A DNA stretch of 64,000 nt, taken from NCBI GenBank assembly GCA_016201825.1, contig JACQCD010000002.1:2080-66079 (forward strand). The letters run 5' to 3'. Every line of letters begins with the position of its first letter. Within the stretch, counting starts at the first letter, position 1. This DNA comes from Nitrospirota bacterium (GTDB lineage: Bacteria > Nitrospirota > Nitrospiria > 2-01-FULL-66-17). The translations under genes and the position numbers were made by a program. Positions 1-64,000 of the stretch are shown one piece after another. Under the pieces are notes generated by a model. The model did not search any database, had not been told where the DNA came from, and saw nothing but the letters and a program-made list of their open reading frames with translations.

Positions 1-550
1 TGGGGCGCGCCGCGGAGATCGCCGCCAGCAGCGTGGATTTGCCGGCGTTCGGCAACCCCACGAGCCCCACATCGGCCAAGAGCTTTAATTCCAAGATCAG
101 CGTGCGCTCGGCCCCGGGGGTGCCGGGCTCGGCAATGAGCGGCGCCTGGCGGGTCGGCGTCGCGAAGTGTTGGTTCCCCCGACCGCCGCGGCCGCCGCGC
201 GCGACCGTCACCGCCTGGCCATCGGCCGTCAAGTCCGCCAGCACGTCGCCCTGCGCTTCATCCCGAACGATGGTCCCCACCGGCACGGAGATGATGAGGT
301 CCTCCCCCGACTTCCCCGACTGATCCTTGCCACGCCCGGGCTCGCCGCGTTGCGCGAGATACTGCTTGCGATAGCGCAGGTCGTGCAGCGTCCGGAGGCG
401 GGAATCGGCTTGCACGATCACATCTCCGCCGTGTCCCCCGTCGCCGCCGTTGGGCCCGCCGCGCGGCACAAAGGCCTCGCGACGAAAGCTGATGCAGCCG
501 TCCCCGCCGTCGCCGGCCTTGGCGTGGATCGTGATGTAATCGATGAACAT
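1..550 (-). CDS. obg: GTPase Obg/CgtA (3' end runs off window start)
   Basis: Minus-strand translation from ATG at 550 gives [44 protein letters not shown] (Gly-rich Obg fold) and the P-loop [18 protein letters not shown] near the window edge. It lies downstream of rplU-rpmA, as in the conserved rplU-rpmA-obg operon. Confidence 0.85.
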
Positions 551-611
551 AGAATGAGGGGCCGACTGAAACGGGACCCCGTGGCGGGGTCCGCCGACCC
601 CGATGAGGAAA

Positions 612-872
612 CTAGGCGGAGGCGGGATAGACGCTGATGCGCTTGCGGTCGGCCCCTTGCCCTTCAAATTTCACCACGCCGGCGATCTTGGCGAACAGCG
701 TGTCGTCGCTGCCACGGCCGACGTTGAGCCCCGGGTGGAATTTAGTCCCGCGCTGACGCACCAAGATGGAACCGGCCGTCACTACCTGACCGCCGAACCG
801 CTTCACGCCCAACCGCTGCGCGTTGCTGTCCCGCCCATTCGACGTCGAACCCTGTCCTTTTTTATGCGCCAT
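612..872 (-). CDS. rpmA: 50S ribosomal protein L27
   Basis: 86 aa [29 protein letters not shown]..., a canonical L27 N-terminus. Confidence 0.9.
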
Positions 873-898
873 GGTTGATCCTTAACCGTCGACCGCCG

Positions 899-1222
899 TC
901 AGGCAGCGGCGATGTTGGTGATTTTGATCGTGGTCAGATACTGCCGGTGTCCGTTCGTCCGCCGGTAGTTCTTCCGCCGTTTCTTCTTGAACACAATGAT
1001 CTTCTTGGCCCGAGTCTGCGCGACCACTTCCGCCGCGACTTTCGCGCGCTCCACGAACGGCGTGCCGACCACCAGCCCGCCGTCACCCTGAACCGCGAGC
1101 ACGCGGTCGAACTCGATCGTCGCGCCCACCGGCCCAACCAGCCGCTCGACCTGCACCACTTCCCCCGGGACCACCCGGTACTGCTTCCCACCCGTTTCGA
1201 TCACCGCGTACATATTGGACAC
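899..1222 (-). CDS. rplU: 50S ribosomal protein L21
   Basis: 107 aa [25 protein letters not shown]..., a typical L21. It is immediately upstream of rpmA. Confidence 0.9.
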
Positions 1223-1299
1223 TCCGTTTCGTAAAAGACCGGGTTTTGTATCATGTTGGGCTCTGACTTGTCAAGCAGCCGACGAACCGAATGCGGTGC

Positions 1300-2058
1300 T
1301 TAGGCCGACCCGCGTGCGCTGGTGACCGGCCACGGCCCACCGCAGCACTTCTTGAACTTCTTCCCGCTCCCGCACGGACACAGGTCATTTCGGCCGACCC
1401 TGGGACGTACCGCCGACTCGGGCTCCGGAGTATCCTGTTCGAGAAGCACCTGAAAGATGGCGCGTCCCAAGTGGGCATATCTGTCCATCGAGTCGGGGAA
1501 GAGCATCACGACCGTTTCGGCGAGACGCTCCAGGCTCGTCTCCTTCTTGGCCTCCTTAAGATAGGCCTGGGCGAGCTTGGGGGACGCAAAAAAGGTGAGG
1601 ACCATCAGGATCGCGCCCAGCTCCTGGTCGAGCTCGGCGGGCGTGCATTCGTCCCAGAGTTCTTCGACATAACCGTGCCCAGCGGCGAACCCTCGCGCCC
1701 ACTGGCTGAGGGGCGCATCGGCATCGAGGTTATCCAGCGGAGTCGTTCGGATCTCGCACTCCGGCGGCAAAGCCGCACTTCCCTCCACCCCTAGGCGGTT
1801 GCACACGTTGAAGAGTGCCATCATCGCCTCAAGGACCTCCATCGCTTCGTCCCGCGTCCCGTAGTTGGCGTCCTGGTCGTCGAACACCATCGGCAACCAC
1901 TCCGAGGGCGGCACCAACTCCGGCGCGCACGCGATGCTGAAGAGAAATCCCGCGAGGTGCGGGTAGGTCATCGTGCCCTTCGGGCGCTGGGTCGCCGCCA
2001 GGAAGCGGCGCAGGAGGGCCGCATGGGCTTTCGTGAATTCGGGGATCGCGTTCATCAT
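1300..2058 (-). CDS. YecA/UPF0149-family protein with C-terminal SEC-C zinc motif
   Basis: The central region has the UPF0149-like [22 protein letters not shown]. The C-terminus [19 protein letters not shown] is a SEC-C metal-binding motif. The start is placed at the internal ATG-ATG (residue 107 of the track ORF, 2058), because the upstream 106 codons encode an asnB-like fragment. Confidence 0.5.
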
Positions 2059-2515
2059 CGCTCGGCCGTCGTCTTGGGGGTTGAGACACGCATCAGGATT
2101 TATTATGAAGCAGCCGCCCGGAATCTCCCGCCAATGGCATCGAGTAAAATCGCACCTGAGCCATGGTGAAAACCAGCCTGGCCCCTTTTCTTTCCCAAAC
2201 AGATGGACGATGACCTCCGTGTCCGTCTGAGTCTTGAGGCGGTGCCCGCGCTCAACAACACGGTCGCCCAATGTTCGATAGTTATATGCTTCCCCGTTAT
2301 AGACGATTCCAACCCGTCCATCTTCGTTATAGATCGGCTGGGCGCCGTCGGTTCGGTCCACGATCGCGAGACGCACGTTCAGGAATCCTCGGTGGCCATC
2401 GAGATGGATCCCCGTCCGGTTCGCGATGCCGGATCGCCTTGGCCATAACGTCGAGGTCGCAACGCTCGACGACCCGGTTCTCGCCTTTATAGATGATTCC
2501 TGCTATTCCACACAT
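2059..2515 (-). pseudogene. Asparagine synthetase (glutamine-hydrolysing) N-terminal GATase fragment, frameshifted and truncated
   Basis: [36 protein letters not shown] (class II glutamine amidotransferase N-terminus) occurs in ORF 2327..2644. After a frame change it continues as [46 protein letters not shown] in the frame of ORF 1300..2376. No synthetase domain follows. Confidence 0.45.
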
Positions 2516-2537
2516 GCCCGGGCTTACCTTTGGGGAC

Positions 2538-3362
2538 TTATCGCGACCGCGACGAGAACATTCTCTGGAAGAAACCGGGTCTCGACGCCCCAACAGTCGG
2601 CCCTTCCGTAACGCGCTTTCGCGCCCACACCTGAAGATTCTCACTCGCCTCTGACCTGAGGATCTCGATCCCCAGCCCGGTCAAAACCATCGTGAGGCTA
2701 GCGGCCGTGAAGTGTGTGAGATGATTCGGAAGCTCGAGGCCGTCTCGAGACGCCAACCCATTCAGAACGTCGTCTTCCCTTAGATACGGAATCTCTATAA
2801 ACATCAATCCGCCCGGCCGGAGCACCTGGATCGCCCGCTTCAAAAACACGACCGGCTCATCAATGTGTTCGAGGGTATGGATCGCCACAACACAGTCGAA
2901 GCTATTCGCCTCGAACGGGGCGTCAACGAGCTTGCCGCAGAACACGTCAATTCCGAAGTGCTCGCGGCAGTAGTCCGCGCCCCCGCGACTGAGCTCGACC
3001 CCTTGCGGCTGCCATCCACGTCGCCTCGCCGCCTCAAGGAAGAACCCTACCGCCGATCCGATCTCCAGGAGTTTCCCCGGTGAGACATACCGTTCGAATC
3101 CCTTAATCAACGAGAGGTACGCTCCGATGAACTGGTCGGCAAGCGTGATATACCTTTCGCCGTTCACCTGGTAGTCATACTGTTGAACGGGGTCGTATAG
3201 TCGCTGGAAGTACTCCGGCGTCGGCCTGGGGTTCAGGACGATCAACTGACAATTCTTACAGGCCTCCAGCCGCCATTGCTCCTTCTCGACCACGAATGAG
3301 AAGCTTTCCGATCCGCACCATTGGCATCTTGAGAGACGCAAAAGGTCATCCAGGGACACCAC
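2538..3362 (-). CDS. Class I SAM-dependent methyltransferase with N-terminal Cys-rich zinc-ribbon
   Basis: CQWCGS...CKNCQ at the N-terminus; LEIGSAVGFF (motif I), a DCVVAIHTLEHI motif and RPGGLMFIE, as in the Methyltransf_11/23 fold. Confidence 0.65.
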   Translation of the reverse strand: MVSLDDLLRLSRCQWCGSESFSFVVEKEQWRLEACKNCQLIVLNPRPTPEYFQRLYDPVQQYDYQVNGERYITLADQFIGAYLSLIKGFERYVSPGKLLEIGSAVGFFLEAARRRGWQPQGVELSRGGADYCREHFGIDVFCGKLVDAPFEANSFDCVVAIHTLEHIDEPVVFLKRAIQVLRPGGLMFIEIPYLREDDVLNGLASRDGLELPNHLTHFTAASLTMVLTGLGIEILRSEASENLQVWARKRVTEGPTVGASRPGFFQRMFSSRSR

Positions 3363-3582
3363 GGTCCTCCCCTTCTTAAGACTCAGTCGCCCGTGACTTC
3401 ATCAATTAATCGCTGCCATTGACAGAGATACCGATTGATGCTGAACTCCCGCATTGCCGTCCGGCGTCCTTCGAGGCCAATCTTCTTCACCACCTCGGGA
3501 TGCTTAATCAAAAACGTCAGGGACCGCTGCGGGGTCTGGCTTGACTTCTTGACTTTGATTTCTTGAGAGAAGAATGACCAAT

Positions 3583-3795
3583 TTACAAATCCTCGGGCGT
3601 TAGCCCGGTCCGCTTGGCGATACGCGCGAGCATCCGTGGGCCGATCTCTTCATTGTCGTGAAACGCGAACACGACATCCGGCCAGTCGGGTCGCGACAAG
3701 GTGCGGTGAGATCCCGACTCCCGCTTGATGCTCCAGCCGATCCGCACAAGCGCCGCCAACAGACGTCGCGCCTTGACGGCAGCCCATTGGCTCAC
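3583..3795 (-). CDS. hicA: HicA-family toxin (type II TA, mRNA interferase)
   Basis: 70 aa with a GTG start; RLLAALVRIGWSIKRESGSHRTLSRPDWPDVVFAFHDNEEIGPRMLARIAKRTGLTPEDL is a YcfA/HicA-like fold. It overlaps hicB by 4 nt. Confidence 0.7.
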   Translation of the reverse strand: MSQWAAVKARRLLAALVRIGWSIKRESGSHRTLSRPDWPDVVFAFHDNEEIGPRMLARIAKRTGLTPEDL

Positions 3796-3998
3796 GCCGC
3801 GCGGAAGGAGACACTCAGCAGTTCGGGAGCGGCTTCGCCGTGCTCCAATCGCTCGGCGAGTACGCGCAGGGCCAGGGCCTGCACCCGAGCCAGTGCGTCT
3901 TCCCGCGTTCGACCGTAGGCCATGACGCCGGCGAGATCAGGCACCTCGGCAATCCAGCGCCCGTCTTCTTCTTTCTCAAGTTCGATCATCAGCTTCAT
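3792..3998 (-). CDS. hicB: HicB-family antitoxin
   Basis: 68 aa MKLMIELEKEEDGRWIAEVPDLAGVMAYGRTREDALARVQALALRVLAERLEHGE, a UPF0150/HicB-like sequence, directly upstream of hicA. Confidence 0.65.
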   Translation of the reverse strand: MKLMIELEKEEDGRWIAEVPDLAGVMAYGRTREDALARVQALALRVLAERLEHGEAAPELLSVSFRAA

Positions 3999-4126
3999 CG
4001 GCGAGCCCTCGGGGGAAATGGTAGCGCCAGCATAGACCTTTCAGGGGTGGGAGGTCAAGAAAGAGGGCTACATCAGACTCACCTTCCCCAACCGGCCTCT
4101 TCGTATTACAATGGCCCTGGACGCCT

Positions 4127-4612
4127 ATGAATCGCCGTCAATTCCTCACATACCTCACCGGCCTCTCGGCCCTGCTCATCGGCCGAATCGCATTCGGGCA
4201 GCAGGAGCCGGCGCCGGCCATCGAGAAGATCCACCGCTCCGAGGCCGAGTGGCGGGCCTTGCTCACGCCCGAGCAGTTCCGGGTGATGCGACACGAAGGG
4301 ACCGAGGCTCGCTTTTCCAGCCCGTTGACCCAGAAGACCGAAGCGGGCGAGTATCGCTGCGCGGGGTGTGATTTGACGTTGTTTACGTCGGAGATGAAGT
4401 ACGACAGCAAGACCGGCTGGCCGAGCTTCTTCACCGTCATCCCCGGGCGGGTGGAGACCAGACGAGACTTTGCGCTGCTCTTCCCCCGCACCGAATACCA
4501 CTGCGCGCGCTGCGGGGGGCACCACGGTCATCTCTTTCACGACGGCCCCCGGCCGACCAAGCTGCGCTACTGCAACAACGGCATCGCCCTGCGGTTCGTG
4601 GCCGCGGGCTGA
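4127..4612 (+). CDS. msrB: Peptide-methionine (R)-S-oxide reductase MsrB with twin-arginine signal peptide
   Basis: The N-terminus MNRRQFLTYLTGLSALLIG is a Tat signal. The SelR domain has CAGC...CARCGGHHGHLFHDGP (two CxxC zinc/catalytic motifs). Confidence 0.85.
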   Translation: MNRRQFLTYLTGLSALLIGRIAFGQQEPAPAIEKIHRSEAEWRALLTPEQFRVMRHEGTEARFSSPLTQKTEAGEYRCAGCDLTLFTSEMKYDSKTGWPSFFTVIPGRVETRRDFALLFPRTEYHCARCGGHHGHLFHDGPRPTKLRYCNNGIALRFVAAG

Positions 4613-4740
4613 TCGCAGGCCAACGGACGATTTCCTCGGGCTGGGCTAATCGGGGCGAGGGCGTCGCTGCGCCGTGTCAAGAGCGCAGGTCCGGTGGGGG
4701 CCTTGCCTTCGGGGACCGACCGCTGTCGGAGGGACGATGG

Positions 4741-4815
4741 TGGTGGCGGCGGAGGGATTCGAACCCCCGGCCGAGTGATTATGATTCACCTGCTCTACCT
4801 CTGAGCTACGCCGCC
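4741..4815 (-). tRNA. tRNA with anticodon CAT (tRNA-Met elongator type, or tRNA-Ile lysidine type)
   Basis: The reverse complement GGCGGCGTAGCTCAGAGGTAGAGCAGGTGAATCATAATCACTCGGCCGGGGGTTCGAATCCCTCCGCCGCCACCA folds into a cloverleaf. It has a 7-bp acceptor stem (G1-C pair), D-stem GCTC/GAGC, anticodon loop AUCAUAA (CAT), a TTCGAAT T-loop and an encoded CCA. Confidence 0.85.
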
Positions 4816-4895
4816 AACGGAACAACCGGAAGGATCGACTCGGAAGGCCGGCACCTTCTATCACGTTTTGAACCCGCGAATCAAGCGAACCGCCC

Positions 4896-5699
4896 CTACG
4901 ACTTGGCGCAGCGCATACCGGTATCCGCAAAGCCGAACTCCGGCCCGATGTAGAAACGGTGGGCGCTGCGGTAAAAATACGGAAGCGCGTAATGGCCGGT
5001 CCCGCCCCAGCTCGAACCGCGGAGCACCTTGAACTTCCGGCCGAAATCCTTGCTCTCGTACGTGCTGCCGGGGTAGGGTTGGTACCAATCGGCGGTCCAT
5101 TCCCAGACGTTGCCCGCCATGTCGTCGACGCCGTAGGGGCTCTTGCCCTGGGGAAAGCTGCCCACCGCCGCAAGATCGTTCACCCCCGAGCCGCCCGTGT
5201 TCGCTTTCTTTTCGTCGAACTCGTTGCCCCACGGGTACTCGCGGCCGTCGGTCCCCCGGGCGGCCTTCTCCCATTCCGCCTCGGTCGGCAACCGCTTGCC
5301 GGCCCACCGGCAATACAGATCCGCATCGTACCAGTTCACGTTCGTGACCGGATACCGCTCGCGGCCGTTCGGCACGTTGCCGTCGGGCCAGCTCTTGGGC
5401 GGACGCGCCTTGGTCGCCACGACGTACTGGCGGTACTCCGCGTTGGTCACCTCGTAGAGGTCGATCTCATACGCCGGCAGTTCGACCGTCCGCTGCGGGT
5501 GCTCGTCCATGTATAGCGGCTTGGCCATCCCGAACTCGTTGCCCTTACCCTCGGTGTCGACCTTGTCGCTGCCCATCGTGAACGGTCCGGCCGGGATCTT
5601 GACCATGCCGAGGGAAACGGCCCCTTTGTCGCATCCCGCCGCCGTCGCGATGAGGGCCGCCGCGATCACGGCGCCGAGGCATCGGATCCGGCGCCTCAC
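4896..5699 (-). CDS. FGE-sulfatase-family (SUMF1/EgtB/PvdO-type) lipoprotein lacking the FGE catalytic Cys pair
   Basis: The start is reassigned to the GTG at residue 136 of the track ORF. That start overlaps the upstream gene's TGA (GTGA) and is followed by the lipoprotein signal (M)[22 protein letters not shown]. The FGE domain shows [41 protein letters not shown] and GMRCAKS. The N-terminal 135 codons of the track ORF are out-of-frame overlap with the upstream gene. Confidence 0.7.
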   Translation of the reverse strand: MRRRIRCLGAVIAAALIATAAGCDKGAVSLGMVKIPAGPFTMGSDKVDTEGKGNEFGMAKPLYMDEHPQRTVELPAYEIDLYEVTNAEYRQYVVATKARPPKSWPDGNVPNGRERYPVTNVNWYDADLYCRWAGKRLPTEAEWEKAARGTDGREYPWGNEFDEKKANTGGSGVNDLAAVGSFPQGKSPYGVDDMAGNVWEWTADWYQPYPGSTYESKDFGRKFKVLRGSSWGGTGHYALPYFYRSAHRFYIGPEFGFADTGMRCAKS

Positions 5700-6667
5700 T
5701 TGGCGCACCGGAAGCCGAATCCGCTGTTCTTGGTCTCGCGCTTGAAGAAGCCGCGATTGAAGACCGGCGCCGAGAGACCGCAGCGGTAGAACGAGCAGTC
5801 GACGTACGAACCGCCGCGGACGACTTTGTACTGCTCGCCGTAATTGACCGTCGGATGGGTGTTCCCGGGGTACGGCAGGTACCAGCTCTCGGTCCACTCC
5901 CAGACGTTGCCCGAGGCGTCGAACAGACCGTAGGGGCTCTTCCCTTGCGGGAAACTCCCCACCGGCGTCAGGTGCCCGATCCCGCTCTGGGGCGAATTGG
6001 ATTTTTTCGCGTCGAACGTGTCGCCCCACGGGAAGAGCCGGCCATCGGTGCCGCGCGCGGCCTTCTCCCATTCGGCCTCGGTGGGCAGGCGCTTGCCCGC
6101 CCACGCGCAGTACTCGTGCGCGTCGTGCCAGGTGACGTAGACCACCGGGAGCTTCTCGTCGCCCGGGGCGAACGATCCGCCGCGCCAGTGATCCGGCGGG
6201 GGATGCCCGGTCGCTTCGACGAACTTGCGATACGCCTCGTTCGTCACCTCATACTTATCCATCCAGTAAGGATGGTCGATCGTTTCAGTGTGCATCGGCC
6301 CCTCGTCCGGGTGGCGTTTGTCGTAGCCCATGAGGAACGGCCCCGCCGGGATCTGAACCATGTCGACGGTGACGGCCAAGGGCTTGTCGGCCGCCTTGGG
6401 CTTGCGGGGATGCTCGTCGATCGGGGGCAACACGCGCGTGTCCTCGCTCGTCCGCCGCAACTCGTGGCAACTGCCGCAGGTCGCGGCATCGAACGACGCC
6501 TGGTCGGCGGGATGAGTCGGAAGATGGCAGGCGCGACAGGCCTCCTGATCCCACAGGTCGCTCATGCCCGCGTGCGGATCTCCCGCCGCAGACACCCAGC
6601 CGCCACTCCCCATCGCCGCGCAGAACACGACGATCGCCGACACGCGTCGAATCACGTCGGCGAGCAT
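5696..6667 (-). CDS. Diheme c-type cytochrome domain fused to FGE-sulfatase domain (retains FGE-like Cys-x4-Cys pair)
   Basis: A signal peptide [29 protein letters not shown] is followed by CRACH and CGSCH (two CxxCH heme-c motifs). The FGE domain then shows [42 protein letters not shown] (aligning with the FGE GGSxxCHxSYC active-site cysteines) and GFGFRCAK. Confidence 0.7.
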
Positions 6668-6739
6668 AGCGGGAGGGATGAGGCGGAGTCAAGGCGAACG
6701 CCCATTGCAGCGGACCGCAAACCCCGCTAGAATGCCGCC

Positions 6740-7573
6740 ATGACTGCACCCTCTCCACCGCAAGCGCCGGCGCCTGACTGGAACGCCGCCGCCGAGACGT
6801 TCGACCGCTGGCTGCCTTACATCCAGCCGGTGGGCGATCGCCTGATCGATCTGATCGACGTGCGTCCGGGCCATGTCATGTTGGACGTCGCCTCGGGAAC
6901 CGGCGAGCCCTCGCTCTCGATCGCCCGCCGCTTCGGCGGCGTGACCGTCCTGGGCGTCGACGCCGCCCCCGCGATGGTGGAGAAGGCCGCGCAGAAGGCG
7001 GCGGCGGAAGGCCTCCGCCACGTGTCGTATCGCGTCATGCCCGGGGAGCGGCTCGAGTTCCCCGCGGATCGCTTCGACCGGATCGTGTGCCGATTCGGCG
7101 TCATGCTCTTCGACGATCCGGTCGCGGGCGCGCGCGAGATCTGGCGGGTGCTCAAGCCGGGTGGCCGGGTCGCAATCGCGGTCTGGGGCCCCATCGATCA
7201 ACTCGCCTCGGTCTACCCCCTCTGGAAGCTGCTCCCTGACTTCCTCCCGCCCGCCGATCGCCCGCCCGAACCCAGGATGACGATGCTGGGCGCGCCGGGC
7301 GCGCTCGACCGCGTGCTGACCGACGCGGGGTGGACCGGGGTCACGCTTGAACCGATGACGGTCACGTACCGCTTCGAAAGTCCCACCACGTTCTGGACTC
7401 TAGCCACCGAATCGGGGCTGTTCAAGGACCTCTTACCCAAGTTCTCATGCCACGCGCTAGTCGCCTTCAAAGCCCGCGCCCTCGCCGACATCGCCACCTA
7501 TCGCCACGGCGACGCGATCAATCTCCCCAATCTCGCGATTCTGGCAACAGCCGATAAACCCGCTGAGCCCTGA
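6740..7573 (+). CDS. Class I SAM-dependent methyltransferase
   Basis: LDVASGTGEPSLSIARRF (motif I), DRIVCRFGVMLFDDP and LKPGGRVAIAVWGP, as in the Methyltransf_11 family. Confidence 0.65.
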   Translation: MTAPSPPQAPAPDWNAAAETFDRWLPYIQPVGDRLIDLIDVRPGHVMLDVASGTGEPSLSIARRFGGVTVLGVDAAPAMVEKAAQKAAAEGLRHVSYRVMPGERLEFPADRFDRIVCRFGVMLFDDPVAGAREIWRVLKPGGRVAIAVWGPIDQLASVYPLWKLLPDFLPPADRPPEPRMTMLGAPGALDRVLTDAGWTGVTLEPMTVTYRFESPTTFWTLATESGLFKDLLPKFSCHALVAFKARALADIATYRHGDAINLPNLAILATADKPAEP

Positions 7574-7728
7574 CCCGGCCGGCCTGGCTGGCGAGAAAGT
7601 GCCGAATGCAAGGCGGAGAGAGGCTTCGCACCGGAGCGTACTGGGGCGTACGTGAGGACGCGAAGCCGAAGCGACAACGCAGCAGGCGCCGCTTTATCGG
7701 CGGCCAGGAAATATGGTAGCATCCCGCC

Positions 7729-9018
7729 ATGTTAGACATTCGCATCCTGCGCGAGCAGCGTGACCGGGTCGAGGGCGCGTACCGCGCGCGGGGATACCAG
7801 ACCGATTTGGAATCTCTCCTCCAGCGCGACGGGGAGCGCCGCCGGCTCCAGCGCGAGATCGACGCCCTCAAGCAGCAGCGCAATCAGGCCTCCGAGGCGA
7901 TCGCCAAGCTCAAGCGGAGCGGGACCTCGGATGACGAGGTCGAGCGGCTTCGGACCGAGACGCAGCGCGTCGGCGACACCCTCAAGGCGCTCGAAACCCA
8001 GTGGCAGACCGTGGACGCGGAGGTCGAGGCGGCGCTGCTGACTCTGCCGAACCTCCCCCACGACTCGGTGCCGGTCGGTCGTGACGCGTCGTCCAACGTG
8101 GAGGTCCGGCGCGTCGGCGAGCCGCGCCGGTTCGGATTTGCCCCCCAGCCCCACTGGGAGCTGGGCGAGCGGCTGGGCATTTTGGATTTCGAGCGCGGCG
8201 CGCGCATCACGGGGTCGCGGTTTACGGTCTCCCGCGGCGTGGGCGCCCGTCTGGAACGGGCTCTGATGAATTTCATGCTCGATCGCCATACCACCGACCA
8301 CGGCTACACCGAGGTTCTGCCGCCGTTCCTCGTGAACCGCGCGAGCATGACCGGAACCGGCCAGCTCCCGAAGTTCGAAGACGACCTCTTCCGGCTCGAG
8401 GCCGACGATTACTTCTTGATCCCCACCGGCGAGGTGCCGCTCACGAACTTGCACCGTGACGAGATCCTCGCGGAGAGCGACCTGCCGATCGCGTACGCCG
8501 CCTCCACCCCGTGCTTCCGCCGGGAAGCCGGTTCCTACGGCCGGGACGTGCGCGGATTGATTCGGCAACATCAGTTCAACAAGGTCGAGCTCGTCACGTT
8601 GACCACGTCCGAGGCGTCGTACGACGCGCTGGAGCGGTTGGTCCGCCACGCGGAAGCCATCCTGACCGCGCTCGAACTGCCGTATCGCGTGATGGCCCTT
8701 TGCACCGGCGATCTCGGCTTCGGGGCGGCCAAGACCTACGACCTCGAGGTCTGGCTGCCCGGCGAGGACGCGTACCGGGAGATCTCGTCTTGCAGCAACT
8801 TCGAGGCGTTTCAAGCCCGCCGGATCGGAATCCGGTACCGACCGGCCGGCGGCAAGAAGACCGAGTTCGTCCATACCTTGAATGGATCGGGGTTGGCGGT
8901 GGGACGGACGGTCGTGGCGATTCTAGAAAACTACCAGGAAGCGGACGGCACGGTGGTGATTCCGAAGGCGCTCCGGCCGTACCTGGGTGGCGTGGATGTC
9001 ATTCGTGGCGCCTCGTAA
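7729..9018 (+). CDS. serS: Serine--tRNA ligase
   Basis: 429 aa with an N-terminal coiled-coil [22 protein letters not shown]. The class II catalytic core shows [25 protein letters not shown] and [18 protein letters not shown]. Confidence 0.9.
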
Positions 9019-9034
9019 GGGTCACGCGCGACGG

Positions 9035-9475
9035 ATGCTGTCGAGAAGGAGAATCCCCTTGTTCAAACGGATGAGAGACTGGTTTAGAAACCTTGGAAAC
9101 GCGCCGGGCGATACCACCGCCGCGACGGCATTCGGCGCGACCCGGTTGACGCTCAAGGAGCCCGCCAAGAAGCTCGTCAAATCGGATCGCACCGCCGAAG
9201 ACGCCGTTCGCTACAAGGAAGAGGCCCGAATCAAATTGGACGAGGCCAAAGTGCTCGGCCTGCTCGATTCGTGGAAAATCGAGAACGACGTCCCCATCCT
9301 CTTCGTCGGACCCGCCTGGAACAACGCGGAGCCCAAGGCCAAGAAGACCTTCCTCCAACACGCCAATACGCTCTTCCTCGACGGCCAGGAGGGCTTCATC
9401 GCCTTCGACATCTACGACGCCCGCACCCAAAGAAAAATCGCCCGCTGGGGAAACTTCGAGCCGTACGTGGACTGA
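9035..9475 (+). CDS. Hypothetical protein
   Basis: ORF downstream of serS with no recognisable domain. The start is placed at the first ATG (9035) after the serS stop; 8987 is the track maximum. Confidence 0.3.
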   Translation: MLSRRRIPLFKRMRDWFRNLGNAPGDTTAATAFGATRLTLKEPAKKLVKSDRTAEDAVRYKEEARIKLDEAKVLGLLDSWKIENDVPILFVGPAWNNAEPKAKKTFLQHANTLFLDGQEGFIAFDIYDARTQRKIARWGNFEPYVD

Positions 9476-9530
9476 GTGGCATCGGCCAAGTTACCCAATA
9501 GACACAGTCGGGATTGACAGATCCCTCGCT

Positions 9531-10391
9531 CTACGTTCCTTTCAGCCCCTTCGCATCTTCCTCCGCCAGTTCCAAATGAGGCGCCGCCCCTTTGATCCGC
9601 TTCTCGACATGTTTGATATGTTCGGCCGCCGGGATGTCTTCCGGCCGCGTCCCTCCGATGCGCTCAATCGCCTTGCGAACTTCCTTACCCACCTCTTCGT
9701 GGGTGCGAATCGCCTGCTGCTGATCGTTGACCCGCTCCCTCGCCAGCTTGTCGCGGGCTTGCGTCATCCGGAACTGATTCGCCGCCAATTCCGTGGTCTC
9801 CATACGGTCCATCAGATTCTCTTTGACGGGGATTCCTTTTCGGGTCTTGATCGCGTCCCTGCCCAACCCGCCATACATCCCCTTATATCCCGCATCGTGA
9901 AAAATGCCGAACATGCGATCTTGGACTCCTGCTTGGCGCGCTGCTCCCGACAATGCCTTAAACTCCTCGGTCGCCTGTTTGCGGATCTCCAGGCGCTCCC
10001 GGTCCGCGGCTGACACGTCGGACAGTTCCTGGCGGCGGGTCTGAATCGCAAAATATTTCTGCGCGTGGGCGATTTCAGGTTTTCGCGGATCGCCATTTTG
10101 TGCGATCAGATAACAGGCAAATCGGGAAAGGTGATAATCTTGCACTTCCTGAATCGCCCCCTTGCCCCCTTTGATCGGTTTGCCGGCGCCGGCAAAGTGA
10201 TCATCCGGCTCGTTCCCGGATTGCTGGCACGATGTCTTTGCTTTTTGAATGGCGTTCTCGAAACGCCTCCACTGGCTATAGCCCAGCAACGGCTGCAAAT
10301 CTCTCGCGCTCCAATATTCCGCGCCGTGTTCGTTGCGCTGTTTGAGCTGTTCAAAAGATTTCCCTCCAGCTTCGGGGGTGAGTTCACTCAT
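9531..10391 (-). CDS. dinD: DNA-damage-inducible protein D homologue
   Basis: From the internal ATG (residue 130, 10391), preceded by a GGAGG RBS: MSELTPEAGGKSFEQLK...EYWSARDLQPLLGYSQWRRFENAIQKA...HLSRFACYLIAQNGDP...YFAIQTRRQEL...GYKGMYGG...TTELAANQFR. This is collinear with E. coli DinD. Confidence 0.7.
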   Translation of the reverse strand: MSELTPEAGGKSFEQLKQRNEHGAEYWSARDLQPLLGYSQWRRFENAIQKAKTSCQQSGNEPDDHFAGAGKPIKGGKGAIQEVQDYHLSRFACYLIAQNGDPRKPEIAHAQKYFAIQTRRQELSDVSAADRERLEIRKQATEEFKALSGAARQAGVQDRMFGIFHDAGYKGMYGGLGRDAIKTRKGIPVKENLMDRMETTELAANQFRMTQARDKLARERVNDQQQAIRTHEEVGKEVRKAIERIGGTRPEDIPAAEHIKHVEKRIKGAAPHLELAEEDAKGLKGT

Positions 10392-10435
10392 GGGCGCCTC
10401 CTTGTGCAGAAGGGGCAAGGGGGAACTGACCAGGC

Positions 10436-11437
10436 CTATAGGTCCACCTCGCGCAAAAATTTTGCGGCTTCCTCCGGCGGCGTCGGGTTGATGTAGAAGC
10501 CCGAGCCGCGCTCGAACCCCGCCACTTCCGTCAGCTTGGGCATGATCTCGAAGTGCCAGTGGTGGTACTCGTCGGCCTTGTCGCGCAGCGGCGCGGTGTG
10601 GAGGATGAAATTGTAGGGTGGGGTGTTGAGGGCACGGTCGAGGCGGCGCAGGACTTCCGAAAAAATCCTGGCCAGCGACTCGAAGTGGGACTTCTGGGTT
10701 TCCTCGAAGTTCGAGGCGTGGGCCTTGGGGAGGACCCAGACCTCGAAGGGAAAGCGCGGGGCGAAGGGGGCGATGCACGCGAAGTCCCCGTTCTCGCAGA
10801 CGACTCGCGCTCCATCGCTGATCTCCTGTTTGAGGATGTCGCAGTAGATGCAGCGCTCCTTCTCCGCGAAGTGCTCGCGGGAGCCGTTCAACTCATCCAA
10901 GACCTGGCTGGGGATGATCGGGAGCGCGATCAATTGCGAATGGGTGTGTTCCAGCGAAGCGCCGGCCTCGACGCCGTGGTTCTTGAAGATGAGGATGTAC
11001 CGAAACCGTCCGTCCTTCTTGAGATCCAGGATCCGATCGCGGTAGGCCCAGAAGGTATTTTCAAAGACTTTCTCGGACATCGCGGAAAGCGTCATCTTGT
11101 GGTCCGGCGACTCGATGATCACCTCGTGCGCGCCGACGCCGTTCATCTTGTCGAACATCCCGACGCCCTCGCGGTTGAGGACGCCCTCGATCTGCAAGGC
11201 CGGGAACTTGTTCGGCACGACCCGGAGCGTCCAGCCGGGACCGTTGGCCCGCCCCGCTTCGGGACGGTAGGCGAGGACTTCCTGCGGCGTCAACGCTTCG
11301 TTGCCGGGGCAGAAGGGACAGAGCGATCCGCGCCCGGGCAGTTCCCGGCTGACCTGAAAATCGGAGGGCCGCTTCCACCGCTCCGTCGCAATGATGACCC
11401 ACCGGTCGACGATGGGGTCTTTCCGCAATTCCGGCAT
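10436..11437 (-). CDS. Galactose-1-phosphate uridylyltransferase-family protein (GalT-like nucleotidyltransferase/phosphorylase)
   Basis: An N-terminal CPFCPGNE zinc motif and an HTHSQ (HxHxQ) active-site motif, with two half-barrel repeats. It is operonic with the upstream GH57 gene. Confidence 0.7.
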   Translation of the reverse strand: MPELRKDPIVDRWVIIATERWKRPSDFQVSRELPGRGSLCPFCPGNEALTPQEVLAYRPEAGRANGPGWTLRVVPNKFPALQIEGVLNREGVGMFDKMNGVGAHEVIIESPDHKMTLSAMSEKVFENTFWAYRDRILDLKKDGRFRYILIFKNHGVEAGASLEHTHSQLIALPIIPSQVLDELNGSREHFAEKERCIYCDILKQEISDGARVVCENGDFACIAPFAPRFPFEVWVLPKAHASNFEETQKSHFESLARIFSEVLRRLDRALNTPPYNFILHTAPLRDKADEYHHWHFEIMPKLTEVAGFERGSGFYINPTPPEEAAKFLREVDL

Positions 11438-11456
11438 AGCCTCTCCCTTTTCCTCT

Positions 11457-11516
11457 CTAGCGTGACGGACAATTGTTGCTTCCCGTCTAGCGTGACGGAC
11501 AATCGTTGACTTCCGT
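11457..11516. repeat. Tandem direct repeat, 2 x 30 nt, in the GH57/GalT-like intergenic spacer
   Basis: The two units are ctagcgtgacggacaattgttgcttcccgt and ctagcgtgacggacaatcgttgacttccgt (about 26/30 identical). Each contains the near-palindrome gacggacaatTgt. The second unit abuts the GH57 stop codon. Confidence 0.6.
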
Positions 11517-13696
11517 CACACGCTCCACATCATCGCTTCGAAATTCGCGCCCGGCACCGTAAATGCGCAGGGCCGCTTGGGCGGGTAGTGATCCAGCTCG
11601 ATCCCGCCCTCGAGCACTTCCACCATGAACTCGACCCGCTCGCCCTCCTTAAGATCGAGATCGGCGAACGGCACGGCCAGCTCGACGATCTTGCGGTTCG
11701 CGGCGCGCGCCCGGGTCGGCACGACTTCCCACGAGTCTCCACCGTCGCCGGCGCCCCCTTCCGCGCGGCTCAGCGTACAGGGCACCTCGTCCGCGGCCGC
11801 GAGGGGGAACGTGAGTTTGAACGGGTGGGGAGCCAGGATCCGGCAGCAGCCGAGATACGCCCCGGCCCCATTCGTCAGCGCGGGAGAGGGATCGAGGCGG
11901 AGGTAGAAGTGGTCCCGATCGAACCCGTACCAGATGCCGGTCAGGTACGAGACGGGACAATACATCTGGGCGGCGTCGTTCCGGACCGTGTAATGGCTGG
12001 CGAGCCACCACTCGTAGAACGAGGTGGCGACCCCGTCGATGATCGGCGTGATGAAGCGGACCGGTTCGCGGATCGGCGGCTCTCCGCGATCGAGCTTGAT
12101 CGGTTGCCGCAGGAACGGTGGGACCGTCTCCCCAAGCACTTGGTACACCCGGGACAGGTGACCGCGAAAGATTCGATCGAACTCCGGAGCCAGCACGCTC
12201 GAAAACTCGTCCCCGTACCACCAGAACCAGTCGCTGCCCTCCGCGGCGTACAACGCGTCCCAGGCCTGCTCAATCGCCTCGGGGGATTGTCCGGCGTCGG
12301 CCGCCCGCCCGACCAAAAACTGGCGCGTCCGGCGCAGCGAGGTCCACGCCTGGTTGTCTTCGGAGTGCCCGATCCAGATCCTGAAATTCTGATTGATCCA
12401 CGACCCGCTGTGCAGACGGCTCAGCGACTGGCTGAGCGGGGCGTCGCGGACCGCCTCGCTGAGCGTGGCGGCGACCGCCCCCTGCCGAGCGGCGAGCCGT
12501 TGGTAGACCTGAGAAAGAAACCCTTTTCCACCGTCGGGATACGCTTCCCAGGGATTCTCTCCGTCCAGGATCACGGCGACCAGCGCGGCGCCGGGCTCCC
12601 GCGCGCCGATGGCCTGCGCGCGATCCACGAAATCCCGGGCCGCCGTCTCAGGCACATTTCTCGCGTAGGTGAACCCGATGAGATCCGATAAGGTTCGGTC
12701 CCGGAAGACGACGGCGACTTCGGCGCCGTTGACCGCAACGCGATAGGGCACGTAGGGAGTCGTCACCGCTTCGCCGCCGGACAGCGATCGGGCCAGAACG
12801 CCTTCGTCGGTCGCGATCCAGCGGATGCCCTGCTCGTACACCAGCGGGATGATCTCGGGGGACACCGACCCTTCGGAAGGCCAGAGCCCCGTCGGCCGCC
12901 GGCCGAAGACCCGTTCGTGCAGCGCGAGGCCGCGCACTAACTGCTCACGGGCGTCCTCCGGCACCTCCAGGCGTTGGGGCAGCCGGGCGTCGGGCTGGGC
13001 TCTCAACGCCGAATCGGAATCGACGAGCAGGGGCAGGATCGGATGATAGTACGGGCTGGTGATCAGTTCGATCACCCCGCCCTCCTGCAGCGCGCGGTAA
13101 CGCGGCAGGACTTCCCCCAGCACCGCCGCTTGGGTATCGAGCACCACCCGCTTATCGTCCTCGGTAAACCGTTCGCCCTTGGTCCGCAACTCGTCGATGG
13201 CCGGAAACCTGGCGCGCGCGGCGTGGCCAAACCAGGCGAGATTGAACCACACCTGCAGGTCGAGATAGTCCTGGGTGGAGAATCGGCGCGTCACCGCGGC
13301 CCACTCCATCGGATCGACCGTCATCCCGCGCTTGAGCAGCAGGCTCCAATACCGGGCGGCAGGCTTGATCATTGAATCCCAATGCGCCATGAAGAAATGT
13401 TGGAGCACAAACACGCGATTGTGGGGGGTGAGATCGGCGGCGGGAGTCAGGGTGACGTCGCGGTAGCGGTCGGTCACGCGTCCCTCGACCAGCTCGAGCA
13501 ACTGCGCCGTGAGCGACGGCGTGAAATTGAAGGTCTGCCGGACTTCGGAGAACTCTTCGGCGAGGACGGCCATGTCATAGTACGCTTTGACGCCGTGGAG
13601 CCGCACCCAGGGGAGGGGCGTGGTCATCGTGGCGCGGTCCACGTAATAGGGCTGGTGCATGTGCCAGAGAAAGGCGACGGTCGGTTGCCGGATCAT
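11516..13696 (-). CDS. Glycoside hydrolase family 57 enzyme (alpha-glucan branching enzyme / 4-alpha-glucanotransferase type)
   Basis: AFLWHMHQPYYVD is the GH57 signature. The long catalytic (beta/alpha)7 region carries HFFMAHWD and SPYYHPILPLL. The start is placed at the internal ATG (residue 29); the track maximum is 13780. Confidence 0.75.
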   Translation of the reverse strand: MIRQPTVAFLWHMHQPYYVDRATMTTPLPWVRLHGVKAYYDMAVLAEEFSEVRQTFNFTPSLTAQLLELVEGRVTDRYRDVTLTPAADLTPHNRVFVLQHFFMAHWDSMIKPAARYWSLLLKRGMTVDPMEWAAVTRRFSTQDYLDLQVWFNLAWFGHAARARFPAIDELRTKGERFTEDDKRVVLDTQAAVLGEVLPRYRALQEGGVIELITSPYYHPILPLLVDSDSALRAQPDARLPQRLEVPEDAREQLVRGLALHERVFGRRPTGLWPSEGSVSPEIIPLVYEQGIRWIATDEGVLARSLSGGEAVTTPYVPYRVAVNGAEVAVVFRDRTLSDLIGFTYARNVPETAARDFVDRAQAIGAREPGAALVAVILDGENPWEAYPDGGKGFLSQVYQRLAARQGAVAATLSEAVRDAPLSQSLSRLHSGSWINQNFRIWIGHSEDNQAWTSLRRTRQFLVGRAADAGQSPEAIEQAWDALYAAEGSDWFWWYGDEFSSVLAPEFDRIFRGHLSRVYQVLGETVPPFLRQPIKLDRGEPPIREPVRFITPIIDGVATSFYEWWLASHYTVRNDAAQMYCPVSYLTGIWYGFDRDHFYLRLDPSPALTNGAGAYLGCCRILAPHPFKLTFPLAAADEVPCTLSRAEGGAGDGGDSWEVVPTRARAANRKIVELAVPFADLDLKEGERVEFMVEVLEGGIELDHYPPKRPCAFTVPGANFEAMMWSV

Positions 13697-13818
13697 CGAA
13701 GACACCCCGCAGGCGACCCGAAGGATAACAAGGCATCGGGTCGAATTCAAGGCGACGTGGATTTCACGCCGCGAATTCACTATAATGGATCTCTCGAATT
13801 TCGTCCCGGGGGACTGCG

Positions 13819-14700
13819 ATGGAACAAGGCACCTGGAAGCTGAAGGTCGGGCTCGCCGAGATGCTCAAGGGCGGCGTGATCATGGACGTGACCACGCCGG
13901 ATCAGGCCCGGATCGCCGAGGAGGCGGGAGCCGTCGCCGTGATGGCGCTCGAGCGCGTTCCGGCGGACATCCGGGCCCAGGGCGGGGTGGCGCGCATGGC
14001 CGATCCCCAGATCGTCAAGGCGATCATGGCCGCGGTCACGATTCCGGTCATGGCGAAGTGCCGCATCGGCCATCTCGCGGAGGCCCAGGTCCTCCAGCAC
14101 CTCGGCGTGGATTTCATCGACGAAAGCGAGGTGCTGACCCCGGCCGATGACCACTACCACGTCGACAAGCGCGTCTTCACCGTGCCGTTCGTGTGCGGCG
14201 CCCGGGATTTGGGCGAGGCGCTCCGACGAATCGGCGAGGGCGCAGCCATGATCCGCACCAAGGGCGAGGCGGGCTCGGGTAACGTGGTCGAGGCCGTCCG
14301 GCACCTGCGGCAAATCGTCGAACAAATGCGGCGCCTTACGGTCGCGCCGCCCGAAACGTTGATGGCCGAGGCCAAGGCGCTCGGCGCACCATACGAGCTG
14401 GTCACCGAGGTGGCGAAGACGGGCAAGCTGCCGGTCCCAAACTTCGCCGCGGGCGGGATCGCGACACCCGCGGACGCCGCGCTGCTGCGACAGTTGGGCG
14501 CGGAGGCGGTCTTCGTGGGGTCCGGAATCTTTAAGTCGCTCGATCCCAAAGCTCGGGCCAAAGCCATCGTCGAAGCCGCCACGTATTACGACCAGCCCGA
14601 CGTCGTGGCCCGCGTGTCAGAAAATCTGCCGGGCGCCATGGACGGCCTCGATATCCGCAAACTGGACGAGAAGGAGCTGCTCCAAAGTCGCGGATGGTAG
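13819..14700 (+). CDS. pdxS: Pyridoxal 5'-phosphate synthase lyase subunit
   Basis: [42 protein letters not shown], a typical PdxS/SNZ sequence. Confidence 0.9.
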
Positions 14701-15302
14701 CGTCGGCGAGGCTCCGCATCGGGGTCCTGGCCCTACAAGGAGACGTCGATCCCCATTGCGCGGTGCTCGACCGTCTCGGCGCCCTTCCGAGCACGATCAA
14801 GTCGGTGGGCGACCTCGATCGCATCGACGGCCTCATTCTCCCGGGGGGTGAAAGCACGACGATCGGCCTGTTGCTCGCGAAGAGCGGGATTGGCGCGGCT
14901 ATTCGAGAACATTACCGTCGGCGCGCCCTGCCGCTCTTCGGGACGTGCGCGGGGTTGATCCTCCTCGCGAAAACGATCGAAGAGACTCCCGACCAGCCCC
15001 ACCTTGGCTTGCTCGACGTCACCGTCCGCCGCAACGCCTTCGGGCGACAACGCGACAGTTGTGAAACCGTCGTCCCCGTGCCCCTCTTCGGCCCGGAACC
15101 GCTCCGGGCGATGTTCATCCGCGCGCCGCTCATTGTGGGAACGGGGCCGAACGTCGAGACCCTCGCCCGCTGGCGCGATCACGCGGTTCTGGTGCGCGAG
15201 GGATCCATCCTGGGCAGCGCGTTCCATCCCGAGCTGACCAACGACGAACGGGTGCATCGCTATTTTCTCGACCGCATCGTCACCCTCCGATCCCCGTCCT
15301 GA
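14694..15302 (+). CDS. pdxT: Pyridoxal 5'-phosphate synthase glutaminase subunit
   Basis: [12 protein letters not shown]...[11 protein letters not shown]...AFHPELT (Cys-His-Glu triad, GATase class I). It overlaps the pdxS stop by 7 nt. Confidence 0.85.
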
Positions 15303-15418
15303 GGTCGGGGATCTCGCCTCCGGCAATGACCGCTGCTCCCGGGTTGACAGCCCTATCCGGCCTGTGATAAAAGTTTGCTCCTTATCGGGACGGTCTCAAA
15401 CACACTCCCCACTCACAC

Positions 15419-16096
15419 ATGCTCCCCCGATCGAAACCCGCCGCCGCTCATCCTCGGCAGGCTGATTCCAAACGGCTGCGGATGCTCGTAGTCAACACGA
15501 GCACCCAGTTGCCGCTCGCGTTCGCCGACGAATCCGAAACCGGCGTGGCCGTCACCCGTAAGCGATTGGCGCAGGTTCCTCCGGCGGATGAAATCCGCTA
15601 TGGGATGATCGTCGCCGAGACCCCGTCGGAATGGGACAAAGACGGGGCACGTCTACGGCGGTTGATCGAGGCCAAGCCCAAAAGCTACGTGATTATCGCA
15701 CCGGCCGCGCTCTTGCAGCAGACGGCCGCCGAGATCCAAGCCGTCGGCCGCTCCCTCTCGTCCTCTCCTCGGCCGCGGACCGCGCCTCATCCCCAACCGG
15801 CTTTAACAGCCTCCGAGGGCCCGGACGGAGAGTTCCTGGACGGCTTCGTTCAGAAAAAGCTCCGCTCGTTCGTCCGCTCGTTCAGCGAGAGCGGCGGCCG
15901 AGACCTTTACGGATTTTTGATCACGGAAGTGGAGCGGCCACTGATCGCCTTCGCCCTCGAAGCCACCGGGGGCAACCAGCGCCGCGCGGCCGAACTGCTG
16001 GGAATGAACCGCAATACGCTCCAGAAACTGATCAAGAAATACAAAGTCGCGGTCGTCAAAGCCGCAAAATCCCGCGGCCGATCGCGCCGCGCGTAA
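15419..16096 (+). CDS. Fis-type HTH transcriptional regulator (degenerate receiver-like N-terminus)
   Basis: The C-terminus ERPLIAFALEATGGNQRRAAELLGMNRNTLQKLIKKY is a Fis/NtrC-type HTH_8 motif. The N-terminal part is not a canonical receiver domain. Confidence 0.5.
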   Translation: MLPRSKPAAAHPRQADSKRLRMLVVNTSTQLPLAFADESETGVAVTRKRLAQVPPADEIRYGMIVAETPSEWDKDGARLRRLIEAKPKSYVIIAPAALLQQTAAEIQAVGRSLSSSPRPRTAPHPQPALTASEGPDGEFLDGFVQKKLRSFVRSFSESGGRDLYGFLITEVERPLIAFALEATGGNQRRAAELLGMNRNTLQKLIKKYKVAVVKAAKSRGRSRRA

Positions 16097-16126
16097 GCGT
16101 TCCGCCGACTCCGGCTCGTCCCCCGC

Positions 16127-18634
16127 TTACCGCTTCAAGAGCCCTTTGAGCATGTCTCGCGGCGTCTTCCCGTTTTGCTGGGGCTGATCTAAGAACTCAC
16201 GCAGCGCGTCCTTCGCGCGCTCTCGCAACCGCTGGCCCGTTTCACCCGCAAGCGCGGACCGATCCAACGCCACCTCTGGCTTGGGCAGTCGTCCCGACAG
16301 CAGGATCGGGATCGAGAGTTGACCGTCGCTGCCGACCAACACCGAACCGATGGCGGTCTTGGCCCATCCGCCGGCCGATCGCTGGGGCACGCGCACCCGC
16401 GCCCGCACGTTGACCGACGTATCGAACCCGATCACGCCGCTCGCGGTCGCGCCGTAGGCGCCGGCCGACAGGCCCACGTCCTCCAGGTGAAGCGAGCCGT
16501 CGCGGATCTCGATCGCGGCCGCCAGACGCTGGAACGGCGTGTCGGGCCGCTCGGCGACCGGGCTCAGTCCCGGCGCGTCCGCCGCCTTCAGCACGTCCTG
16601 CACGATATTAAAGGTCCGGAACGCTCCGTCGGTGATCGCCACCTCCCCCTTCCCCGCAAGCGTCGGCGCAAGCTCTGCCCACGTCGACCCGGAGCCCGCG
16701 AGGGCCAGTCGGCCCTTGAGCCGCCCGGTCATGAATGCCTTCAGGGACGTCCACCGCGCAAGGACGTCGGCCGCATCCAGCTTGTCCACTCGGGCGTCCA
16801 GATCGAACGTCGGGGCCGCGGAGAACGGATCGAGGCGACCGGCCAGGAGGGCGGTCCCGCCGTGCACCCCCGCCGTGATCTCGTTCAGCACCAGCGCGCC
16901 CCGTTCAAGAAGCACGCTGCCGCTCACGTCGTGTAGCTCAGGCCACGAGGGGCCCATGACCCGTTTGGCGTTCAGGTTGAAGCGGATCGAGGCGGCGCGC
17001 AGCACGGGAGGAAGACCGAACGCCGAGGCGCCGGCCGATTCGGTCTCCGCAGTCGGTGCGACCGGATGGACTGGGGCCGCGCTTGGCAACGAACCGGCGG
17101 CGGGAGCGGCCGGTGGAGCGGCCGCGGTCAACGGCGGCGCCATCTCGGCCAGATCAAGTCGGGACGAAGACAGGGTGAGCGCTCCGGTGGGCGACGCGAG
17201 ACCGGCGAGCCCTCCCTGGACGGTGAGATCCGACTCCCCGACGCGCATCGCGAGCCGAGGAATCGTCACCCGATCCTGGGAGAGGGTGAGTGCGCCGGTC
17301 ACGTGTTCGACCGGACGCGCCCATTTCTGGAGCGCGACGCGGACATCGGTCAGCCTCACCATGGCGGTATATGTCGGTGACCGAGGCGGATCGAGCTTCC
17401 ACGAAGCTTCGAGATTCGCACGTCCTGCAACGCCGCCCTTCGTCAACGCCGGCACGAGCCGTTCCCACCCACCCACGTCCGCATCGCCGGTTGCCAGCGT
17501 CCCCTCCGCGCTGACGTGGTCACCCACTTCAACGTTCGCGGTCCCACGGGCTTCGACGGTGTGGAGGCGCAGCGTCACCGCGGAAAGCGCCACCCGCAAC
17601 GGTTCCCCCGGGCGGCGGCTCAGCGTGCCGGTCACGGCAGCCGAGAACGGGGTGTGTTCGGGTTTGAGAAACCAGGTCCCATACGTCACGCGTCCGGCAT
17701 CCAACTCGATCCGCCCGTCGACCGCGAACCGGCCCCCATCGGGGCGGATCGCCAACGCCAGCGCCCCCGGACCGGTTAACGCGAGATCCGGCGGGATCGT
17801 GGGAACGAACCGCTTTGCGATGGCGAGAATCTGGGCGAGGTCGAGCCGTTCAGACCGGACGGAGACGGCAAGGCTCCCCCCTTCCCTCTTCCCGGTGACC
17901 GCAAGCCGGCTGTCGCCCATCCCGATCTGGAGATCGAGCGCTTCCGGCCACAGCGTGTCACTCAACGGACCGGCCGTCCCCTTCAACGACAGCGGGAGAT
18001 CGCCCCCTTCGAAGCGCGTCTTGACGTCCACCGCAAGCGTCTTGCCGACCGCCAGATTCTCCAACAAGGCGTCGAGATGGTCGAATCCATACCGAGTGGG
18101 GGGGCCCGCACCCGAGCGATCCTCGTAGATGACCGATCCCTCGTCGATCACGAGATCGGCCAGCGAGAGCGCGGCCAACGCGGTGCCGGGGGCTGGAGCC
18201 ACTGGTTCCACGGTTCCGCTTGCCTCCGCCGAAACGTTGACGACTTCTGCGGGATTACGCACCAGTCGGAGTTGGGGACGGATCAGCGCGACCTGTCGGA
18301 CCTCCAAGCGTCCCCGGAACAGCGGAAAGAGTCGGACGCGGATGCGAACCGACTCGACGCGAAGCAGGGGCTCCCGGCCGACCGCAGGCTCGTCGTGGAT
18401 CACGAGCCCTTCGATGCGGGCGCCCAATCCGGTCAGCAGCGTCAACTCGATCTTCTCGACCTCGACCCGGCGGCCTATGGCCGATTCGACGACGGGTAGC
18501 CACCGGTCGCGGTATCGATTCAGATCGACGAAAAACGGGACCACGGCGAGAACACTCACCAGGACGACCACGACGATCGCAGCCCCTCCCAGCAGGCGCA
18601 CCCTCGACCACCGGGCTCGCGGCCGGCGGCTCAC
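16127..18634 (-). CDS. AsmA-family outer-membrane biogenesis protein
   Basis: 835 aa. An N-terminal anchor RLLGGAAIVVVVLVSVLAVVPFFVDLNRYRDRWLPVVESAIGRRVEVEKIELTLLTGLGARIEGLVIHD (AsmA N-terminal signature) is followed by a long beta-rich region. Confidence 0.55.
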   Translation of the reverse strand: MSRRPRARWSRVRLLGGAAIVVVVLVSVLAVVPFFVDLNRYRDRWLPVVESAIGRRVEVEKIELTLLTGLGARIEGLVIHDEPAVGREPLLRVESVRIRVRLFPLFRGRLEVRQVALIRPQLRLVRNPAEVVNVSAEASGTVEPVAPAPGTALAALSLADLVIDEGSVIYEDRSGAGPPTRYGFDHLDALLENLAVGKTLAVDVKTRFEGGDLPLSLKGTAGPLSDTLWPEALDLQIGMGDSRLAVTGKREGGSLAVSVRSERLDLAQILAIAKRFVPTIPPDLALTGPGALALAIRPDGGRFAVDGRIELDAGRVTYGTWFLKPEHTPFSAAVTGTLSRRPGEPLRVALSAVTLRLHTVEARGTANVEVGDHVSAEGTLATGDADVGGWERLVPALTKGGVAGRANLEASWKLDPPRSPTYTAMVRLTDVRVALQKWARPVEHVTGALTLSQDRVTIPRLAMRVGESDLTVQGGLAGLASPTGALTLSSSRLDLAEMAPPLTAAAPPAAPAAGSLPSAAPVHPVAPTAETESAGASAFGLPPVLRAASIRFNLNAKRVMGPSWPELHDVSGSVLLERGALVLNEITAGVHGGTALLAGRLDPFSAAPTFDLDARVDKLDAADVLARWTSLKAFMTGRLKGRLALAGSGSTWAELAPTLAGKGEVAITDGAFRTFNIVQDVLKAADAPGLSPVAERPDTPFQRLAAAIEIRDGSLHLEDVGLSAGAYGATASGVIGFDTSVNVRARVRVPQRSAGGWAKTAIGSVLVGSDGQLSIPILLSGRLPKPEVALDRSALAGETGQRLRERAKDALREFLDQPQQNGKTPRDMLKGLLKR

Positions 18635-18685
18635 CTGATCCCGGAAGCTATGGGAGGCGGTGGTGTTGGGTGGGAAACCACTCGG

Positions 18686-19192
18686 TCACTCGGGGGCGAC
18701 ACGGTCCAGCCCCGCCCGGGCTTCGACGTTGTTGGGATCGACTCCGAGGACGTCGCGGTACGCGGCGCGCGCGCGGGTGCGATCCCCCACGCCTTCGTAG
18801 GCCTGCCCCCGCAAGAGCGCGATCCGCCAGAGCCATTCGGGGTCGTCCCCAACCAACCGGGCCACTCGGTCCCCATACACCAACGCTCCGCGATAGTCGG
18901 CCTGGCGGAGCTTCGCCTCGCCGAGCGCGAGGTTCGCGTGGGGACTCGACGGCGCCAGCGCAAGGGCCTTCTGGAACGTGGCGATCGCCGCGCCGGTTTG
19001 GCCGAGCGCGAGCTGCTGTTTTCCGTCCTCCACGAGATGGTACGCGGCAACCACCTGCGGGCTCGCGGCTGCCGCGAGCGGAATCGGTTGGTCCGCGGTC
19101 GAGAGAGGCTTGACGGCACACCCCCAGAGCGCGACCCACACAACGGCCGCCGTGATGGAGCGGACCGCGATACGCCGCGAGCCGGCGGTCAT
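18686..19192 (-). CDS. TPR-repeat lipoprotein
   Basis: From the internal ATG (residue 97), which overlaps the PBP stop (ATGA): MTAGSRRIAVRSITAAVVWVALWGC (lipobox), then TPR-like helices (ALGQTGAAIATFQKALALAPSSPHANLALGEAKLRQADYRGAL...). Confidence 0.55.
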   Translation of the reverse strand: MTAGSRRIAVRSITAAVVWVALWGCAVKPLSTADQPIPLAAAASPQVVAAYHLVEDGKQQLALGQTGAAIATFQKALALAPSSPHANLALGEAKLRQADYRGALVYGDRVARLVGDDPEWLWRIALLRGQAYEGVGDRTRARAAYRDVLGVDPNNVEARAGLDRVAPE

Positions 19193-21540
19193 CCCAGCAC
19201 CCGGCGCAACCACCACAAGAACCGCGGTCCGCCGTGGTCGCCGCACCACCCCGTTGGTTCGGTCCCCGCTAGAAACGCCTCGGTGATGGCATCGGGGCAC
19301 TGGCGGTTGCTCAGCAGACCGCTCGCGGGGTCCACTTGGCGGAGGACGATCCCGGGCGGCGGCGTGAAATCGGTCGGGGGCTCTCCCTCGGTCACGCGTC
19401 GCATGACATCCGTCCAGATCGGCAGCGCCGCTTGGGCACCCGTCAACTGGAGCGGCCGGTTGTGATCGAAGCCGACCCACACCAGAGCCAGGGTGTCCGG
19501 CGTATAGCCGACGAACCAGGCGTCCCGGAAGTCACTGGTGGTCCCCGTCTTGCCGGCCACCGGCCGGTCGAACCCCAGCGCCCTCACCCCCCGCCCGGTC
19601 CCCCGCTCCACGACGCCCTGCAACAGCGAGGTGATCAGGTACGCCTCTTCCGGAGAGACGACCTGTTCGACCGCAATCTCCTTACGGCTGAGGACCCGGC
19701 CATCCTGATCCATCACGGCCTTGATCACCAAGGGTTCGGTCTTGGTGCCGAAATTGGCCACCGCGGCGTACGCCCCGGCCAATTCCAACGGGATGACTTC
19801 CGAGGTGCCCAAGACTAACGACGGAACCGCTTGCAGCGGCGTCGTGATGCCCAGCGCCCTTGCGGTTGCGATCACCCGCTCGACGCCGATGTCTTGGGCG
19901 ACTCCGACGGCGGCCGCGTTGAATGAGTATTCCAAGGCGGTCCGCAGCGTGACCGGACCGTGGTACAGTTTGTCGTAATTTTGCGGCGTCCACGACCGCC
20001 CGTTGGTCACGACCGTCAATGGAGCATCTTGCACCACACTCACCGGCGTGTAGCGCGGCGACCCTGTTTCCCCATCCCTTCGCAACGCCGCAAGATACGC
20101 GAGGGGCTTGAACAGCGAGCCGGGTTGCCGGTGCGCCTGGGTCATCCGATTGAACTGGGTTTCCGCGTAATCCCGACCACCGATCAACGCCCTGATGTAG
20201 CCGGTCTGCGGCTGTATGACGATCACGCCACCCTCGAGCGGGTCATCACCTTTCGGGATACGCCGTTCGATCGCCGCAATCCCGGCGCGCAACGCCTCCT
20301 CGGTGTTGCGTTGCGCCTCGACATCAAGACTGGTGAAGACCCTCAGCCCCTCCGAGGTCAGGACGTCGCGGGAATAGAGGCGCTCCAGTTGCTCGCGGAC
20401 GACGTCCACAAAATAAGGCGCCCGGACGGCGGCTCGCGCTTTCGGGCGGGTCGGCACCGGCTCCGCCAAGGCCTCGCGCGCCTCATCGGCATCGATTTTC
20501 TTTAACGCGAGCATCCGGTGGATCACGCGATCTCGCGCGGTGCGCGCTCGGTCGGGGTTGATCTGCGGGTTGTACGCGCGGGGGGATCGTATCATGCCGG
20601 CGAGCAGGGCCGCTTCGGGCAAGGTGAGGCGCTCGACATCCTTGCCGAAGTACAGCCGCGAGGCCTCTCCGACGCCGTACACGCCCATCTCGCCGCGCTG
20701 ACCGAGGTAGATCTCGTTGAGGTAGGCCTCCAAGATCGCACGCTTGTCGTATCGCGCTTCTAAGATAACGGCCATGATCGCTTCGGTGATCTTGCGATAG
20801 AGGGTCCGCTCCTGGGTCAAGTAGAAATTCTTCACGAGCTGCTGCGTCAACGTGCTCCCGCCCTGGGTGAACTCGCCCTCCTTCAGGTCGGTCCAGATCG
20901 CTCGGGCGATCGAGCGTGGATCGATCCCCCAGTGCTCGTAAAACCGCGCGTCTTCGACGGCGAGAATGGCGTCGGTCAGCACGGGCGGCACGTCGCCCAA
21001 GCGGACCAATCGACGCCCCTCCCAACTCTCGTCGAAGAGGCCCGCGATCACTTCCGGTTCGAGATCAACGCTGGTCAGCGGGGCGTTATCGGGCAGGCGA
21101 ATCAACCGCACCACACGCCGGTCCCGAAGGTCTGCTGCCACGGGAAAACCTTCGACGGCGTGGTCCGGGTAGACAAAGTCCTGAAGGTAGAGTTCCAAGC
21201 GGTCGTCGTTCCATCGAAACTCGCCGGGCCGCCTGGGTGCGGCCGTCACGGGGCCATACCCCAGGCGAAGGAGCCGATCGTGGATGTGATGGGCCGACAC
21301 ATCCATACCGGGATAGATCGTTACGGGTTCGGCGTACACGGTGGATGGGACTTTCCAGTGGGGCCCCTCAAAGCGCGACGTGACCGTCACGTACAGGGAG
21401 CCCAGGTACCCCGCCACCAGAGCGAGCGCGGCGGCACCCCACCAGATCCTGCGAACGCGGCGGCGCCTGCGCGGCTTGCGCGAACCCGCCAGACTCCTCA
21501 TCCAGGCATCATCGCCCCAGCCGGCCGACCGCCTGCCCAC
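19189..21540 (-). CDS. Class A penicillin-binding protein (bifunctional glycosyltransferase/transpeptidase, PBP1A/1B type)
   Basis: A TM anchor RRIWWGAAALALVAGYLG. The GT51 motifs are EDARFYEHWGIDP, GGSTLTQQLVKN and RKITEAIMAVILEARYDKRAILEAYLN. The transpeptidase carries the SLFKP (SxxK) motif. Confidence 0.8.
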   Translation of the reverse strand: MGRRSAGWGDDAWMRSLAGSRKPRRRRRVRRIWWGAAALALVAGYLGSLYVTVTSRFEGPHWKVPSTVYAEPVTIYPGMDVSAHHIHDRLLRLGYGPVTAAPRRPGEFRWNDDRLELYLQDFVYPDHAVEGFPVAADLRDRRVVRLIRLPDNAPLTSVDLEPEVIAGLFDESWEGRRLVRLGDVPPVLTDAILAVEDARFYEHWGIDPRSIARAIWTDLKEGEFTQGGSTLTQQLVKNFYLTQERTLYRKITEAIMAVILEARYDKRAILEAYLNEIYLGQRGEMGVYGVGEASRLYFGKDVERLTLPEAALLAGMIRSPRAYNPQINPDRARTARDRVIHRMLALKKIDADEAREALAEPVPTRPKARAAVRAPYFVDVVREQLERLYSRDVLTSEGLRVFTSLDVEAQRNTEEALRAGIAAIERRIPKGDDPLEGGVIVIQPQTGYIRALIGGRDYAETQFNRMTQAHRQPGSLFKPLAYLAALRRDGETGSPRYTPVSVVQDAPLTVVTNGRSWTPQNYDKLYHGPVTLRTALEYSFNAAAVGVAQDIGVERVIATARALGITTPLQAVPSLVLGTSEVIPLELAGAYAAVANFGTKTEPLVIKAVMDQDGRVLSRKEIAVEQVVSPEEAYLITSLLQGVVERGTGRGVRALGFDRPVAGKTGTTSDFRDAWFVGYTPDTLALVWVGFDHNRPLQLTGAQAALPIWTDVMRRVTEGEPPTDFTPPPGIVLRQVDPASGLLSNRQCPDAITEAFLAGTEPTGWCGDHGGPRFLWWLRRVLG

Positions 21541-21606
21541 GCTGCATCACCCAACACGAAAATCGTGGTTGTCTTGACGTATGATTCATACGGATGCGAT
21601 CATACC

Positions 21607-22884
21607 ATGAATTCCGAGGCCCAAGCGCCGATGTTCCCATCTCCACATGCCCCTGCGCAACCCGCGTTGTCCGAACAACCGTTCGGCGTGTACATCCACA
21701 TCCCCTTCTGCGTCAGCAAATGTTCGTATTGTGCGTTTAGCTCCCTGAGTGGCGCGCACCATCTTATGCCAAGTTACCTGGACGGCGTCCACCGCGAGAT
21801 CGACGCCTACGCCCGGAGGGAGTTGTTCGCCGGTCGGACGGCATCGACCCTTTTCTTCGGAGGGGGTACTCCCTCGCTGGCCCCTCCTGGTGCGATCAGC
21901 GCCTTGATCGCACACTGCCGCCGGGTATTTTCGCTCACCTCCGATGCGGAGATCACGCTGGAGGCAAATCCCGAAACGGTGTCCTACGATCGGTTGCGGG
22001 CCTTCATCGACGGCGGCATCACCCGGATCAGCCTGGGCGTCCAATCGCTCGACCCTCACGAGTTGGTCAGCCTGCACCGGGCGCACACGGCCGACCGGGC
22101 GGTGCGTGTCTTTGAACAGGCCAGACGGGCCGGATGCGCCAACCTCAACGTGGACCTCATCTACGGCATACCGGGCCAATCCGCCGAAACCTGGAACGAC
22201 ACCGTCGCCGCAGCCCTGGCTCTCAACCCTAACCATCTCTCCGCATACGCGTTGACTCCCGAAACCGGGACGCCGTTTGGAACCGCCATCGAGGATGGTC
22301 GCACCTCGCTTCCGCAGGATGAAGACATCGAAATTCTAGAGAAGATCCTGCATGACGCGCTTCGGGCCGGTGGGTTTGGCCGGTATGAAATTTCGAACTA
22401 CGCTCGGCTCGGCGCAGCCCACCGGATGCCGGAACCTGACGATGCTCGTTTCGTTCCGCCGGTTCGTCCCGATTTCGCGTGTCGGCATAACGTCCTGTAT
22501 TGGTCGTGCGATGATTGGCTCGGCGTGGGGGCCAGCGCCCATTCGCACCTGGACGGCCACCGCTGGTGGAATCACTTCGACCCACTCGACTATCTCAAGG
22601 CGGGCCAGTCGGAAGCCTGGGCCGCTGGCCAGGACTCCCTTGATCCGCCGCGCCGACTGGCAGAGGCATTGGCTTTCGGCGTCCGCATGATCGAGGGAGT
22701 CGACGGTGAGAAATGGCACGCTCGGCTCGGGCTCGATCTCTGGGAACGGTACGGCCCAACCATCGAACGGTTGATCGCGATGGGACTGATCGAGGCGCGG
22801 CGACCGGTTCTTCGCCTGACGACACAGGGGCTTGCCCTTGCGGACACGGTGGGGGCAGCGTTCTTCGAGGATCTGGACTCTTAA
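21607..22884 (+). CDS. hemW: Radical SAM heme chaperone HemW (HemN-like)
   Basis: From the internal ATG at 21607: VYIHIPFCVSKCSYCAFSS (CxxxCxxC), FFGGGTPS and the HemN C-terminal domain. Upstream of 21607 the track ORF is an extension opposite the PBP gene. Confidence 0.7.
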   Translation: MNSEAQAPMFPSPHAPAQPALSEQPFGVYIHIPFCVSKCSYCAFSSLSGAHHLMPSYLDGVHREIDAYARRELFAGRTASTLFFGGGTPSLAPPGAISALIAHCRRVFSLTSDAEITLEANPETVSYDRLRAFIDGGITRISLGVQSLDPHELVSLHRAHTADRAVRVFEQARRAGCANLNVDLIYGIPGQSAETWNDTVAAALALNPNHLSAYALTPETGTPFGTAIEDGRTSLPQDEDIEILEKILHDALRAGGFGRYEISNYARLGAAHRMPEPDDARFVPPVRPDFACRHNVLYWSCDDWLGVGASAHSHLDGHRWWNHFDPLDYLKAGQSEAWAAGQDSLDPPRRLAEALAFGVRMIEGVDGEKWHARLGLDLWERYGPTIERLIAMGLIEARRPVLRLTTQGLALADTVGAAFFEDLDS

Positions 22885-22958
22885 AAAGCCGGCGCCCCGC
22901 GGAGGACAGAAGAACTCAGCGGGGCGCCTGATGTTTTATAGACGGAGAGTCGGACGCG

Positions 22959-23159
22959 TTAGGCCTTCACCACGTTTGCCGCTTGAGGCCCTTTCGCTCC
23001 CTTGATGACGTCGAACTCGACTTCCTGGCCTTCGTCGAGGGTCTTAAACCCGTCGCCCTGAATTGCCGAGAAGTGAACAAACACGTCACTGCCATCGTCC
23101 TGGGAGATAAACCCATAACCCTTGCTCGCGTTGAACCATTTCACCTTTCCTCGTGCCAC
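22959..23159 (-). CDS. Cold-shock protein (CspA family)
   Basis: A GTG start preceded by AAGGAGG: (M)[65 protein letters not shown]1/RNP2 motifs are present. Confidence 0.85.
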
Positions 23160-23466
23160 TGCGCGTACCCTCCTTTCGGAACAAACTCCGTACTGAAAGT
23201 AACCCTCTGACAATCAACTGATGACCTCAAGAGAGGCATTGTTGCTTATAGCAAATGGCTATAAGGCTGTCAAGCACTTTTCACTTTTTGGGGAATTTTG
23301 ATGAGCACCAAATGGTTGATGTTCCTTGTCTCGCTCCCAGCGGGTCGGCTTCATCCATCTTTAGGACAAAAAGTCCTCAAGAACCCCGGTCTTCCATGGT
23401 CTTTGAGGCCAGCGGTCCGCAAAAATGGGCAAGAACTTACCACAACCGAATGGCAAATCGAGCGCC

Positions 23467-24018
23467 CTACAACCGAGGGAGCGTGATGCCTGTCTGAGCC
23501 TGGTATTTCCCGCGACGATCAGCATACGACGTTTCACACGCTTCGTCGCTTTCAAAAAAGAGAACCTGAGCGATGCCCTCGAACGCATAGATCTTCGCTG
23601 GTAGCGGGGTGGTGTTGGAAATTTCCAGGGTCACGTGGCCTTCCCACTCCGGCTCAAAGGGGGTGACGTTGGTGATAATGCCACAGCGCGCGTACGTCGA
23701 TTTCCCGACGCACACCGTAATCACGTTTCGCGGGATCTTAAAATACTCGACGCTGCGGCCCAGCGCGAACGAGTTCGGCGGAATGATACAGACATCCCCC
23801 TTAAAATCGACGAATGACTTGACGTCAAAGTCCTTCGGATCGACCGTGGTATGGTTGATGTTCGTGAAAATCTTGAAGTCGTTCGAAATCCTCAGGTCAT
23901 ACCCGTACGACGACAACCCATAGGAAATCGTCCCCTCCCGCACTTGCTTTTCTTCAAAGGGGGTGATCATCCCGGTTTCCTTGGCCATCTTTCTGATCCA
24001 GCGATCGTTCTTGACCAT
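23467..24018 (-). CDS. dcd: dCTP deaminase
   Basis: 183 aa ...[28 protein letters not shown]...[29 protein letters not shown], a canonical Dcd. Confidence 0.85.
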
Positions 24019-24167
24019 ACCTGTCTCCCCTCAACAAAGTTGATGGAACCAACCACGCGACAAAGTGACCTGCCCTCTCTTTGAACCCATTCGATGATTG
24101 AAACTCCCCGCAGTACGCTGCGGGGAATGCGGTTTGTGCATCGCGAAGCAATGCGGCCGATGCCCCT

Positions 24168-25325
24168 TTATCGCGGTAACCGCTGCACCGGGATCGGCCG
24201 CCCAGAATCTTCCGTCGGTGCCGCCCCCCCGCAAGGAGCATAGCTACCTTGTCCGCTCGGCGCTTGCTGGACCTGGGGGTAGCGGTAGACCTGATCCTCG
24301 TAGTTCTTCAGGATCACCTCGCGGGAATTCATCTCCAGGACAAACTCGGGAGGCACCACCGTGATCTTGCCTCCTCCTCCCGGGGCATCGATCACGTAGC
24401 GGGGAATGGCCATCCCGGAGGTGTGCCCGTGCAGCGCGCGCAGAATATTCAAGCCGGTCTCGACCGGGGTCCGAAACTGCTGAGTCCCCGTCACCAAATC
24501 GGCCTGGTAGAGGTAGTACGGTTTTACCCGAATTCGGAGTAATTTCTGCATCAGTTGTTTCATGGTGTCGGGGTCATCGTTCACCCCCTTGAGCAGCACC
24601 GTCTGGCTCCCCAAGGGGATGCCGACGTCCGCTAAACGGCCACAGGCTTCGGCCACCTCCACCGTGATCTCGTTCGGGTGATTAAAATGCAGGTTCATGT
24701 ACAGGGGGTGATATTTCTTGAGCATCGCGCACAGTTCGGGCGTTATTCGGGACGGGAGGGTACCCGGCACGCGCGATCCGATCCGGATGATCTCGAGGTG
24801 GGGAATCGACCGCAGGGTCGAGAGGATCCGTTCGAGCAGGGGGTCCACGAGCAGGAGCGGGTCTCCCCCTGAGAAGATGATGTCACGGATCTCGGCGTGG
24901 GAGCGGATATACTCCGCCACCGCGTCGATCGCCTCGGGCGTAATGGTGCCCCCCGGCGAACCGACGAACCGCTTCCGCGTGCAAAATCGGCAGTAGATCG
25001 GACACTGGTTGGTCACAAAGAGCAGGACCCGGTCGGGATACCGGTGGACGAGGTGGGGCACCACCATATCGCCCTCCTCGTTCAATGGATCGTCCTGCAT
25101 GTCATCCGAGATATCCATTTCCTCGGTGGTGGGAACAACCTGAAGCCAGATAGGATCGTCCTTGTATCGGATCGTCTTGAGTACATGGGGCGTGATCCGC
25201 ATCGGATACCGCGCAATCACGTCGCGCACGCGCTCGGCTTCATCCGGAGAAAGTCCCACACGTCTGACGAGGTCCTCGACGGCCTCCAGGCTGTCCCGGA
25301 GGTCATATTTCCATTGGTCGTTCAC
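24168..25325 (-). CDS. kamA: Lysine 2,3-aminomutase (KamA-family radical SAM/PLP enzyme)
   Basis: The start is reassigned to the GTG 4 nt after GGGGAGGA, just past the upstream gene's TAA. The sequence shows VTNQCPIYCRFCTRKRF (CxxxCxxC), IIFSGGDPLLL, RIGSRVPGTLPSRITPEL, KKYHPLYMNLHFNHPNEIT and YVIDAPGGGGK. It is collinear with Clostridium KamA. Confidence 0.75.
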   Translation of the reverse strand: MNDQWKYDLRDSLEAVEDLVRRVGLSPDEAERVRDVIARYPMRITPHVLKTIRYKDDPIWLQVVPTTEEMDISDDMQDDPLNEEGDMVVPHLVHRYPDRVLLFVTNQCPIYCRFCTRKRFVGSPGGTITPEAIDAVAEYIRSHAEIRDIIFSGGDPLLLVDPLLERILSTLRSIPHLEIIRIGSRVPGTLPSRITPELCAMLKKYHPLYMNLHFNHPNEITVEVAEACGRLADVGIPLGSQTVLLKGVNDDPDTMKQLMQKLLRIRVKPYYLYQADLVTGTQQFRTPVETGLNILRALHGHTSGMAIPRYVIDAPGGGGKITVVPPEFVLEMNSREVILKNYEDQVYRYPQVQQAPSGQGSYAPCGGAAPTEDSGRPIPVQRLPR

Positions 25326-25336
25326 GCGTCCTCCCC

Positions 25337-26962
25337 TTAATAATGAGAGTCGCCGTTCGCTCCCGCTCGCGGTTCCTCGCCAGGCAATCGCGGCTTCGTT
25401 GCGCCCGCGGTCCCGGCGACGGCGCATGGAGCCAAGACAGCGTCTGTCATCCCGTGGATCATTTTCTTGTCCAGCGCACAGACCGTTGCGAGGACTCCGC
25501 CCAACACCACGTCGTCGCCCGAGACAAAGTAATAGGGAGAGAGCCGGGTTCGCCCGGTCATCGCGTGAACGGCGGCGCTCGCTTCGTCATAATACGCCAC
25601 GCGATCGCGCCGTGGCGTGTGAAATTCTTGCAGAACATGGGGCGTGACGCGAAAGGCTTCCAGAGCGTCGGCCACCGCCGCCGACCACGCGTCCCCGGAC
25701 TGGTCGTGCCCAACCACCACGCCGCGACTTCCCCAGGCCCGCTCTGAAAATCCCGACGGTTTGATGACCAGGCGACGCTCGCGCTGGCTCGCCCCCATAA
25801 GATCCTTCCAATCGCGGACCGGGTGACCTCCCAGTGTAAATCCGGCGATGACGGCGTGGGGCGGCACCTCCGACGGATCGAGAATCCATGTCCGGGGAAA
25901 GAGCCCCGACAACCGTTCGATGGTGTCACGCCCCAGGTCGTCTCGCCACCACGCCTCCAGCGCCGGGTGGTGCCAGAGCGCCATGGCCGCCTTCTCCTCT
26001 AAGAAGGCTTTTGCCGGAGTAGTCATCCGGACGGTTCCCTTTTTCGCGGCATAGAGGAAGAGGTCCGATTTCGGGATATTTTTGAGGTCGAACAGCTCGA
26101 AGAATCGATAGAGGACATCCATTCGACATGGGCCATCCGGCATCCCGATGGTCAATCCGTCTTCAGTGAAGGTCACCTCGTGAGGGGTGACCGCCACCGT
26201 CGGAGTGCCCGACGCGGTCAGCGCTCTCGCCATCCACGCCATTTCAGGGCGATAATCCGCCGATTCATCGGAAACGACAATAGCGACGCGGGACACGCTA
26301 CTCTCGGTTGCGACCATACGTGCAAAACCCTGGACCATGCCGCTCCGACCGCCGACGAGGGAGAAACCCTGTTCGCCGTACGCGTCATGGAAGGCCGCAG
26401 TGAGGCCGAACCCTCCCGGGACCGCATCGAGCTCCGATGCGACGAACCCGCTCGCCGTAGCGAAGAGATCGGGCCGCAGGATCCCTGGAGTTTGATCGCG
26501 CACCCGACGCATCAATCCATAGTCGATCACCGCCTGCGGTTTACCCTGGTCAAGGTAACGGTGAACCCATGCCAGCTTCGGAGTCTTGACGCTCGCATAA
26601 TAGAGACGATTGAGCGAACGATAGAAGGCGAGCAGCGACACGCCTAGGCGTTCCAGGAACTCGACCTCCGCCGGGGCCAACCAATACGGCTCAGGGCTCA
26701 CTCGCCAGCGAGGCAGCCCATCGGCTCCCGTGCGGCTGTGCAGCCCATCGGACCGAAACCGTGCGAGCAGCCGGCACCCATCCGACGACGCGTCTCGACA
26801 CGCGACCGGAACGGTCCCACCCGCCACTGGAGGTCCGATGTTCTGATCGGGTAGCAGGTTCAACGGCTGATCCATCCTCCCTGAGGGGGGATAGCCGTGA
26901 CCCAAGACTCTGAAAACACTGGGGAGGGAGGTGCACCGGCGGTCACCAAACACGCGCACCAA
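25337..26962 (-). CDS. Uncharacterised ATP-grasp-like protein
   Basis: 541 aa with RRLVIKPSGFSERAWGSRGVVVGHDQ (an ATP-grasp K-P-x-G-x-S-x-x-G-x-GV type motif) in the C-terminal third. It has no signal peptide. Its TAA stop lies 4 nt upstream of the kamA RBS. The start is uncertain (26962 or the ATG at 26875). Confidence 0.4.
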   Translation of the reverse strand: MVRVFGDRRCTSLPSVFRVLGHGYPPSGRMDQPLNLLPDQNIGPPVAGGTVPVACRDASSDGCRLLARFRSDGLHSRTGADGLPRWRVSPEPYWLAPAEVEFLERLGVSLLAFYRSLNRLYYASVKTPKLAWVHRYLDQGKPQAVIDYGLMRRVRDQTPGILRPDLFATASGFVASELDAVPGGFGLTAAFHDAYGEQGFSLVGGRSGMVQGFARMVATESSVSRVAIVVSDESADYRPEMAWMARALTASGTPTVAVTPHEVTFTEDGLTIGMPDGPCRMDVLYRFFELFDLKNIPKSDLFLYAAKKGTVRMTTPAKAFLEEKAAMALWHHPALEAWWRDDLGRDTIERLSGLFPRTWILDPSEVPPHAVIAGFTLGGHPVRDWKDLMGASQRERRLVIKPSGFSERAWGSRGVVVGHDQSGDAWSAAVADALEAFRVTPHVLQEFHTPRRDRVAYYDEASAAVHAMTGRTRLSPYYFVSGDDVVLGGVLATVCALDKKMIHGMTDAVLAPCAVAGTAGATKPRLPGEEPRAGANGDSHY

Positions 26963-27166
26963 GTGGCAAAGCGCTGGCCCGACATGATCGTCATCATATC
27001 ACGGCGATTACGAGAGCATCAAGCGGACTTACTTCGCAGACACCAGGTGACCCTAGACGGCTCTTGGGCTTGGCGATACCCGGACAGGACTGCAGGCCGG
27101 CGGCGGAAGGCTGCGCGGCGGGTTGCTCGCCCCTCGGAGGGAGATTAACGGCTCATCAGTAGGCTA

Positions 27167-29440
27167 CTACGCAGCGGGCTCTTCCTCTTCGTACCCACAG
27201 CCCTCGACAATGCACCGGGCGCGGGGCTCGGCTCCCCGCGTGACCTTTTCCACCACAAAGGGGGCGTGGCACTGCGGGCACGGCTTGGGAAGGGGGCGCT
27301 CCCAGAGGGCGTAATCGCACTTCGGGTAGTGGCCGCAGGAGTAGAAGACCCGTCCCTTCTTGGTCCGTTTCTCCAACAGTTGGCCGCCGCAGTCGGGTCT
27401 CGGGCACGTCACCCCGGTTCCAATCGAGCGGGTGGTCTTGCACGTGGGGTAGTTGGAACAGGCGATGAACCGACCGAACCGGCCGTTCTTGATCACCATG
27501 GCCCCCCCGCACTTCTCGCACACTTCCGAGGTCTCGGTCTCCTTGGCCACCACCACGATGGTCCCGTCCGGCTCTTCCCGAAACTCCTTGGTGTTCTTGC
27601 ACTCGGGATATCCGGGACAGGCCAGAAAGCGGCCATTCCGGCCCCACTTGATCACCATCTTGCGCTGGCAGCGTTCACATTCGATCTCGGTCGGGTGTTC
27701 CTCGCGCTTCACATCGCGCATCTCGGTCGTGGCCTTGGAGAGATGGGTGGTGAAGGGACCATAAAACTCCCGCACCGTGTCCACCCAGGCTTTTTCGCCT
27801 TCCTCAATCTGGTCGAGTTCCTCCTCCATGTGGGCGGTAAATTGCGCGTTGAGAATCTCTGGAAAATGCTGGACCAATAAGTCGTTGACCACGACCCCCA
27901 GTTCCGTCGGCCTGAGGCGGCCCTCGAGCTTCGTGACGTACTTTCGATCCTGGATCGTCGAGATGATCGCGGCGTACGTGCTCGGACGCCCGATCCCCTG
28001 CTCCTCAAGTTCTTTAATCAGCAGCGACTCGTTGAACCGCGGAGGCGGCTGAGTAAAGTGCTGTTTGGGCAGGAGCTCGTGGAACCGCAGCCGGTCTCCT
28101 TCGCGGAGCATCGGCAGGCGACGGTCTTCATCGTGCTCGTCCTCACCCTTCGGGGACGGCGCGGCCTGTTCCGACGACTCGGTGTACAGCGTGGTAAAAC
28201 CGGGAAAGAGAACCACCCCGCCGGTCGCCCTGAACACCCCCTCTCCCGCTGCGATATCCACACGGGTCTGCTCGACCACCGCAGGAGTCATCTGGCTGGC
28301 CACAAACCGTTTCCAGATCATGGCATAGAGCTGGTAAAGGTCGCGGTCGAGCAAGGTTTTGAGCTGCTCGGGGTCCCGCGAAACCGCGGTCGGGCGAATC
28401 GCCTCGTGGGCGTCTTGTGCCCCTTTCTTATTCTTATAGACGTTCGGGCTCGTCGGCACATAGTCAGGACCGAACCGCTCGCGCACGAACGCGGTCGCTT
28501 CGTCCTGCGCTTCCTGCGAAACCCTGGTGGAATCGGTGCGCATGTAGGTGATCAAGCCCACCGGCCCCTCGCTGCCCACTTCGACGCCCTCGTAGAGACG
28601 CTGGGCAAGCGCCATGGTCCGCTTCGGCGTGAACCGCAGTTTGCGGGACGCTTCCTGCTGGAGCTTGCTGGTCGTAAACGGCGGGGCGGGATTCTTGCGG
28701 CGCTCTTTTTTCTCGATCTGCGTGACGGTAAAGTTTCTGCCGCGCAGCGCCTCTGTGACGCGCCCGGTCGCCTCGCCGGTGGAAAGCGCGACGTCCTCGC
28801 CCCGCCACTTCACCAACTTGGCCTCAAAAGGCGGGGGCGACGCTCCTTCCAATAGCGCGGTAATCGACCAATATTCTTCGCTTTGGAAGGCGGCAATCTC
28901 GCGCTCTCGCTCGCAGACCATACGGACAGCCACCGACTGGACTCGGCCGGCCGAGAGCCCGCGCCGAACCTTCTCCCACAGTAACGGACTGATCGAATAC
29001 CCCACGATGCGGTCGAGGATCCGGCGGGCTTGTTGCGCGTCGACCTTGTGCAGGTCCAGCGGTACGGGGTGTTCCAATGCACGCTTGACCGCTCGCTCGG
29101 TGATTTCATGGAAGAGGACGCGCTGGACCTTCCCCTTCTTCCCGTTGAGCTCTTCCGCGATGTGCCAGGCGATCGCTTCGCCCTCACGGTCGGGGTCGGG
29201 GGCCAGATAGATGTGGTCGGCTGTCTTGCCGGCCCGCTTGATCTCGTCCAGGACTTTCTTTTTCCCGCGGATGACCTGGTAGTTGGGCGCGAAATCGTGC
29301 TCCACATCCACCCCGAACTTGCTCTTCGGCAGGTCTTTCACGTGGCCGACCGAAGCCAACACGATATATTTCTTCCCCAGATACTTATTGAGCGTCTTGG
29401 CTTTCGACGGCGATTCGACGATGACGAGCGACTTACCCAT
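27167..29440 (-). CDS. topA: DNA topoisomerase I
   Basis: Toprim MGKSLVIVESPSKAKTLNKYLG; the active-site region; and four C-terminal C4 zinc ribbons (CERCQRKM...CPGYPEC, CEKCGGAM...CSNYPTC, CPRPDCGG...CGHYPKC, CPQCHAP...C). Confidence 0.9.
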   Translation of the reverse strand: MGKSLVIVESPSKAKTLNKYLGKKYIVLASVGHVKDLPKSKFGVDVEHDFAPNYQVIRGKKKVLDEIKRAGKTADHIYLAPDPDREGEAIAWHIAEELNGKKGKVQRVLFHEITERAVKRALEHPVPLDLHKVDAQQARRILDRIVGYSISPLLWEKVRRGLSAGRVQSVAVRMVCEREREIAAFQSEEYWSITALLEGASPPPFEAKLVKWRGEDVALSTGEATGRVTEALRGRNFTVTQIEKKERRKNPAPPFTTSKLQQEASRKLRFTPKRTMALAQRLYEGVEVGSEGPVGLITYMRTDSTRVSQEAQDEATAFVRERFGPDYVPTSPNVYKNKKGAQDAHEAIRPTAVSRDPEQLKTLLDRDLYQLYAMIWKRFVASQMTPAVVEQTRVDIAAGEGVFRATGGVVLFPGFTTLYTESSEQAAPSPKGEDEHDEDRRLPMLREGDRLRFHELLPKQHFTQPPPRFNESLLIKELEEQGIGRPSTYAAIISTIQDRKYVTKLEGRLRPTELGVVVNDLLVQHFPEILNAQFTAHMEEELDQIEEGEKAWVDTVREFYGPFTTHLSKATTEMRDVKREEHPTEIECERCQRKMVIKWGRNGRFLACPGYPECKNTKEFREEPDGTIVVVAKETETSEVCEKCGGAMVIKNGRFGRFIACSNYPTCKTTRSIGTGVTCPRPDCGGQLLEKRTKKGRVFYSCGHYPKCDYALWERPLPKPCPQCHAPFVVEKVTRGAEPRARCIVEGCGYEEEEPAA

Positions 29441-29502
29441 ACAAGAATCCCATTCCCCCCGGCGGTATCACTGGTTGGATTATACCCGATTCTGGTTCCG
29501 AG

Positions 29503-30633
29503 TCACCCCCCGCCGTGTCGGACATAGAGGTGCCCGGCAAGATGCCGCGCGGCTCCTTTGAGTTCCAGGCTCAGGAGAATGCCGGCAAGCCGCTCGGGCG
29601 GCATCCGGGCTCTGGTCGTGAGCTCGTCAACATGAGCGGGTTCCCATGAGAGAAGCTCAACGACCTGAACCTCGTCGTCGGTCAGGTCCGGCCCGGGCAC
29701 GGGAGGCTCGGCCAAGCGCACCGCGGACGACTCGCCCACTTGTGCGGCGAGCGCCTCAATCACGTCCTCGGCCGTTTCCACCAGCGTCGCGCCCGCCTTG
29801 ATCAAGCGATTCGTTCCCACGCTCGTCGCGGACCCCACATTGCCGGGCACCGCGAACACCTCGCGGCCTTGCTCCAAGGCCAGGCGGGCTGTGATCAGGG
29901 ATCCACTCTCCGCAGTGGCTTCGATGACGAGGACCGCCAGAGACATTCCACTAATAATCCGGTTCCGCGCAGGAAAGTGGTGGGCATCCGGAGGAGCGCC
30001 CGGCGATAGCTCCGACAACACCGCACCTTGCGCGCGCACCGCGGATTTGAGCGAGCGACTTTCCGGTGGATAGGCCACATCCACGCCGCATCCCAAAACC
30101 CCGACCGTCTGTCCCCCAACAGCAAGCGCACCCTGATGGGCGGCGGTATCGATCCCGCGCGCCAATCCGCTCACCACCACAAATCCCGCCCGCGCCAACT
30201 CCCCGGCGATACGGGACCCGACGGCCACTCCATAGGGCGTCGCTCGGCGAGAGCCCACTACGGCGACGACTCGACGCTCGCCCGGCGGCAGGTCTCCCAG
30301 CATGTACAACAGGGGCGGGGGATCGTGGATCGTCCGAAGGTGAACGGGGTACCGTGGATCGGCCCACGTCACGACGCTCGCGCCCACGGCGTTGAGCCGA
30401 TCCAGATCGGCGTCCACCTCCCCCCAGGAGGAGAAGCCTCGTACCGCCGACGCGACGCGGGCTGAACACCCCGGCACTCGATTGAGGACCGGCTCGGACG
30501 CCCGGAAGACCTCACGGGGTGAACCGAGGGTTTCGACGAGGGCTCGGTAGGTCACGGGCCCCACCCCGGACACGCGCAACAAGCCGAGCCACGCTCGCCA
30601 CTCGTCGCGATCGAGGGGTGCGTGCGACGCCAT
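29503..30633 (-). CDS. dprA: DNA-processing protein DprA (Smf)
   Basis: An N-terminal SAM-like domain LRVSGVGPVTYRALVE, a Rossmann-like DprA domain GSRRATPYG...VVSGLARGIDTAAHQGAL and a C-terminal winged helix. Confidence 0.8.
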   Translation of the reverse strand: MASHAPLDRDEWRAWLGLLRVSGVGPVTYRALVETLGSPREVFRASEPVLNRVPGCSARVASAVRGFSSWGEVDADLDRLNAVGASVVTWADPRYPVHLRTIHDPPPLLYMLGDLPPGERRVVAVVGSRRATPYGVAVGSRIAGELARAGFVVVSGLARGIDTAAHQGALAVGGQTVGVLGCGVDVAYPPESRSLKSAVRAQGAVLSELSPGAPPDAHHFPARNRIISGMSLAVLVIEATAESGSLITARLALEQGREVFAVPGNVGSATSVGTNRLIKAGATLVETAEDVIEALAAQVGESSAVRLAEPPVPGPDLTDDEVQVVELLSWEPAHVDELTTRARMPPERLAGILLSLELKGAARHLAGHLYVRHGGG

Positions 30634-30637
30634 TCGC

Positions 30638-32188
30638 CTAGACCATCACGATGTCGTACTGTTCCTGGTGGAGGTGCGGATCGGCCTTGATGATGATGCG
30701 CTTGTTGTACTCGCGCTCGAGCGCCTCGACGCCGCCCCGCTCTTCGTCAAACAGCAAGTTCGCCACGGTGGGATGAACCGCGATGAGAACCTTGCTCTCC
30801 TCGCGCGAGGCGCCGGCCCGTTTGATTTCCCGAAAAATTTCATAGCACACCGTTGTCGCCGACTTAATATAGCCTCGCTTCTCGCAGTACAGACAGCCGT
30901 CGCACAGCACCCGGAGGAGATCTTCACGCACGCGCTCCCGCGACATTTCCACGAGGCCCAGCTCGGAGATTTTGAGAATATTGCTGCGCGCACGGTCGTG
31001 CGTCAACGCCTCGCGCAGGGCCGCGAAGACCCGTTCGCGGTTTTTCTCTTTCTCCATGTCGATGAAATCGATAATGATGATCCCGCCGATGTTGCGCAGC
31101 CGAAGCTGGTAGGCGATCTCTTTGGCAGCCTCCAGATTGGTCTTAAAGATGGTTTCTTCGAGATCCCTCTTCCCGACGTACCGCCCGGTGTTGACGTCGA
31201 CGACGGTGAGCGCCTCGGTGGGCTCGATGACGATGTACCCGCCCGACTTCAGCCAGACCCGACGCCCGAGGGCTTTCGAGATCTCGATTTCGATCCCATA
31301 CCGATCGAAGATCGGCTCGTCCTGCGCGTACAAGTGCACCTTCGAAATAAGATTCGGCAGGTACGTCCCCACAAACTGCCGAACGCGGTCGTATTCCGGC
31401 CGCGATCCGATCGTGAGCCGATCCACCTTGTGCGTCAAGAGATCTCGAACCGTCCGCAGCGAAAGATCTAAGTCGGCGTGCAGCAAGGCCGGCGCCGAGG
31501 TTCGCTGGCCCTCATCCCGAATGGTCTGCCACAATCGCTCCAAGAACTCGATGTCGAGGCGGAATTCCTCCTCGCTCGTCCCCTCGCTGACCGTGCGGAT
31601 GATGTATCCCGTTCCAGGTTTCCGCAAGCGCTGCATCATCTCGCGCAAGCGGGCTCGTTCAGCCTCGTCGCCGATCCGCCTGGAGATCCCGATGTGGTTC
31701 ACCGTCGGCATGTACACGAGATACCGACCCGGGAGAGACAGATACGTGGTCACGCGGCAGCCTTTGGTGCCAATGGGGTCCTTGGTCACTTGAACCACCA
31801 CTTCCTGCCCCTCCTGCAGGAGTTCTTCGATCGGACGGTGAACGCGGCGCGGGCGAGGCGCGGTTTTGGCCGCGTCTTCCTCAGGTTCATCGGTGTCCTT
31901 CGGCTCCCCGTCGGGCACGTCGGGCGCCTCGCCATCCAAGACCGGCTGGTCCTCGTCAGAGGACGTCGTGACATCCGCGACATAGAGAAAGGCCGCGCGT
32001 TCAACACCCACGTCCACGAACGCCGCCTGCATCCCGGGCAACACTTTGACGACCCGGCCTTTGTACACATTCCCCACGATGCCGCGATCCCGCCTTCGAT
32101 CGATGTACAACTCCGTGAGTATCTGGTTCTCAAGCACCGCAACCCGAGTTTCCTCGGGGGCCGGATTGATCACAATTTCCACACCCAT
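30638..32188 (-). CDS. rng: Ribonuclease G/E family endoribonuclease
   Basis: From the internal ATG (residue 41), preceded by AGGGAG: an S1 domain GNVYKGRVVKVLPGMQAAFVDVG, then the RNase E/G catalytic domain (DVNTGRYVGKRDLEETIFKTNLEAAKEIAYQLRLRNIGGIIIIDFIDM). Confidence 0.75.
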   Translation of the reverse strand: MGVEIVINPAPEETRVAVLENQILTELYIDRRRDRGIVGNVYKGRVVKVLPGMQAAFVDVGVERAAFLYVADVTTSSDEDQPVLDGEAPDVPDGEPKDTDEPEEDAAKTAPRPRRVHRPIEELLQEGQEVVVQVTKDPIGTKGCRVTTYLSLPGRYLVYMPTVNHIGISRRIGDEAERARLREMMQRLRKPGTGYIIRTVSEGTSEEEFRLDIEFLERLWQTIRDEGQRTSAPALLHADLDLSLRTVRDLLTHKVDRLTIGSRPEYDRVRQFVGTYLPNLISKVHLYAQDEPIFDRYGIEIEISKALGRRVWLKSGGYIVIEPTEALTVVDVNTGRYVGKRDLEETIFKTNLEAAKEIAYQLRLRNIGGIIIIDFIDMEKEKNRERVFAALREALTHDRARSNILKISELGLVEMSRERVREDLLRVLCDGCLYCEKRGYIKSATTVCYEIFREIKRAGASREESKVLIAVHPTVANLLFDEERGGVEALEREYNKRIIIKADPHLHQEQYDIVMV

Positions 32189-32273
32189 GCCTCGCTCCCT
32201 ACCGCCCGCGTTCAGCCCCCCCGCAGTCCCACCGTCCGGCTGCGAGGCGCATTGTGAACTCCTCGTTAGCGGC

Positions 32274-33395
32274 TCAGTAAAATAACATAAACCGCCGCAG
32301 ACGTACATTCATGACCAGCCCCAGCGCCGCGAACACCGTCAACATCGAGGAACCGCCATAACTCATCAGCAGAAGCGGAACGCCGACCACCGGCATCATC
32401 CCCAGGGTCATCCCGATATTGACGACGAGGGAAAACACCACCATCCCCGCCACCCCGATCACGAGAAACGCGCCCTCTCGATCCTTGGCTTTATACGCCG
32501 TTTCCATGATCCAGAACAGGACGAAACCGTAGAGGGCCAACAGCCCCAGGACCCCCACGAACCCCCACTCCTCGGCAAACACCGCGAAGATAAAGTCGGT
32601 ATGGCCTTCGGGCAAAAATTTGAGTTGGCTCTGAGTACTCCCCAGAAACCCCTTTCCCCAAAACCCTCCCGAACCGATCGCGATCTTCGACTGGATGACG
32701 TGGTACCCCATGCCGAGGGGGTCGGATGACGGGTTCACAAAGGTCAACAACCGGTTTCGCTGGTACCCCTTCAACGAATTCCAAAACAAGGTCCAGAAAA
32801 AGGGGAACAGCATCAGCGCCGACAACGCCAAAAAGACGATCGACTGATATCGAATTCCCACGAGCAAGATCATGCTCAGCGTGATCGCCAGCAACGTGAG
32901 ACCGGTGCCGAGATCCGGTTGCTTCAAAATGAGCCCGATCGGGATGAGCGCCAGGGTCAGCGGGGCCAGAAGCTGGGTCGGGCCAAGTCCACCACGGACG
33001 TGCCGCTCCGAGCAATACCGCGCCAAGACGAGGATCAACACTAATTTGGCCAACTCAGAGGGTTGTACATCGAAGACCCCGAGCGAAATCCACCGGCGCG
33101 CGCCCATCCCGACGCGGCCAACGAGCAGTACGCCGACCAGGAGCACGATGACCGCGGCGTATCCGGCATAGGCATAGCGGGTCAACGTGTGGTAATCGAC
33201 CAGCGCCGCGGCCACGAAGACCGCCATTCCCATCCCAACCCACGCCAGCTGCTTGAGGTAGAGCGTGGACGGACTGCCGGTCTGATGCGTCGTTGCACTG
33301 TAGATCGTCGCCACCCCGGCGGTCACAATCAGCCCGATCGCGACCAACCCCTTCCAGTCCAGACTGCTGAGCCGATTCTTATCGAGCCTGACCAC
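32274..33395 (-). CDS. rodA: Rod shape-determining SEDS protein RodA
   Basis: A 373 aa polytopic membrane protein of the FtsW/RodA family (SELAKLVLILVLARY, GDLGTGL). It is immediately downstream of mrdA. Confidence 0.8.
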   Translation of the reverse strand: MVRLDKNRLSSLDWKGLVAIGLIVTAGVATIYSATTHQTGSPSTLYLKQLAWVGMGMAVFVAAALVDYHTLTRYAYAGYAAVIVLLVGVLLVGRVGMGARRWISLGVFDVQPSELAKLVLILVLARYCSERHVRGGLGPTQLLAPLTLALIPIGLILKQPDLGTGLTLLAITLSMILLVGIRYQSIVFLALSALMLFPFFWTLFWNSLKGYQRNRLLTFVNPSSDPLGMGYHVIQSKIAIGSGGFWGKGFLGSTQSQLKFLPEGHTDFIFAVFAEEWGFVGVLGLLALYGFVLFWIMETAYKAKDREGAFLVIGVAGMVVFSLVVNIGMTLGMMPVVGVPLLLMSYGGSSMLTVFAALGLVMNVRLRRFMLFY

Positions 33396-33411
33396 CCGTT
33401 AACGTCCTCCT

Positions 33412-35265
33412 CTAGAGCGCCGCGGAGGACGTGCCCGCGGGAGACGCGGCGCCGCTGTCGGCCGCGAGATATTTTTCGATGACGCGTTTCGCAATCGGCG
33501 CGGCGGCACTGCCGCCGTGCCCGCCGTGCTCGACCAAGACGGCCACGGCGATCCGAGGGGATTCCACGGGTGCAAATGCCACAAACCACGCGTGATCCTG
33601 GAGGTTCTTCACCGGGATGCCTCGACCGGCCTGGGGCATACCGACCACCTGAGCCGTTCCGGTCTTGCCCGCCACTTCGGTCATCGTCGAGCGCGCCGCG
33701 CTGGCCGTCCCCCCCGGTTCGACCACCACGCCTCGCAGAGCTTGCCGCAAGAGCGCGAAGGTCTGCGCGCTAACGTGCATCGGATCGAGCGGCGACTCCG
33801 GTTCCGGGTCGACCATGGAGCCGTCACGTTGGCGGATGGACCGGACGTACCGGGGGCGGTGCCGCTCGCCACCCATCGCGACGGTCCCGATCATCATCGC
33901 CATCTGAAGCGGCGTGACGTTGACGTACCCCTGACCGATCGAGACCGACAAGGTCTCACCCGGATACCACGGCTCGTGTCGCGCCGCCAACTTCCAGGCC
34001 GTGGACGGGACGACGCCTTTCTTTTCCGACGACAGCTGGATGCCCGTGGGCTCGCCCAACCCGTACGCTTTGGCGAACTCCGCAATCGCATCGACCCCGA
34101 TCTGATTACCCACCTCGTAAAAATACACGTCACAGGATTCCACGATCGCTCGGTGGAGGTCGATGATCCCGTGTCCCCCGGCTTTCCAGTCCCGAAACCG
34201 TCGGTTGCCGAAGAACTTCCCGCCCAAACAGGTCGTGCGCCAGTCGGGGGTGATCGCCTTCCGTTCCAACGCCGCAGTCGCAACCACGATCTTAAACGTC
34301 GAGCCAGGCGGATACTGTCCCTGAATGGCGCGATTATTGAGGGGACGACCGGGGTCGGCGAGCAGTTCGGCCCATCGTGACACGGTCAGTCCGACCGACA
34401 GGACATTCGGATCAAAATCAGGATGGCTGACCAACGCAATCACCTCACCGGTCGTCGGGTCCAATGCCACGACAACTCCGGCCTTGTCCCGAAGCGCTTC
34501 TTCGGCCTCACGCTGTACATCCGCGTCGATCGTGAGGACGACATCATCCCCGCGGACCGGCGGGGTCTGACGGACCACGCGCCGCTCGTGCCCCAGGGCG
34601 TCGACCTCGACCCCCTTTTCACCCGGCTGTCCCCGTAGCACGGCGTCGTACGCCAGCTCCGCACCATATTGGCCCACCTGCATGCCCGGAGGGAGGGTTG
34701 AAAATTCTTCGCTCCCGTGTTGGGCGGCCGAGACGTCGCTGACGTAGCCGAGAAGATGCGAGGCCCACGCCCCGTACGGATAGTTTCGCTGAGCCTCCAC
34801 TTCGATTTTAACCCCTGGAAAATCAGGACGGTGTGACTCGATCAATGCCACTTCCTTCAGTTTCAAATGGCTTTTGATCGGAATGGGCGTGAACGGCCCG
34901 CCGACTCGATGGTTCTTTACGCGGTCGCGAATGTCCTCCTCGCTCATCTCGAGGTACGGCGCAAGACGCTCGATGAGGGGATCGAGGGGCTTGGGAGCGT
35001 CCTCCAACACGAGGTAGAGGGTAAAGCCCGGCGTGTTATTGACCAGCAGGCGCCCCCGCCGGTCATACATCAACCCTCGCTGGGGGAGCACGCTTACCAT
35101 CCGCACCCGGTTATTGTCGGCAAGCTCGCGGTATGTTTGCCCCGCGACCACCTGCAAGGACCAGGCGCGAACGACTAAAAGGCCCATCAGGAGGAGGATC
35201 AGAACCACTCCCCACGTGATTCTATCGTACAGATCCTGGAAATCGTCCTGCGGTGAAGAAGTCAT
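33412..35265 (-). CDS. mrdA: Penicillin-binding protein 2 (elongasome transpeptidase)
   Basis: A TM anchor and dimerisation domain, then the transpeptidase motifs STFKIVVATAAL (SxxK), SxN and KTG (AGKTGTAQV). Confidence 0.85.
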   Translation of the reverse strand: MTSSPQDDFQDLYDRITWGVVLILLLMGLLVVRAWSLQVVAGQTYRELADNNRVRMVSVLPQRGLMYDRRGRLLVNNTPGFTLYLVLEDAPKPLDPLIERLAPYLEMSEEDIRDRVKNHRVGGPFTPIPIKSHLKLKEVALIESHRPDFPGVKIEVEAQRNYPYGAWASHLLGYVSDVSAAQHGSEEFSTLPPGMQVGQYGAELAYDAVLRGQPGEKGVEVDALGHERRVVRQTPPVRGDDVVLTIDADVQREAEEALRDKAGVVVALDPTTGEVIALVSHPDFDPNVLSVGLTVSRWAELLADPGRPLNNRAIQGQYPPGSTFKIVVATAALERKAITPDWRTTCLGGKFFGNRRFRDWKAGGHGIIDLHRAIVESCDVYFYEVGNQIGVDAIAEFAKAYGLGEPTGIQLSSEKKGVVPSTAWKLAARHEPWYPGETLSVSIGQGYVNVTPLQMAMMIGTVAMGGERHRPRYVRSIRQRDGSMVDPEPESPLDPMHVSAQTFALLRQALRGVVVEPGGTASAARSTMTEVAGKTGTAQVVGMPQAGRGIPVKNLQDHAWFVAFAPVESPRIAVAVLVEHGGHGGSAAAPIAKRVIEKYLAADSGAASPAGTSSAAL

Positions 35266-35809
35266 CGTGATCCTTTAGCGATTGGCGAGCGGGCGGATGC
35301 CACCAGATCCCCACCGCGTAGAGCACTCCTGCGAACGCGGTGTCGTACAGGGCCTGCGGTCCAAGAGAGGCCGCCAGCCATCTCATCATGTCCTCTGCTC
35401 GGTCGAACGGCTGAAACCAGATCGCATGGGCCCCGCTAAGCATCACGGAGGCCGATGCCACAACGGTCAGGAGCATGGGCGCTCGGAGATTGGCCGTCAG
35501 CTGGCCGATGAGGGCGGCCCCCAGGCCAAGACCGGGGTAGAGCACGGTATAAAAAACCGTCCCGCTCGCCGAAAAGAAATCGAGGGCCAGACCCAACGCC
35601 ACCCCCCCCGCAAAACCCGCGGGCGGCCCTTCAATGACCGCAAACAAAAGAAGACCGATCAGCGGAAGATTGGGGATCATCCCGCCGATCGCCATAACAT
35701 CCATGACCGAAGTCTGCAACGGCAGAACGACCATAAACGCCGCGCCCCACAGCAGCCGGCGTACCACGTCTGCTTGACGCGTCCCCCCTCTGGACCACGC
35801 GAGCGACAT
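35222..35809 (-). CDS. mreD: Rod shape-determining protein MreD
   Basis: A small polytopic membrane protein, starting at the internal ATG (residue 27) one nt after the mreC stop. It lies between mreC and mrdA. Confidence 0.6.
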   Translation of the reverse strand: MSLAWSRGGTRQADVVRRLLWGAAFMVVLPLQTSVMDVMAIGGMIPNLPLIGLLLFAVIEGPPAGFAGGVALGLALDFFSASGTVFYTVLYPGLGLGAALIGQLTANLRAPMLLTVVASASVMLSGAHAIWFQPFDRAEDMMRWLAASLGPQALYDTAFAGVLYAVGIWWHPPARQSLKDHDDFFTAGRFPGSVR

Positions 35810-35810
35810 C

Positions 35811-36635
35811 CTAGGAAGGCGGGGGGCGCTCGATGACCAGCACCTCCTCCAACCGCGAGAGATCCGCTGACGGGATGACCTCCACATCGGGGTACAATTC
35901 GCCTTCGGCGCGCTGAACCCGGCTCACGGTACCCACGATCAGACCTTTGGGGAACGCGTCGGTCAACCCCGAGGTTAAGATGACGTCTCCCTCTCGGATG
36001 TCGGACGACGGCGGGAGATATTTCAACTGCGCTCGTCCTCCGAAGGTCCCTTCGACAATGCCTTGCTCGCGCGTCCGCTGAACCAGGGCCGGCACGGCAC
36101 TCAGTCGATCACTGATCAACAACACCACGGCGGTGGCGGGAAACACCTTCACGACGGTCCCGACAATTCCCGTGGGTACTTCGACGCCCAGATCGACCAC
36201 TGTTCCGGTTCGGCTTCCGCGATCAATGGTGATCGCTTGAAACCAGCGTGATGGATCCCGACCAACCACCCTGGCCCCCCGAAGCGGGACCGTCGCCGAT
36301 GGCTGGAATTCCAGCAGCGCCGTCAAGCGGCGATTCTCCTCGACCACTTCACGGAGCGTATCCCGTTCAAGGGTCACGCGGTCGAGGTCTGCCTGCAAGC
36401 GGCGGGACTCTTCACGAAGACCGACGAAAAAAACATATCCCGACCAAACGCCGCGAACCTGCGACACCGCCGAGGAGAGCGCCCCCTGCAGAACGGAAAA
36501 TACCGCCGTGACGGGTCGATCGAAGAACCCCGCTGGACGCCGCGGCCAGTCCGGGAAGATCAGGACCCCGATGACGACGGCGAGACCAGCCGCCAACAGC
36601 CACACACGCCGATATCCAGAAACGGACTGGGCCAC
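35811..36635 (-). CDS. mreC: Rod shape-determining protein MreC
   Basis: An N-terminal anchor, a coiled coil (RRLQADLDRVTLERDTLREVVEENRRL) and a C-terminal beta-rich MreC domain. Confidence 0.8.
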   Translation of the reverse strand: MAQSVSGYRRVWLLAAGLAVVIGVLIFPDWPRRPAGFFDRPVTAVFSVLQGALSSAVSQVRGVWSGYVFFVGLREESRRLQADLDRVTLERDTLREVVEENRRLTALLEFQPSATVPLRGARVVGRDPSRWFQAITIDRGSRTGTVVDLGVEVPTGIVGTVVKVFPATAVVLLISDRLSAVPALVQRTREQGIVEGTFGGRAQLKYLPPSSDIREGDVILTSGLTDAFPKGLIVGTVSRVQRAEGELYPDVEVIPSADLSRLEEVLVIERPPPS

Positions 36636-36654
36636 CTTGGCCTCCGATCACGCG

Positions 36655-37710
<1,056 letters not shown>

Positions 37711-38313
37711 CTATGCGCGATCCGCCGCGGCCATCCCTACCACCCTCGTCTCCCCCACCTCATCGCCCAACCGCAATCCCTGCGGATTTCCGACAAGCAG
37801 CACACCCTCCACACCAAATACCAAAACCAATACGAGCCAACCCAGGCCAGCCATCAGCCACCCCCCTCCCGTGAAGAGGTACCACACCGCATAGGCAATG
37901 GCCAAGACCCCATTGCGCAGAATCGATTCTCGAACGCCACACGACCGTCCATGGGGACCGAGGACCCCTAACCCGAGCAGGCGCTTCCCCACACTCTGGC
38001 CGGGCTGCATCCCATCGGCAATCAGCAGATAGGTCACCCCCCCAAAGAACCCGACCGGCGGCACGAGATGACTCGCTGCAGCGACGACCAAGAGATCGAT
38101 GAATTTGGACACCCAGCGGGAAAGGGGGTCGGCGGCCGTCGGTTCGGCCTGTGTTCGGGGGTCGGCATCCATAGGGATGAAGCGATCGGCACCCTCCACC
38201 TTCCCGCCGATCAACACCTGCACGCTCGGAGTCCGTTGCATTATAGGAAACATCGAGAGACGGCGCAAGGGCTTGAAACCGAACAATCGGCAGTTGCTTT
38301 TGCGCCGCTCCAT
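37711..38313 (-). CDS. RDD-family membrane protein
   Basis: The RDD-domain pattern (WVSKFIDLLVVAAASHLV...GVTYLLIADGMQPGQSVGKRLLGLGV) with multiple TM helices. The start is uncertain. Confidence 0.5.
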   Translation of the reverse strand: MERRKSNCRLFGFKPLRRLSMFPIMQRTPSVQVLIGGKVEGADRFIPMDADPRTQAEPTAADPLSRWVSKFIDLLVVAAASHLVPPVGFFGGVTYLLIADGMQPGQSVGKRLLGLGVLGPHGRSCGVRESILRNGVLAIAYAVWYLFTGGGWLMAGLGWLVLVLVFGVEGVLLVGNPQGLRLGDEVGETRVVGMAAADRA

Positions 38314-38349
38314 GCCCTATCATTAATGATGCGTTAATCGGAGGGTCGG

Positions 38350-39051
38350 ATGATTAAGTTCCTGCGGCAAGGTACTATTGAAAATCCCTGGGTCTTTCGT
38401 GCGATTATGTTGGTCATCGCCATCACGTTTGTCATCACGATGGGGTGGTGGGGCTTCAGCGGTAAAGAATCCCCGGTCATCGCCCGGGTCGATGACCGAT
38501 CGATCACGTCCGCTGAATACGAGCGCACTTACCGTAATTACGAGCGGTTTTACCGCGATATGTTTAAAGAACAATTCAATGCCGATCTGATCAAGCAGCT
38601 CGATCTCAAACACATGGCGGTCAACAGCTTAGTGGAACGGGAATTGTGGCTCAAAACGGCCCGTCGCATGAACCTCACCATCACCTCCAGCGAATTGGCT
38701 GACTCCATCGCCACCATGAAGGCCTTTCAGCAAGAAAAAAGTGGCCGGTTCGATTCCGCGCTCTATCGTCAGGTATTGGCGGTCAACCACGTCACGCCGG
38801 AAACCTTCGAATCCTCACAGCGAGACGACTTACTCATCGCTAAGGTCAAAGCCGTGATCGGCGACTCGACCGCCGTCTCAGGGCCCGAGTGGGAAGAAGT
38901 CCGGGCTCGCCAAGCGGCCCAGAACCCCGGCCCCACTTCCGACGCCACTCTTCCCTCCCCCCTTCCTCAAAAACAGGAACGCGCCCTTCGGGCCTATATG
39001 GACCACCTCCGCCACGCCGCCACTATCGACATTCAAGAAAAGATGCTCTAG
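38350..39051 (+). CDS. Membrane-anchored SurA-N-domain protein (PpiD-like chaperone module without PPIase domain)
   Basis: MIKFLRQGTIENPWVFRAIMLVIAITFVITMGWWGF (N-terminal TM anchor as in PpiD), then a SurA_N-type helical domain. No parvulin domain is present. Confidence 0.5.
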   Translation: MIKFLRQGTIENPWVFRAIMLVIAITFVITMGWWGFSGKESPVIARVDDRSITSAEYERTYRNYERFYRDMFKEQFNADLIKQLDLKHMAVNSLVERELWLKTARRMNLTITSSELADSIATMKAFQQEKSGRFDSALYRQVLAVNHVTPETFESSQRDDLLIAKVKAVIGDSTAVSGPEWEEVRARQAAQNPGPTSDATLPSPLPQKQERALRAYMDHLRHAATIDIQEKML

Positions 39052-39066
39052 CATGCCTCACCTCTG

Positions 39067-39639
39067 CTAATTCAGGAATCGTTCCCGAAATTGATCCAAG
39101 GGGGCGCGGCGTTGACGCCGGAGATCCTCGCGGATGTATCCTAAGCCCGCCACACAGAGTTCAAAGTGTTCCGAAAGCCTTCGAAACAGCGTGGCACCTC
39201 CCACACTTTCCTCTGAACCTTCCTCGGGCAGCTCAGCGACGATCCGGTAGGATCGCTTACCCACCTTGACGTAGTCGAGCAGGAAATCGCCGCTCGCGCT
39301 GATGATCCTGGTTTTAAGACGGGTCAGGTGCTCGGGAAACAACCCCATCATAAACAGCGTGAAATCGCCGATCTGCCGATGTGCATCACGGTCCGCAACA
39401 CCCGAGGTCCCTGACTCAGCCTCCAACAGCATCTCCGATACGAGGGTCCGGGCTCGCCCGTGCTGATCGCGAAACGGATAGGCACGGTCGACGTCAGAGA
39501 AGTCAGCGAGCAGGTCCGCCACATAGCGAATGACGCGGGGGTCCGGCCACCCAAGCTGCTCATAAAAATTCTTCTCCGTCAACACGGCAAAAAATACCCT
39601 TAGCGGATGTTGGCCTCTAACGCGGGAAAGTGGCTGCAT
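39067..39639 (-). CDS. Hypothetical protein
   Basis: 190 aa ORF with no recognised motif and good codon usage. It lies between the SurA-N gene and the M23 peptidase gene. Confidence 0.3.
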   Translation of the reverse strand: MQPLSRVRGQHPLRVFFAVLTEKNFYEQLGWPDPRVIRYVADLLADFSDVDRAYPFRDQHGRARTLVSEMLLEAESGTSGVADRDAHRQIGDFTLFMMGLFPEHLTRLKTRIISASGDFLLDYVKVGKRSYRIVAELPEEGSEESVGGATLFRRLSEHFELCVAGLGYIREDLRRQRRAPLDQFRERFLN

Positions 39640-39726
39640 CGTACCGACTCCACACGGCCTGATACCCTGATTATAATTGTGGGTTTCGGTTTCGACAAGA
39701 AACCAGAAGACCGATCGGGAAGGATC

Positions 39727-40620
39727 TTACTGAAGATTGTCTGCGACGGACGCCACCGCCGTTGCCAGCGAGAGGGGGTTGACCCGCGCGCCGTTGAGAC
39801 GCACTCCCCAGTGCAGGTGAGGTCCGGACGCTCTCCCCGATGCGCCCACGGCCCCGATCACTTGGGATTTGGCCACCCGATCGCCGGGGTGGACCGTCAC
39901 CGCAGAGAGATGAAAGTACATCGAATAGAGGCCGAGTCCGTGGTCCACAACAATGCTTTTGCCGCTAAAAAAATGGTCGGCAACAAGTTGAACGGTTCCC
40001 TCATTAATGGCCAGCACCGGAGCCCCCGAGGGTGCGGTGATATCCTCGCCGGTGTGCGGTCGTCGAGGTTGTCCGTTGATCACCCGCCTCAACCCGAACG
40101 TCCTTTGCACACTCCCCTCGGAAGGTAAAACGAACTCCCCCTTCCATACCCGGGGCGTAACAGGCCGCATGGTGGCTAACATCGTCCGTTGCTCGTCTTC
40201 CACTCGTTCGACCGTCTCCGCGTCCAGATCGACCTGTGTTTGGGGGAGAGACAGCTTTTGGACCCCAAAATCGCCGGGCAGAATCGTGACGGCCACTCGC
40301 GCCACCGTGACTGGAGCGTCGGCCTTCCGACGCTCCAACACAAAATCACTGGTTCCTGCTACGTCCTCCATATCGACCCCGAGCAAGACCCCCACTCCAC
40401 CAGCAACCGGGAACACCGGGGTTTCCCGATCATGAAACCGCCCCACAAACTCGCCAACGGCCGCCACCCCTTCGGCGGCTCGGAGCGGGAAGGTCAAGGC
40501 AAGAACATCGCCCTGCTTGACCCTTCGAGGTCCCACAGCGACATCGGTGTCATTCCCCCACCCGGGAGCAGCAAGGCCCGTGAGAACAAGGAGCACCAAC
40601 AGTGAACACCCCTTGTTCAC
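39727..40620 (-). CDS. M23-family peptidoglycan metalloendopeptidase
   Basis: HTGEDITAPSGAPVLAINEGTV...VVDHGLGLYSMYFHLS...GASGRASGPHLHWGVRLNGARVNP (HxxxD...HxH LytM motifs). The start is placed at the GTG overlapping the pafA stop (TGACGTG), giving the signal peptide (M)NKGCSLLVLLVLTGLAAPGWG. Confidence 0.7.
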   Translation of the reverse strand: MNKGCSLLVLLVLTGLAAPGWGNDTDVAVGPRRVKQGDVLALTFPLRAAEGVAAVGEFVGRFHDRETPVFPVAGGVGVLLGVDMEDVAGTSDFVLERRKADAPVTVARVAVTILPGDFGVQKLSLPQTQVDLDAETVERVEDEQRTMLATMRPVTPRVWKGEFVLPSEGSVQRTFGLRRVINGQPRRPHTGEDITAPSGAPVLAINEGTVQLVADHFFSGKSIVVDHGLGLYSMYFHLSAVTVHPGDRVAKSQVIGAVGASGRASGPHLHWGVRLNGARVNPLSLATAVASVADNLQ

Positions 40621-40621
40621 G

Positions 40622-42004
40622 TCAACGATGGGAAACGGCAACACCTGCAATCAATTCCTCGACGCGTTTGTTCGAACTGGCGAAGGGGTCCATGCAGAGG
40701 ATCGTCTCTTCCCAATACCCATTGAGTTTCAAGTATGTCCAGTCGACTGTATACGATCGATTTTTTTCTTTGGCGAACTTGATGAAATCGCCGCGGACTT
40801 TGGCCCGCGTGGACTGGGGGGGGATCGTCATCGCCCGCTGGATCTCGTCTTCGGTCGCCAATCGTTCCACCAAATCCTGGCGCTCCAAGAGATAGTACAG
40901 TCCCCGATTCCGCTTCACATCATGATACTGAAGATCCATTAACGCGATGCGGGGATCATCCCACCCGCAATTCTTCCTGGCGGTGAACGAGTCCATCATG
41001 TTCTTCTTGATGACCCAATCGAGCTCCTGAGCGAGCTTCATGGGATTGGTCGCCAGGGTCTGGAGCACATGTCCCCAGTATTCGATGAGGTCGCGAGTCG
41101 TCTCGTCAGCGCTCGTTCCGAGGGCGGACAGATACGCCTCCGCCCGTTCGTAATAGGTCATCTGAATTTCGAGGGCCGTCAATTCTCGACCGTCCTCCAG
41201 TCGAACGCGCTTTTTTAACGTCGGGTCTCTCGAGATGTCCCGGATAGCCTTCACGGGATCTTCGAGTTCCATGCCCTTGACCGTAAACCCTTCTTCGATC
41301 ATCGACAGCACCACCGCCGTCGTGCCAACTTTCAAATATGTCGTGAGCTCGGACATATTCGAATCCCCGACGATGATGTGCAGCCTCCGATATTTTTCCG
41401 CATCAGCATGCGGTTCATCTCGCGTATTGATAATGCTCCGCGACGACGTGGTCGATGACGACGTCTTCTCGTGGATATGTTGGGCCCGCTGGGAGAGGAA
41501 AAAGTGTGTGCGGCCGGAGACTTTCAACACCTTGCCGGCCCCCGTAAATACCTGACGGGTCACGAAAAATGGGATGAGCTGCTCCGTGATTTTCCAAAAA
41601 TCGAGGTCGCGCCGCATCAAATAATTTTCGTGGCATCCGTAGGTGTTGCCCATGGAGTCCGTGTTGTTCTTAAAGATATAAATATCGCCCACAAGGCCTT
41701 CTTCACGCAAACGCTTTTCAGCCATCGGCAGGCAGGTCTCCAACAACCGTTCACCCGCCTTGTCATGAATCACCAGATCGCGAAGCCGGTCACATTCCGG
41801 AGTGGAGTATTCCGGATGACATCCGGTGTCCTGATAGAATCGCGCGCCGTTAGACAGAAAGGCATTCGAGGGCCAACTGTTTGGGATGAGGCCTTCGAAA
41901 ATATAGCCGAGGATCTTCTCCATCGGGAGATACACTCGGCCGTTCGGAGAGAAAATCAGCCCATATTCGTTTTCGAGGCCGAAGATCCGAGGAGGCATCA
42001 TCAC
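40622..42004 (-). CDS. pafA: Pup--protein ligase PafA
   Basis: [69 protein letters not shown] and a C-terminus YTVDWTYLKLNG...ILCMDPF, collinear with M. tuberculosis PafA. The Dop-specific insertion is absent. Confidence 0.85.
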   Translation of the reverse strand: MMMPPRIFGLENEYGLIFSPNGRVYLPMEKILGYIFEGLIPNSWPSNAFLSNGARFYQDTGCHPEYSTPECDRLRDLVIHDKAGERLLETCLPMAEKRLREEGLVGDIYIFKNNTDSMGNTYGCHENYLMRRDLDFWKITEQLIPFFVTRQVFTGAGKVLKVSGRTHFFLSQRAQHIHEKTSSSTTSSRSIINTRDEPHADAEKYRRLHIIVGDSNMSELTTYLKVGTTAVVLSMIEEGFTVKGMELEDPVKAIRDISRDPTLKKRVRLEDGRELTALEIQMTYYERAEAYLSALGTSADETTRDLIEYWGHVLQTLATNPMKLAQELDWVIKKNMMDSFTARKNCGWDDPRIALMDLQYHDVKRNRGLYYLLERQDLVERLATEDEIQRAMTIPPQSTRAKVRGDFIKFAKEKNRSYTVDWTYLKLNGYWEETILCMDPFASSNKRVEELIAGVAVSHR

Positions 42005-42005
42005 G

Positions 42006-42683
42006 TCACCCGCTGAGCTCGATCAATTCTGCTTGCGATAGGCGTTTAAACTTTCGGCCCGGCCGACGCCGATCGAGCACCGCGATTTCCATGTTCTGCA
42101 GTAGAAGCCCTTGATGGCCCACACTTTCCAAGGCCTCCAAACCCTCTTTGAGAGCGGCCGGGAGCGGCCGACGGCCATCAACGTGTTGTTTAAGATGCGT
42201 CATAATGGCTTCTGACCGGCCTCCGATCACCGCGACCAGCCGTTCGTCAAAGATACTGCCGTCAAAAGAGATGCGGTACATTTCGTTCGTGTCGTGTTCA
42301 CCGAGCCCGACGACGAGAATCTCCACCTCCAGCGGTTTGATCTCCTGACTGAAGATGGTACCCAGACTCTGGGAATAGGCGTTCGCCAACGATTTGGTCG
42401 TCACGTCCTCCCGGCTGTAGAGGTACCCCTTCATGTCGGCGTGCCGAATGCCGGCCTTCCGAAGATTTTCAAACTCGCTGTACTTTCCCGCTCCGGCAAA
42501 TGCAATGTGATCATAAATTTCCGAGATCTTGTTGAGCGACACGCTGGGGTTGTCCGCCATCAGAACCAATCCGTGCTCGTACTCCATCGCCACGGTCGAG
42601 CGCCCTCGGGCAATGCCCTTTTTGGCGTACTCGGCCTTGTCCTGCATGATGAGCTCGGGCGACACGTAGTAGGGTAACGCCAT
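42006..42683 (-). CDS. prcA: Proteasome alpha subunit
   Basis: MALPYYVSPELIMQDKAEYAKKGIARGRSTVAMEY...AFAGAGKYSEFENLRKAGIRHADMKGY, collinear with actinobacterial PrcA. Confidence 0.85.
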   Translation of the reverse strand: MALPYYVSPELIMQDKAEYAKKGIARGRSTVAMEYEHGLVLMADNPSVSLNKISEIYDHIAFAGAGKYSEFENLRKAGIRHADMKGYLYSREDVTTKSLANAYSQSLGTIFSQEIKPLEVEILVVGLGEHDTNEMYRISFDGSIFDERLVAVIGGRSEAIMTHLKQHVDGRRPLPAALKEGLEALESVGHQGLLLQNMEIAVLDRRRPGRKFKRLSQAELIELSG

Positions 42684-43498
42684 TATCGCTCCCGCCGCTT
42701 CTCTAAGAAGGCCGCATAAAACGGCTCAATCCGCTCGGTCGTGACGTCGACGATTCCTCCTGCGGTCACGGTTTTCACCGTCGGATAGATCCCGCGTGTG
42801 GGGTCTGGCCCCCCGGTGGCCACGTCCTCTTCCGCCGCGTTGAACAACGCCTCGAGAGCAAGCCCGATCGCATCGTGCTCAGGTAATCCCGGTTTATAGT
42901 ACTGTTTGATGGCCGTCTTAGCGTCTTTTCCCCCGGACCCGGTGGCGTGGTAGTCGGCTTCTTCGTACCGTCCGCCTGCCACGTCGTATTTGAAGATCCG
43001 CCCCTCCCCCTGGCGAGAATCATATCCCGCGAAGATCGGGATCACCACCAATCCCTGAAACGCCGCCGGCAGATTCCCCTTAACCATTTGGGCCAGTTTA
43101 TTCGCCTTGCCATCGACGGAGAGCGGAGTGCCCTCGAGTTTTTCGTAATGCTCTAATTCGGTTTGGAACAAGCGGACCATATCGAGACAGGGACCGGCCG
43201 CGCCGGCGATCGCCATTGCAGACCATTCGTCGACCTTGTAGACTTTCTCGATACGACGGCCCGAGATTTGATACCCCTCGGTAGCCCTTCGGTCTCCGGC
43301 AATCACCACCCCTGCGCTGTACCGGAGCGCCAGAATGGTCGTGCCGTGGGGGATCGACAGGGCGACAGAGGGCGAAACGGCGACTGACGAACCGGGCATC
43401 TGAGCAACGTGGCGGTTGGGACTGAGGTGTGGATAGTGGGTGATCAGGAGATTGTAAAAACTTGACCCAAGCGGATCAGGGTCTGAGATCACCGTCAC
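42683..43498 (-). CDS. prcB: Proteasome beta subunit (propeptide plus Thr1 nucleophile)
   Basis: A propeptide, then HG/TTILAL (Thr1), GDRRATEG, and a conserved Lys33 / GSGG context (ATGSGGKDA). Confidence 0.85.
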   Translation of the reverse strand: MTVISDPDPLGSSFYNLLITHYPHLSPNRHVAQMPGSSVAVSPSVALSIPHGTTILALRYSAGVVIAGDRRATEGYQISGRRIEKVYKVDEWSAMAIAGAAGPCLDMVRLFQTELEHYEKLEGTPLSVDGKANKLAQMVKGNLPAAFQGLVVIPIFAGYDSRQGEGRIFKYDVAGGRYEEADYHATGSGGKDAKTAIKQYYKPGLPEHDAIGLALEALFNAAEEDVATGGPDPTRGIYPTVKTVTAGGIVDVTTERIEPFYAAFLEKRRER

Positions 43499-43692
43499 TC
43501 TCCCCCTTTTTGGACGTAATTTTTCACGAACTCTTCGGCATTTTCTTCCAACACTTCGTCGATTTCGTCAAGCAGTTTATCGATGTTCTCTTTGATCTTC
43601 TTCCCTTTTTCGAGAACTTCGGGGTTGGGAGTTGCCGCCGCGTCGTCACGTCGCCCGACTTTTTTGAGATCTCGTTTTTTGTCCTGTGACAT
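43495..43692 (-). CDS. pup: Prokaryotic ubiquitin-like protein Pup (C-terminal Gly-Gly-Glu)
   Basis: 66 aa MSQDKKRDLKKVGRRDDAAATPNPEVLEKGKKIKENIDKLLDEIDEVLEENAEEFVKNYVQKGGE. GGGGGG lies 8 nt upstream of this ATG. The C-terminal helix region is Pup-like and the protein ends in GGE. Confidence 0.8.
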   Translation of the reverse strand: MSQDKKRDLKKVGRRDDAAATPNPEVLEKGKKIKENIDKLLDEIDEVLEENAEEFVKNYVQKGGE

Positions 43693-43761
43693 CGTCATCA
43701 CCCCCCTTGGCTGCGCCCAGACACAAACAGATGCGTTCCAACCCCGCGTCAATAGCCGGTA

Positions 43762-45240
43762 TTAGGCACTCAGGCGGGACACCAGCGACTCCACGGTGTC
43801 CGATTCGTCCAATAACCCTCCCACTAACTCCTTGGTGCCGCGGGCTGGCTCGTTGAGGGGAATCCGCTTCACCACCGCTTGTCCTACGTCGAACAAGATC
43901 GACGCCCAACTCGCGGCGTAGATTTGGTCGGGGAATTTCTCCAGACACCGTCCTCGGAAGTATGCACGGGTATCGGACGGCGGAGCGACCATCGCCTCAT
44001 CGACCGCCTCCGGATCGAGCAGTCGATCCACGTAACCGCCCTTTTCGAGGGCCGAGAACAACCCTTTCTCGGGCCGCAAATCGTGGTACTGCAGATCCAT
44101 CATCGCAATTCTGGAATCGGTCCACTTGCAGCCTTTACGGTCGATATACGACTGCAGGAGGTCTCGTTTGATGACCCAATCGATCTCCCGCGACAACTGC
44201 GATGGATCGCGAGCGAGCAGATCGAGCACGCGCTCCCACCGCGCCAGGATATCCCTGGTTTCGGGATCCGCTCCACGCTCCGCACAATATCGATGCGCGG
44301 TTTCCAGATAATATTCCTGAATCTGCACGGCGGTCCACTGCCGGCCATCTTCCATTGCAATGGGCTGCTTTAAGGACAGGTCGCGCGACACATCTTTTAT
44401 CGCATGCACCGCATCGGCCAATTTCAGCTCCTTGACCGGATACCCCGCCTCGATCATCGACACGACGAGAGCGGTTACCCCCAGCTTGAGGTATGTCGTG
44501 ACTTCCGACATATTGGCGTCCCCCACGATGACGTGGAACCGCCGATATTTGGTCTTGTCGGCATGGGGCTCGTCTCTCGTATTGATGATGGGACGTTTCA
44601 CCATGGTGTTGAGGTCCACCAAGACCTCAACAAAGTCGGCGCGCTGGGAGATCTGGTACTGAGCAGGATTCGCCCGATTCTCCGCCCCGACCTTGCCGGC
44701 TCCGGCGTAAATCTGCCTCGTGACAAAAAACGGGATCAACTGCGTCACGAGCCGCATGAAGGGAACGGATCGCGACACGAGATAATTCTCGTGATAACCG
44801 TAACTGTTCCCCTTCCCATCGGTATTGTTCTTGTAAATCACGAACCGATGTTCCCCCGCCGTACGTTCTGCCCCAACGCGGCACGCCTCCAAAATACGTT
44901 CGCCGGCCTTTTCATAACGCACCACGTCTCGAACACTCGCGCACTCTGGGGTGGAATACTCGGGGTGCGCACCGTCCACGTACAAGCGCCCCCCGTTCCC
45001 GAGCAACTTGTTCAGCAATCGATTGTAATCCGGAGCTGGACGCTCCTTTTCCCCCTCCACTTCAAAACCTCGGGCATCAACTAACGGGTTTTCATTCTCG
45101 TAGTCCCAGAGAGTATTTCTGGACGGAACCGCGTCCACGCTGTTAACAAGCAAAATGGCGTTGGATACCGGGTCCTGGGCCGCGGCATCCTTGACCGCCA
45201 CCCCGAATTCCGTCTCGGTTCCGAGAATACGAGGGGTCAT
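43762..45240 (-). CDS. dop: Pup deamidase/depupylase Dop
   Basis: GTETEFG, plus the Dop-specific ~40-residue insertion ([22 protein letters not shown]...). Also [44 protein letters not shown] and [11 protein letters not shown], collinear with M. tuberculosis Dop. Confidence 0.85.
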
Positions 45241-46985
45241 AAATAGTGCCCGGTCGTCACGGTTTCGATCTTACGGGACTCGGTCACGCGACTGGTGATG
45301 GTGCGCACGTGCACAATTTTCTCGCTCTTCCGTCCGGCAATCTTGGCCCAATCGTCGGGGTTCGTTGTATTCGGAAGATCCTCGTGCTCTCGAAACTCAT
45401 CGCGCACGGCCTTGGACAGATCCTCGGCTCGGATGCCGCGTTCGCCTCCCCCTATCGCGCGTTTGATCGCGTATTTCTTTGCCCGAGCCACGACGCCCTC
45501 AATCAGCGCACCGCTCGCAAAGTCCTTGAAGTACAAGATCTCTTTCTCACCGTTGGCATAGGTGACTTCCAGGAATTTATTGTCCTCGCTCGCGCTATAC
45601 ATCTGATCGACGACCTCAGCAATCAGGTTCGGCACCACCTCGTCCACCCCCCGGCCCTCGGGCAGACTGTAGGGAAGGTCCAGAGACAAATACTTGCCGA
45701 AGATCTCTTTGGCCGCCCGGCGATCGGGGCGGTCGATCCGAATCTTGACGTCGAGACGGCCCGGGCGGAGGACGGCTGGGTCAATCAGATCTTGGCGATT
45801 ACTCGCGCCGATCACGATGACATTCCGAAGGCGTTCCACGCCGTCGATCTCAGCCAGGAATTGAGGAACGATAGTCGACTCCACATCCGACGAGATCCCG
45901 GTCCCCCGCGTGCGGAACAGAGAGTCCATTTCGTCAAAGAAGACGATGACCGGCATCCCCTCCTGGGCTTTATCCTTGGCCTTCTTGAACACTTCGCGGA
46001 TCTGACGTTCGCTTTCTCCCACATACTTGTTGAGCAACTCGGGCCCCTTGACGTGGAGAAAGAAGCTTTTCACTTCCCGCCCCGTCAGGTGGCCGAGTTT
46101 CTTCGCTATGGAGTTGGCCACCGCTTTCGCGATCAGCGTTTTCCCACATCCAGGCGGACCGTATAAGAGAATGCCCTTGGGAGGAGAAAGGTGGTACTCC
46201 GCAAAGAGGTCCCGATGGAGGAACGGCAACTCGACCGCGTCGCGGATCTGTTCGATCTGATCCTCGAGCCCACCGACCTGCTCATAGGTCACGTCGGGCA
46301 CTTCCTCCAGAACGAGTTCTTCGACCTCCGACTTCGGGAGCTTTTCCAGCACATAGCCCGACCGCGTGTCGAACAGCAGATGGTCCCCCACGCTCAACCG
46401 CTCGTCCCTCAGAGAAGCCGCGACCTCGGCCACACGCTCTTCGTCGGCTCGCAACATAATAATCGCGCGATGGTCATCCAAAAGGTCTTTCAGCTTGACG
46501 ACTTCTCCCTGGACCTCAAACGCCTTCACCTCTACGACGTTGAGGGCTTCGTTAAGAATAAGCTGCTGGCCCTTTCGGAGGTCCGTCGCCTTAAGATTCG
46601 GATGAAGATTCACCTTCATCTTCCGGCCCGCGACATAGATATTGACAGTCCCGTCCTCATTGAGGTCGGAAAACACCGCATACGAAGACGGCGGCGCCGT
46701 CAGCTTTTCGACCTCGAGCTTGAGCGCTTCGATCTGCTCTCGCGCTTCCTGAAGGGCTGCGATCAGTTTTTCATTATGTCGATGGACTTGCTCCAAGCGA
46801 TCCCGGGACTGCTCAGTCTCGCGGAACTCTTCCTCCATCGACCGGATCTGAATCTGGAGCTTCTCGATCTCCCTACGGTATATCAAGGGCTCATCAGAGT
46901 CATTCCCCGCCAACTGATCCTGCAATTTTCTAATGGTGGTTTTTAAGGAATTGAGCTTGCCTGACTGGCGCTTCGACTCGCTCAT
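45237..46985 (-). CDS. arc: Proteasome-associated AAA ATPase ARC/Mpa
   Basis: An N-terminal coiled coil, OB domains, an AAA module [22 protein letters not shown] (Walker A) and a C-terminus ...TVTTGHYL (penultimate Tyr for gate opening). Confidence 0.85.
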
Positions 46986-47042
46986 GGCCCCTCCTTTCCA
47001 CGTGATCCTCTTTAGGTATGATACAGGGGCGCCGCCTGCACT

Positions 47043-47714
47043 TCAATTGTAACACCGCCGGAAACTCGGGTCAACCGCTCGGCTTCCTTCCGACGCGGAG
47101 ACGGTGGCGACACACGCCCGCGCAGCCGACTGAATATCCCGAGCAGCTATGATCTCGGAGATCACGGCGACGCCATGAGCACCGGCGCCCATCACGGCTG
47201 CAATCCTGTCACGGGTGATCCCCCCCAGAGCGAAGACCGGAACCCCACTGTGTCGACACGCCTCAGCAAGCGCGCCCACCCCGACGGGCGGGCAGTATCG
47301 TATCTTCGACGGGGTCTCAAACACCGGGCCGAACGTCACGAAATCGGCGCCCTCGTCCGCCGCGCGCCACACCGCCTCAATCGAATGCGTCGAGACCCCG
47401 ATCAGTTTCCCTGGGCCAAGAATGCGGCGTACCGCCCTCGTCGGCAAACTGTCGGCCCGAAGGTGGACGCCGTCGGCGTCCACCGCCAGCATAACATCGA
47501 TGCGATCGTTAATCAGTAGGACGGCGCGCGCACTGTTCGTGAGAGCGCGAACTTCGGCGGCGAGTTCGAGGAGCGCCCGAGGGGCGAGGTCCTTCTCGCG
47601 CAACTGAATCGCGCGAACTCCTCCTCGCAACGCATCGGCCACCGTCTCGGGCAGCTGGCGTTGGCCGGCGAGATGGCGATCTGTGATCAGATAGAGCAAC
47701 CAATCGGGCGTCAT
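47043..47714 (-). CDS. thiE: Thiamine-phosphate synthase
   Basis: LYLITDRHL...IQLREKDL...DGVHLRADS...GVSTHS...GADFVTFGPVFETPSK, a canonical ThiE. Confidence 0.8.
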   Translation of the reverse strand: MTPDWLLYLITDRHLAGQRQLPETVADALRGGVRAIQLREKDLAPRALLELAAEVRALTNSARAVLLINDRIDVMLAVDADGVHLRADSLPTRAVRRILGPGKLIGVSTHSIEAVWRAADEGADFVTFGPVFETPSKIRYCPPVGVGALAEACRHSGVPVFALGGITRDRIAAVMGAGAHGVAVISEIIAARDIQSAARACVATVSASEGSRAVDPSFRRCYN

Positions 47715-47803
47715 CCGGGTCCCCCGTGTATCACGCCGATCATCAATATATAGGGAACAACCGTGGTCGCTCGTCGTTTATTCAGGGTACCCTGTAGGTC
47801 GCG

Positions 47804-48880
47804 TTACTCGATCAAATCCTCCAGAGGACTTGACGCATTGGCATAGAGCCTCTTGGGAATTCGGCCCGCGCGATACGCGAGTCGTCCCGCCCGAACCGCA
47901 TCCCGCATGGCTTCCGCCATCATGAGCGGATCTTTGGCGCCCGCGATGGCGGTGTTCATCAACACGCCGCCACAGCCCAGTTCCATGGCAACGGCAGCGT
48001 CCGACGCCGTCCCGACTCCCGCATCCACGATGACCGGGACCTTGACCGTCTCCATGATAATCCGGAGATTATAGGGGTTACGGATCCCCAGGCCCGATCC
48101 GATCGGTGCGGCCAACGGCATCACCGCCGCACATCCGACATCTTCAAGTTTTTTGGCCACGATCGGATCGTCCGTGGTGTAGGGCAGAACGACGAAACCT
48201 TCCTTGACCAAGATTTTGGCCGCCTGCAGCAAGGCCTCGGTGTCGGGAAACAGCGTCCGCTGATCACCGATCACTTCCAGCTTGACCAAATCAGACACCC
48301 CGGCCGACCGCGCAAGCCGCGCGGTCCGAACAGCCTCTTCGGCGGTATAGCATCCTGCGGTATTCGGAAGAATTCGATAGACCTTGGGGTCAAGATAATC
48401 CAGCAGATTGTCGCTGGACCGATCGAGAATATTGACCCTCCGCACGGCGACGGTAACCATGTCGGCCCCTGAGGCGTCGATCACTCGTTTGGTTTCAGCG
48501 AAATCTTTAAATTTCCCCGTCCCGACGATCAGCCGAGATCTGAGATCCAGAGGGCCAATGCGTAGGCAATCCTCACCCCCGCCCCCCCCGACAAAACTGA
48601 CAATCTCGACGCGATCTCCCTCCTCAAGGGCTTTCCCGGCAAACGCGCTGCGCTCGATCACCGACAGATTCACCTCCACGGCAACCCGGTCCGGAATGAC
48701 TCCGAGATTGGCCAGCAGTTGGCCGATGGTCGTGCCTCGCGCCAGCGCGGATGCCTCTCCGTTGACCGTGACCACTACGTGAGCAACACCACTCGATCGC
48801 ACCGTCACCCTCCCACTCGGCTGCCCGAATCGGCAACGCTCAGTAAAACGATTATAACGAGCGCTGGAAAATGAAGTCAA
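47804..48880 (-). CDS. thiG: ThiS-ThiG fusion (sulfur-carrier domain plus thiazole synthase)
   Basis: N-terminal ThiS: [45 protein letters not shown]...[12 protein letters not shown]. Then ThiG: [19 protein letters not shown]...[15 protein letters not shown]...[14 protein letters not shown]. The track start is a TTG; the real start is probably an internal GTG near residue 32-37. Confidence 0.75.
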
Positions 48881-49209
48881 ACCAGAGCGGGGAACAGGCC
48901 GCGGACGAATGTCAGATATTCCTGAGGGGGGTTAATCAGCTCGATGCCCATCTCGGCTTTTCTGAGGTGCCGAGCTAACGCCGGCGGAATGCGCATCGCC
49001 CAGGTCACGTACCCTCGCAACGAGAATCCCTCCCGATCGGGCAGACGCATCTCCAGAACCCGAAGCGTCTTGGCGGGATAAATGGCGGTGGTTTTAACGA
49101 AGAGCCCGGCCTCCGAAACGTCGATCGTAAAGCCGAGCTGGGACGGGTGGTTAACGCCAAATCGAACTTCGATTCGCTTGGTACGCCGAACCTGTTTTTG
49201 TTTTTCCAT
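48877..49209 (-). CDS. PilZ-domain protein (putative c-di-GMP receptor)
   Basis: 110 aa with an N-terminal RRTKR (RxxxR) motif and DVSEAGLF (D-x-S-x-x-G), the two c-di-GMP-binding PilZ motifs. Confidence 0.6.
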
Positions 49210-49214
49210 CGGCG

Positions 49215-50030
49215 TTACCGCCGGGGCGCAATGACCGTTTCAGCGGAATACGGGCTTTCGCAGCCACGGGCATCCACCGCCGTGACCCGGTAGGTCATCG
49301 CCCCTTTCGCATCAAGCCCGGTGTCCACGTAACTTGTCGCGCTTTGGGGGGAGGGGGTCACCCGAACTCGACCACGGTCATCTTCGCGATAGAGATGGTA
49401 CCGGAGCCCCGGATCCCTAGGTCCTGACCACGCTAGGTACACACTGGCCCGCCCTTGGCGGGGGCTCCACAGGTTGAACGGCGGAGGAGGCGGCGTTGCG
49501 GTCGGCATGGACGATGCGGTGACAATGAACCGGTGAGGGGTCCCCACGTGGTTCGTAAAAGAGTACGGCGACGGCGAGGCCGCCAGGTCATACGTCTGGC
49601 CGGTCAGAGCGTCCTGGAGCGTCCAGGCAACCTGCGCGCACTGGGCGGCAACGGTGGAGGGGGGCGTCCACGACAACGAGATCGCAGCGTCCGCCTGATC
49701 CGACGTCACCTCGATGTCCCACACCTGAGGAAAGGTGTCGCCACGCACATCCCACCACAGCGATTGCCGGCCGGCGGGATAGCTTGGGTGTCGGATCACC
49801 GCGGTCAACACGTCGGACGGAAACGCGGCCACCGCGTCCCACGAGGTATCGAAATTATCCGTGCCACCCGGTTCGACTCCGAGGCGCAAATGGTTCTGCG
49901 CCATCCCCCCTTCGGCGGCCTGCGAGGGAACCGAGACCGTCAGATCGATTTCCGAGGCGTGCGCCGGGAGCGCCATCATGCCACACCCCGCCATCAACAC
50001 CGCGCCCACCCATGCTCTCCGTGACTTCAC
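49215..50030 (-). CDS. Secreted protein with C-terminal fibronectin type III domain
   Basis: A GTG start 4 nt after AGGAGG, with the RBS overlapping the stop of the giant gene. The signal peptide is KSRRAWVGAVLMAGCGMMALPAHA. The C-terminal FN3-like region runs PPPFNLWSPRQGRASVYLAWSGP...YHLYRED...YVDTGLDAKGAMTYRVTAVD. Confidence 0.5.
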   Translation of the reverse strand: MKSRRAWVGAVLMAGCGMMALPAHASEIDLTVSVPSQAAEGGMAQNHLRLGVEPGGTDNFDTSWDAVAAFPSDVLTAVIRHPSYPAGRQSLWWDVRGDTFPQVWDIEVTSDQADAAISLSWTPPSTVAAQCAQVAWTLQDALTGQTYDLAASPSPYSFTNHVGTPHRFIVTASSMPTATPPPPPFNLWSPRQGRASVYLAWSGPRDPGLRYHLYREDDRGRVRVTPSPQSATSYVDTGLDAKGAMTYRVTAVDARGCESPYSAETVIAPRR

Positions 50031-50039
50031 GATGCCTCC

Positions 50040-53000
50040 TTAGGGACGGGTGAACACGAGCACGGCATCCGACCCGAAACTCTGGACCCATGCTCCGTTC
50101 CACGGCTTGAACGTCGCCGGTGGACTGGTCGAGAGTCCGTACGGTTGCGTCGTCACCCCGTCATACAGATAGATCGCCGGGCCGACCCAGCCGTTTGTCA
50201 CCGCATTCTGATACGGCACCGGCGCTCCGGCCCCACGTTTGACCTGAACCTGGCTCAACAGAATATCCTGCTCGTACGGGTTCCCGACCATGTTGAATCC
50301 CAACTCGAGCGGCACATCAAAGGTCGGACTAGAGACCACCGGACCTGGCGCGTCCAAGACCGCCTGCGTGCCCAGGGAGCGAAGAAAATACGCTGATCCG
50401 GCGTGGATCGGACCAAGAACCCCGCACGGGGAAAACGCGGGCGTTGACACCGTCCCCTCGTAGCACCCGTCGGTCGGAAGGGGGCCGGACGGATTCCAAC
50501 GGTAGGCGTACACGGGAATCCCGACATCGTCGCCGAACACTCCATCGGCCGTGTCGCTGCCGACCACGGGAATCCGGGGAACCGACACCATGGTATAGCC
50601 GAGTCGCAATGCCGTCCGTCCCACGGCCACGTTCGACAAGCCCGATCGATTGCCTCCATCGTCGATGGCTTGGATCGCGAAGTAATAATTTGTATTCGAG
50701 GTCAGCCCACCCACGAGTACTTGCTGCGCCTGGCCGGAAGGACCGGGAGCAGCCGCCGCCATAACCGTTCCCTGGCTGAAATTAACCGATGTGAGGGGGA
50801 ATGTTGCGTAGCGTACGTCGTACGCCGCGGCGGTTCCGACCGAGCCGTCGTCGCCGGTTGCCGTCCACGTGAGCAAGAGCGACGCGCCCTTCGCCGCGCC
50901 GGAGAACACGGCCAGATCCGTGATCACGGCCGGGGCAATTGTGTCTGCGGACGGAGGGGCGGTTGAGGCGTCTAAAACATTCGACACCGTACCAAGCTGA
51001 CTGAACGCGTCCATGGCCCTCACCGCCACGTGGTAGGTCGTCCCCGGAACGAGGCCGTCGATGACCAGGCTTGCCGTCGTCCCGCTGCTCTGGGGAGTGT
51101 GGAGCGTGTACGGCGTCGCCGTGTCGAAATTGAAGGGGGTCGAGGTCGAGTATCGCACCAGGTAGCCGGCCAGCGGGCCCGAGTCGTCGACGGGAACGGT
51201 CCATTGAACACTCACGGTATTCGCCGTGGGCGCCGCGGCGCCAGGTCGGAGGTCGGCAATCGCCGGCGGGGGTTGATCAACTGGGGTTGTCACCGTCACC
51301 GGCGCCGACCACCCCGACGCATTCGGAATTTCATCCAACGCCCGGAGCTCAAACACGTAGGTGTTGCCTCCGCGCAGCGTGGAGACCGTCAGCGTTTCGG
51401 TTCCACCGGGAGTCTTGGTGGGGGTGATCGCTTGTACACTCGTAACTGTTCCGAGTGTGCGGCGCAACTCGTATCGGCCGACCATCCCCCCGGCTAACCC
51501 ATCGTCCCCAACCGCCGTCCACGTGAAGCTCACGGATATCGGCGTGGGCGCGCCTGCCACCAACGCTGGCGTCGCGGGAGGCGTGGTGTCGGCCGTCACC
51601 GGCGGCGGGGTGATCCCGGGACCCGCTCCACTCGAGTGTTGCGCCAAGCTCACGGCGACCGCGCGACCGGCGACCAGCGTATTTCGGGATAGCACGGCAT
51701 CGAACGCCGACACCAGACCGGAGCCGCTCGCTTGCGCCTCAAGGGCGGTCGCGGCGTCCCAGGCGGTTCCCGTCCACCGTGTGAGCGTGACACGACCCTG
51801 CGTGTCGAACACGCTGAGCGCCAAGCCGTCGGTCCCGCGGGCGGACGCGAGCTCGATCCACGCCGGGTATGGGGTGAAACTCACTGCTGCTCCCGCAGCG
51901 TGGCTAGCGGCAGATGTCCCGAGAGTACCACGAGTCAGACCCGACAGGATCGTCACCGTGCCTATCCCACTCGGCATCTGGCACGAGGTCGTGGTTTCGG
52001 CCTTGCTGGTATACCGAATGGTCTCGACATCCACCGCGACAAGGCCCGAGAACGGGAACGCGATGTCGTTACAAATGGACAGCGCTGTTCCGGACGCCAA
52101 TACAGCGGAATCGAGCTTCGCCGCCAACACCGTCGTCGGCAGCGGCGACGGGATGGGGGACTCAGCCGACCAGCCCCCGGCGGACGACCACGCCCGCGAG
52201 GCGCCGCGCTGGCCGGCCTGAGTGGTGTACGCGGCCAACAGCTCCCCGCTCGTTCCCTCCCACGCGAGATCAAAGCTCCGGCCACCGGCCTCGCTCATCA
52301 GACTCGTGGTCAAGGTGTCGGCGGTCGCCGACCATTGCGCCCCGTCCCAGATCAGGACATTGAGCGCCAACGCCGATGTCCCGCTGCTTGCGGCCAGCGC
52401 AATGCGATTTGAGGTCGCGGAGAGATCGCCCACCAGTCGGAGGGCCGTGAGGGGACCGCTCCCCGCAGACGGCGTCGTGCCTTCGACGCCCCATCCGCCG
52501 ATGTCCGCTAGATCCCGACTCCACACGCGGTAGTGCGGCGTGCTTTCTCCTGCTGCTGCCCACGCGGCCATCATCCTTCCCGTCACCCGTTCGAACGCAA
52601 CATCGACGATTGGCGCGTCGTGACCTGCCGCGTTGGTGGTCAACAGGACGGAGTCTTCCCACGCCTGGCGACTGCCTCGCCAGACCACCGCGGCGACGTC
52701 GTCGTTCTGGTCTTCGTAGACAAGAACCATGTCGTTCGTCGCCGGGCGTGCCTCAAGGCGAACCCACAGCGGTCGGCCCGTGGTCTGTTGGCCGTTGACC
52801 AGATCCTCGACCAGCGCTTCGGCGCTCCAGCTTGCGCCGTCCCATATGCGATAGCGCAGCGAGGTGGAGTCAGTTCGCGCGTAGACGACCACAGCGTGTC
52901 CGGTCTGCTGCTCGTACGCCACGTCCACGGCCTGCGTGGGCCGCGCCAGCCCGACCGACGACGTGGCCTCGATCGCGCCGGTCCACACCTGGCCGTTCCA

Positions 53001-56000
53001 CACACTGAGCATCAGGCGGCGCTGATCATCCACGACGGCCAGGATCCGCTCATCCCGAATCGGATTGGCCTTCATCACCTGCCAGACCGGGGAGGCGGAA
53101 AGGGACGGGCCGGTCAGCCGGCTCGACCATGCTCCGCCTATCCATCGCTGGTACTGAACGGCCGGAACGCCTTGCTGGCCGTATGACGCGATCGCCGAGA
53201 TCAGGTCGGCCGGCGGGGTTCCGACGTAAAACGCCCTGTCCGCGGTGATGCGCCCCCCGTCAGGATTCGTGACGGTTAGGGCATGGTATCCCGCCGCGGC
53301 ACCGGTCGCCACGGTCAATTGGGCGCTCAGGGTCGCCGTGTCGATCCGCGTCAGCCCGCTCACTGTGAGCTCGCTGTCAAAGGCAATCCCCACGCCGGGT
53401 TGGAAGCCCGCGCCCACGATGGTGAGCGCAATCGCGGGACCCTGATTCCCGTAGGCAGGCGTCAACGTCGAAACGGAGGGCCCCGCGTTGATCGTCATCA
53501 GACCCGATCCCCGTCCGTCGTCGGAATTGGTCACGACCACCGGATAACTCCCCGGCAGAACACTTGGTGCGACCGCCACGTTCGCACACGCGATCGTGGA
53601 GTCATTCGTCGCCGCGCACGTTCCGGTGACACCGGCGGGGAGCGTCACGGTGGCTGCGACCAGGGTGCCCGCATCAAAGTTTCCCCCGCTCACGGTGAGC
53701 GACATCCCGGACGCCCCGACGCCCAGCGCCGGACTGACCGATGCGACCGTCGGCGGCGGATTGATCATCACGCGACACGTGGAGCACCCCGAGGTAAACC
53801 CGCTGGGGGTCGTCAACGTCACGTCGCGAAAACCCGGGGCGGCGGTCTCCACCACGTTGATCGTGACCGTTCCCCCGTCGCCGTCCGCGTTGGCGCGGAA
53901 ATTGGCGATGGGATTGGTCACCTGAACATCATAGGTGCCGGGTCTTAACAGCGGATCCGTCGGGTCAAGCGACCGATCCGTGTCCCAGTAAAACTTGATC
54001 TGCTCCGGGCTGACGTACACGCACGGCGTGGAGGAGGTCGGCGTTGAACCTTGGACCGCCACGCAGGAGAGATCGCCCACGACGACCGCCGCTCCGGGCC
54101 GGAATCCGGAATCGGCATCGCTGAAGCCGACAATCGTCACGGCCCGGCTCGTGGTAATCCCGGCCGTGACGACGGCGGGGGCCAGTTTCTCGACGCGAGG
54201 CCGCGGAGCTCTGATGGTGAATCCACCGGGCAAGCTCCCTAGCCCCGCCCCGACGTAGGAGGGATTTGTCACCTGCACCGCGTACGAACCGGGCTGTATC
54301 GCGGTTCCTGGTGAGGTTGCTCCATTATCCCAATAGAATTCCAAATGCGTATTACTCACATAGACGCACGGCACGGTCGGACTCGCCACCGTTCCCGAAA
54401 CCGCCGTGCACGTGAACGTCCCAACCGTGATCACTGGCCCATCGGCCCCGACGGGCGCATAGAATCTTGAGCCCCTGATCGCGACGGATTGACTCGGGGT
54501 CACCGCAAAGTCGACCGTCGAAGGCGTCACGCTCTGGATGATGGGGAGCGGAGGAGCGACGGTAAATGCCTTGTCGAGGAAGAACCATAAGCCGCCGGCG
54601 CTCTGAGGGTTCGTTACCTGCACCGGATAGACACCCGGCGCCAGTCCCGTGTTGGCCCAGTAGAAACTGAGCCGCGTCGCGCTCACGAACGCAAAAGGAA
54701 CCGTGGCCGTGGCTTGCGAACCACTCACTGTGACCCCGGACAGGCACGTCCTCGGCTGGCACACCCCTCCGGTCAGCGTCCCAATCGTGACGGTGGCTCC
54801 AGTGGTGAAATTCGTCCCGAAGATCGAGATCGACTGACTCGCGGTCACGTCGTACGTCACCGGGCTCAGGACGACGGTGGTGATGGTCGGCTGCGGAGCA
54901 TCCACCCTGAACCCGTCGGCCAGACTCACCGTTGCGCCGCCACTCGCCGCGGGATTGGTCACCGTGACGGTGTACGAGCCGATGGCCAGCGACGTGTTGG
55001 GCCAGTAGAAACTCAGCCGGCTGCTGCTCACAAACACAAAAGGGGTCGTCGCGGTCGCCGTTGCGCCCGCCACCGTCGTCCCCGGCAGCGTGGTCGTCGT
55101 CGTTGGGCTGCTGATCGTGATCGTGGCGCCCACCAGGAAATTCGTCCCGAAGATCGACACCGCCGTACTCGGCGTGACCCCGTAGGTCGCCGAACTCGGA
55201 AACGTCGAGGTGACCGTCAACTGGGCTCCCGCGACGGTGAAGCCGTCGACCAGCGTAGCGGCCAGACCACCCGCCGCGGCGGGATTCGTGACCTCCACGG
55301 TATAGGTGGCCGCATCCAGCGACGTGTTGGGCCAGTAAAACCTGAGTTGGCCGCTGCTCACGAAGACAAAGGGCGTCGTCGCAGTCGCCGTCGTGCCCGC
55401 CACCGTGGTCCCCGACAGCGTTTTCGTCGACGAGGGGCTGCTGATCCTGACCCGGGCTCCAACAACGAAACCCGACCCGAAAATGCTGATACTCCCGGTC
55501 GCCGACACTCCGTACGTAACGGGGTTCGGGCTGGTGCTAGTGACCGTGGGTTGCGGGGCGGCCACACTGAAGCCGTCTGCCAGGCTCGCCCCCAACCCTC
55601 CGGCGGCCGAGGGATTGGTGACTTGGACGGTGTACGAGCCGATGGCCAGCGACGTGTTGGGCCAGTAGAAACTCAGCCGGCTGCTGCTCACGTAGACGAA
55701 CGGGGTTGCGGCGGTCGCTGTGCTGCCTGCCACCGTCGTCCCCGACAAACTCCCCACCGTGATCGTGGCCCCCACGATGAAACTCGACCCGATGATCGAG
55801 ATCGAATTACTGGAACTGATGCCATAGGTGACTAGCGTGGGGCTCACGCTGCTGACCGTGGGTTGCGGAGCCGCCACACTGAAGCCGTTTGCCAGACTCG
55901 CCCCCAACCCTCCGGCGGCCGAGGGATTGGTGACTTGGACGGTGTACACGCCCGGCAGCAGCGCCGTGTTGGGCCAGTAGAACTTGAGTTGGCTGCTGCT

Positions 56001-56573
56001 CACGTAGACGAAGGGTGTTGCGGCGGTCGCTGTGCTGCCCGCCACCGTCGTCCCCGACAGGCCCCCCACCGTGATCGTCGCCCCCACCACGAAATTCGTC
56101 CCAAAGATCGATACCGACGCGCTGGGCGAGATCGCATACGTCTCGGCGCTCGGCGACACGCTGCTGACCGTGGGCTGGGGAGCCCGGACGGTGAATCCGC
56201 CCGTGAAGGTAACCGATTCTAATGTCGGATTTGTGACTTGGACGTCGTACACCCCGGGAGCCAGGCTTGTGTTCGGCCAATAGAACTTGAGCTGGCTCGC
56301 GCTCACGTACACGAAGGGCGTCGTCGCCGTGGCCGTCGAACCCGCAACCGCCGCGCCGGATCGGCTGCCGACCGTGATCGTCGCGTTCAGTTGGAAATTC
56401 GCGCCAAAGATCGTGACCGACGAACTCTCGGTGACCGCGTAGGTGACCGACGCGGGGGTGACCGAGCTGATCGTGGGTGGAAGCGCCATCGCGGGTGCGG
56501 ACACCCCGCACACCGCCGCAAACACCACGCCGCCCACAAGGGTCCACCCACTTCGTCGTTGAGAAATCGACAC
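50040..56573 (-). CDS. Giant secreted/surface protein: signal peptide, ~10 IPT/TIG domains, Trp-rich repeat (propeller-like) region, 3 FN3 domains, and an unknown C-terminal domain
   Basis: The start is reassigned to the GTG at residue 46 of the track ORF. It is preceded by a T-run and AAGGAGG plus 5 nt, giving the signal peptide (M)SISQRRSGWTLVGGVVFAAVCGVSAPAMA|LPPT. Next come ~95-aa tandem repeats (PQPTVSSVSP...TYG...SIFGTNF.VGATITVG.LSGTTVAGSTATAATPFVYVSSS.L.FYWPNT.L..G.YTVQVTNP). A central region has recurring W.G..W units (RIWDGASWSAE, LIWDGAQWSAT, TRWTGTAWDAA). Three FN3-like modules follow (YELRRT...TYVFELRALD; YLVRYSTS...TYHVAVRAMD; YDVRYATF...NYYFAIQAID). No C-terminal TM or sortase motif is present. 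Confidence 0.7.
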   Translation of the reverse strand: MSISQRRSGWTLVGGVVFAAVCGVSAPAMALPPTISSVTPASVTYAVTESSSVTIFGANFQLNATITVGSRSGAAVAGSTATATTPFVYVSASQLKFYWPNTSLAPGVYDVQVTNPTLESVTFTGGFTVRAPQPTVSSVSPSAETYAISPSASVSIFGTNFVVGATITVGGLSGTTVAGSTATAATPFVYVSSSQLKFYWPNTALLPGVYTVQVTNPSAAGGLGASLANGFSVAAPQPTVSSVSPTLVTYGISSSNSISIIGSSFIVGATITVGSLSGTTVAGSTATAATPFVYVSSSRLSFYWPNTSLAIGSYTVQVTNPSAAGGLGASLADGFSVAAPQPTVTSTSPNPVTYGVSATGSISIFGSGFVVGARVRISSPSSTKTLSGTTVAGTTATATTPFVFVSSGQLRFYWPNTSLDAATYTVEVTNPAAAGGLAATLVDGFTVAGAQLTVTSTFPSSATYGVTPSTAVSIFGTNFLVGATITISSPTTTTTLPGTTVAGATATATTPFVFVSSSRLSFYWPNTSLAIGSYTVTVTNPAASGGATVSLADGFRVDAPQPTITTVVLSPVTYDVTASQSISIFGTNFTTGATVTIGTLTGGVCQPRTCLSGVTVSGSQATATVPFAFVSATRLSFYWANTGLAPGVYPVQVTNPQSAGGLWFFLDKAFTVAPPLPIIQSVTPSTVDFAVTPSQSVAIRGSRFYAPVGADGPVITVGTFTCTAVSGTVASPTVPCVYVSNTHLEFYWDNGATSPGTAIQPGSYAVQVTNPSYVGAGLGSLPGGFTIRAPRPRVEKLAPAVVTAGITTSRAVTIVGFSDADSGFRPGAAVVVGDLSCVAVQGSTPTSSTPCVYVSPEQIKFYWDTDRSLDPTDPLLRPGTYDVQVTNPIANFRANADGDGGTVTINVVETAAPGFRDVTLTTPSGFTSGCSTCRVMINPPPTVASVSPALGVGASGMSLTVSGGNFDAGTLVAATVTLPAGVTGTCAATNDSTIACANVAVAPSVLPGSYPVVVTNSDDGRGSGLMTINAGPSVSTLTPAYGNQGPAIALTIVGAGFQPGVGIAFDSELTVSGLTRIDTATLSAQLTVATGAAAGYHALTVTNPDGGRITADRAFYVGTPPADLISAIASYGQQGVPAVQYQRWIGGAWSSRLTGPSLSASPVWQVMKANPIRDERILAVVDDQRRLMLSVWNGQVWTGAIEATSSVGLARPTQAVDVAYEQQTGHAVVVYARTDSTSLRYRIWDGASWSAEALVEDLVNGQQTTGRPLWVRLEARPATNDMVLVYEDQNDDVAAVVWRGSRQAWEDSVLLTTNAAGHDAPIVDVAFERVTGRMMAAWAAAGESTPHYRVWSRDLADIGGWGVEGTTPSAGSGPLTALRLVGDLSATSNRIALAASSGTSALALNVLIWDGAQWSATADTLTTSLMSEAGGRSFDLAWEGTSGELLAAYTTQAGQRGASRAWSSAGGWSAESPIPSPLPTTVLAAKLDSAVLASGTALSICNDIAFPFSGLVAVDVETIRYTSKAETTTSCQMPSGIGTVTILSGLTRGTLGTSAASHAAGAAVSFTPYPAWIELASARGTDGLALSVFDTQGRVTLTRWTGTAWDAATALEAQASGSGLVSAFDAVLSRNTLVAGRAVAVSLAQHSSGAGPGITPPPVTADTTPPATPALVAGAPTPISVSFTWTAVGDDGLAGGMVGRYELRRTLGTVTSVQAITPTKTPGGTETLTVSTLRGGNTYVFELRALDEIPNASGWSAPVTVTTPVDQPPPAIADLRPGAAAPTANTVSVQWTVPVDDSGPLAGYLVRYSTSTPFNFDTATPYTLHTPQSSGTTASLVIDGLVPGTTYHVAVRAMDAFSQLGTVSNVLDASTAPPSADTIAPAVITDLAVFSGAAKGASLLLTWTATGDDGSVGTAAAYDVRYATFPLTSVNFSQGTVMAAAAPGPSGQAQQVLVGGLTSNTNYYFAIQAIDDGGNRSGLSNVAVGRTALRLGYTMVSVPRIPVVGSDTADGVFGDDVGIPVYAYRWNPSGPLPTDGCYEGTVSTPAFSPCGVLGPIHAGSAYFLRSLGTQAVLDAPGPVVSSPTFDVPLELGFNMVGNPYEQDILLSQVQVKRGAGAPVPYQNAVTNGWVGPAIYLYDGVTTQPYGLSTSPPATFKPWNGAWVQSFGSDAVLVFTRP
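54650..56480. repeat. Intragenic near-identical DNA tandem repeats (~300-330 nt period, at least 5 copies) encoding the IPT/TIG modules
   Basis: The motif gacgtgttgggccagta(g/a)aa recurs at about 54991, 55321 and 55651, with diverged copies at about 55961 and 56261. Stretches of ~95 nt at about 55541-55635 and 55853-55947 are ~95% identical at the nucleotide level. Confidence 0.6.
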
Positions 56574-56706
56574 CCGCCCCTCCTTAAAAAAAAGAGTAGT
56601 GATGACCGGGGATGACACGAATCCCCTCTGCCTTAGACCTGGACGGGCGCGATTTATTCCGATTTTGCGCGTGCGGCGCTCAAAGCCCGGAACAGGATCG
56701 GCCGCC

Positions 56707-56736
56707 ACTATATCGGTGATATTTCAAGGCTGTCAA
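56707..56736 (-). promoter_or_regulatory. Candidate sigma70-type promoter for the giant gene (-35 TTGACA, 18-nt spacer, -10 TATAGT)
   Basis: The minus-strand reading is cTTGACAgccttgaaatatcaccgaTATAGTggc. It lies between the DUF3105 stop (56748) and the giant-gene start (56573), implying a ~125-nt leader. Confidence 0.35.
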
Positions 56737-56747
56737 GCGCAGCGTGC

Positions 56748-57281
56748 TTACGGCCGTGCACGCTCTTTGGACGCCCCCTCCGGTTCCGACGGTGGATGGT
56801 GATCCTGGCCGCGGTAGGCCTCGATAAATCGGCGGACCAGCCCTTCGTCCCAGGATTCTATCGTCGCGATCCGACCCCACGCCGTGAGCGCGAAGGCGCT
56901 GGACAGGCTGGGCTCAGGGGTCACAAGAACCTGGGTGGGATACTCGGTGAGAAGGCGCTCAAGGGCCGTCATCGTCTCGGGACACGGGCGATCGCAGCGA
57001 TAGTGGATGATGATCCCGCCGTCCTCAAGGTTATGGACCTGCACCTCCCACAACACCGGGATCCGGTGCATCCCCCACGGCGCCAACCACGGAACGTGGG
57101 GACCGGAAGTCGGGGGCAGAGAATGATACGGGGTATGCGGAGATCCCGGCGACTGGAGATGATCGTTGCCTTGAAGCGGGACCGCGCGGCCCGGCTCGTC
57201 GCCGGACACGCTCGCCTGGACGGGGACGGCCCAGCATAACCCCGCCGCAAGCCACGCCAAGCCGTTCCCATTGAGGCGCAT
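56748..57281 (-). CDS. Secreted DUF3105-domain protein
   Basis: A signal peptide MRLNGNGLAWLAAGLCWAVPVQA. The DUF3105 core runs PPTSGPHVPWLAPWGM...VHNLEDGGIIIHYRCD...VLVTPEPSLSSAFALTAWGRIATIESWDEGLVRRFIEAYRG. Confidence 0.55.
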   Translation of the reverse strand: MRLNGNGLAWLAAGLCWAVPVQASVSGDEPGRAVPLQGNDHLQSPGSPHTPYHSLPPTSGPHVPWLAPWGMHRIPVLWEVQVHNLEDGGIIIHYRCDRPCPETMTALERLLTEYPTQVLVTPEPSLSSAFALTAWGRIATIESWDEGLVRRFIEAYRGQDHHPPSEPEGASKERARP

Positions 57282-57372
57282 AGGGGTTTTATCCTACGGC
57301 TGACCCCACCACCAAGTCAATCCGGGCCGTGTCGCCTTGACAGGCTGGAGAGGTTTCAGTAGAGTACGGCCC

Positions 57373-58344
57373 ATGCGGAATGTCCTTCCTCGTGTCGGCA
57401 TCAAACGCATGGTGTGGGCCGTGGTGCTGGGTTCTGCGCTCGTCGGTTGTACCTCGACGATACCTCCCCCTCAGTTTGATTTCTCCGCCCAGCGCACCAC
57501 CTTCCTCACCCACGACACCTTCGACAACCTGAACCCAACCTGGAGTCCCGACGGAAACACGGTCGTCTACGTGTCCAACCGGAACGGCGGGTGGAATCTC
57601 TGGGCCGTCACGCTCGACGGCGCCGCGCCGCGCGCCCTGACGACGGGGCCCGGTGAAGACCGGTTTCCCGCGTTCTCTCCCGACGGCAAGCGTCTCGCCT
57701 TTGCGTCGCGGCGCTCCGGGAACTGGGACATCTGGGCGGTCAACCCCGACGGCACGGGGCTCGCTCAACTCACCACCCATCGCATGGACGATCTGGCTCC
57801 CGCCTGGAGCTGGGACGGCAAGCAGATTGCCTTCGACTCATATCGGGATTTCGAGTACAGCATCTACGTCATGGACGCCGACGGCGCCAACCAGCGTAAG
57901 TTGACCACTGGCGGCAACGGCGATTGGGGGGCGTCGTTCGCTCCATCGGGCGACACGGTCGTGTTCGCCTCGACGCGCACCGGGCATGGCGATCTGTACG
58001 CGATCGATCTGGCCGGAAAGGGGCCGTACCGGCGCCTCACTCAGACCGAAAACGAACGCGAGATGATTCCGACGTTCAATGCGGATGGATCCAAAATTGC
58101 GTTCGTGGCCGAGCGCGAGGGCGGGCGCGACATCTGGGTGATGGATCCCGACGGGAGTCGCCAGACACGCCTCACCCGCAATCTGTCGGGAGCCTGGCAA
58201 CCGCGGTTCAGCGTGGACCGGGAACTCTACGCGGCGATCGGGTACTTCACCGTGGCGTGGAGTCCTGACGGCCGTTCGCTCGCCTATACCCATGTCGACC
58301 GCGATGGGACGGGACAGATCGCGATCCTCTCGCTCGCCCGCTAG
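57373..58344 (+). CDS. PD40/TolB-like beta-propeller lipoprotein
   Basis: A signal plus lipobox MRNVLPRVGIKRMVWAVVLGSALVGC. PD40 repeats follow: PTWSPDGNTVVYVSNRNGGWNLW, PAFSPDGKRLAFASRRSGNWDIW, PAWSWDGKQIAFDS, ASFAPSGDTVVFAS, PTFNADGSKIAFVAEREGGRDIW. The start is placed at the ATG (residue 13) after a TTG track start. Confidence 0.65.
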   Translation: MRNVLPRVGIKRMVWAVVLGSALVGCTSTIPPPQFDFSAQRTTFLTHDTFDNLNPTWSPDGNTVVYVSNRNGGWNLWAVTLDGAAPRALTTGPGEDRFPAFSPDGKRLAFASRRSGNWDIWAVNPDGTGLAQLTTHRMDDLAPAWSWDGKQIAFDSYRDFEYSIYVMDADGANQRKLTTGGNGDWGASFAPSGDTVVFASTRTGHGDLYAIDLAGKGPYRRLTQTENEREMIPTFNADGSKIAFVAEREGGRDIWVMDPDGSRQTRLTRNLSGAWQPRFSVDRELYAAIGYFTVAWSPDGRSLAYTHVDRDGTGQIAILSLAR

Positions 58345-58384
58345 GAGCCTGTCCATGGATGACCATCTGCTGCGTTGTCAGTCG

Positions 58385-58488
58385 GCCTTGCGTGCCCACG
58401 TACGACCTGTAAAGGCGGGTCGATGACCCGCCCTGGGCGAGGCAGCGCCTCGCCCCTACAAGTTGCGCAAGGCCTCCGTCCGCCTTGC
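58385..58488 (+). promoter_or_regulatory. Intergenic cluster of GC-rich stem-loops with mutually exclusive pairings (candidate structured RNA / cis-regulatory element)
   Basis: Hairpin 1 is GGCGGGTC-gat-GACCCGCC (58414-58432). Hairpin 2 is GGGCGAGGC-agc-GCCTCGCCC (58435-58455). The segment gcaaggc (58467-58473) can pair either with gccttgc at 58386-58392 or with gccttgc at 58482-58488. No U-tract follows any of these. Confidence 0.3.
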
Positions 58489-58552
58489 ATCTGGCCACCC
58501 CTGAACAGGCTCCAACATCCCAATACTCGGACACACTCCTAGTTTCCGTCCG

Positions 58553-59491
58553 ATGCGAACCGCCCTCGTTGGGCTTCTGCTTGTGGGCATCGCCGCCGGT
58601 TGCCAGCCGGTCGCTCCGGGATCGCTCGTACTGTCGCCTCCGCAGGCGGCGGTCTCCCGTCAACTCACCTTCTCTCCCGGTAACGATTTTTCTCCGGCGT
58701 GGAGTCCAGACGGCCGTTCCATCGTGTACGTGTCGGACCAAGCCGGCGCGTGGAATCTGTGGACCGTGGATCCACAGGGCCAGGCGCCTCGGGCGTTGAC
58801 GTTCGATCGGTTCCAGTATTCGAGTCCGTCGTTCACCCCCGACGGCGCGTCGATCGTGGTGGCGTCCGACCGCGGCTCTCCGTTGCGGGCGTGGCTCGAC
58901 CTCTGGCTGCTCTCGCGCGAGGGCACGCCGGAACGACGGCTGCTCTCGGAAACGCCGAGCGTCAAAGAGTTCGCTCCGGTCATCTCGCCGGACGGTCGCC
59001 TGCTTGCCTATCTCGATCTTCCAATGAGCCGCGCCCCCCAATACCGTGTGGTGGTCGTCGAACTTCCGGGGGGAATCCCGCGCGTGGTCACGGAGGATCG
59101 CGTCCTGTTCTCGCCGGTCCGGTTCAGCCCGGACGGGCGACAACTGCTCTTTACCTCCGATCGTCTCGGAACGGCCGACGTGTGGATCACGGGGGCGGAC
59201 GGGAGCGGGGCGCGGGCGCTGACGATGAGCCCCGCCGTGGAAACCGTAGGTGACTGGAGCCGTGACGGCTCCACGGTCGTCTTCGTATCAGACCAGAGCG
59301 GCCACGACGAGTTGTGGCTGATGGACGCTCAGGGGCAGGATCGGCGCCAGCTCACGAACGACAGCGACACCGCGTCGCTGCCCGCGTTCTCGCCCGACGG
59401 CGCGTGGGTCGTCTACACGTCCACCAAATCGCACAACCAGGATCTGTGGATCATCCCATCGGGACTAAGACCGGCAATCAGTAATCCTTAG
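58553..59491 (+). CDS. PD40/TolB-like beta-propeller lipoprotein (paralogue)
   Basis: MRTALVGLLLVGIAAGC (lipobox). PD40 repeats follow: PAWSPDGRSIVYVSDQAGAWNLW, PSFTPDGASIVVASDR, PVISPDGRLLAYL, VRFSPDGRQLLFTSDRLGTADVW, PAFSPDGAWVVYTSTKSHNQDLW. Confidence 0.65.
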   Translation: MRTALVGLLLVGIAAGCQPVAPGSLVLSPPQAAVSRQLTFSPGNDFSPAWSPDGRSIVYVSDQAGAWNLWTVDPQGQAPRALTFDRFQYSSPSFTPDGASIVVASDRGSPLRAWLDLWLLSREGTPERRLLSETPSVKEFAPVISPDGRLLAYLDLPMSRAPQYRVVVVELPGGIPRVVTEDRVLFSPVRFSPDGRQLLFTSDRLGTADVWITGADGSGARALTMSPAVETVGDWSRDGSTVVFVSDQSGHDELWLMDAQGQDRRQLTNDSDTASLPAFSPDGAWVVYTSTKSHNQDLWIIPSGLRPAISNP

Positions 59492-59578
59492 AAGTCGCCG
59501 CTTCTCAAGTCTCGACCAAGACTGGCATGCGTTCGAAAAACCGCTTTCGAATCCGATGCCTGAAACCGACCCCTCGCG

Positions 59579-61447
59579 TTACGGTTCTATAATCTGTATC
59601 GTCCGGTTGGCTTCAAAGGGCCCCTGGATCGCCTGGTGTCGCCCTGTTGGCCAAATAATGTCGACCCTGTCTATCGTCCGGTGTTCGCCCAAACCGAAAT
59701 AGATCGGGATTTGGCTCTGCGAGAGATAGCCCGACTTGCCATCGATGTAACGAACCTGGCGGTTACCGCCGTAGGAGATGCTCACCCACGCTCCAATCGC
59801 GTTGCGATTCGAAGCCGTTCCCACCAGTTCCATTTTGAGGTAATGGATCCTACGGCGCTGAGCCAGGTTGCTCACCAAGACCTGCGGAACATCGTTAAAT
59901 TCAGTCGTAACGATGTCCAGATCCCCGTCATTATCGAGGTCGAAGATCACCGAAGAACGAGAACTCCGAGCCCCGCTGACGAACCCGTTCCGATAACAGA
60001 TCCCATCGACCACGCAATCTTGACTAGTGTTAAACACACGGGAGCACTCCACGCGCTCCTGATCACGACCGCCGCAGTCGAGTGCAAAGTAGTCGCCGAT
60101 GAGGGTGCCGTTCGCTCGCGGCTCGATGTTGAGCTCCTTTTCCGCATGCCTGAACCGCTCGCCCTTCTCGTTGATCAGCACCACATTTTTGGCATACGGA
60201 AATGGATACCCCATACCAGACGCCACAAACACGTCTTGATATTGGTCCGCGTCCAGATCCTCGACGCTGATTCCCCAGGGCCAGTAGGTTTCTGCACCGA
60301 TGGCATCCGACATTTCTTCGTAACGGCCATCGCCCATATTCTTATAGAACGTATTCCCCAAGATGTTGTGACTGACATCGCCCATCATCCGCGGGGCCAG
60401 CTCGCGGGGCAGTTTCATGGTCTCCGCTGTGATTCCCCCAAACATGTCCGAGTGCATGTCGGTGGTCATGAGGTCGATGAGCCCGTCGTTGTCGAAATCG
60501 AAGAACTTGATACCCATGGCTCCCCACCCTGTCTTCGGAAACACGGTGGGGGTCACTTCGATGAAGCGCGTCCCACCCACGTTCTCAAAGAACTGATCGT
60601 CGCCCTGCATGTTCGTCACGTAAAGATCCGGGTACCCGTCGTTGTTGTAATCCGCGATCGAGGCGTCCCCATTCCATCCCACGAGATCACCAAGCCCCAT
60701 CTCGCGGCTCACATCTTTAAAGCGCCCACCGCCTAAATTTTTATAGAGGATGCTTCGCTCCGCAAATTCCGGTTGGAGATGCAATTCAAAGGCCCTCTCG
60801 CGCCCCACGTAGTAACCCTGGGAGTCGAACTCGTCGGTAGTGTATCGGCCCACATTCACCACCAAGAGGTCCAGCAACCCGTCACGATCAAAGTCAAAAA
60901 ATACCGCCCCAGACGAATGCCCGTGATAGTCTAATCCAGACGATTCGGTCATGTCCCGAAAAACACCGTTTCCTTCATTCTCCAATAGGACATTGCCCCC
61001 CCGGACCGCTGTGACAAACAAATCCTGGTCTCCATCGTTATCAATATCGGCAAACGCCCCGCCGACACCGACCCGATCACCCAACCCGGTATGAGAGACC
61101 TCCGTAATATCTCGAAATCTGCCCTCACCCAAATTCTTATACAGAGCATTGGCACCGACTTGGTTGATAAAATATAGGTCCACAAGACCGTCGTGATCCA
61201 CGTCGGCGGCGAGGACCCCATTTCCGTGGTCGTAATGGACCGCCTTATAGCGCCGACCCGCATCGTGGACGATCCGATGCCGGAACGTAATGCCAGACTT
61301 CTCTTGCTGATTCGTGAATGAAAACGACGAGGGAGCCGTGGACTGACCTGGGGGCGTGGTGTGCCAATCGCCGAGGGAACCGGAACACCCGCCCAGGACA
61401 ATCAAGATAATGGCCCCAAGAGGAGACCGGCTCCCGATCGTCGTCAT
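59579..61447 (-). CDS. CRTAC1-family lipoprotein (FG-GAP/VCBS-like repeats plus C-terminal ASPIC/UnbV domain)
   Basis: A lipoprotein signal MTTIGSRSPLGAIILIVLGGC. Repeated D-x-D-x-DG loops follow (DVDHDGLVDLYF, DIDNDGDQDLFV, DFDRDGLLDLLV, DYNNDGYPDLYV, DFDNDGLIDLMT, DLDNDGDLDIVT). The C-terminal region ...AIGAWVSISYGGNRQVRYIDGKSGYLSQSQIPIYFGLGE... is typical of UnbV_ASPIC. Confidence 0.6.
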   Translation of the reverse strand: MTTIGSRSPLGAIILIVLGGCSGSLGDWHTTPPGQSTAPSSFSFTNQQEKSGITFRHRIVHDAGRRYKAVHYDHGNGVLAADVDHDGLVDLYFINQVGANALYKNLGEGRFRDITEVSHTGLGDRVGVGGAFADIDNDGDQDLFVTAVRGGNVLLENEGNGVFRDMTESSGLDYHGHSSGAVFFDFDRDGLLDLLVVNVGRYTTDEFDSQGYYVGRERAFELHLQPEFAERSILYKNLGGGRFKDVSREMGLGDLVGWNGDASIADYNNDGYPDLYVTNMQGDDQFFENVGGTRFIEVTPTVFPKTGWGAMGIKFFDFDNDGLIDLMTTDMHSDMFGGITAETMKLPRELAPRMMGDVSHNILGNTFYKNMGDGRYEEMSDAIGAETYWPWGISVEDLDADQYQDVFVASGMGYPFPYAKNVVLINEKGERFRHAEKELNIEPRANGTLIGDYFALDCGGRDQERVECSRVFNTSQDCVVDGICYRNGFVSGARSSRSSVIFDLDNDGDLDIVTTEFNDVPQVLVSNLAQRRRIHYLKMELVGTASNRNAIGAWVSISYGGNRQVRYIDGKSGYLSQSQIPIYFGLGEHRTIDRVDIIWPTGRHQAIQGPFEANRTIQIIEP

Positions 61448-61565
61448 CAGAAGAGAAACCTATCCAGAAAAGTGGTCATCGCTGCGACAACTGATTGGCC
61501 GCGAAGCGACGGCCTACAGAAACTCGGTTTTGTCTACTCCGACCAAGCAATAGGCACTGCCATGG

Positions 61566-62375
61566 TTAACGGGAATCCTTCGCACAGCGGAACCCCACGT
61601 CGTAGCCGGTATGCCAGTCGGTGTCGCGGTCGTTGATCGCGAACAATTCAGGCGCGTAGCGGTGGGTGGCGCGGGCGAAGGGTTGGGCCGGCACGCCCCA
61701 TGACCCGCCGCGGAGCACTCGGTTGCTTTTACCGAACGCGGAGCGGGTGAGCGTGCTCCCAGGGTAGGCCTCGTACCAGGAGCTCGTCCACTCCCAGACG
61801 TTCCCGATCATGTCTTCGACCCCGTACACGCTGGCGCCACCGGGATAGCTCCCCACCGGCCGGCTCCACGCCAGACCGGACTCCATCGTATTGGCGCGAT
61901 CGGACGAAAACCCCGTGCCCCACGGATACGCGGCGCCGTCGGGACCGCGAGCGGCCTTTTCCCACTCGGCTTCGGTCGGCAGGCGCTTGCCGGCCCACCG
62001 GCAGTAGGCGTCGGCGTCGTACCAGTCGGTGTCGGATACGGGGTTGGTGGGCTCGCGCCGGAGCGCGTCGCGTTCCCGCCAGGGCGCGGGGAGGTAGGTC
62101 GACCCCGTCGCGTTAATGAACTTGGCATACTCCGCGTTGGTGACCTCGTAACGATCGATGAAGTAGGCTGGGAGCACAACTTGATGGCGGGGCAATTCAT
62201 CGACCCCCACCTCAATGCCCACCACCCCCTCTCGCTCGTCGCTCCCCATCCAGAACGGTCCCGCCGGAATCAGAACCATCCCCGGCTGCGAATCACCGGA
62301 CGGCACAATCGGCGCCAGACTGCAGGCGCCCGAGAGCAAGCCCACCATCAGCGTGAAGACCCGCCTCATCCGCAT
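61566..62375 (-). CDS. FGE-sulfatase-family lipoprotein (no catalytic Cys pair)
   Basis: The start is placed at the internal ATG (residue 44), 4 nt after AAGGAGA: MRMRRVFTLMVGLLSGAC (lipobox). Then [41 protein letters not shown] and GFRCAKDSR. Confidence 0.7.
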   Translation of the reverse strand: MRMRRVFTLMVGLLSGACSLAPIVPSGDSQPGMVLIPAGPFWMGSDEREGVVGIEVGVDELPRHQVVLPAYFIDRYEVTNAEYAKFINATGSTYLPAPWRERDALRREPTNPVSDTDWYDADAYCRWAGKRLPTEAEWEKAARGPDGAAYPWGTGFSSDRANTMESGLAWSRPVGSYPGGASVYGVEDMIGNVWEWTSSWYEAYPGSTLTRSAFGKSNRVLRGGSWGVPAQPFARATHRYAPELFAINDRDTDWHTGYDVGFRCAKDSR

Positions 62376-62388
62376 GCCCTCTCCTTCC

Positions 62389-63162
62389 TCATCCCACGTC
62401 CTTAGCGCAGCGCGCGCCAAAATGGGGATGATCCCATTTCGGCGCGATCGCATGGCGGTTGGCCGCCCGGCTGAACGGCAGGGGCGGCGTGGTCCACGCC
62501 CCACCCTTTAGCACGCGGTATTTCTGGCCGAAGTCCGGCCGGGCGAGCGTGCTGCCTGGGTACTGTTCGTACCACGACGCCGTCCACTCCATCACGTTGC
62601 CGGCCATATCGTAAGCCCCGTAGGGACTCACATCGCCCGGGTGGCTTCCGACCGGCGCGGTATCCCCGAGGCCGCGGTCCTGAAGATTAGCCGTCCCCGC
62701 ATGATACTCCGAGCCCCACGGCCAGAGACGACCATCCTCGCCGCGCGCCGCTTTTTCCCATTCGGCCTCGGTGGGAAGGCGCTTCCCGGCCCAGCGGCAA
62801 TAGGCATCCGCATCATCCCACGAGAGGTCGCTGACCGGATGATCATTGCGGCGCGGCCGGTCACCGGCCCAGAGCCGCGGCGCGCGGTGACCGGTCTGTT
62901 GCACGAAGTTCGCGTACTCCGCCTCGGTCACCTCGTGCCGATCGATCCAAAACGCGGGAAGCTTCACCCGATGCTGGGGGGTCTCATCGACCCCCTGCTC
63001 AAACCACGCGAGGGCGGGGTTGGGTGCACTCCCCATCGCGAACCACCCGGCGGGCACCACCACCATCCCGGGCGGCGGATCGCGAGGGACCACCACCGCA
63101 GAGGCGCATGCCACCAGCGCAAACACCGCGCTTCCCGTAAGAAGCCACCCCTTATTTGGCAC
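62389..63162 (-). CDS. FGE-sulfatase-family lipoprotein (no catalytic Cys pair)
   Basis: The start is placed at the GTG (residue 43 of the track ORF), overlapping the upstream gene's stop by 11 nt: (M)PNKGWLLTGSAVFALVAC. Then [40 protein letters not shown] and GARCAKDVG. Confidence 0.65.
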   Translation of the reverse strand: MPNKGWLLTGSAVFALVACASAVVVPRDPPPGMVVVPAGWFAMGSAPNPALAWFEQGVDETPQHRVKLPAFWIDRHEVTEAEYANFVQQTGHRAPRLWAGDRPRRNDHPVSDLSWDDADAYCRWAGKRLPTEAEWEKAARGEDGRLWPWGSEYHAGTANLQDRGLGDTAPVGSHPGDVSPYGAYDMAGNVMEWTASWYEQYPGSTLARPDFGQKYRVLKGGAWTTPPLPFSRAANRHAIAPKWDHPHFGARCAKDVG

Positions 63163-63949
63163 AGCGAAACCCCAGGGACCGGTGGCGGAGATCCGGTGGC
63201 TGGGCAAGATTCCGGTTGGTCGCCCGCGACCAGGGTTCGGCCGTGAGGACCCATGCTCCGCCGCGGGCCACCCGCATCTGCTCGCCAAACGCTCCCCGCT
63301 TGAGCGTGCTGCCCGGGTAGGGTTGATACCACGAGGCCGTCCACTCCGCGACGTTGCCGCATAAATCCATCACGCCGTACGGACTCGCGCCCTCGGGAAA
63401 ACTCCCCACCGGGGTGGACCAGCGGAACCCGGACTCCATCGCGTTGCATCGCGTCGGGTCGAACCGGCTCCCCCACGGCCACGCGCGGTCGTCGTCCCCT
63501 CGGGCGGCGCGTTCCCATTCGGCTTCGGTCGGCAACCGCTTCCCGGCCCAGCGGCAGTAAGCTTCGGCGTCGTACCAGCTCACGTAGCACACCGGATGAT
63601 CTTCCTGTCCCGCGGGCGGCCGCCCGTCGACCCACGCGTAATACTCGGGGTCCTTGGCATCGGCCGGCGCGGGCCGACCCGTCGCCTGCATGAAACGTCG
63701 GTATTGTTCGTTGGTCACCTCCAACCGATCCAAATAAAAGGGACGGATGCGGACTTCGTGCTGGGGCATTTCATCCACCCCAATCTCAAACCCGATCTTG
63801 CCCGCATCTCCCCGGCTACCCATCAAGAAGCTCCCACCGGGGATAGGGACCATCCCGTCGGGCGGAGTGCCGGCATCCCGACCGAGGACCAGCACTCCAA
63901 TGCCGACTGCCACCACGGCCATCCCAACACCCACCCAGCCCTTATCCAT
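63152..63949 (-). CDS. FGE-sulfatase-family protein with N-terminal signal/anchor (no catalytic Cys pair)
   Basis: ATG start; MDKGWVGVGMAVVAVGIGVLVLG, then [40 protein letters not shown] and GFRCAK. Confidence 0.7.
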   Translation of the reverse strand: MDKGWVGVGMAVVAVGIGVLVLGRDAGTPPDGMVPIPGGSFLMGSRGDAGKIGFEIGVDEMPQHEVRIRPFYLDRLEVTNEQYRRFMQATGRPAPADAKDPEYYAWVDGRPPAGQEDHPVCYVSWYDAEAYCRWAGKRLPTEAEWERAARGDDDRAWPWGSRFDPTRCNAMESGFRWSTPVGSFPEGASPYGVMDLCGNVAEWTASWYQPYPGSTLKRGAFGEQMRVARGGAWVLTAEPWSRATNRNLAQPPDLRHRSLGFRCAK

Positions 63950-64000
63950 CGGCTCTTAACGGCGCACGTGTCGGGCCGGCAGTTTAAGGAGATCCGGTTT

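Follow-up and report, generated by a model that had tools for sequence, protein, structure and literature searches.

What a giant secreted protein binds, and how it is held once outside the cell, are the questions raised by a 2177-aa product encoded in the window (the whole 64,000-nucleotide stretch of Nitrospirota bacterium DNA analyzed here). Chief among the new findings is that its C-terminal domain, designated X, belongs to a widespread module of two domains, the second of which, designated Y, is encoded by the next gene. The gene and its upstream region contain the following features.

50040..56573 (-): giant gene, 2177 codons plus stop TAA at 50042-50040
56579..56585 (-): Shine-Dalgarno AAGGAGG, 5-nt spacer to GTG 56573, read directly
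56652..56666 (-): 15-nt box AAAATCGGAATAAAT in the 5' leader (~125 nt), with the same 15-mer upstream of the ortholog in locus L003
56707..56736 (-): sigma-70-type promoter TTGACA-18 nt-TATAGT, 11 of 12 consensus positions matched

The full open reading frame, 50040..56708(-), would encode 2222 aa. An earlier note on this DNA placed the true start 45 codons downstream, at an in-frame GTG (56573) preceded by a T-run and AAGGAGG, and this revision is upheld. Both elements are present, and the protein read from this GTG begins MSISQRRSGWTLVGGVVFAAVCGVSAPAMA, followed by LPP. The GTG that opens the long frame (56708) lies within the -10 box of the promoter, and the 45 extra codons have a GC3 of non-coding type (0.58 versus a gene mean of 0.78 and a gene minimum of 0.60). 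Furthermore, a syntenic ortholog of 2235 aa at L003 retains both promoter hexamers and their spacing, though the two proteins are only about 49% identical (over aa 26-1469). The leader box, with one copy in the window versus 0.04 expected, had no match in Rfam. Three independent lines of evidence, namely the Shine-Dalgarno sequence, the conserved promoter (56736-56707) from which the leader is transcribed, and GC3, support GTG 56573 as the start codon. The encoded protein is organized as follows.

56487..56573 (-): signal peptide, aa 1-29, predicted cleavage AMA/LPP (heuristic reading, no predictor)
53859..56483 (-): eight closely related Ig-like (IPT/TIG-like, 'choice-of-anchor Z') repeats, aa 31-905 (HMM)
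53220..53759 (-): two divergent IPT/TIG-like domains, aa 939-1118 (Pfam TIG, NCBIfam NF058597)
51624..53219 (-): Trp-rich beta-propeller, aa 1119-~1650 (eight blade motifs, AF2 model, Foldseek)
51876..52139 (-): ~88-aa insertion between blades 7 and 8, aa ~1479-1566 (comparison with relatives)
50610..51572 (-): three FN3 domains, aa ~1668-1988 (Pfam fn3, 83.8 bits, three stretches)
50043..50606 (-): domain X, aa ~1990-2177, ending ...VLVFTRP (local X HMM, iE 3e-61)

The mature chain thus runs from ten Ig-like domains through the propeller and the three FN3 domains to X, and the signal peptide, the roughly ten IPT/TIG domains and the FN3 triplet of the earlier description all stand. A basic n-region (RR), a hydrophobic core (residues 8-32) and an A-x-A site agree with the heuristic reading of cleavage at AMA|LPP. 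Residues 8-32 are the sole strongly hydrophobic stretch of the protein, which has no other transmembrane segment. The eight related repeats measure ~100-115 aa each (local HMM iE 1e-42 to 1e-51 per repeat) and are encoded in 312-bp units matched at 83-88%. Of the divergent pair, one domain lies above the Pfam TIG cut-off (24.3 bits) and the other under it (17.2 bits), with NF058597 covering aa 1032-1115. All ten repeats match NF058597, 'choice-of-anchor Z repeating domain', well over its cut-off (135 bits versus 30), a name that describes the domain and not its function. Scanned singly, only repeats 1 (26.3 bits) and 9 reach the gathering score of Pfam IPT/TIG (PF01833), and the other eight fall under the threshold.

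In overall plan the protein resembles giant modular Ig/FN3 surface adhesins of bacteria: both have a signal peptide, a long stalk of tandem Ig-like domains, FN3 spacers and a single globular domain of putative binding function. It differs from them in placing that domain mid-chain rather than at the tip, and in lacking their usual means of export and attachment. As the earlier note had it, every known sorting signal tested is absent: there is no LPXTG, PEP-CTERM-type, T1SS/RTX or Asp-box motif, no T9SS C-terminal domain and no autotransporter barrel. Nor were secretion-system genes found in the window, or a candidate sorting enzyme near the giant gene. An AsmA-family gene in the window is consistent with a diderm cell. 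The signal peptide, the lack of a further transmembrane segment and the Ig-like and FN3 arrays predict a surface or extracellular protein of adhesin-like character.

The Trp-rich region carries eight W-x-G-x-x-W-type motifs spaced 48-58 aa apart, leaving aside the ~88-aa insertion. This even spacing, together with an AlphaFold2 model of all-beta propeller type (pTM 0.77, core pLDDT about 85-95), bears out the earlier suggestion of a propeller. Its best PDB folds in a Foldseek search were fucose lectins, with PLL, PHL and CV39L ranked first (E about 2e-10, target-normalised TM 0.66-0.69) and AAL also among them, at 10-15% identity. Propeller lectins of the PLL/PHL type have multiple sugar sites between blades, where Trp stacks on the sugar by CH-pi contacts (PMC6943638). 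Like the Photorhabdus PLL/PHL ('bangle') and fungal AAL/AFL lectins, the window propeller is all-beta with Trp-containing blades ('W-motifs'). Unlike them, it is internal to a 2177-aa protein and bears the ~88-aa insertion. Profile searches of Pfam, NCBIfam and PDB sequences found no match for it and no sequence-level relation to these lectins. In the model the lectin likeness is one of fold only, with eight blade motifs versus seven blades in PLL and six in AAL. The match to a known lectin family that the earlier note named as a refuting outcome for this region therefore extends to the fold but not to family membership.

Sialidase-like propellers appeared lower down the Foldseek list. BNR/sialidase-like and GH propellers (BT3686, BACOVA_03493) matched at E about 1e-8 to 1e-9, as would be expected if the protein were a secreted polysaccharide degrader whose propeller is a sialidase-like or GH-type glycosidase or a lyase and whose other domains are binding modules. 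We consider this highly improbable. Asp-box motifs are absent, no glycoside hydrolase family was matched in Pfam or NCBIfam, and the target-normalised TM of the enzymes (about 0.50) is below that of the lectins. Moreover, conservation falls on the Trp, Gly and Tyr-Arg that recur in each blade and not on a single active-site constellation.

The Trp-rich region had looked like an isolated oddity; on the contrary, a profile search placed it in a family with 3,599 cluster representatives, for which neither Pfam nor NCBIfam has a model. Its members occur among VWA, DUF11, Big and FN3 proteins, and about half of 23 small members carry a bacterial or archaeal type IV pilin-like N-terminus before the propeller, which by its sequence context is the place of a pilus-borne adhesin. 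PilY1-type adhesins likewise present a propeller on a type IV filament. There is no family match to PilY1, and the relatives combine pilin-like segment and propeller in one polypeptide. Unlike these relatives, the window protein begins with a Sec signal peptide of the ordinary kind and not with a prepilin signal. The ~88-aa insertion (motif VAVDVETIRYT...LSGLTRGTLGTSAASHAAGAAV) is missing in P0009 and in the L003 ortholog, whereas P0014 and P0015 have it at the corresponding position. It was modeled with low confidence, and its sole family match is weak (Rcc01698_C, E 0.018).

Domain X had been described as an unknown and orphan C-terminal domain of ~190 aa. It indeed has no match in Pfam, NCBIfam or PDB sequences; AF2 modeled it poorly (pLDDT 59), and a fold search with this poor model returned nothing significant. 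It is no orphan, however: at least 90 relatives were confirmed in genomes of GTDB species. Y comes after X within one open reading frame in 82 of 143 cases; in 17, that of the window included, the next open reading frame opens with Y. Since forty X domains have no detectable Y, X can function alone. The neighborhood of the giant gene is as follows.

50035..50041 (-): Shine-Dalgarno AAGGAGG of the Y gene, 4 nt before GTG 50030, read directly
49215..50030 (-): partner gene, 271 aa, with signal peptide, Y (aa ~27-175, Y HMM) and FN3 (aa ~183-265, Pfam fn3)
48877..49209 (-): PilZ-like gene, 110 aa, 6 nt after the Y gene (Pfam PilZ 18.5 bits, below the 22.5 cut-off)

The partner was recognized by the Y HMM (iE 1.7e-61) and Pfam fn3 (26.6 bits); Y itself has no match in Pfam, NCBIfam or PDB sequences. 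The Shine-Dalgarno sequence of the Y gene overlaps the TAA stop of the giant gene, an arrangement that implies translational coupling of the two. Y orthologs directly follow the X-bearing gene in loci L001-L009, L011, L013-L015 and L017. Loci with X and Y on separate genes occur repeatedly in Nitrospirota, Thermodesulfovibrionia and Desulfobacterota, each Y having its own signal peptide. An HMM built from split-type Y sequences alone detects Y in fused Armatimonadota proteins (iE 1e-9 to 1e-20). X lies upstream of 99 of 100 Y domains, a near-total dependence that is partly a sampling effect because the loci were collected by way of X.

X had earlier been put forward as a possible new sorting or anchoring signal. 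In its strong form, X would be a C-terminal secretion or sorting signal for an outer-membrane translocon or sortase-like enzyme, with Y an unrelated neighbor or part of the machinery. X does lie at the extreme C-terminus in Nitrospirota, Thermodesulfovibrionia and Desulfobacterota, where its last residues are conserved (hh[F/I/Y]x[K/R/S]P-COOH), and single genomes can hold several X proteins. The N-terminal repeats also belong to a 'choice-of-anchor' family, a name that refers to relatives bearing varied C-terminal anchors. Against this, X is internal in most cases, with Y after it in the same chain. In Ignavibacteriota a genuine T9SS type A sorting domain (TIGR04183, 37.6 bits versus a cut-off of 23) comes after the X-Y pair, so that this protein has a recognised sorting domain as well as X. 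At ~190 aa, X also greatly exceeds tripartite sorting signals in size; it lacks a transmembrane segment, and no candidate enzyme lies nearby. From its sequence context, X probably does not act by itself as a secretion or sorting signal, and we judge the reading as a whole, with Y unrelated or part of the machinery, quite improbable. The anchoring idea survives in altered form, by way of the Y partner.

The adjacency of the two genes and the recurrent pairing of their domains suggest that Y and the X of the giant protein dock onto each other. The nearest functional analogy, and one of function only, is the cohesin-dockerin assembly of cellulosomes: in both, a C-terminal module on a large secreted protein is matched by a complementary one on a small adjacent protein that serves as scaffold or anchor. 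A dockerin is about 70 aa, whereas X is larger; in most lineages X and Y lie within a single chain, and their binding is putative. Neither X nor Y has any Pfam match that would relate it to cohesin or dockerin. Locus L007 likewise has an adaptor with both modules and a last protein with a membrane anchor, in the chain (...X), (SP-Y-...-X), (SP-Y-linker-TM anchor).

Our preferred explanation, to which we give a somewhat better than even chance, is that the giant protein is a Sec-exported, adhesin-like protein of a diderm Nitrospirota with a lectin-like propeller, and that its X docks non-covalently on Y. The ten Ig-like domains would form a stalk, with the three FN3 domains as spacers, and the propeller would be the ligand-binding part, acting in the manner of multivalent propeller lectins. 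After export, X and Y would bind each other, and the small Y-FN3 protein would thereby hold the giant protein or lengthen it. The Y protein of sister Nitrospirae lineages ends in a transmembrane anchor, or else carries its own X and is followed by a further Y protein, which would yield docking chains. The model does not yet explain cell attachment, because no membrane anchor is present in the Y protein of the window, whose apparent lipobox is not retained in orthologs.

The same long, repetitive Ig and FN3 architecture, coupled partner and daisy-chain arrangements could instead belong to a structural envelope component (S-layer, sheath or matrix scaffold) whose propeller and X:Y contacts serve self-assembly and not ligand-specific adhesion. 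Conserved synteny with housekeeping genes across related MAGs would also fit. We regard such a role as unlikely: the propeller family is strongly tied to pilin-like N-termini and adhesin-type domains (VWA, DUF11), nothing tested resembled a lattice-forming domain, and the window holds one copy only. It nonetheless overlaps with docking of an adhesin-like protein on Y, and the two are hard to tell apart computationally.

Downstream of the Y gene, the PilZ-like gene encodes RxxxR (RRTKR) and DxSxxG (DVSEAG) motifs and could be the operon's third gene; an ortholog follows the Y gene in L001 only.

The giant gene at 50040-56573 (minus strand) is real and conserved. Its nearest kin are in Nitrospirota and Nitrospiria MAGs, and an ortholog of 2235 aa in the Nitrospirota MAG locus L003 has the same flanks as in the window (DUF3105 upstream; a 270-aa gene, ThiG, ThiE, ARC and Pup ligase downstream). 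Uncultivated bacteria commonly encode giant repetitive surface proteins whose binding domains and mode of attachment usually cannot be read from sequence. As a whole this protein is of an ordinary kind, another giant Ig/FN3 surface protein. Two of its domains come from sizeable families that lack any sequence match in Pfam, NCBIfam or PDB. The gene offers two handles: a large propeller family (about 3,600 clusters) and a pair of domains, here termed X and Y, that are fused in some lineages and split between genes in others.

A very long ORF of the window (50040..56708, minus strand) encodes 2222 aa, and the earlier note had moved the start 45 codons downstream. A T-run, AAGGAGG and 5 nt precede an in-frame GTG at 56573, which yields a 2177-aa product with the N-terminus MSISQRRSGWTLVGGVVFAAVCGVSAPAMA followed by LPP. 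Strongly hydrophobic 19-residue windows outside the beta-rich repeats occur only at residues 8-32. A signal peptide, assigned from the layout of n-, h- and c-regions alone, is predicted here with cleavage between AMA and LPP, as the note had read it. Two elements precede the gene:

56736-56707, minus strand: sigma-70-type promoter, TTGACA-18-TATAGT, 11/12 positions matched
56652-56666, minus strand: 15-nt leader box AAAATCGGAATAAAT, about 40 nt past the -10 hexamer

The upstream GTG (56708) sits within the -10 hexamer and would therefore precede the transcript start. Both hexamers and their spacing are kept upstream of the L003 ortholog, the two proteins being about 49% identical. The 45 extra codons have a GC3 of 0.58, lower than in every 45-codon window of the gene (mean 0.78, sd 0.07, minimum 0.60). 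Promoter position, promoter conservation and GC3 are three independent observations that favor 56573 over 56708; the revised start is correct and agrees with the Shine-Dalgarno (SD) spacing. An identical leader box stands upstream of the L003 ortholog (L003 3849-3863); the window has a single copy, and the remaining 78 loci have none. The box may serve as a regulator site or as an RNA element of the leader. A riboswitch or other known RNA in the approximately 125-nt leader was considered and dropped because Rfam gave no match at E<=1.

The mature protein opens with eight closely related repeats of about 100-115 aa (aa 31-905) and two further, more divergent Ig-like repeats (aa 939-1118). The number of about ten IPT/TIG domains previously claimed therefore stands, while the family name is approximate. 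NCBIfam NF058597 (CoaZ_rpt_PGGG, choice-of-anchor Z repeat), which all the repeats match, scored 135.4 bits against a curated cut-off of 30, with nine stretches in the whole-protein scan (best at aa 1032-1114); scanned by segment, the protein gave nine stretches in aa 1-1030 and one of 36.8 bits at aa 1032-1115. Pfam IPT/TIG (PF01833; gathering cut-off 20.9 bits) was passed by single repeats 1 (26.3 bits) and 9 (24.3 bits) only, with repeats 6 and 10 under the cut-off and the rest without a match, and the whole protein gave no match at E<=0.1. Literature on 'choice-of-anchor' yielded nothing for family Z. At DNA level, adjacent copies of the eight related repeats are 83-88% matched. Ig-like repeats 2-5 are underlain by tandem repeats in the DNA (312-330 bp, 73-88% matched; 55541-56184 and 54945-55747, minus strand), which indicate recent duplication; the repeat number of the array is possibly variable. 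The FN3 triplet of the earlier reading was recovered at aa ~1668-1988, where Pfam fn3 (PF00041; cut-off 25) scored 83.8 bits in three stretches within aa 1661-1990.

Between the Ig-like array and FN3, aa 1119-~1650 carry eight conserved W-x-G-x-x-W blade motifs at intervals of 48-58 aa, a 'Y-R-x-W-[DN]-G-x-x-W-S' type alternating with a plainer one. AlphaFold2, run on an alignment of 8 sequences, returned a model with pTM 0.77, core pLDDT mostly 85-95 and about 32 beta-strands; with the eight motifs, this would fit eight four-stranded blades, ring closure and blade number being inferred. Foldseek searches of PDB placed the Photorhabdus lectins PLL/PHL/PLL2-5 and CV39L/BP39L first (E ~2e-10; TM normalised to target 0.66-0.69; identity 10-15%), followed by the fungal fucose lectins AAL, AFL and AOL and then some sialidase-like glycosidases. 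Blades of the PLL family are termed W-motifs, and sugars are bound between neighboring blades in sites that rely on CH-pi stacking by Trp (PMC6943638). However, PLL/PHL lectins have seven blades against the eight motifs found here, and a propeller-family profile searched against all PDB sequences retrieved no PLL, PHL or CV39L chain at E<=1. Sequence comparison of the propeller with Pfam, NCBIfam and PDB sequences likewise returned no related family or chain. The likeness to a known lectin family thus extends to fold but not to sequence membership.

The propeller is not an orphan. A profile built from five members retrieved 3,599 representatives at E<=1e-3 and 1,242 at E<=1e-30, each representing a 50%-identity cluster; the propeller-like look that the note had given the region held. 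Family proteins range from about 430 to 7,900 aa, some with several propeller copies; VWA, DUF11, Big and FN3 domains occur among them. About half of the 23 small members read (among them P0069, P0125, P0078, P0133, P0084, P0077 and P0012) begin with a type IV pilin-like segment of PilX-like, prepilin 'G|FSLIE' or archaeal class III 'RGQ|AALEY' type; these N-termini were called by eye, with no Pfam call on them. Such pilin-like and VWA-type contexts point to a probable adhesive, ligand-binding role for the propeller, and suggest a widespread family of putative pilus-borne propeller adhesins for which Pfam and NCBIfam have no model. With a lectin-like fold carried on bacterial and archaeal pilin-like proteins, the domain is a candidate general adhesion domain. 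An enzymatic propeller is disfavored: the giant protein contains no Asp-box (S-x-D-x-G-x-T-W, as in BNR/sialidase-like propellers), matches no BNR or sialidase model in Pfam and no glycoside hydrolase family, and conservation in the propeller is blade-periodic and not centered on an active site. A structural role in an S-layer or matrix, which is hard to tell computationally from adhesion, we regard as improbable beside the adhesin reading.

One element interrupts the blade series:

51876-52139, minus strand: insertion of about 88 aa between blades 7 and 8

Its sequence, which includes VDVETIRYT and LSGLTRGTLGTSAASHAAGAAV, is missing from the closest homolog (P0009) and from L003 and is found in P0014 and P0015. 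The motif G..V.VD.E.I.Y...L.GLTRG..GT.A..H..G..V recurs in the pilin-like proteins P0012 (aa ~95-185) and P0077 (aa ~95-165), there between the pilin-like N-terminus and the propeller. Model confidence (AF2) in the insertion is low; PDB sequences gave nothing significant, and the sole family match was a weak one to Rcc01698_C (Rcc01698-like C-terminal domain; E 0.018). The insertion may be a small mobile subdomain.

None of the signals that the note had reported absent was found among the motifs and models scanned: the T9SS C-terminal sorting domain (TIGR04183 / PF18962; ~70-100 aa) matched neither the giant protein nor 17 X domains; there is no LPXTG or PEP motif and no tripartite signal of LPXTG, PEP-CTERM, GlyGly-CTERM or MYXO-CTERM type; and GGxGxD nonapeptide repeats of T1SS/RTX proteins are absent. 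The protein ends in DAVLVFTRP, and its signal peptide is the only hydrophobic segment. Among the 30 window ORFs scanned, no gene for a secretion-system or sortase component was found.

The C-terminal domain (X, aa ~1990-2177) had been taken for an orphan, a view that no longer holds: it is half of a two-domain module, X-Y, with 90 X relatives confirmed in GTDB species genomes by a degenerate-pattern scan. A word-indexed search had returned 8 relatives, all terminal and all ending in LVFxxP, and 7 for the propeller; it strongly undercounted both families, and their sizes emerged from a full HMM scan together with the genome pattern scan. X closes the protein in Nitrospirota, Thermodesulfovibrionia and Desulfobacterota, ending hh[F/I/Y]x[K/R/S]P. 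It is internal in Armatimonadota, WS1, Fimbriimonadales and Ignavibacteriota, where it follows subtilase, sedolisin or Ig N-terminal parts and about 270-300 residues come after it; these proteins close with an FlgD_ig-like domain or, in L037, a distant relative of the fused type, with a bona fide T9SS type A sorting domain. The suggestion that X itself is a novel sorting signal is therefore unlikely, because most copies are internal and L037 carries a separate recognized sorting domain after X-Y, although the conserved terminal hhFx[KR]P of split forms leaves it a small probability. Several Armatimonadota loci (L016, L018, L023, L027, L032, L035 and others) hold two or three tandem paralogous genes of about 1000-1800 aa, each ending X-Y-FlgD_ig-like; with a subtilase S8 domain at the L016 N-terminus and sedolisin N-termini in related X-only proteins such as L020, these genes point to a probable lineage-specific expansion of secreted proteases sharing the module.

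Y is the stretch after X in fused proteins. The gene next to the giant gene, 49215-50030, encodes 271 aa comprising a signal peptide, Y and FN3, the N-terminal ~150 residues being homologous to that stretch. An X HMM and a Y HMM, the latter built from seven split-type sequences only, were run against all stop-to-stop ORFs of 79 loci and the window. Y lay in the same ORF for 82/143 X domains and at the N-terminus of the next ORF for 17/143; 40/143 had no Y and 4/143 could not be judged. X lay upstream in 99/100 Y domains, a proportion that partly reflects sampling, since X was used to retrieve the loci. Split cases are confined to Nitrospirota-like, Thermodesulfovibrionia or Desulfobacterota-like loci, and in each of them Y carries a signal peptide of its own. 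Neither domain had a significant match in Pfam, NCBIfam or PDB sequences, and no Pfam or NCBIfam family was found for 17 X members or for Y. In the window, the giant-gene TAA (50042-50040) falls within AAGGAGG (50041-50035), which leaves 4 nt to the Y-gene GTG (50030), in sequence terms the classic arrangement of putative translational coupling. The two ORFs share one frame with a single stop between; stop-codon readthrough was rejected as a way of joining X to Y, as about 7/17 split pairs are in one frame (near chance) and each Y comes with a separate signal peptide and SD.

Two domains that form one chain in some lineages and come from neighboring, co-translated genes in others usually touch each other. 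X and Y are fused or split in this manner, and we therefore propose that X docks on Y: X would bind Y non-covalently after export of both proteins, so that giant adhesin-like proteins would plug via X into small adaptor or anchor proteins that bear Y. Four Y proteins of low-GC Nitrospirae bear on the anchor:

L007 12838-13611: tailed Y protein
L009 7894-8805: tailed Y protein
L011 3047-3799: tailed Y protein
L008 6538-7197: probably tailed Y protein, the contig ending within the tail

In these proteins Y is followed by a Gly/Ser-rich linker, a GGGCGY[IV]K-type motif (GCGTVK in L007) about 15-20 residues before a hydrophobic helix, and basic residues. The tails, which matched no Pfam or NCBIfam model, look like putative C-terminal membrane anchors or sorting signals. 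Locus L007 (4601-13611) further encodes, in three consecutive genes, a 2034-aa protein that has X as its last domain, a 704-aa protein made up of signal peptide, Y, Ig-like repeats and X, and a 258-aa protein in which the anchor follows a signal peptide and Y; docking chains of the type (...X), (Y...X), (Y-TM anchor) could be built. Both the anchored tails and this chain fit the docking logic. Locus L013 holds two separate split X/Y gene pairs. Y proteins of the window, L001-L004 and L013 end in FN3, without an anchor. A lipoprotein anchor on the window Y protein was also rejected: its LMAGC, which fits a PROSITE-style lipobox pattern, lacks a conserved Cys in the L001-L004 orthologs, which have A-x-A-type signal peptidase I sites there.

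Collectively, we suggest, tentatively and with some doubt, that X and Y are previously undescribed complementary docking modules that would act in trans to build multi-protein surface structures in Nitrospirota, Thermodesulfovibrionia and Desulfobacterota, a cohesin-dockerin-like system of non-cellulolytic diderm bacteria whose source would be a module that Armatimonadota and T9SS cargo proteins carry fused in cis. The likeness to cohesin-dockerin scaffolds is in docking logic only, as X and Y match no Pfam family and are not members of those families. The X/Y fission answers part of the anchoring question in a specific and testable way, recasting it as a protein-protein interaction between the products of neighboring genes. 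Should that interaction prove real, it would account for how a whole set of large surface proteins of Nitrospirota and Desulfobacterota are attached, and the few modular docking pairs known would gain a new one.

The window (62% GC) also encodes the housekeeping proteins MreB, PBP2, RNase G, TopA, PBP1 and GH57, together with ThiSG, ThiE and an AsmA-family protein consistent with a host that has an outer membrane. Adjoining ThiE and ThiSG is a Pup-proteasome cluster (40622-46985, minus strand), its gene order kept in L003. Genes near the giant gene and in this cluster include:

48877-49209, minus strand: PilZ-like gene, 110 aa, starting 6 nt past the Y-gene stop
45237-46985, minus strand: Mpa/ARC AAA ATPase
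43762-45240, minus strand: Pup-ligase family gene
40622-42004, minus strand: second Pup-ligase family gene

The PilZ-like protein scored 18.5 bits with Pfam PilZ (PF07238) against a cut-off of 22.5, and RRTKR (RxxxR) and DVSEAG (D/NxSxxG), motifs of c-di-GMP-binding type, were seen in its translation. L001 is the only locus with an ortholog after the Y gene; the PilZ-like gene hints at possible c-di-GMP control of the operon. Upstream of the giant gene, three small ORFs (56748-58356), one a DUF3105 protein, are kept beside it in L003 and L004. Farther upstream on the minus strand lie genes for a 622-aa FG-GAP/ASPIC (UnbV) repeat protein (59579-61447), a second predicted extracellular propeller-type protein, and an FGE-sulfatase (SUMF1-like) protein (61566-62504).
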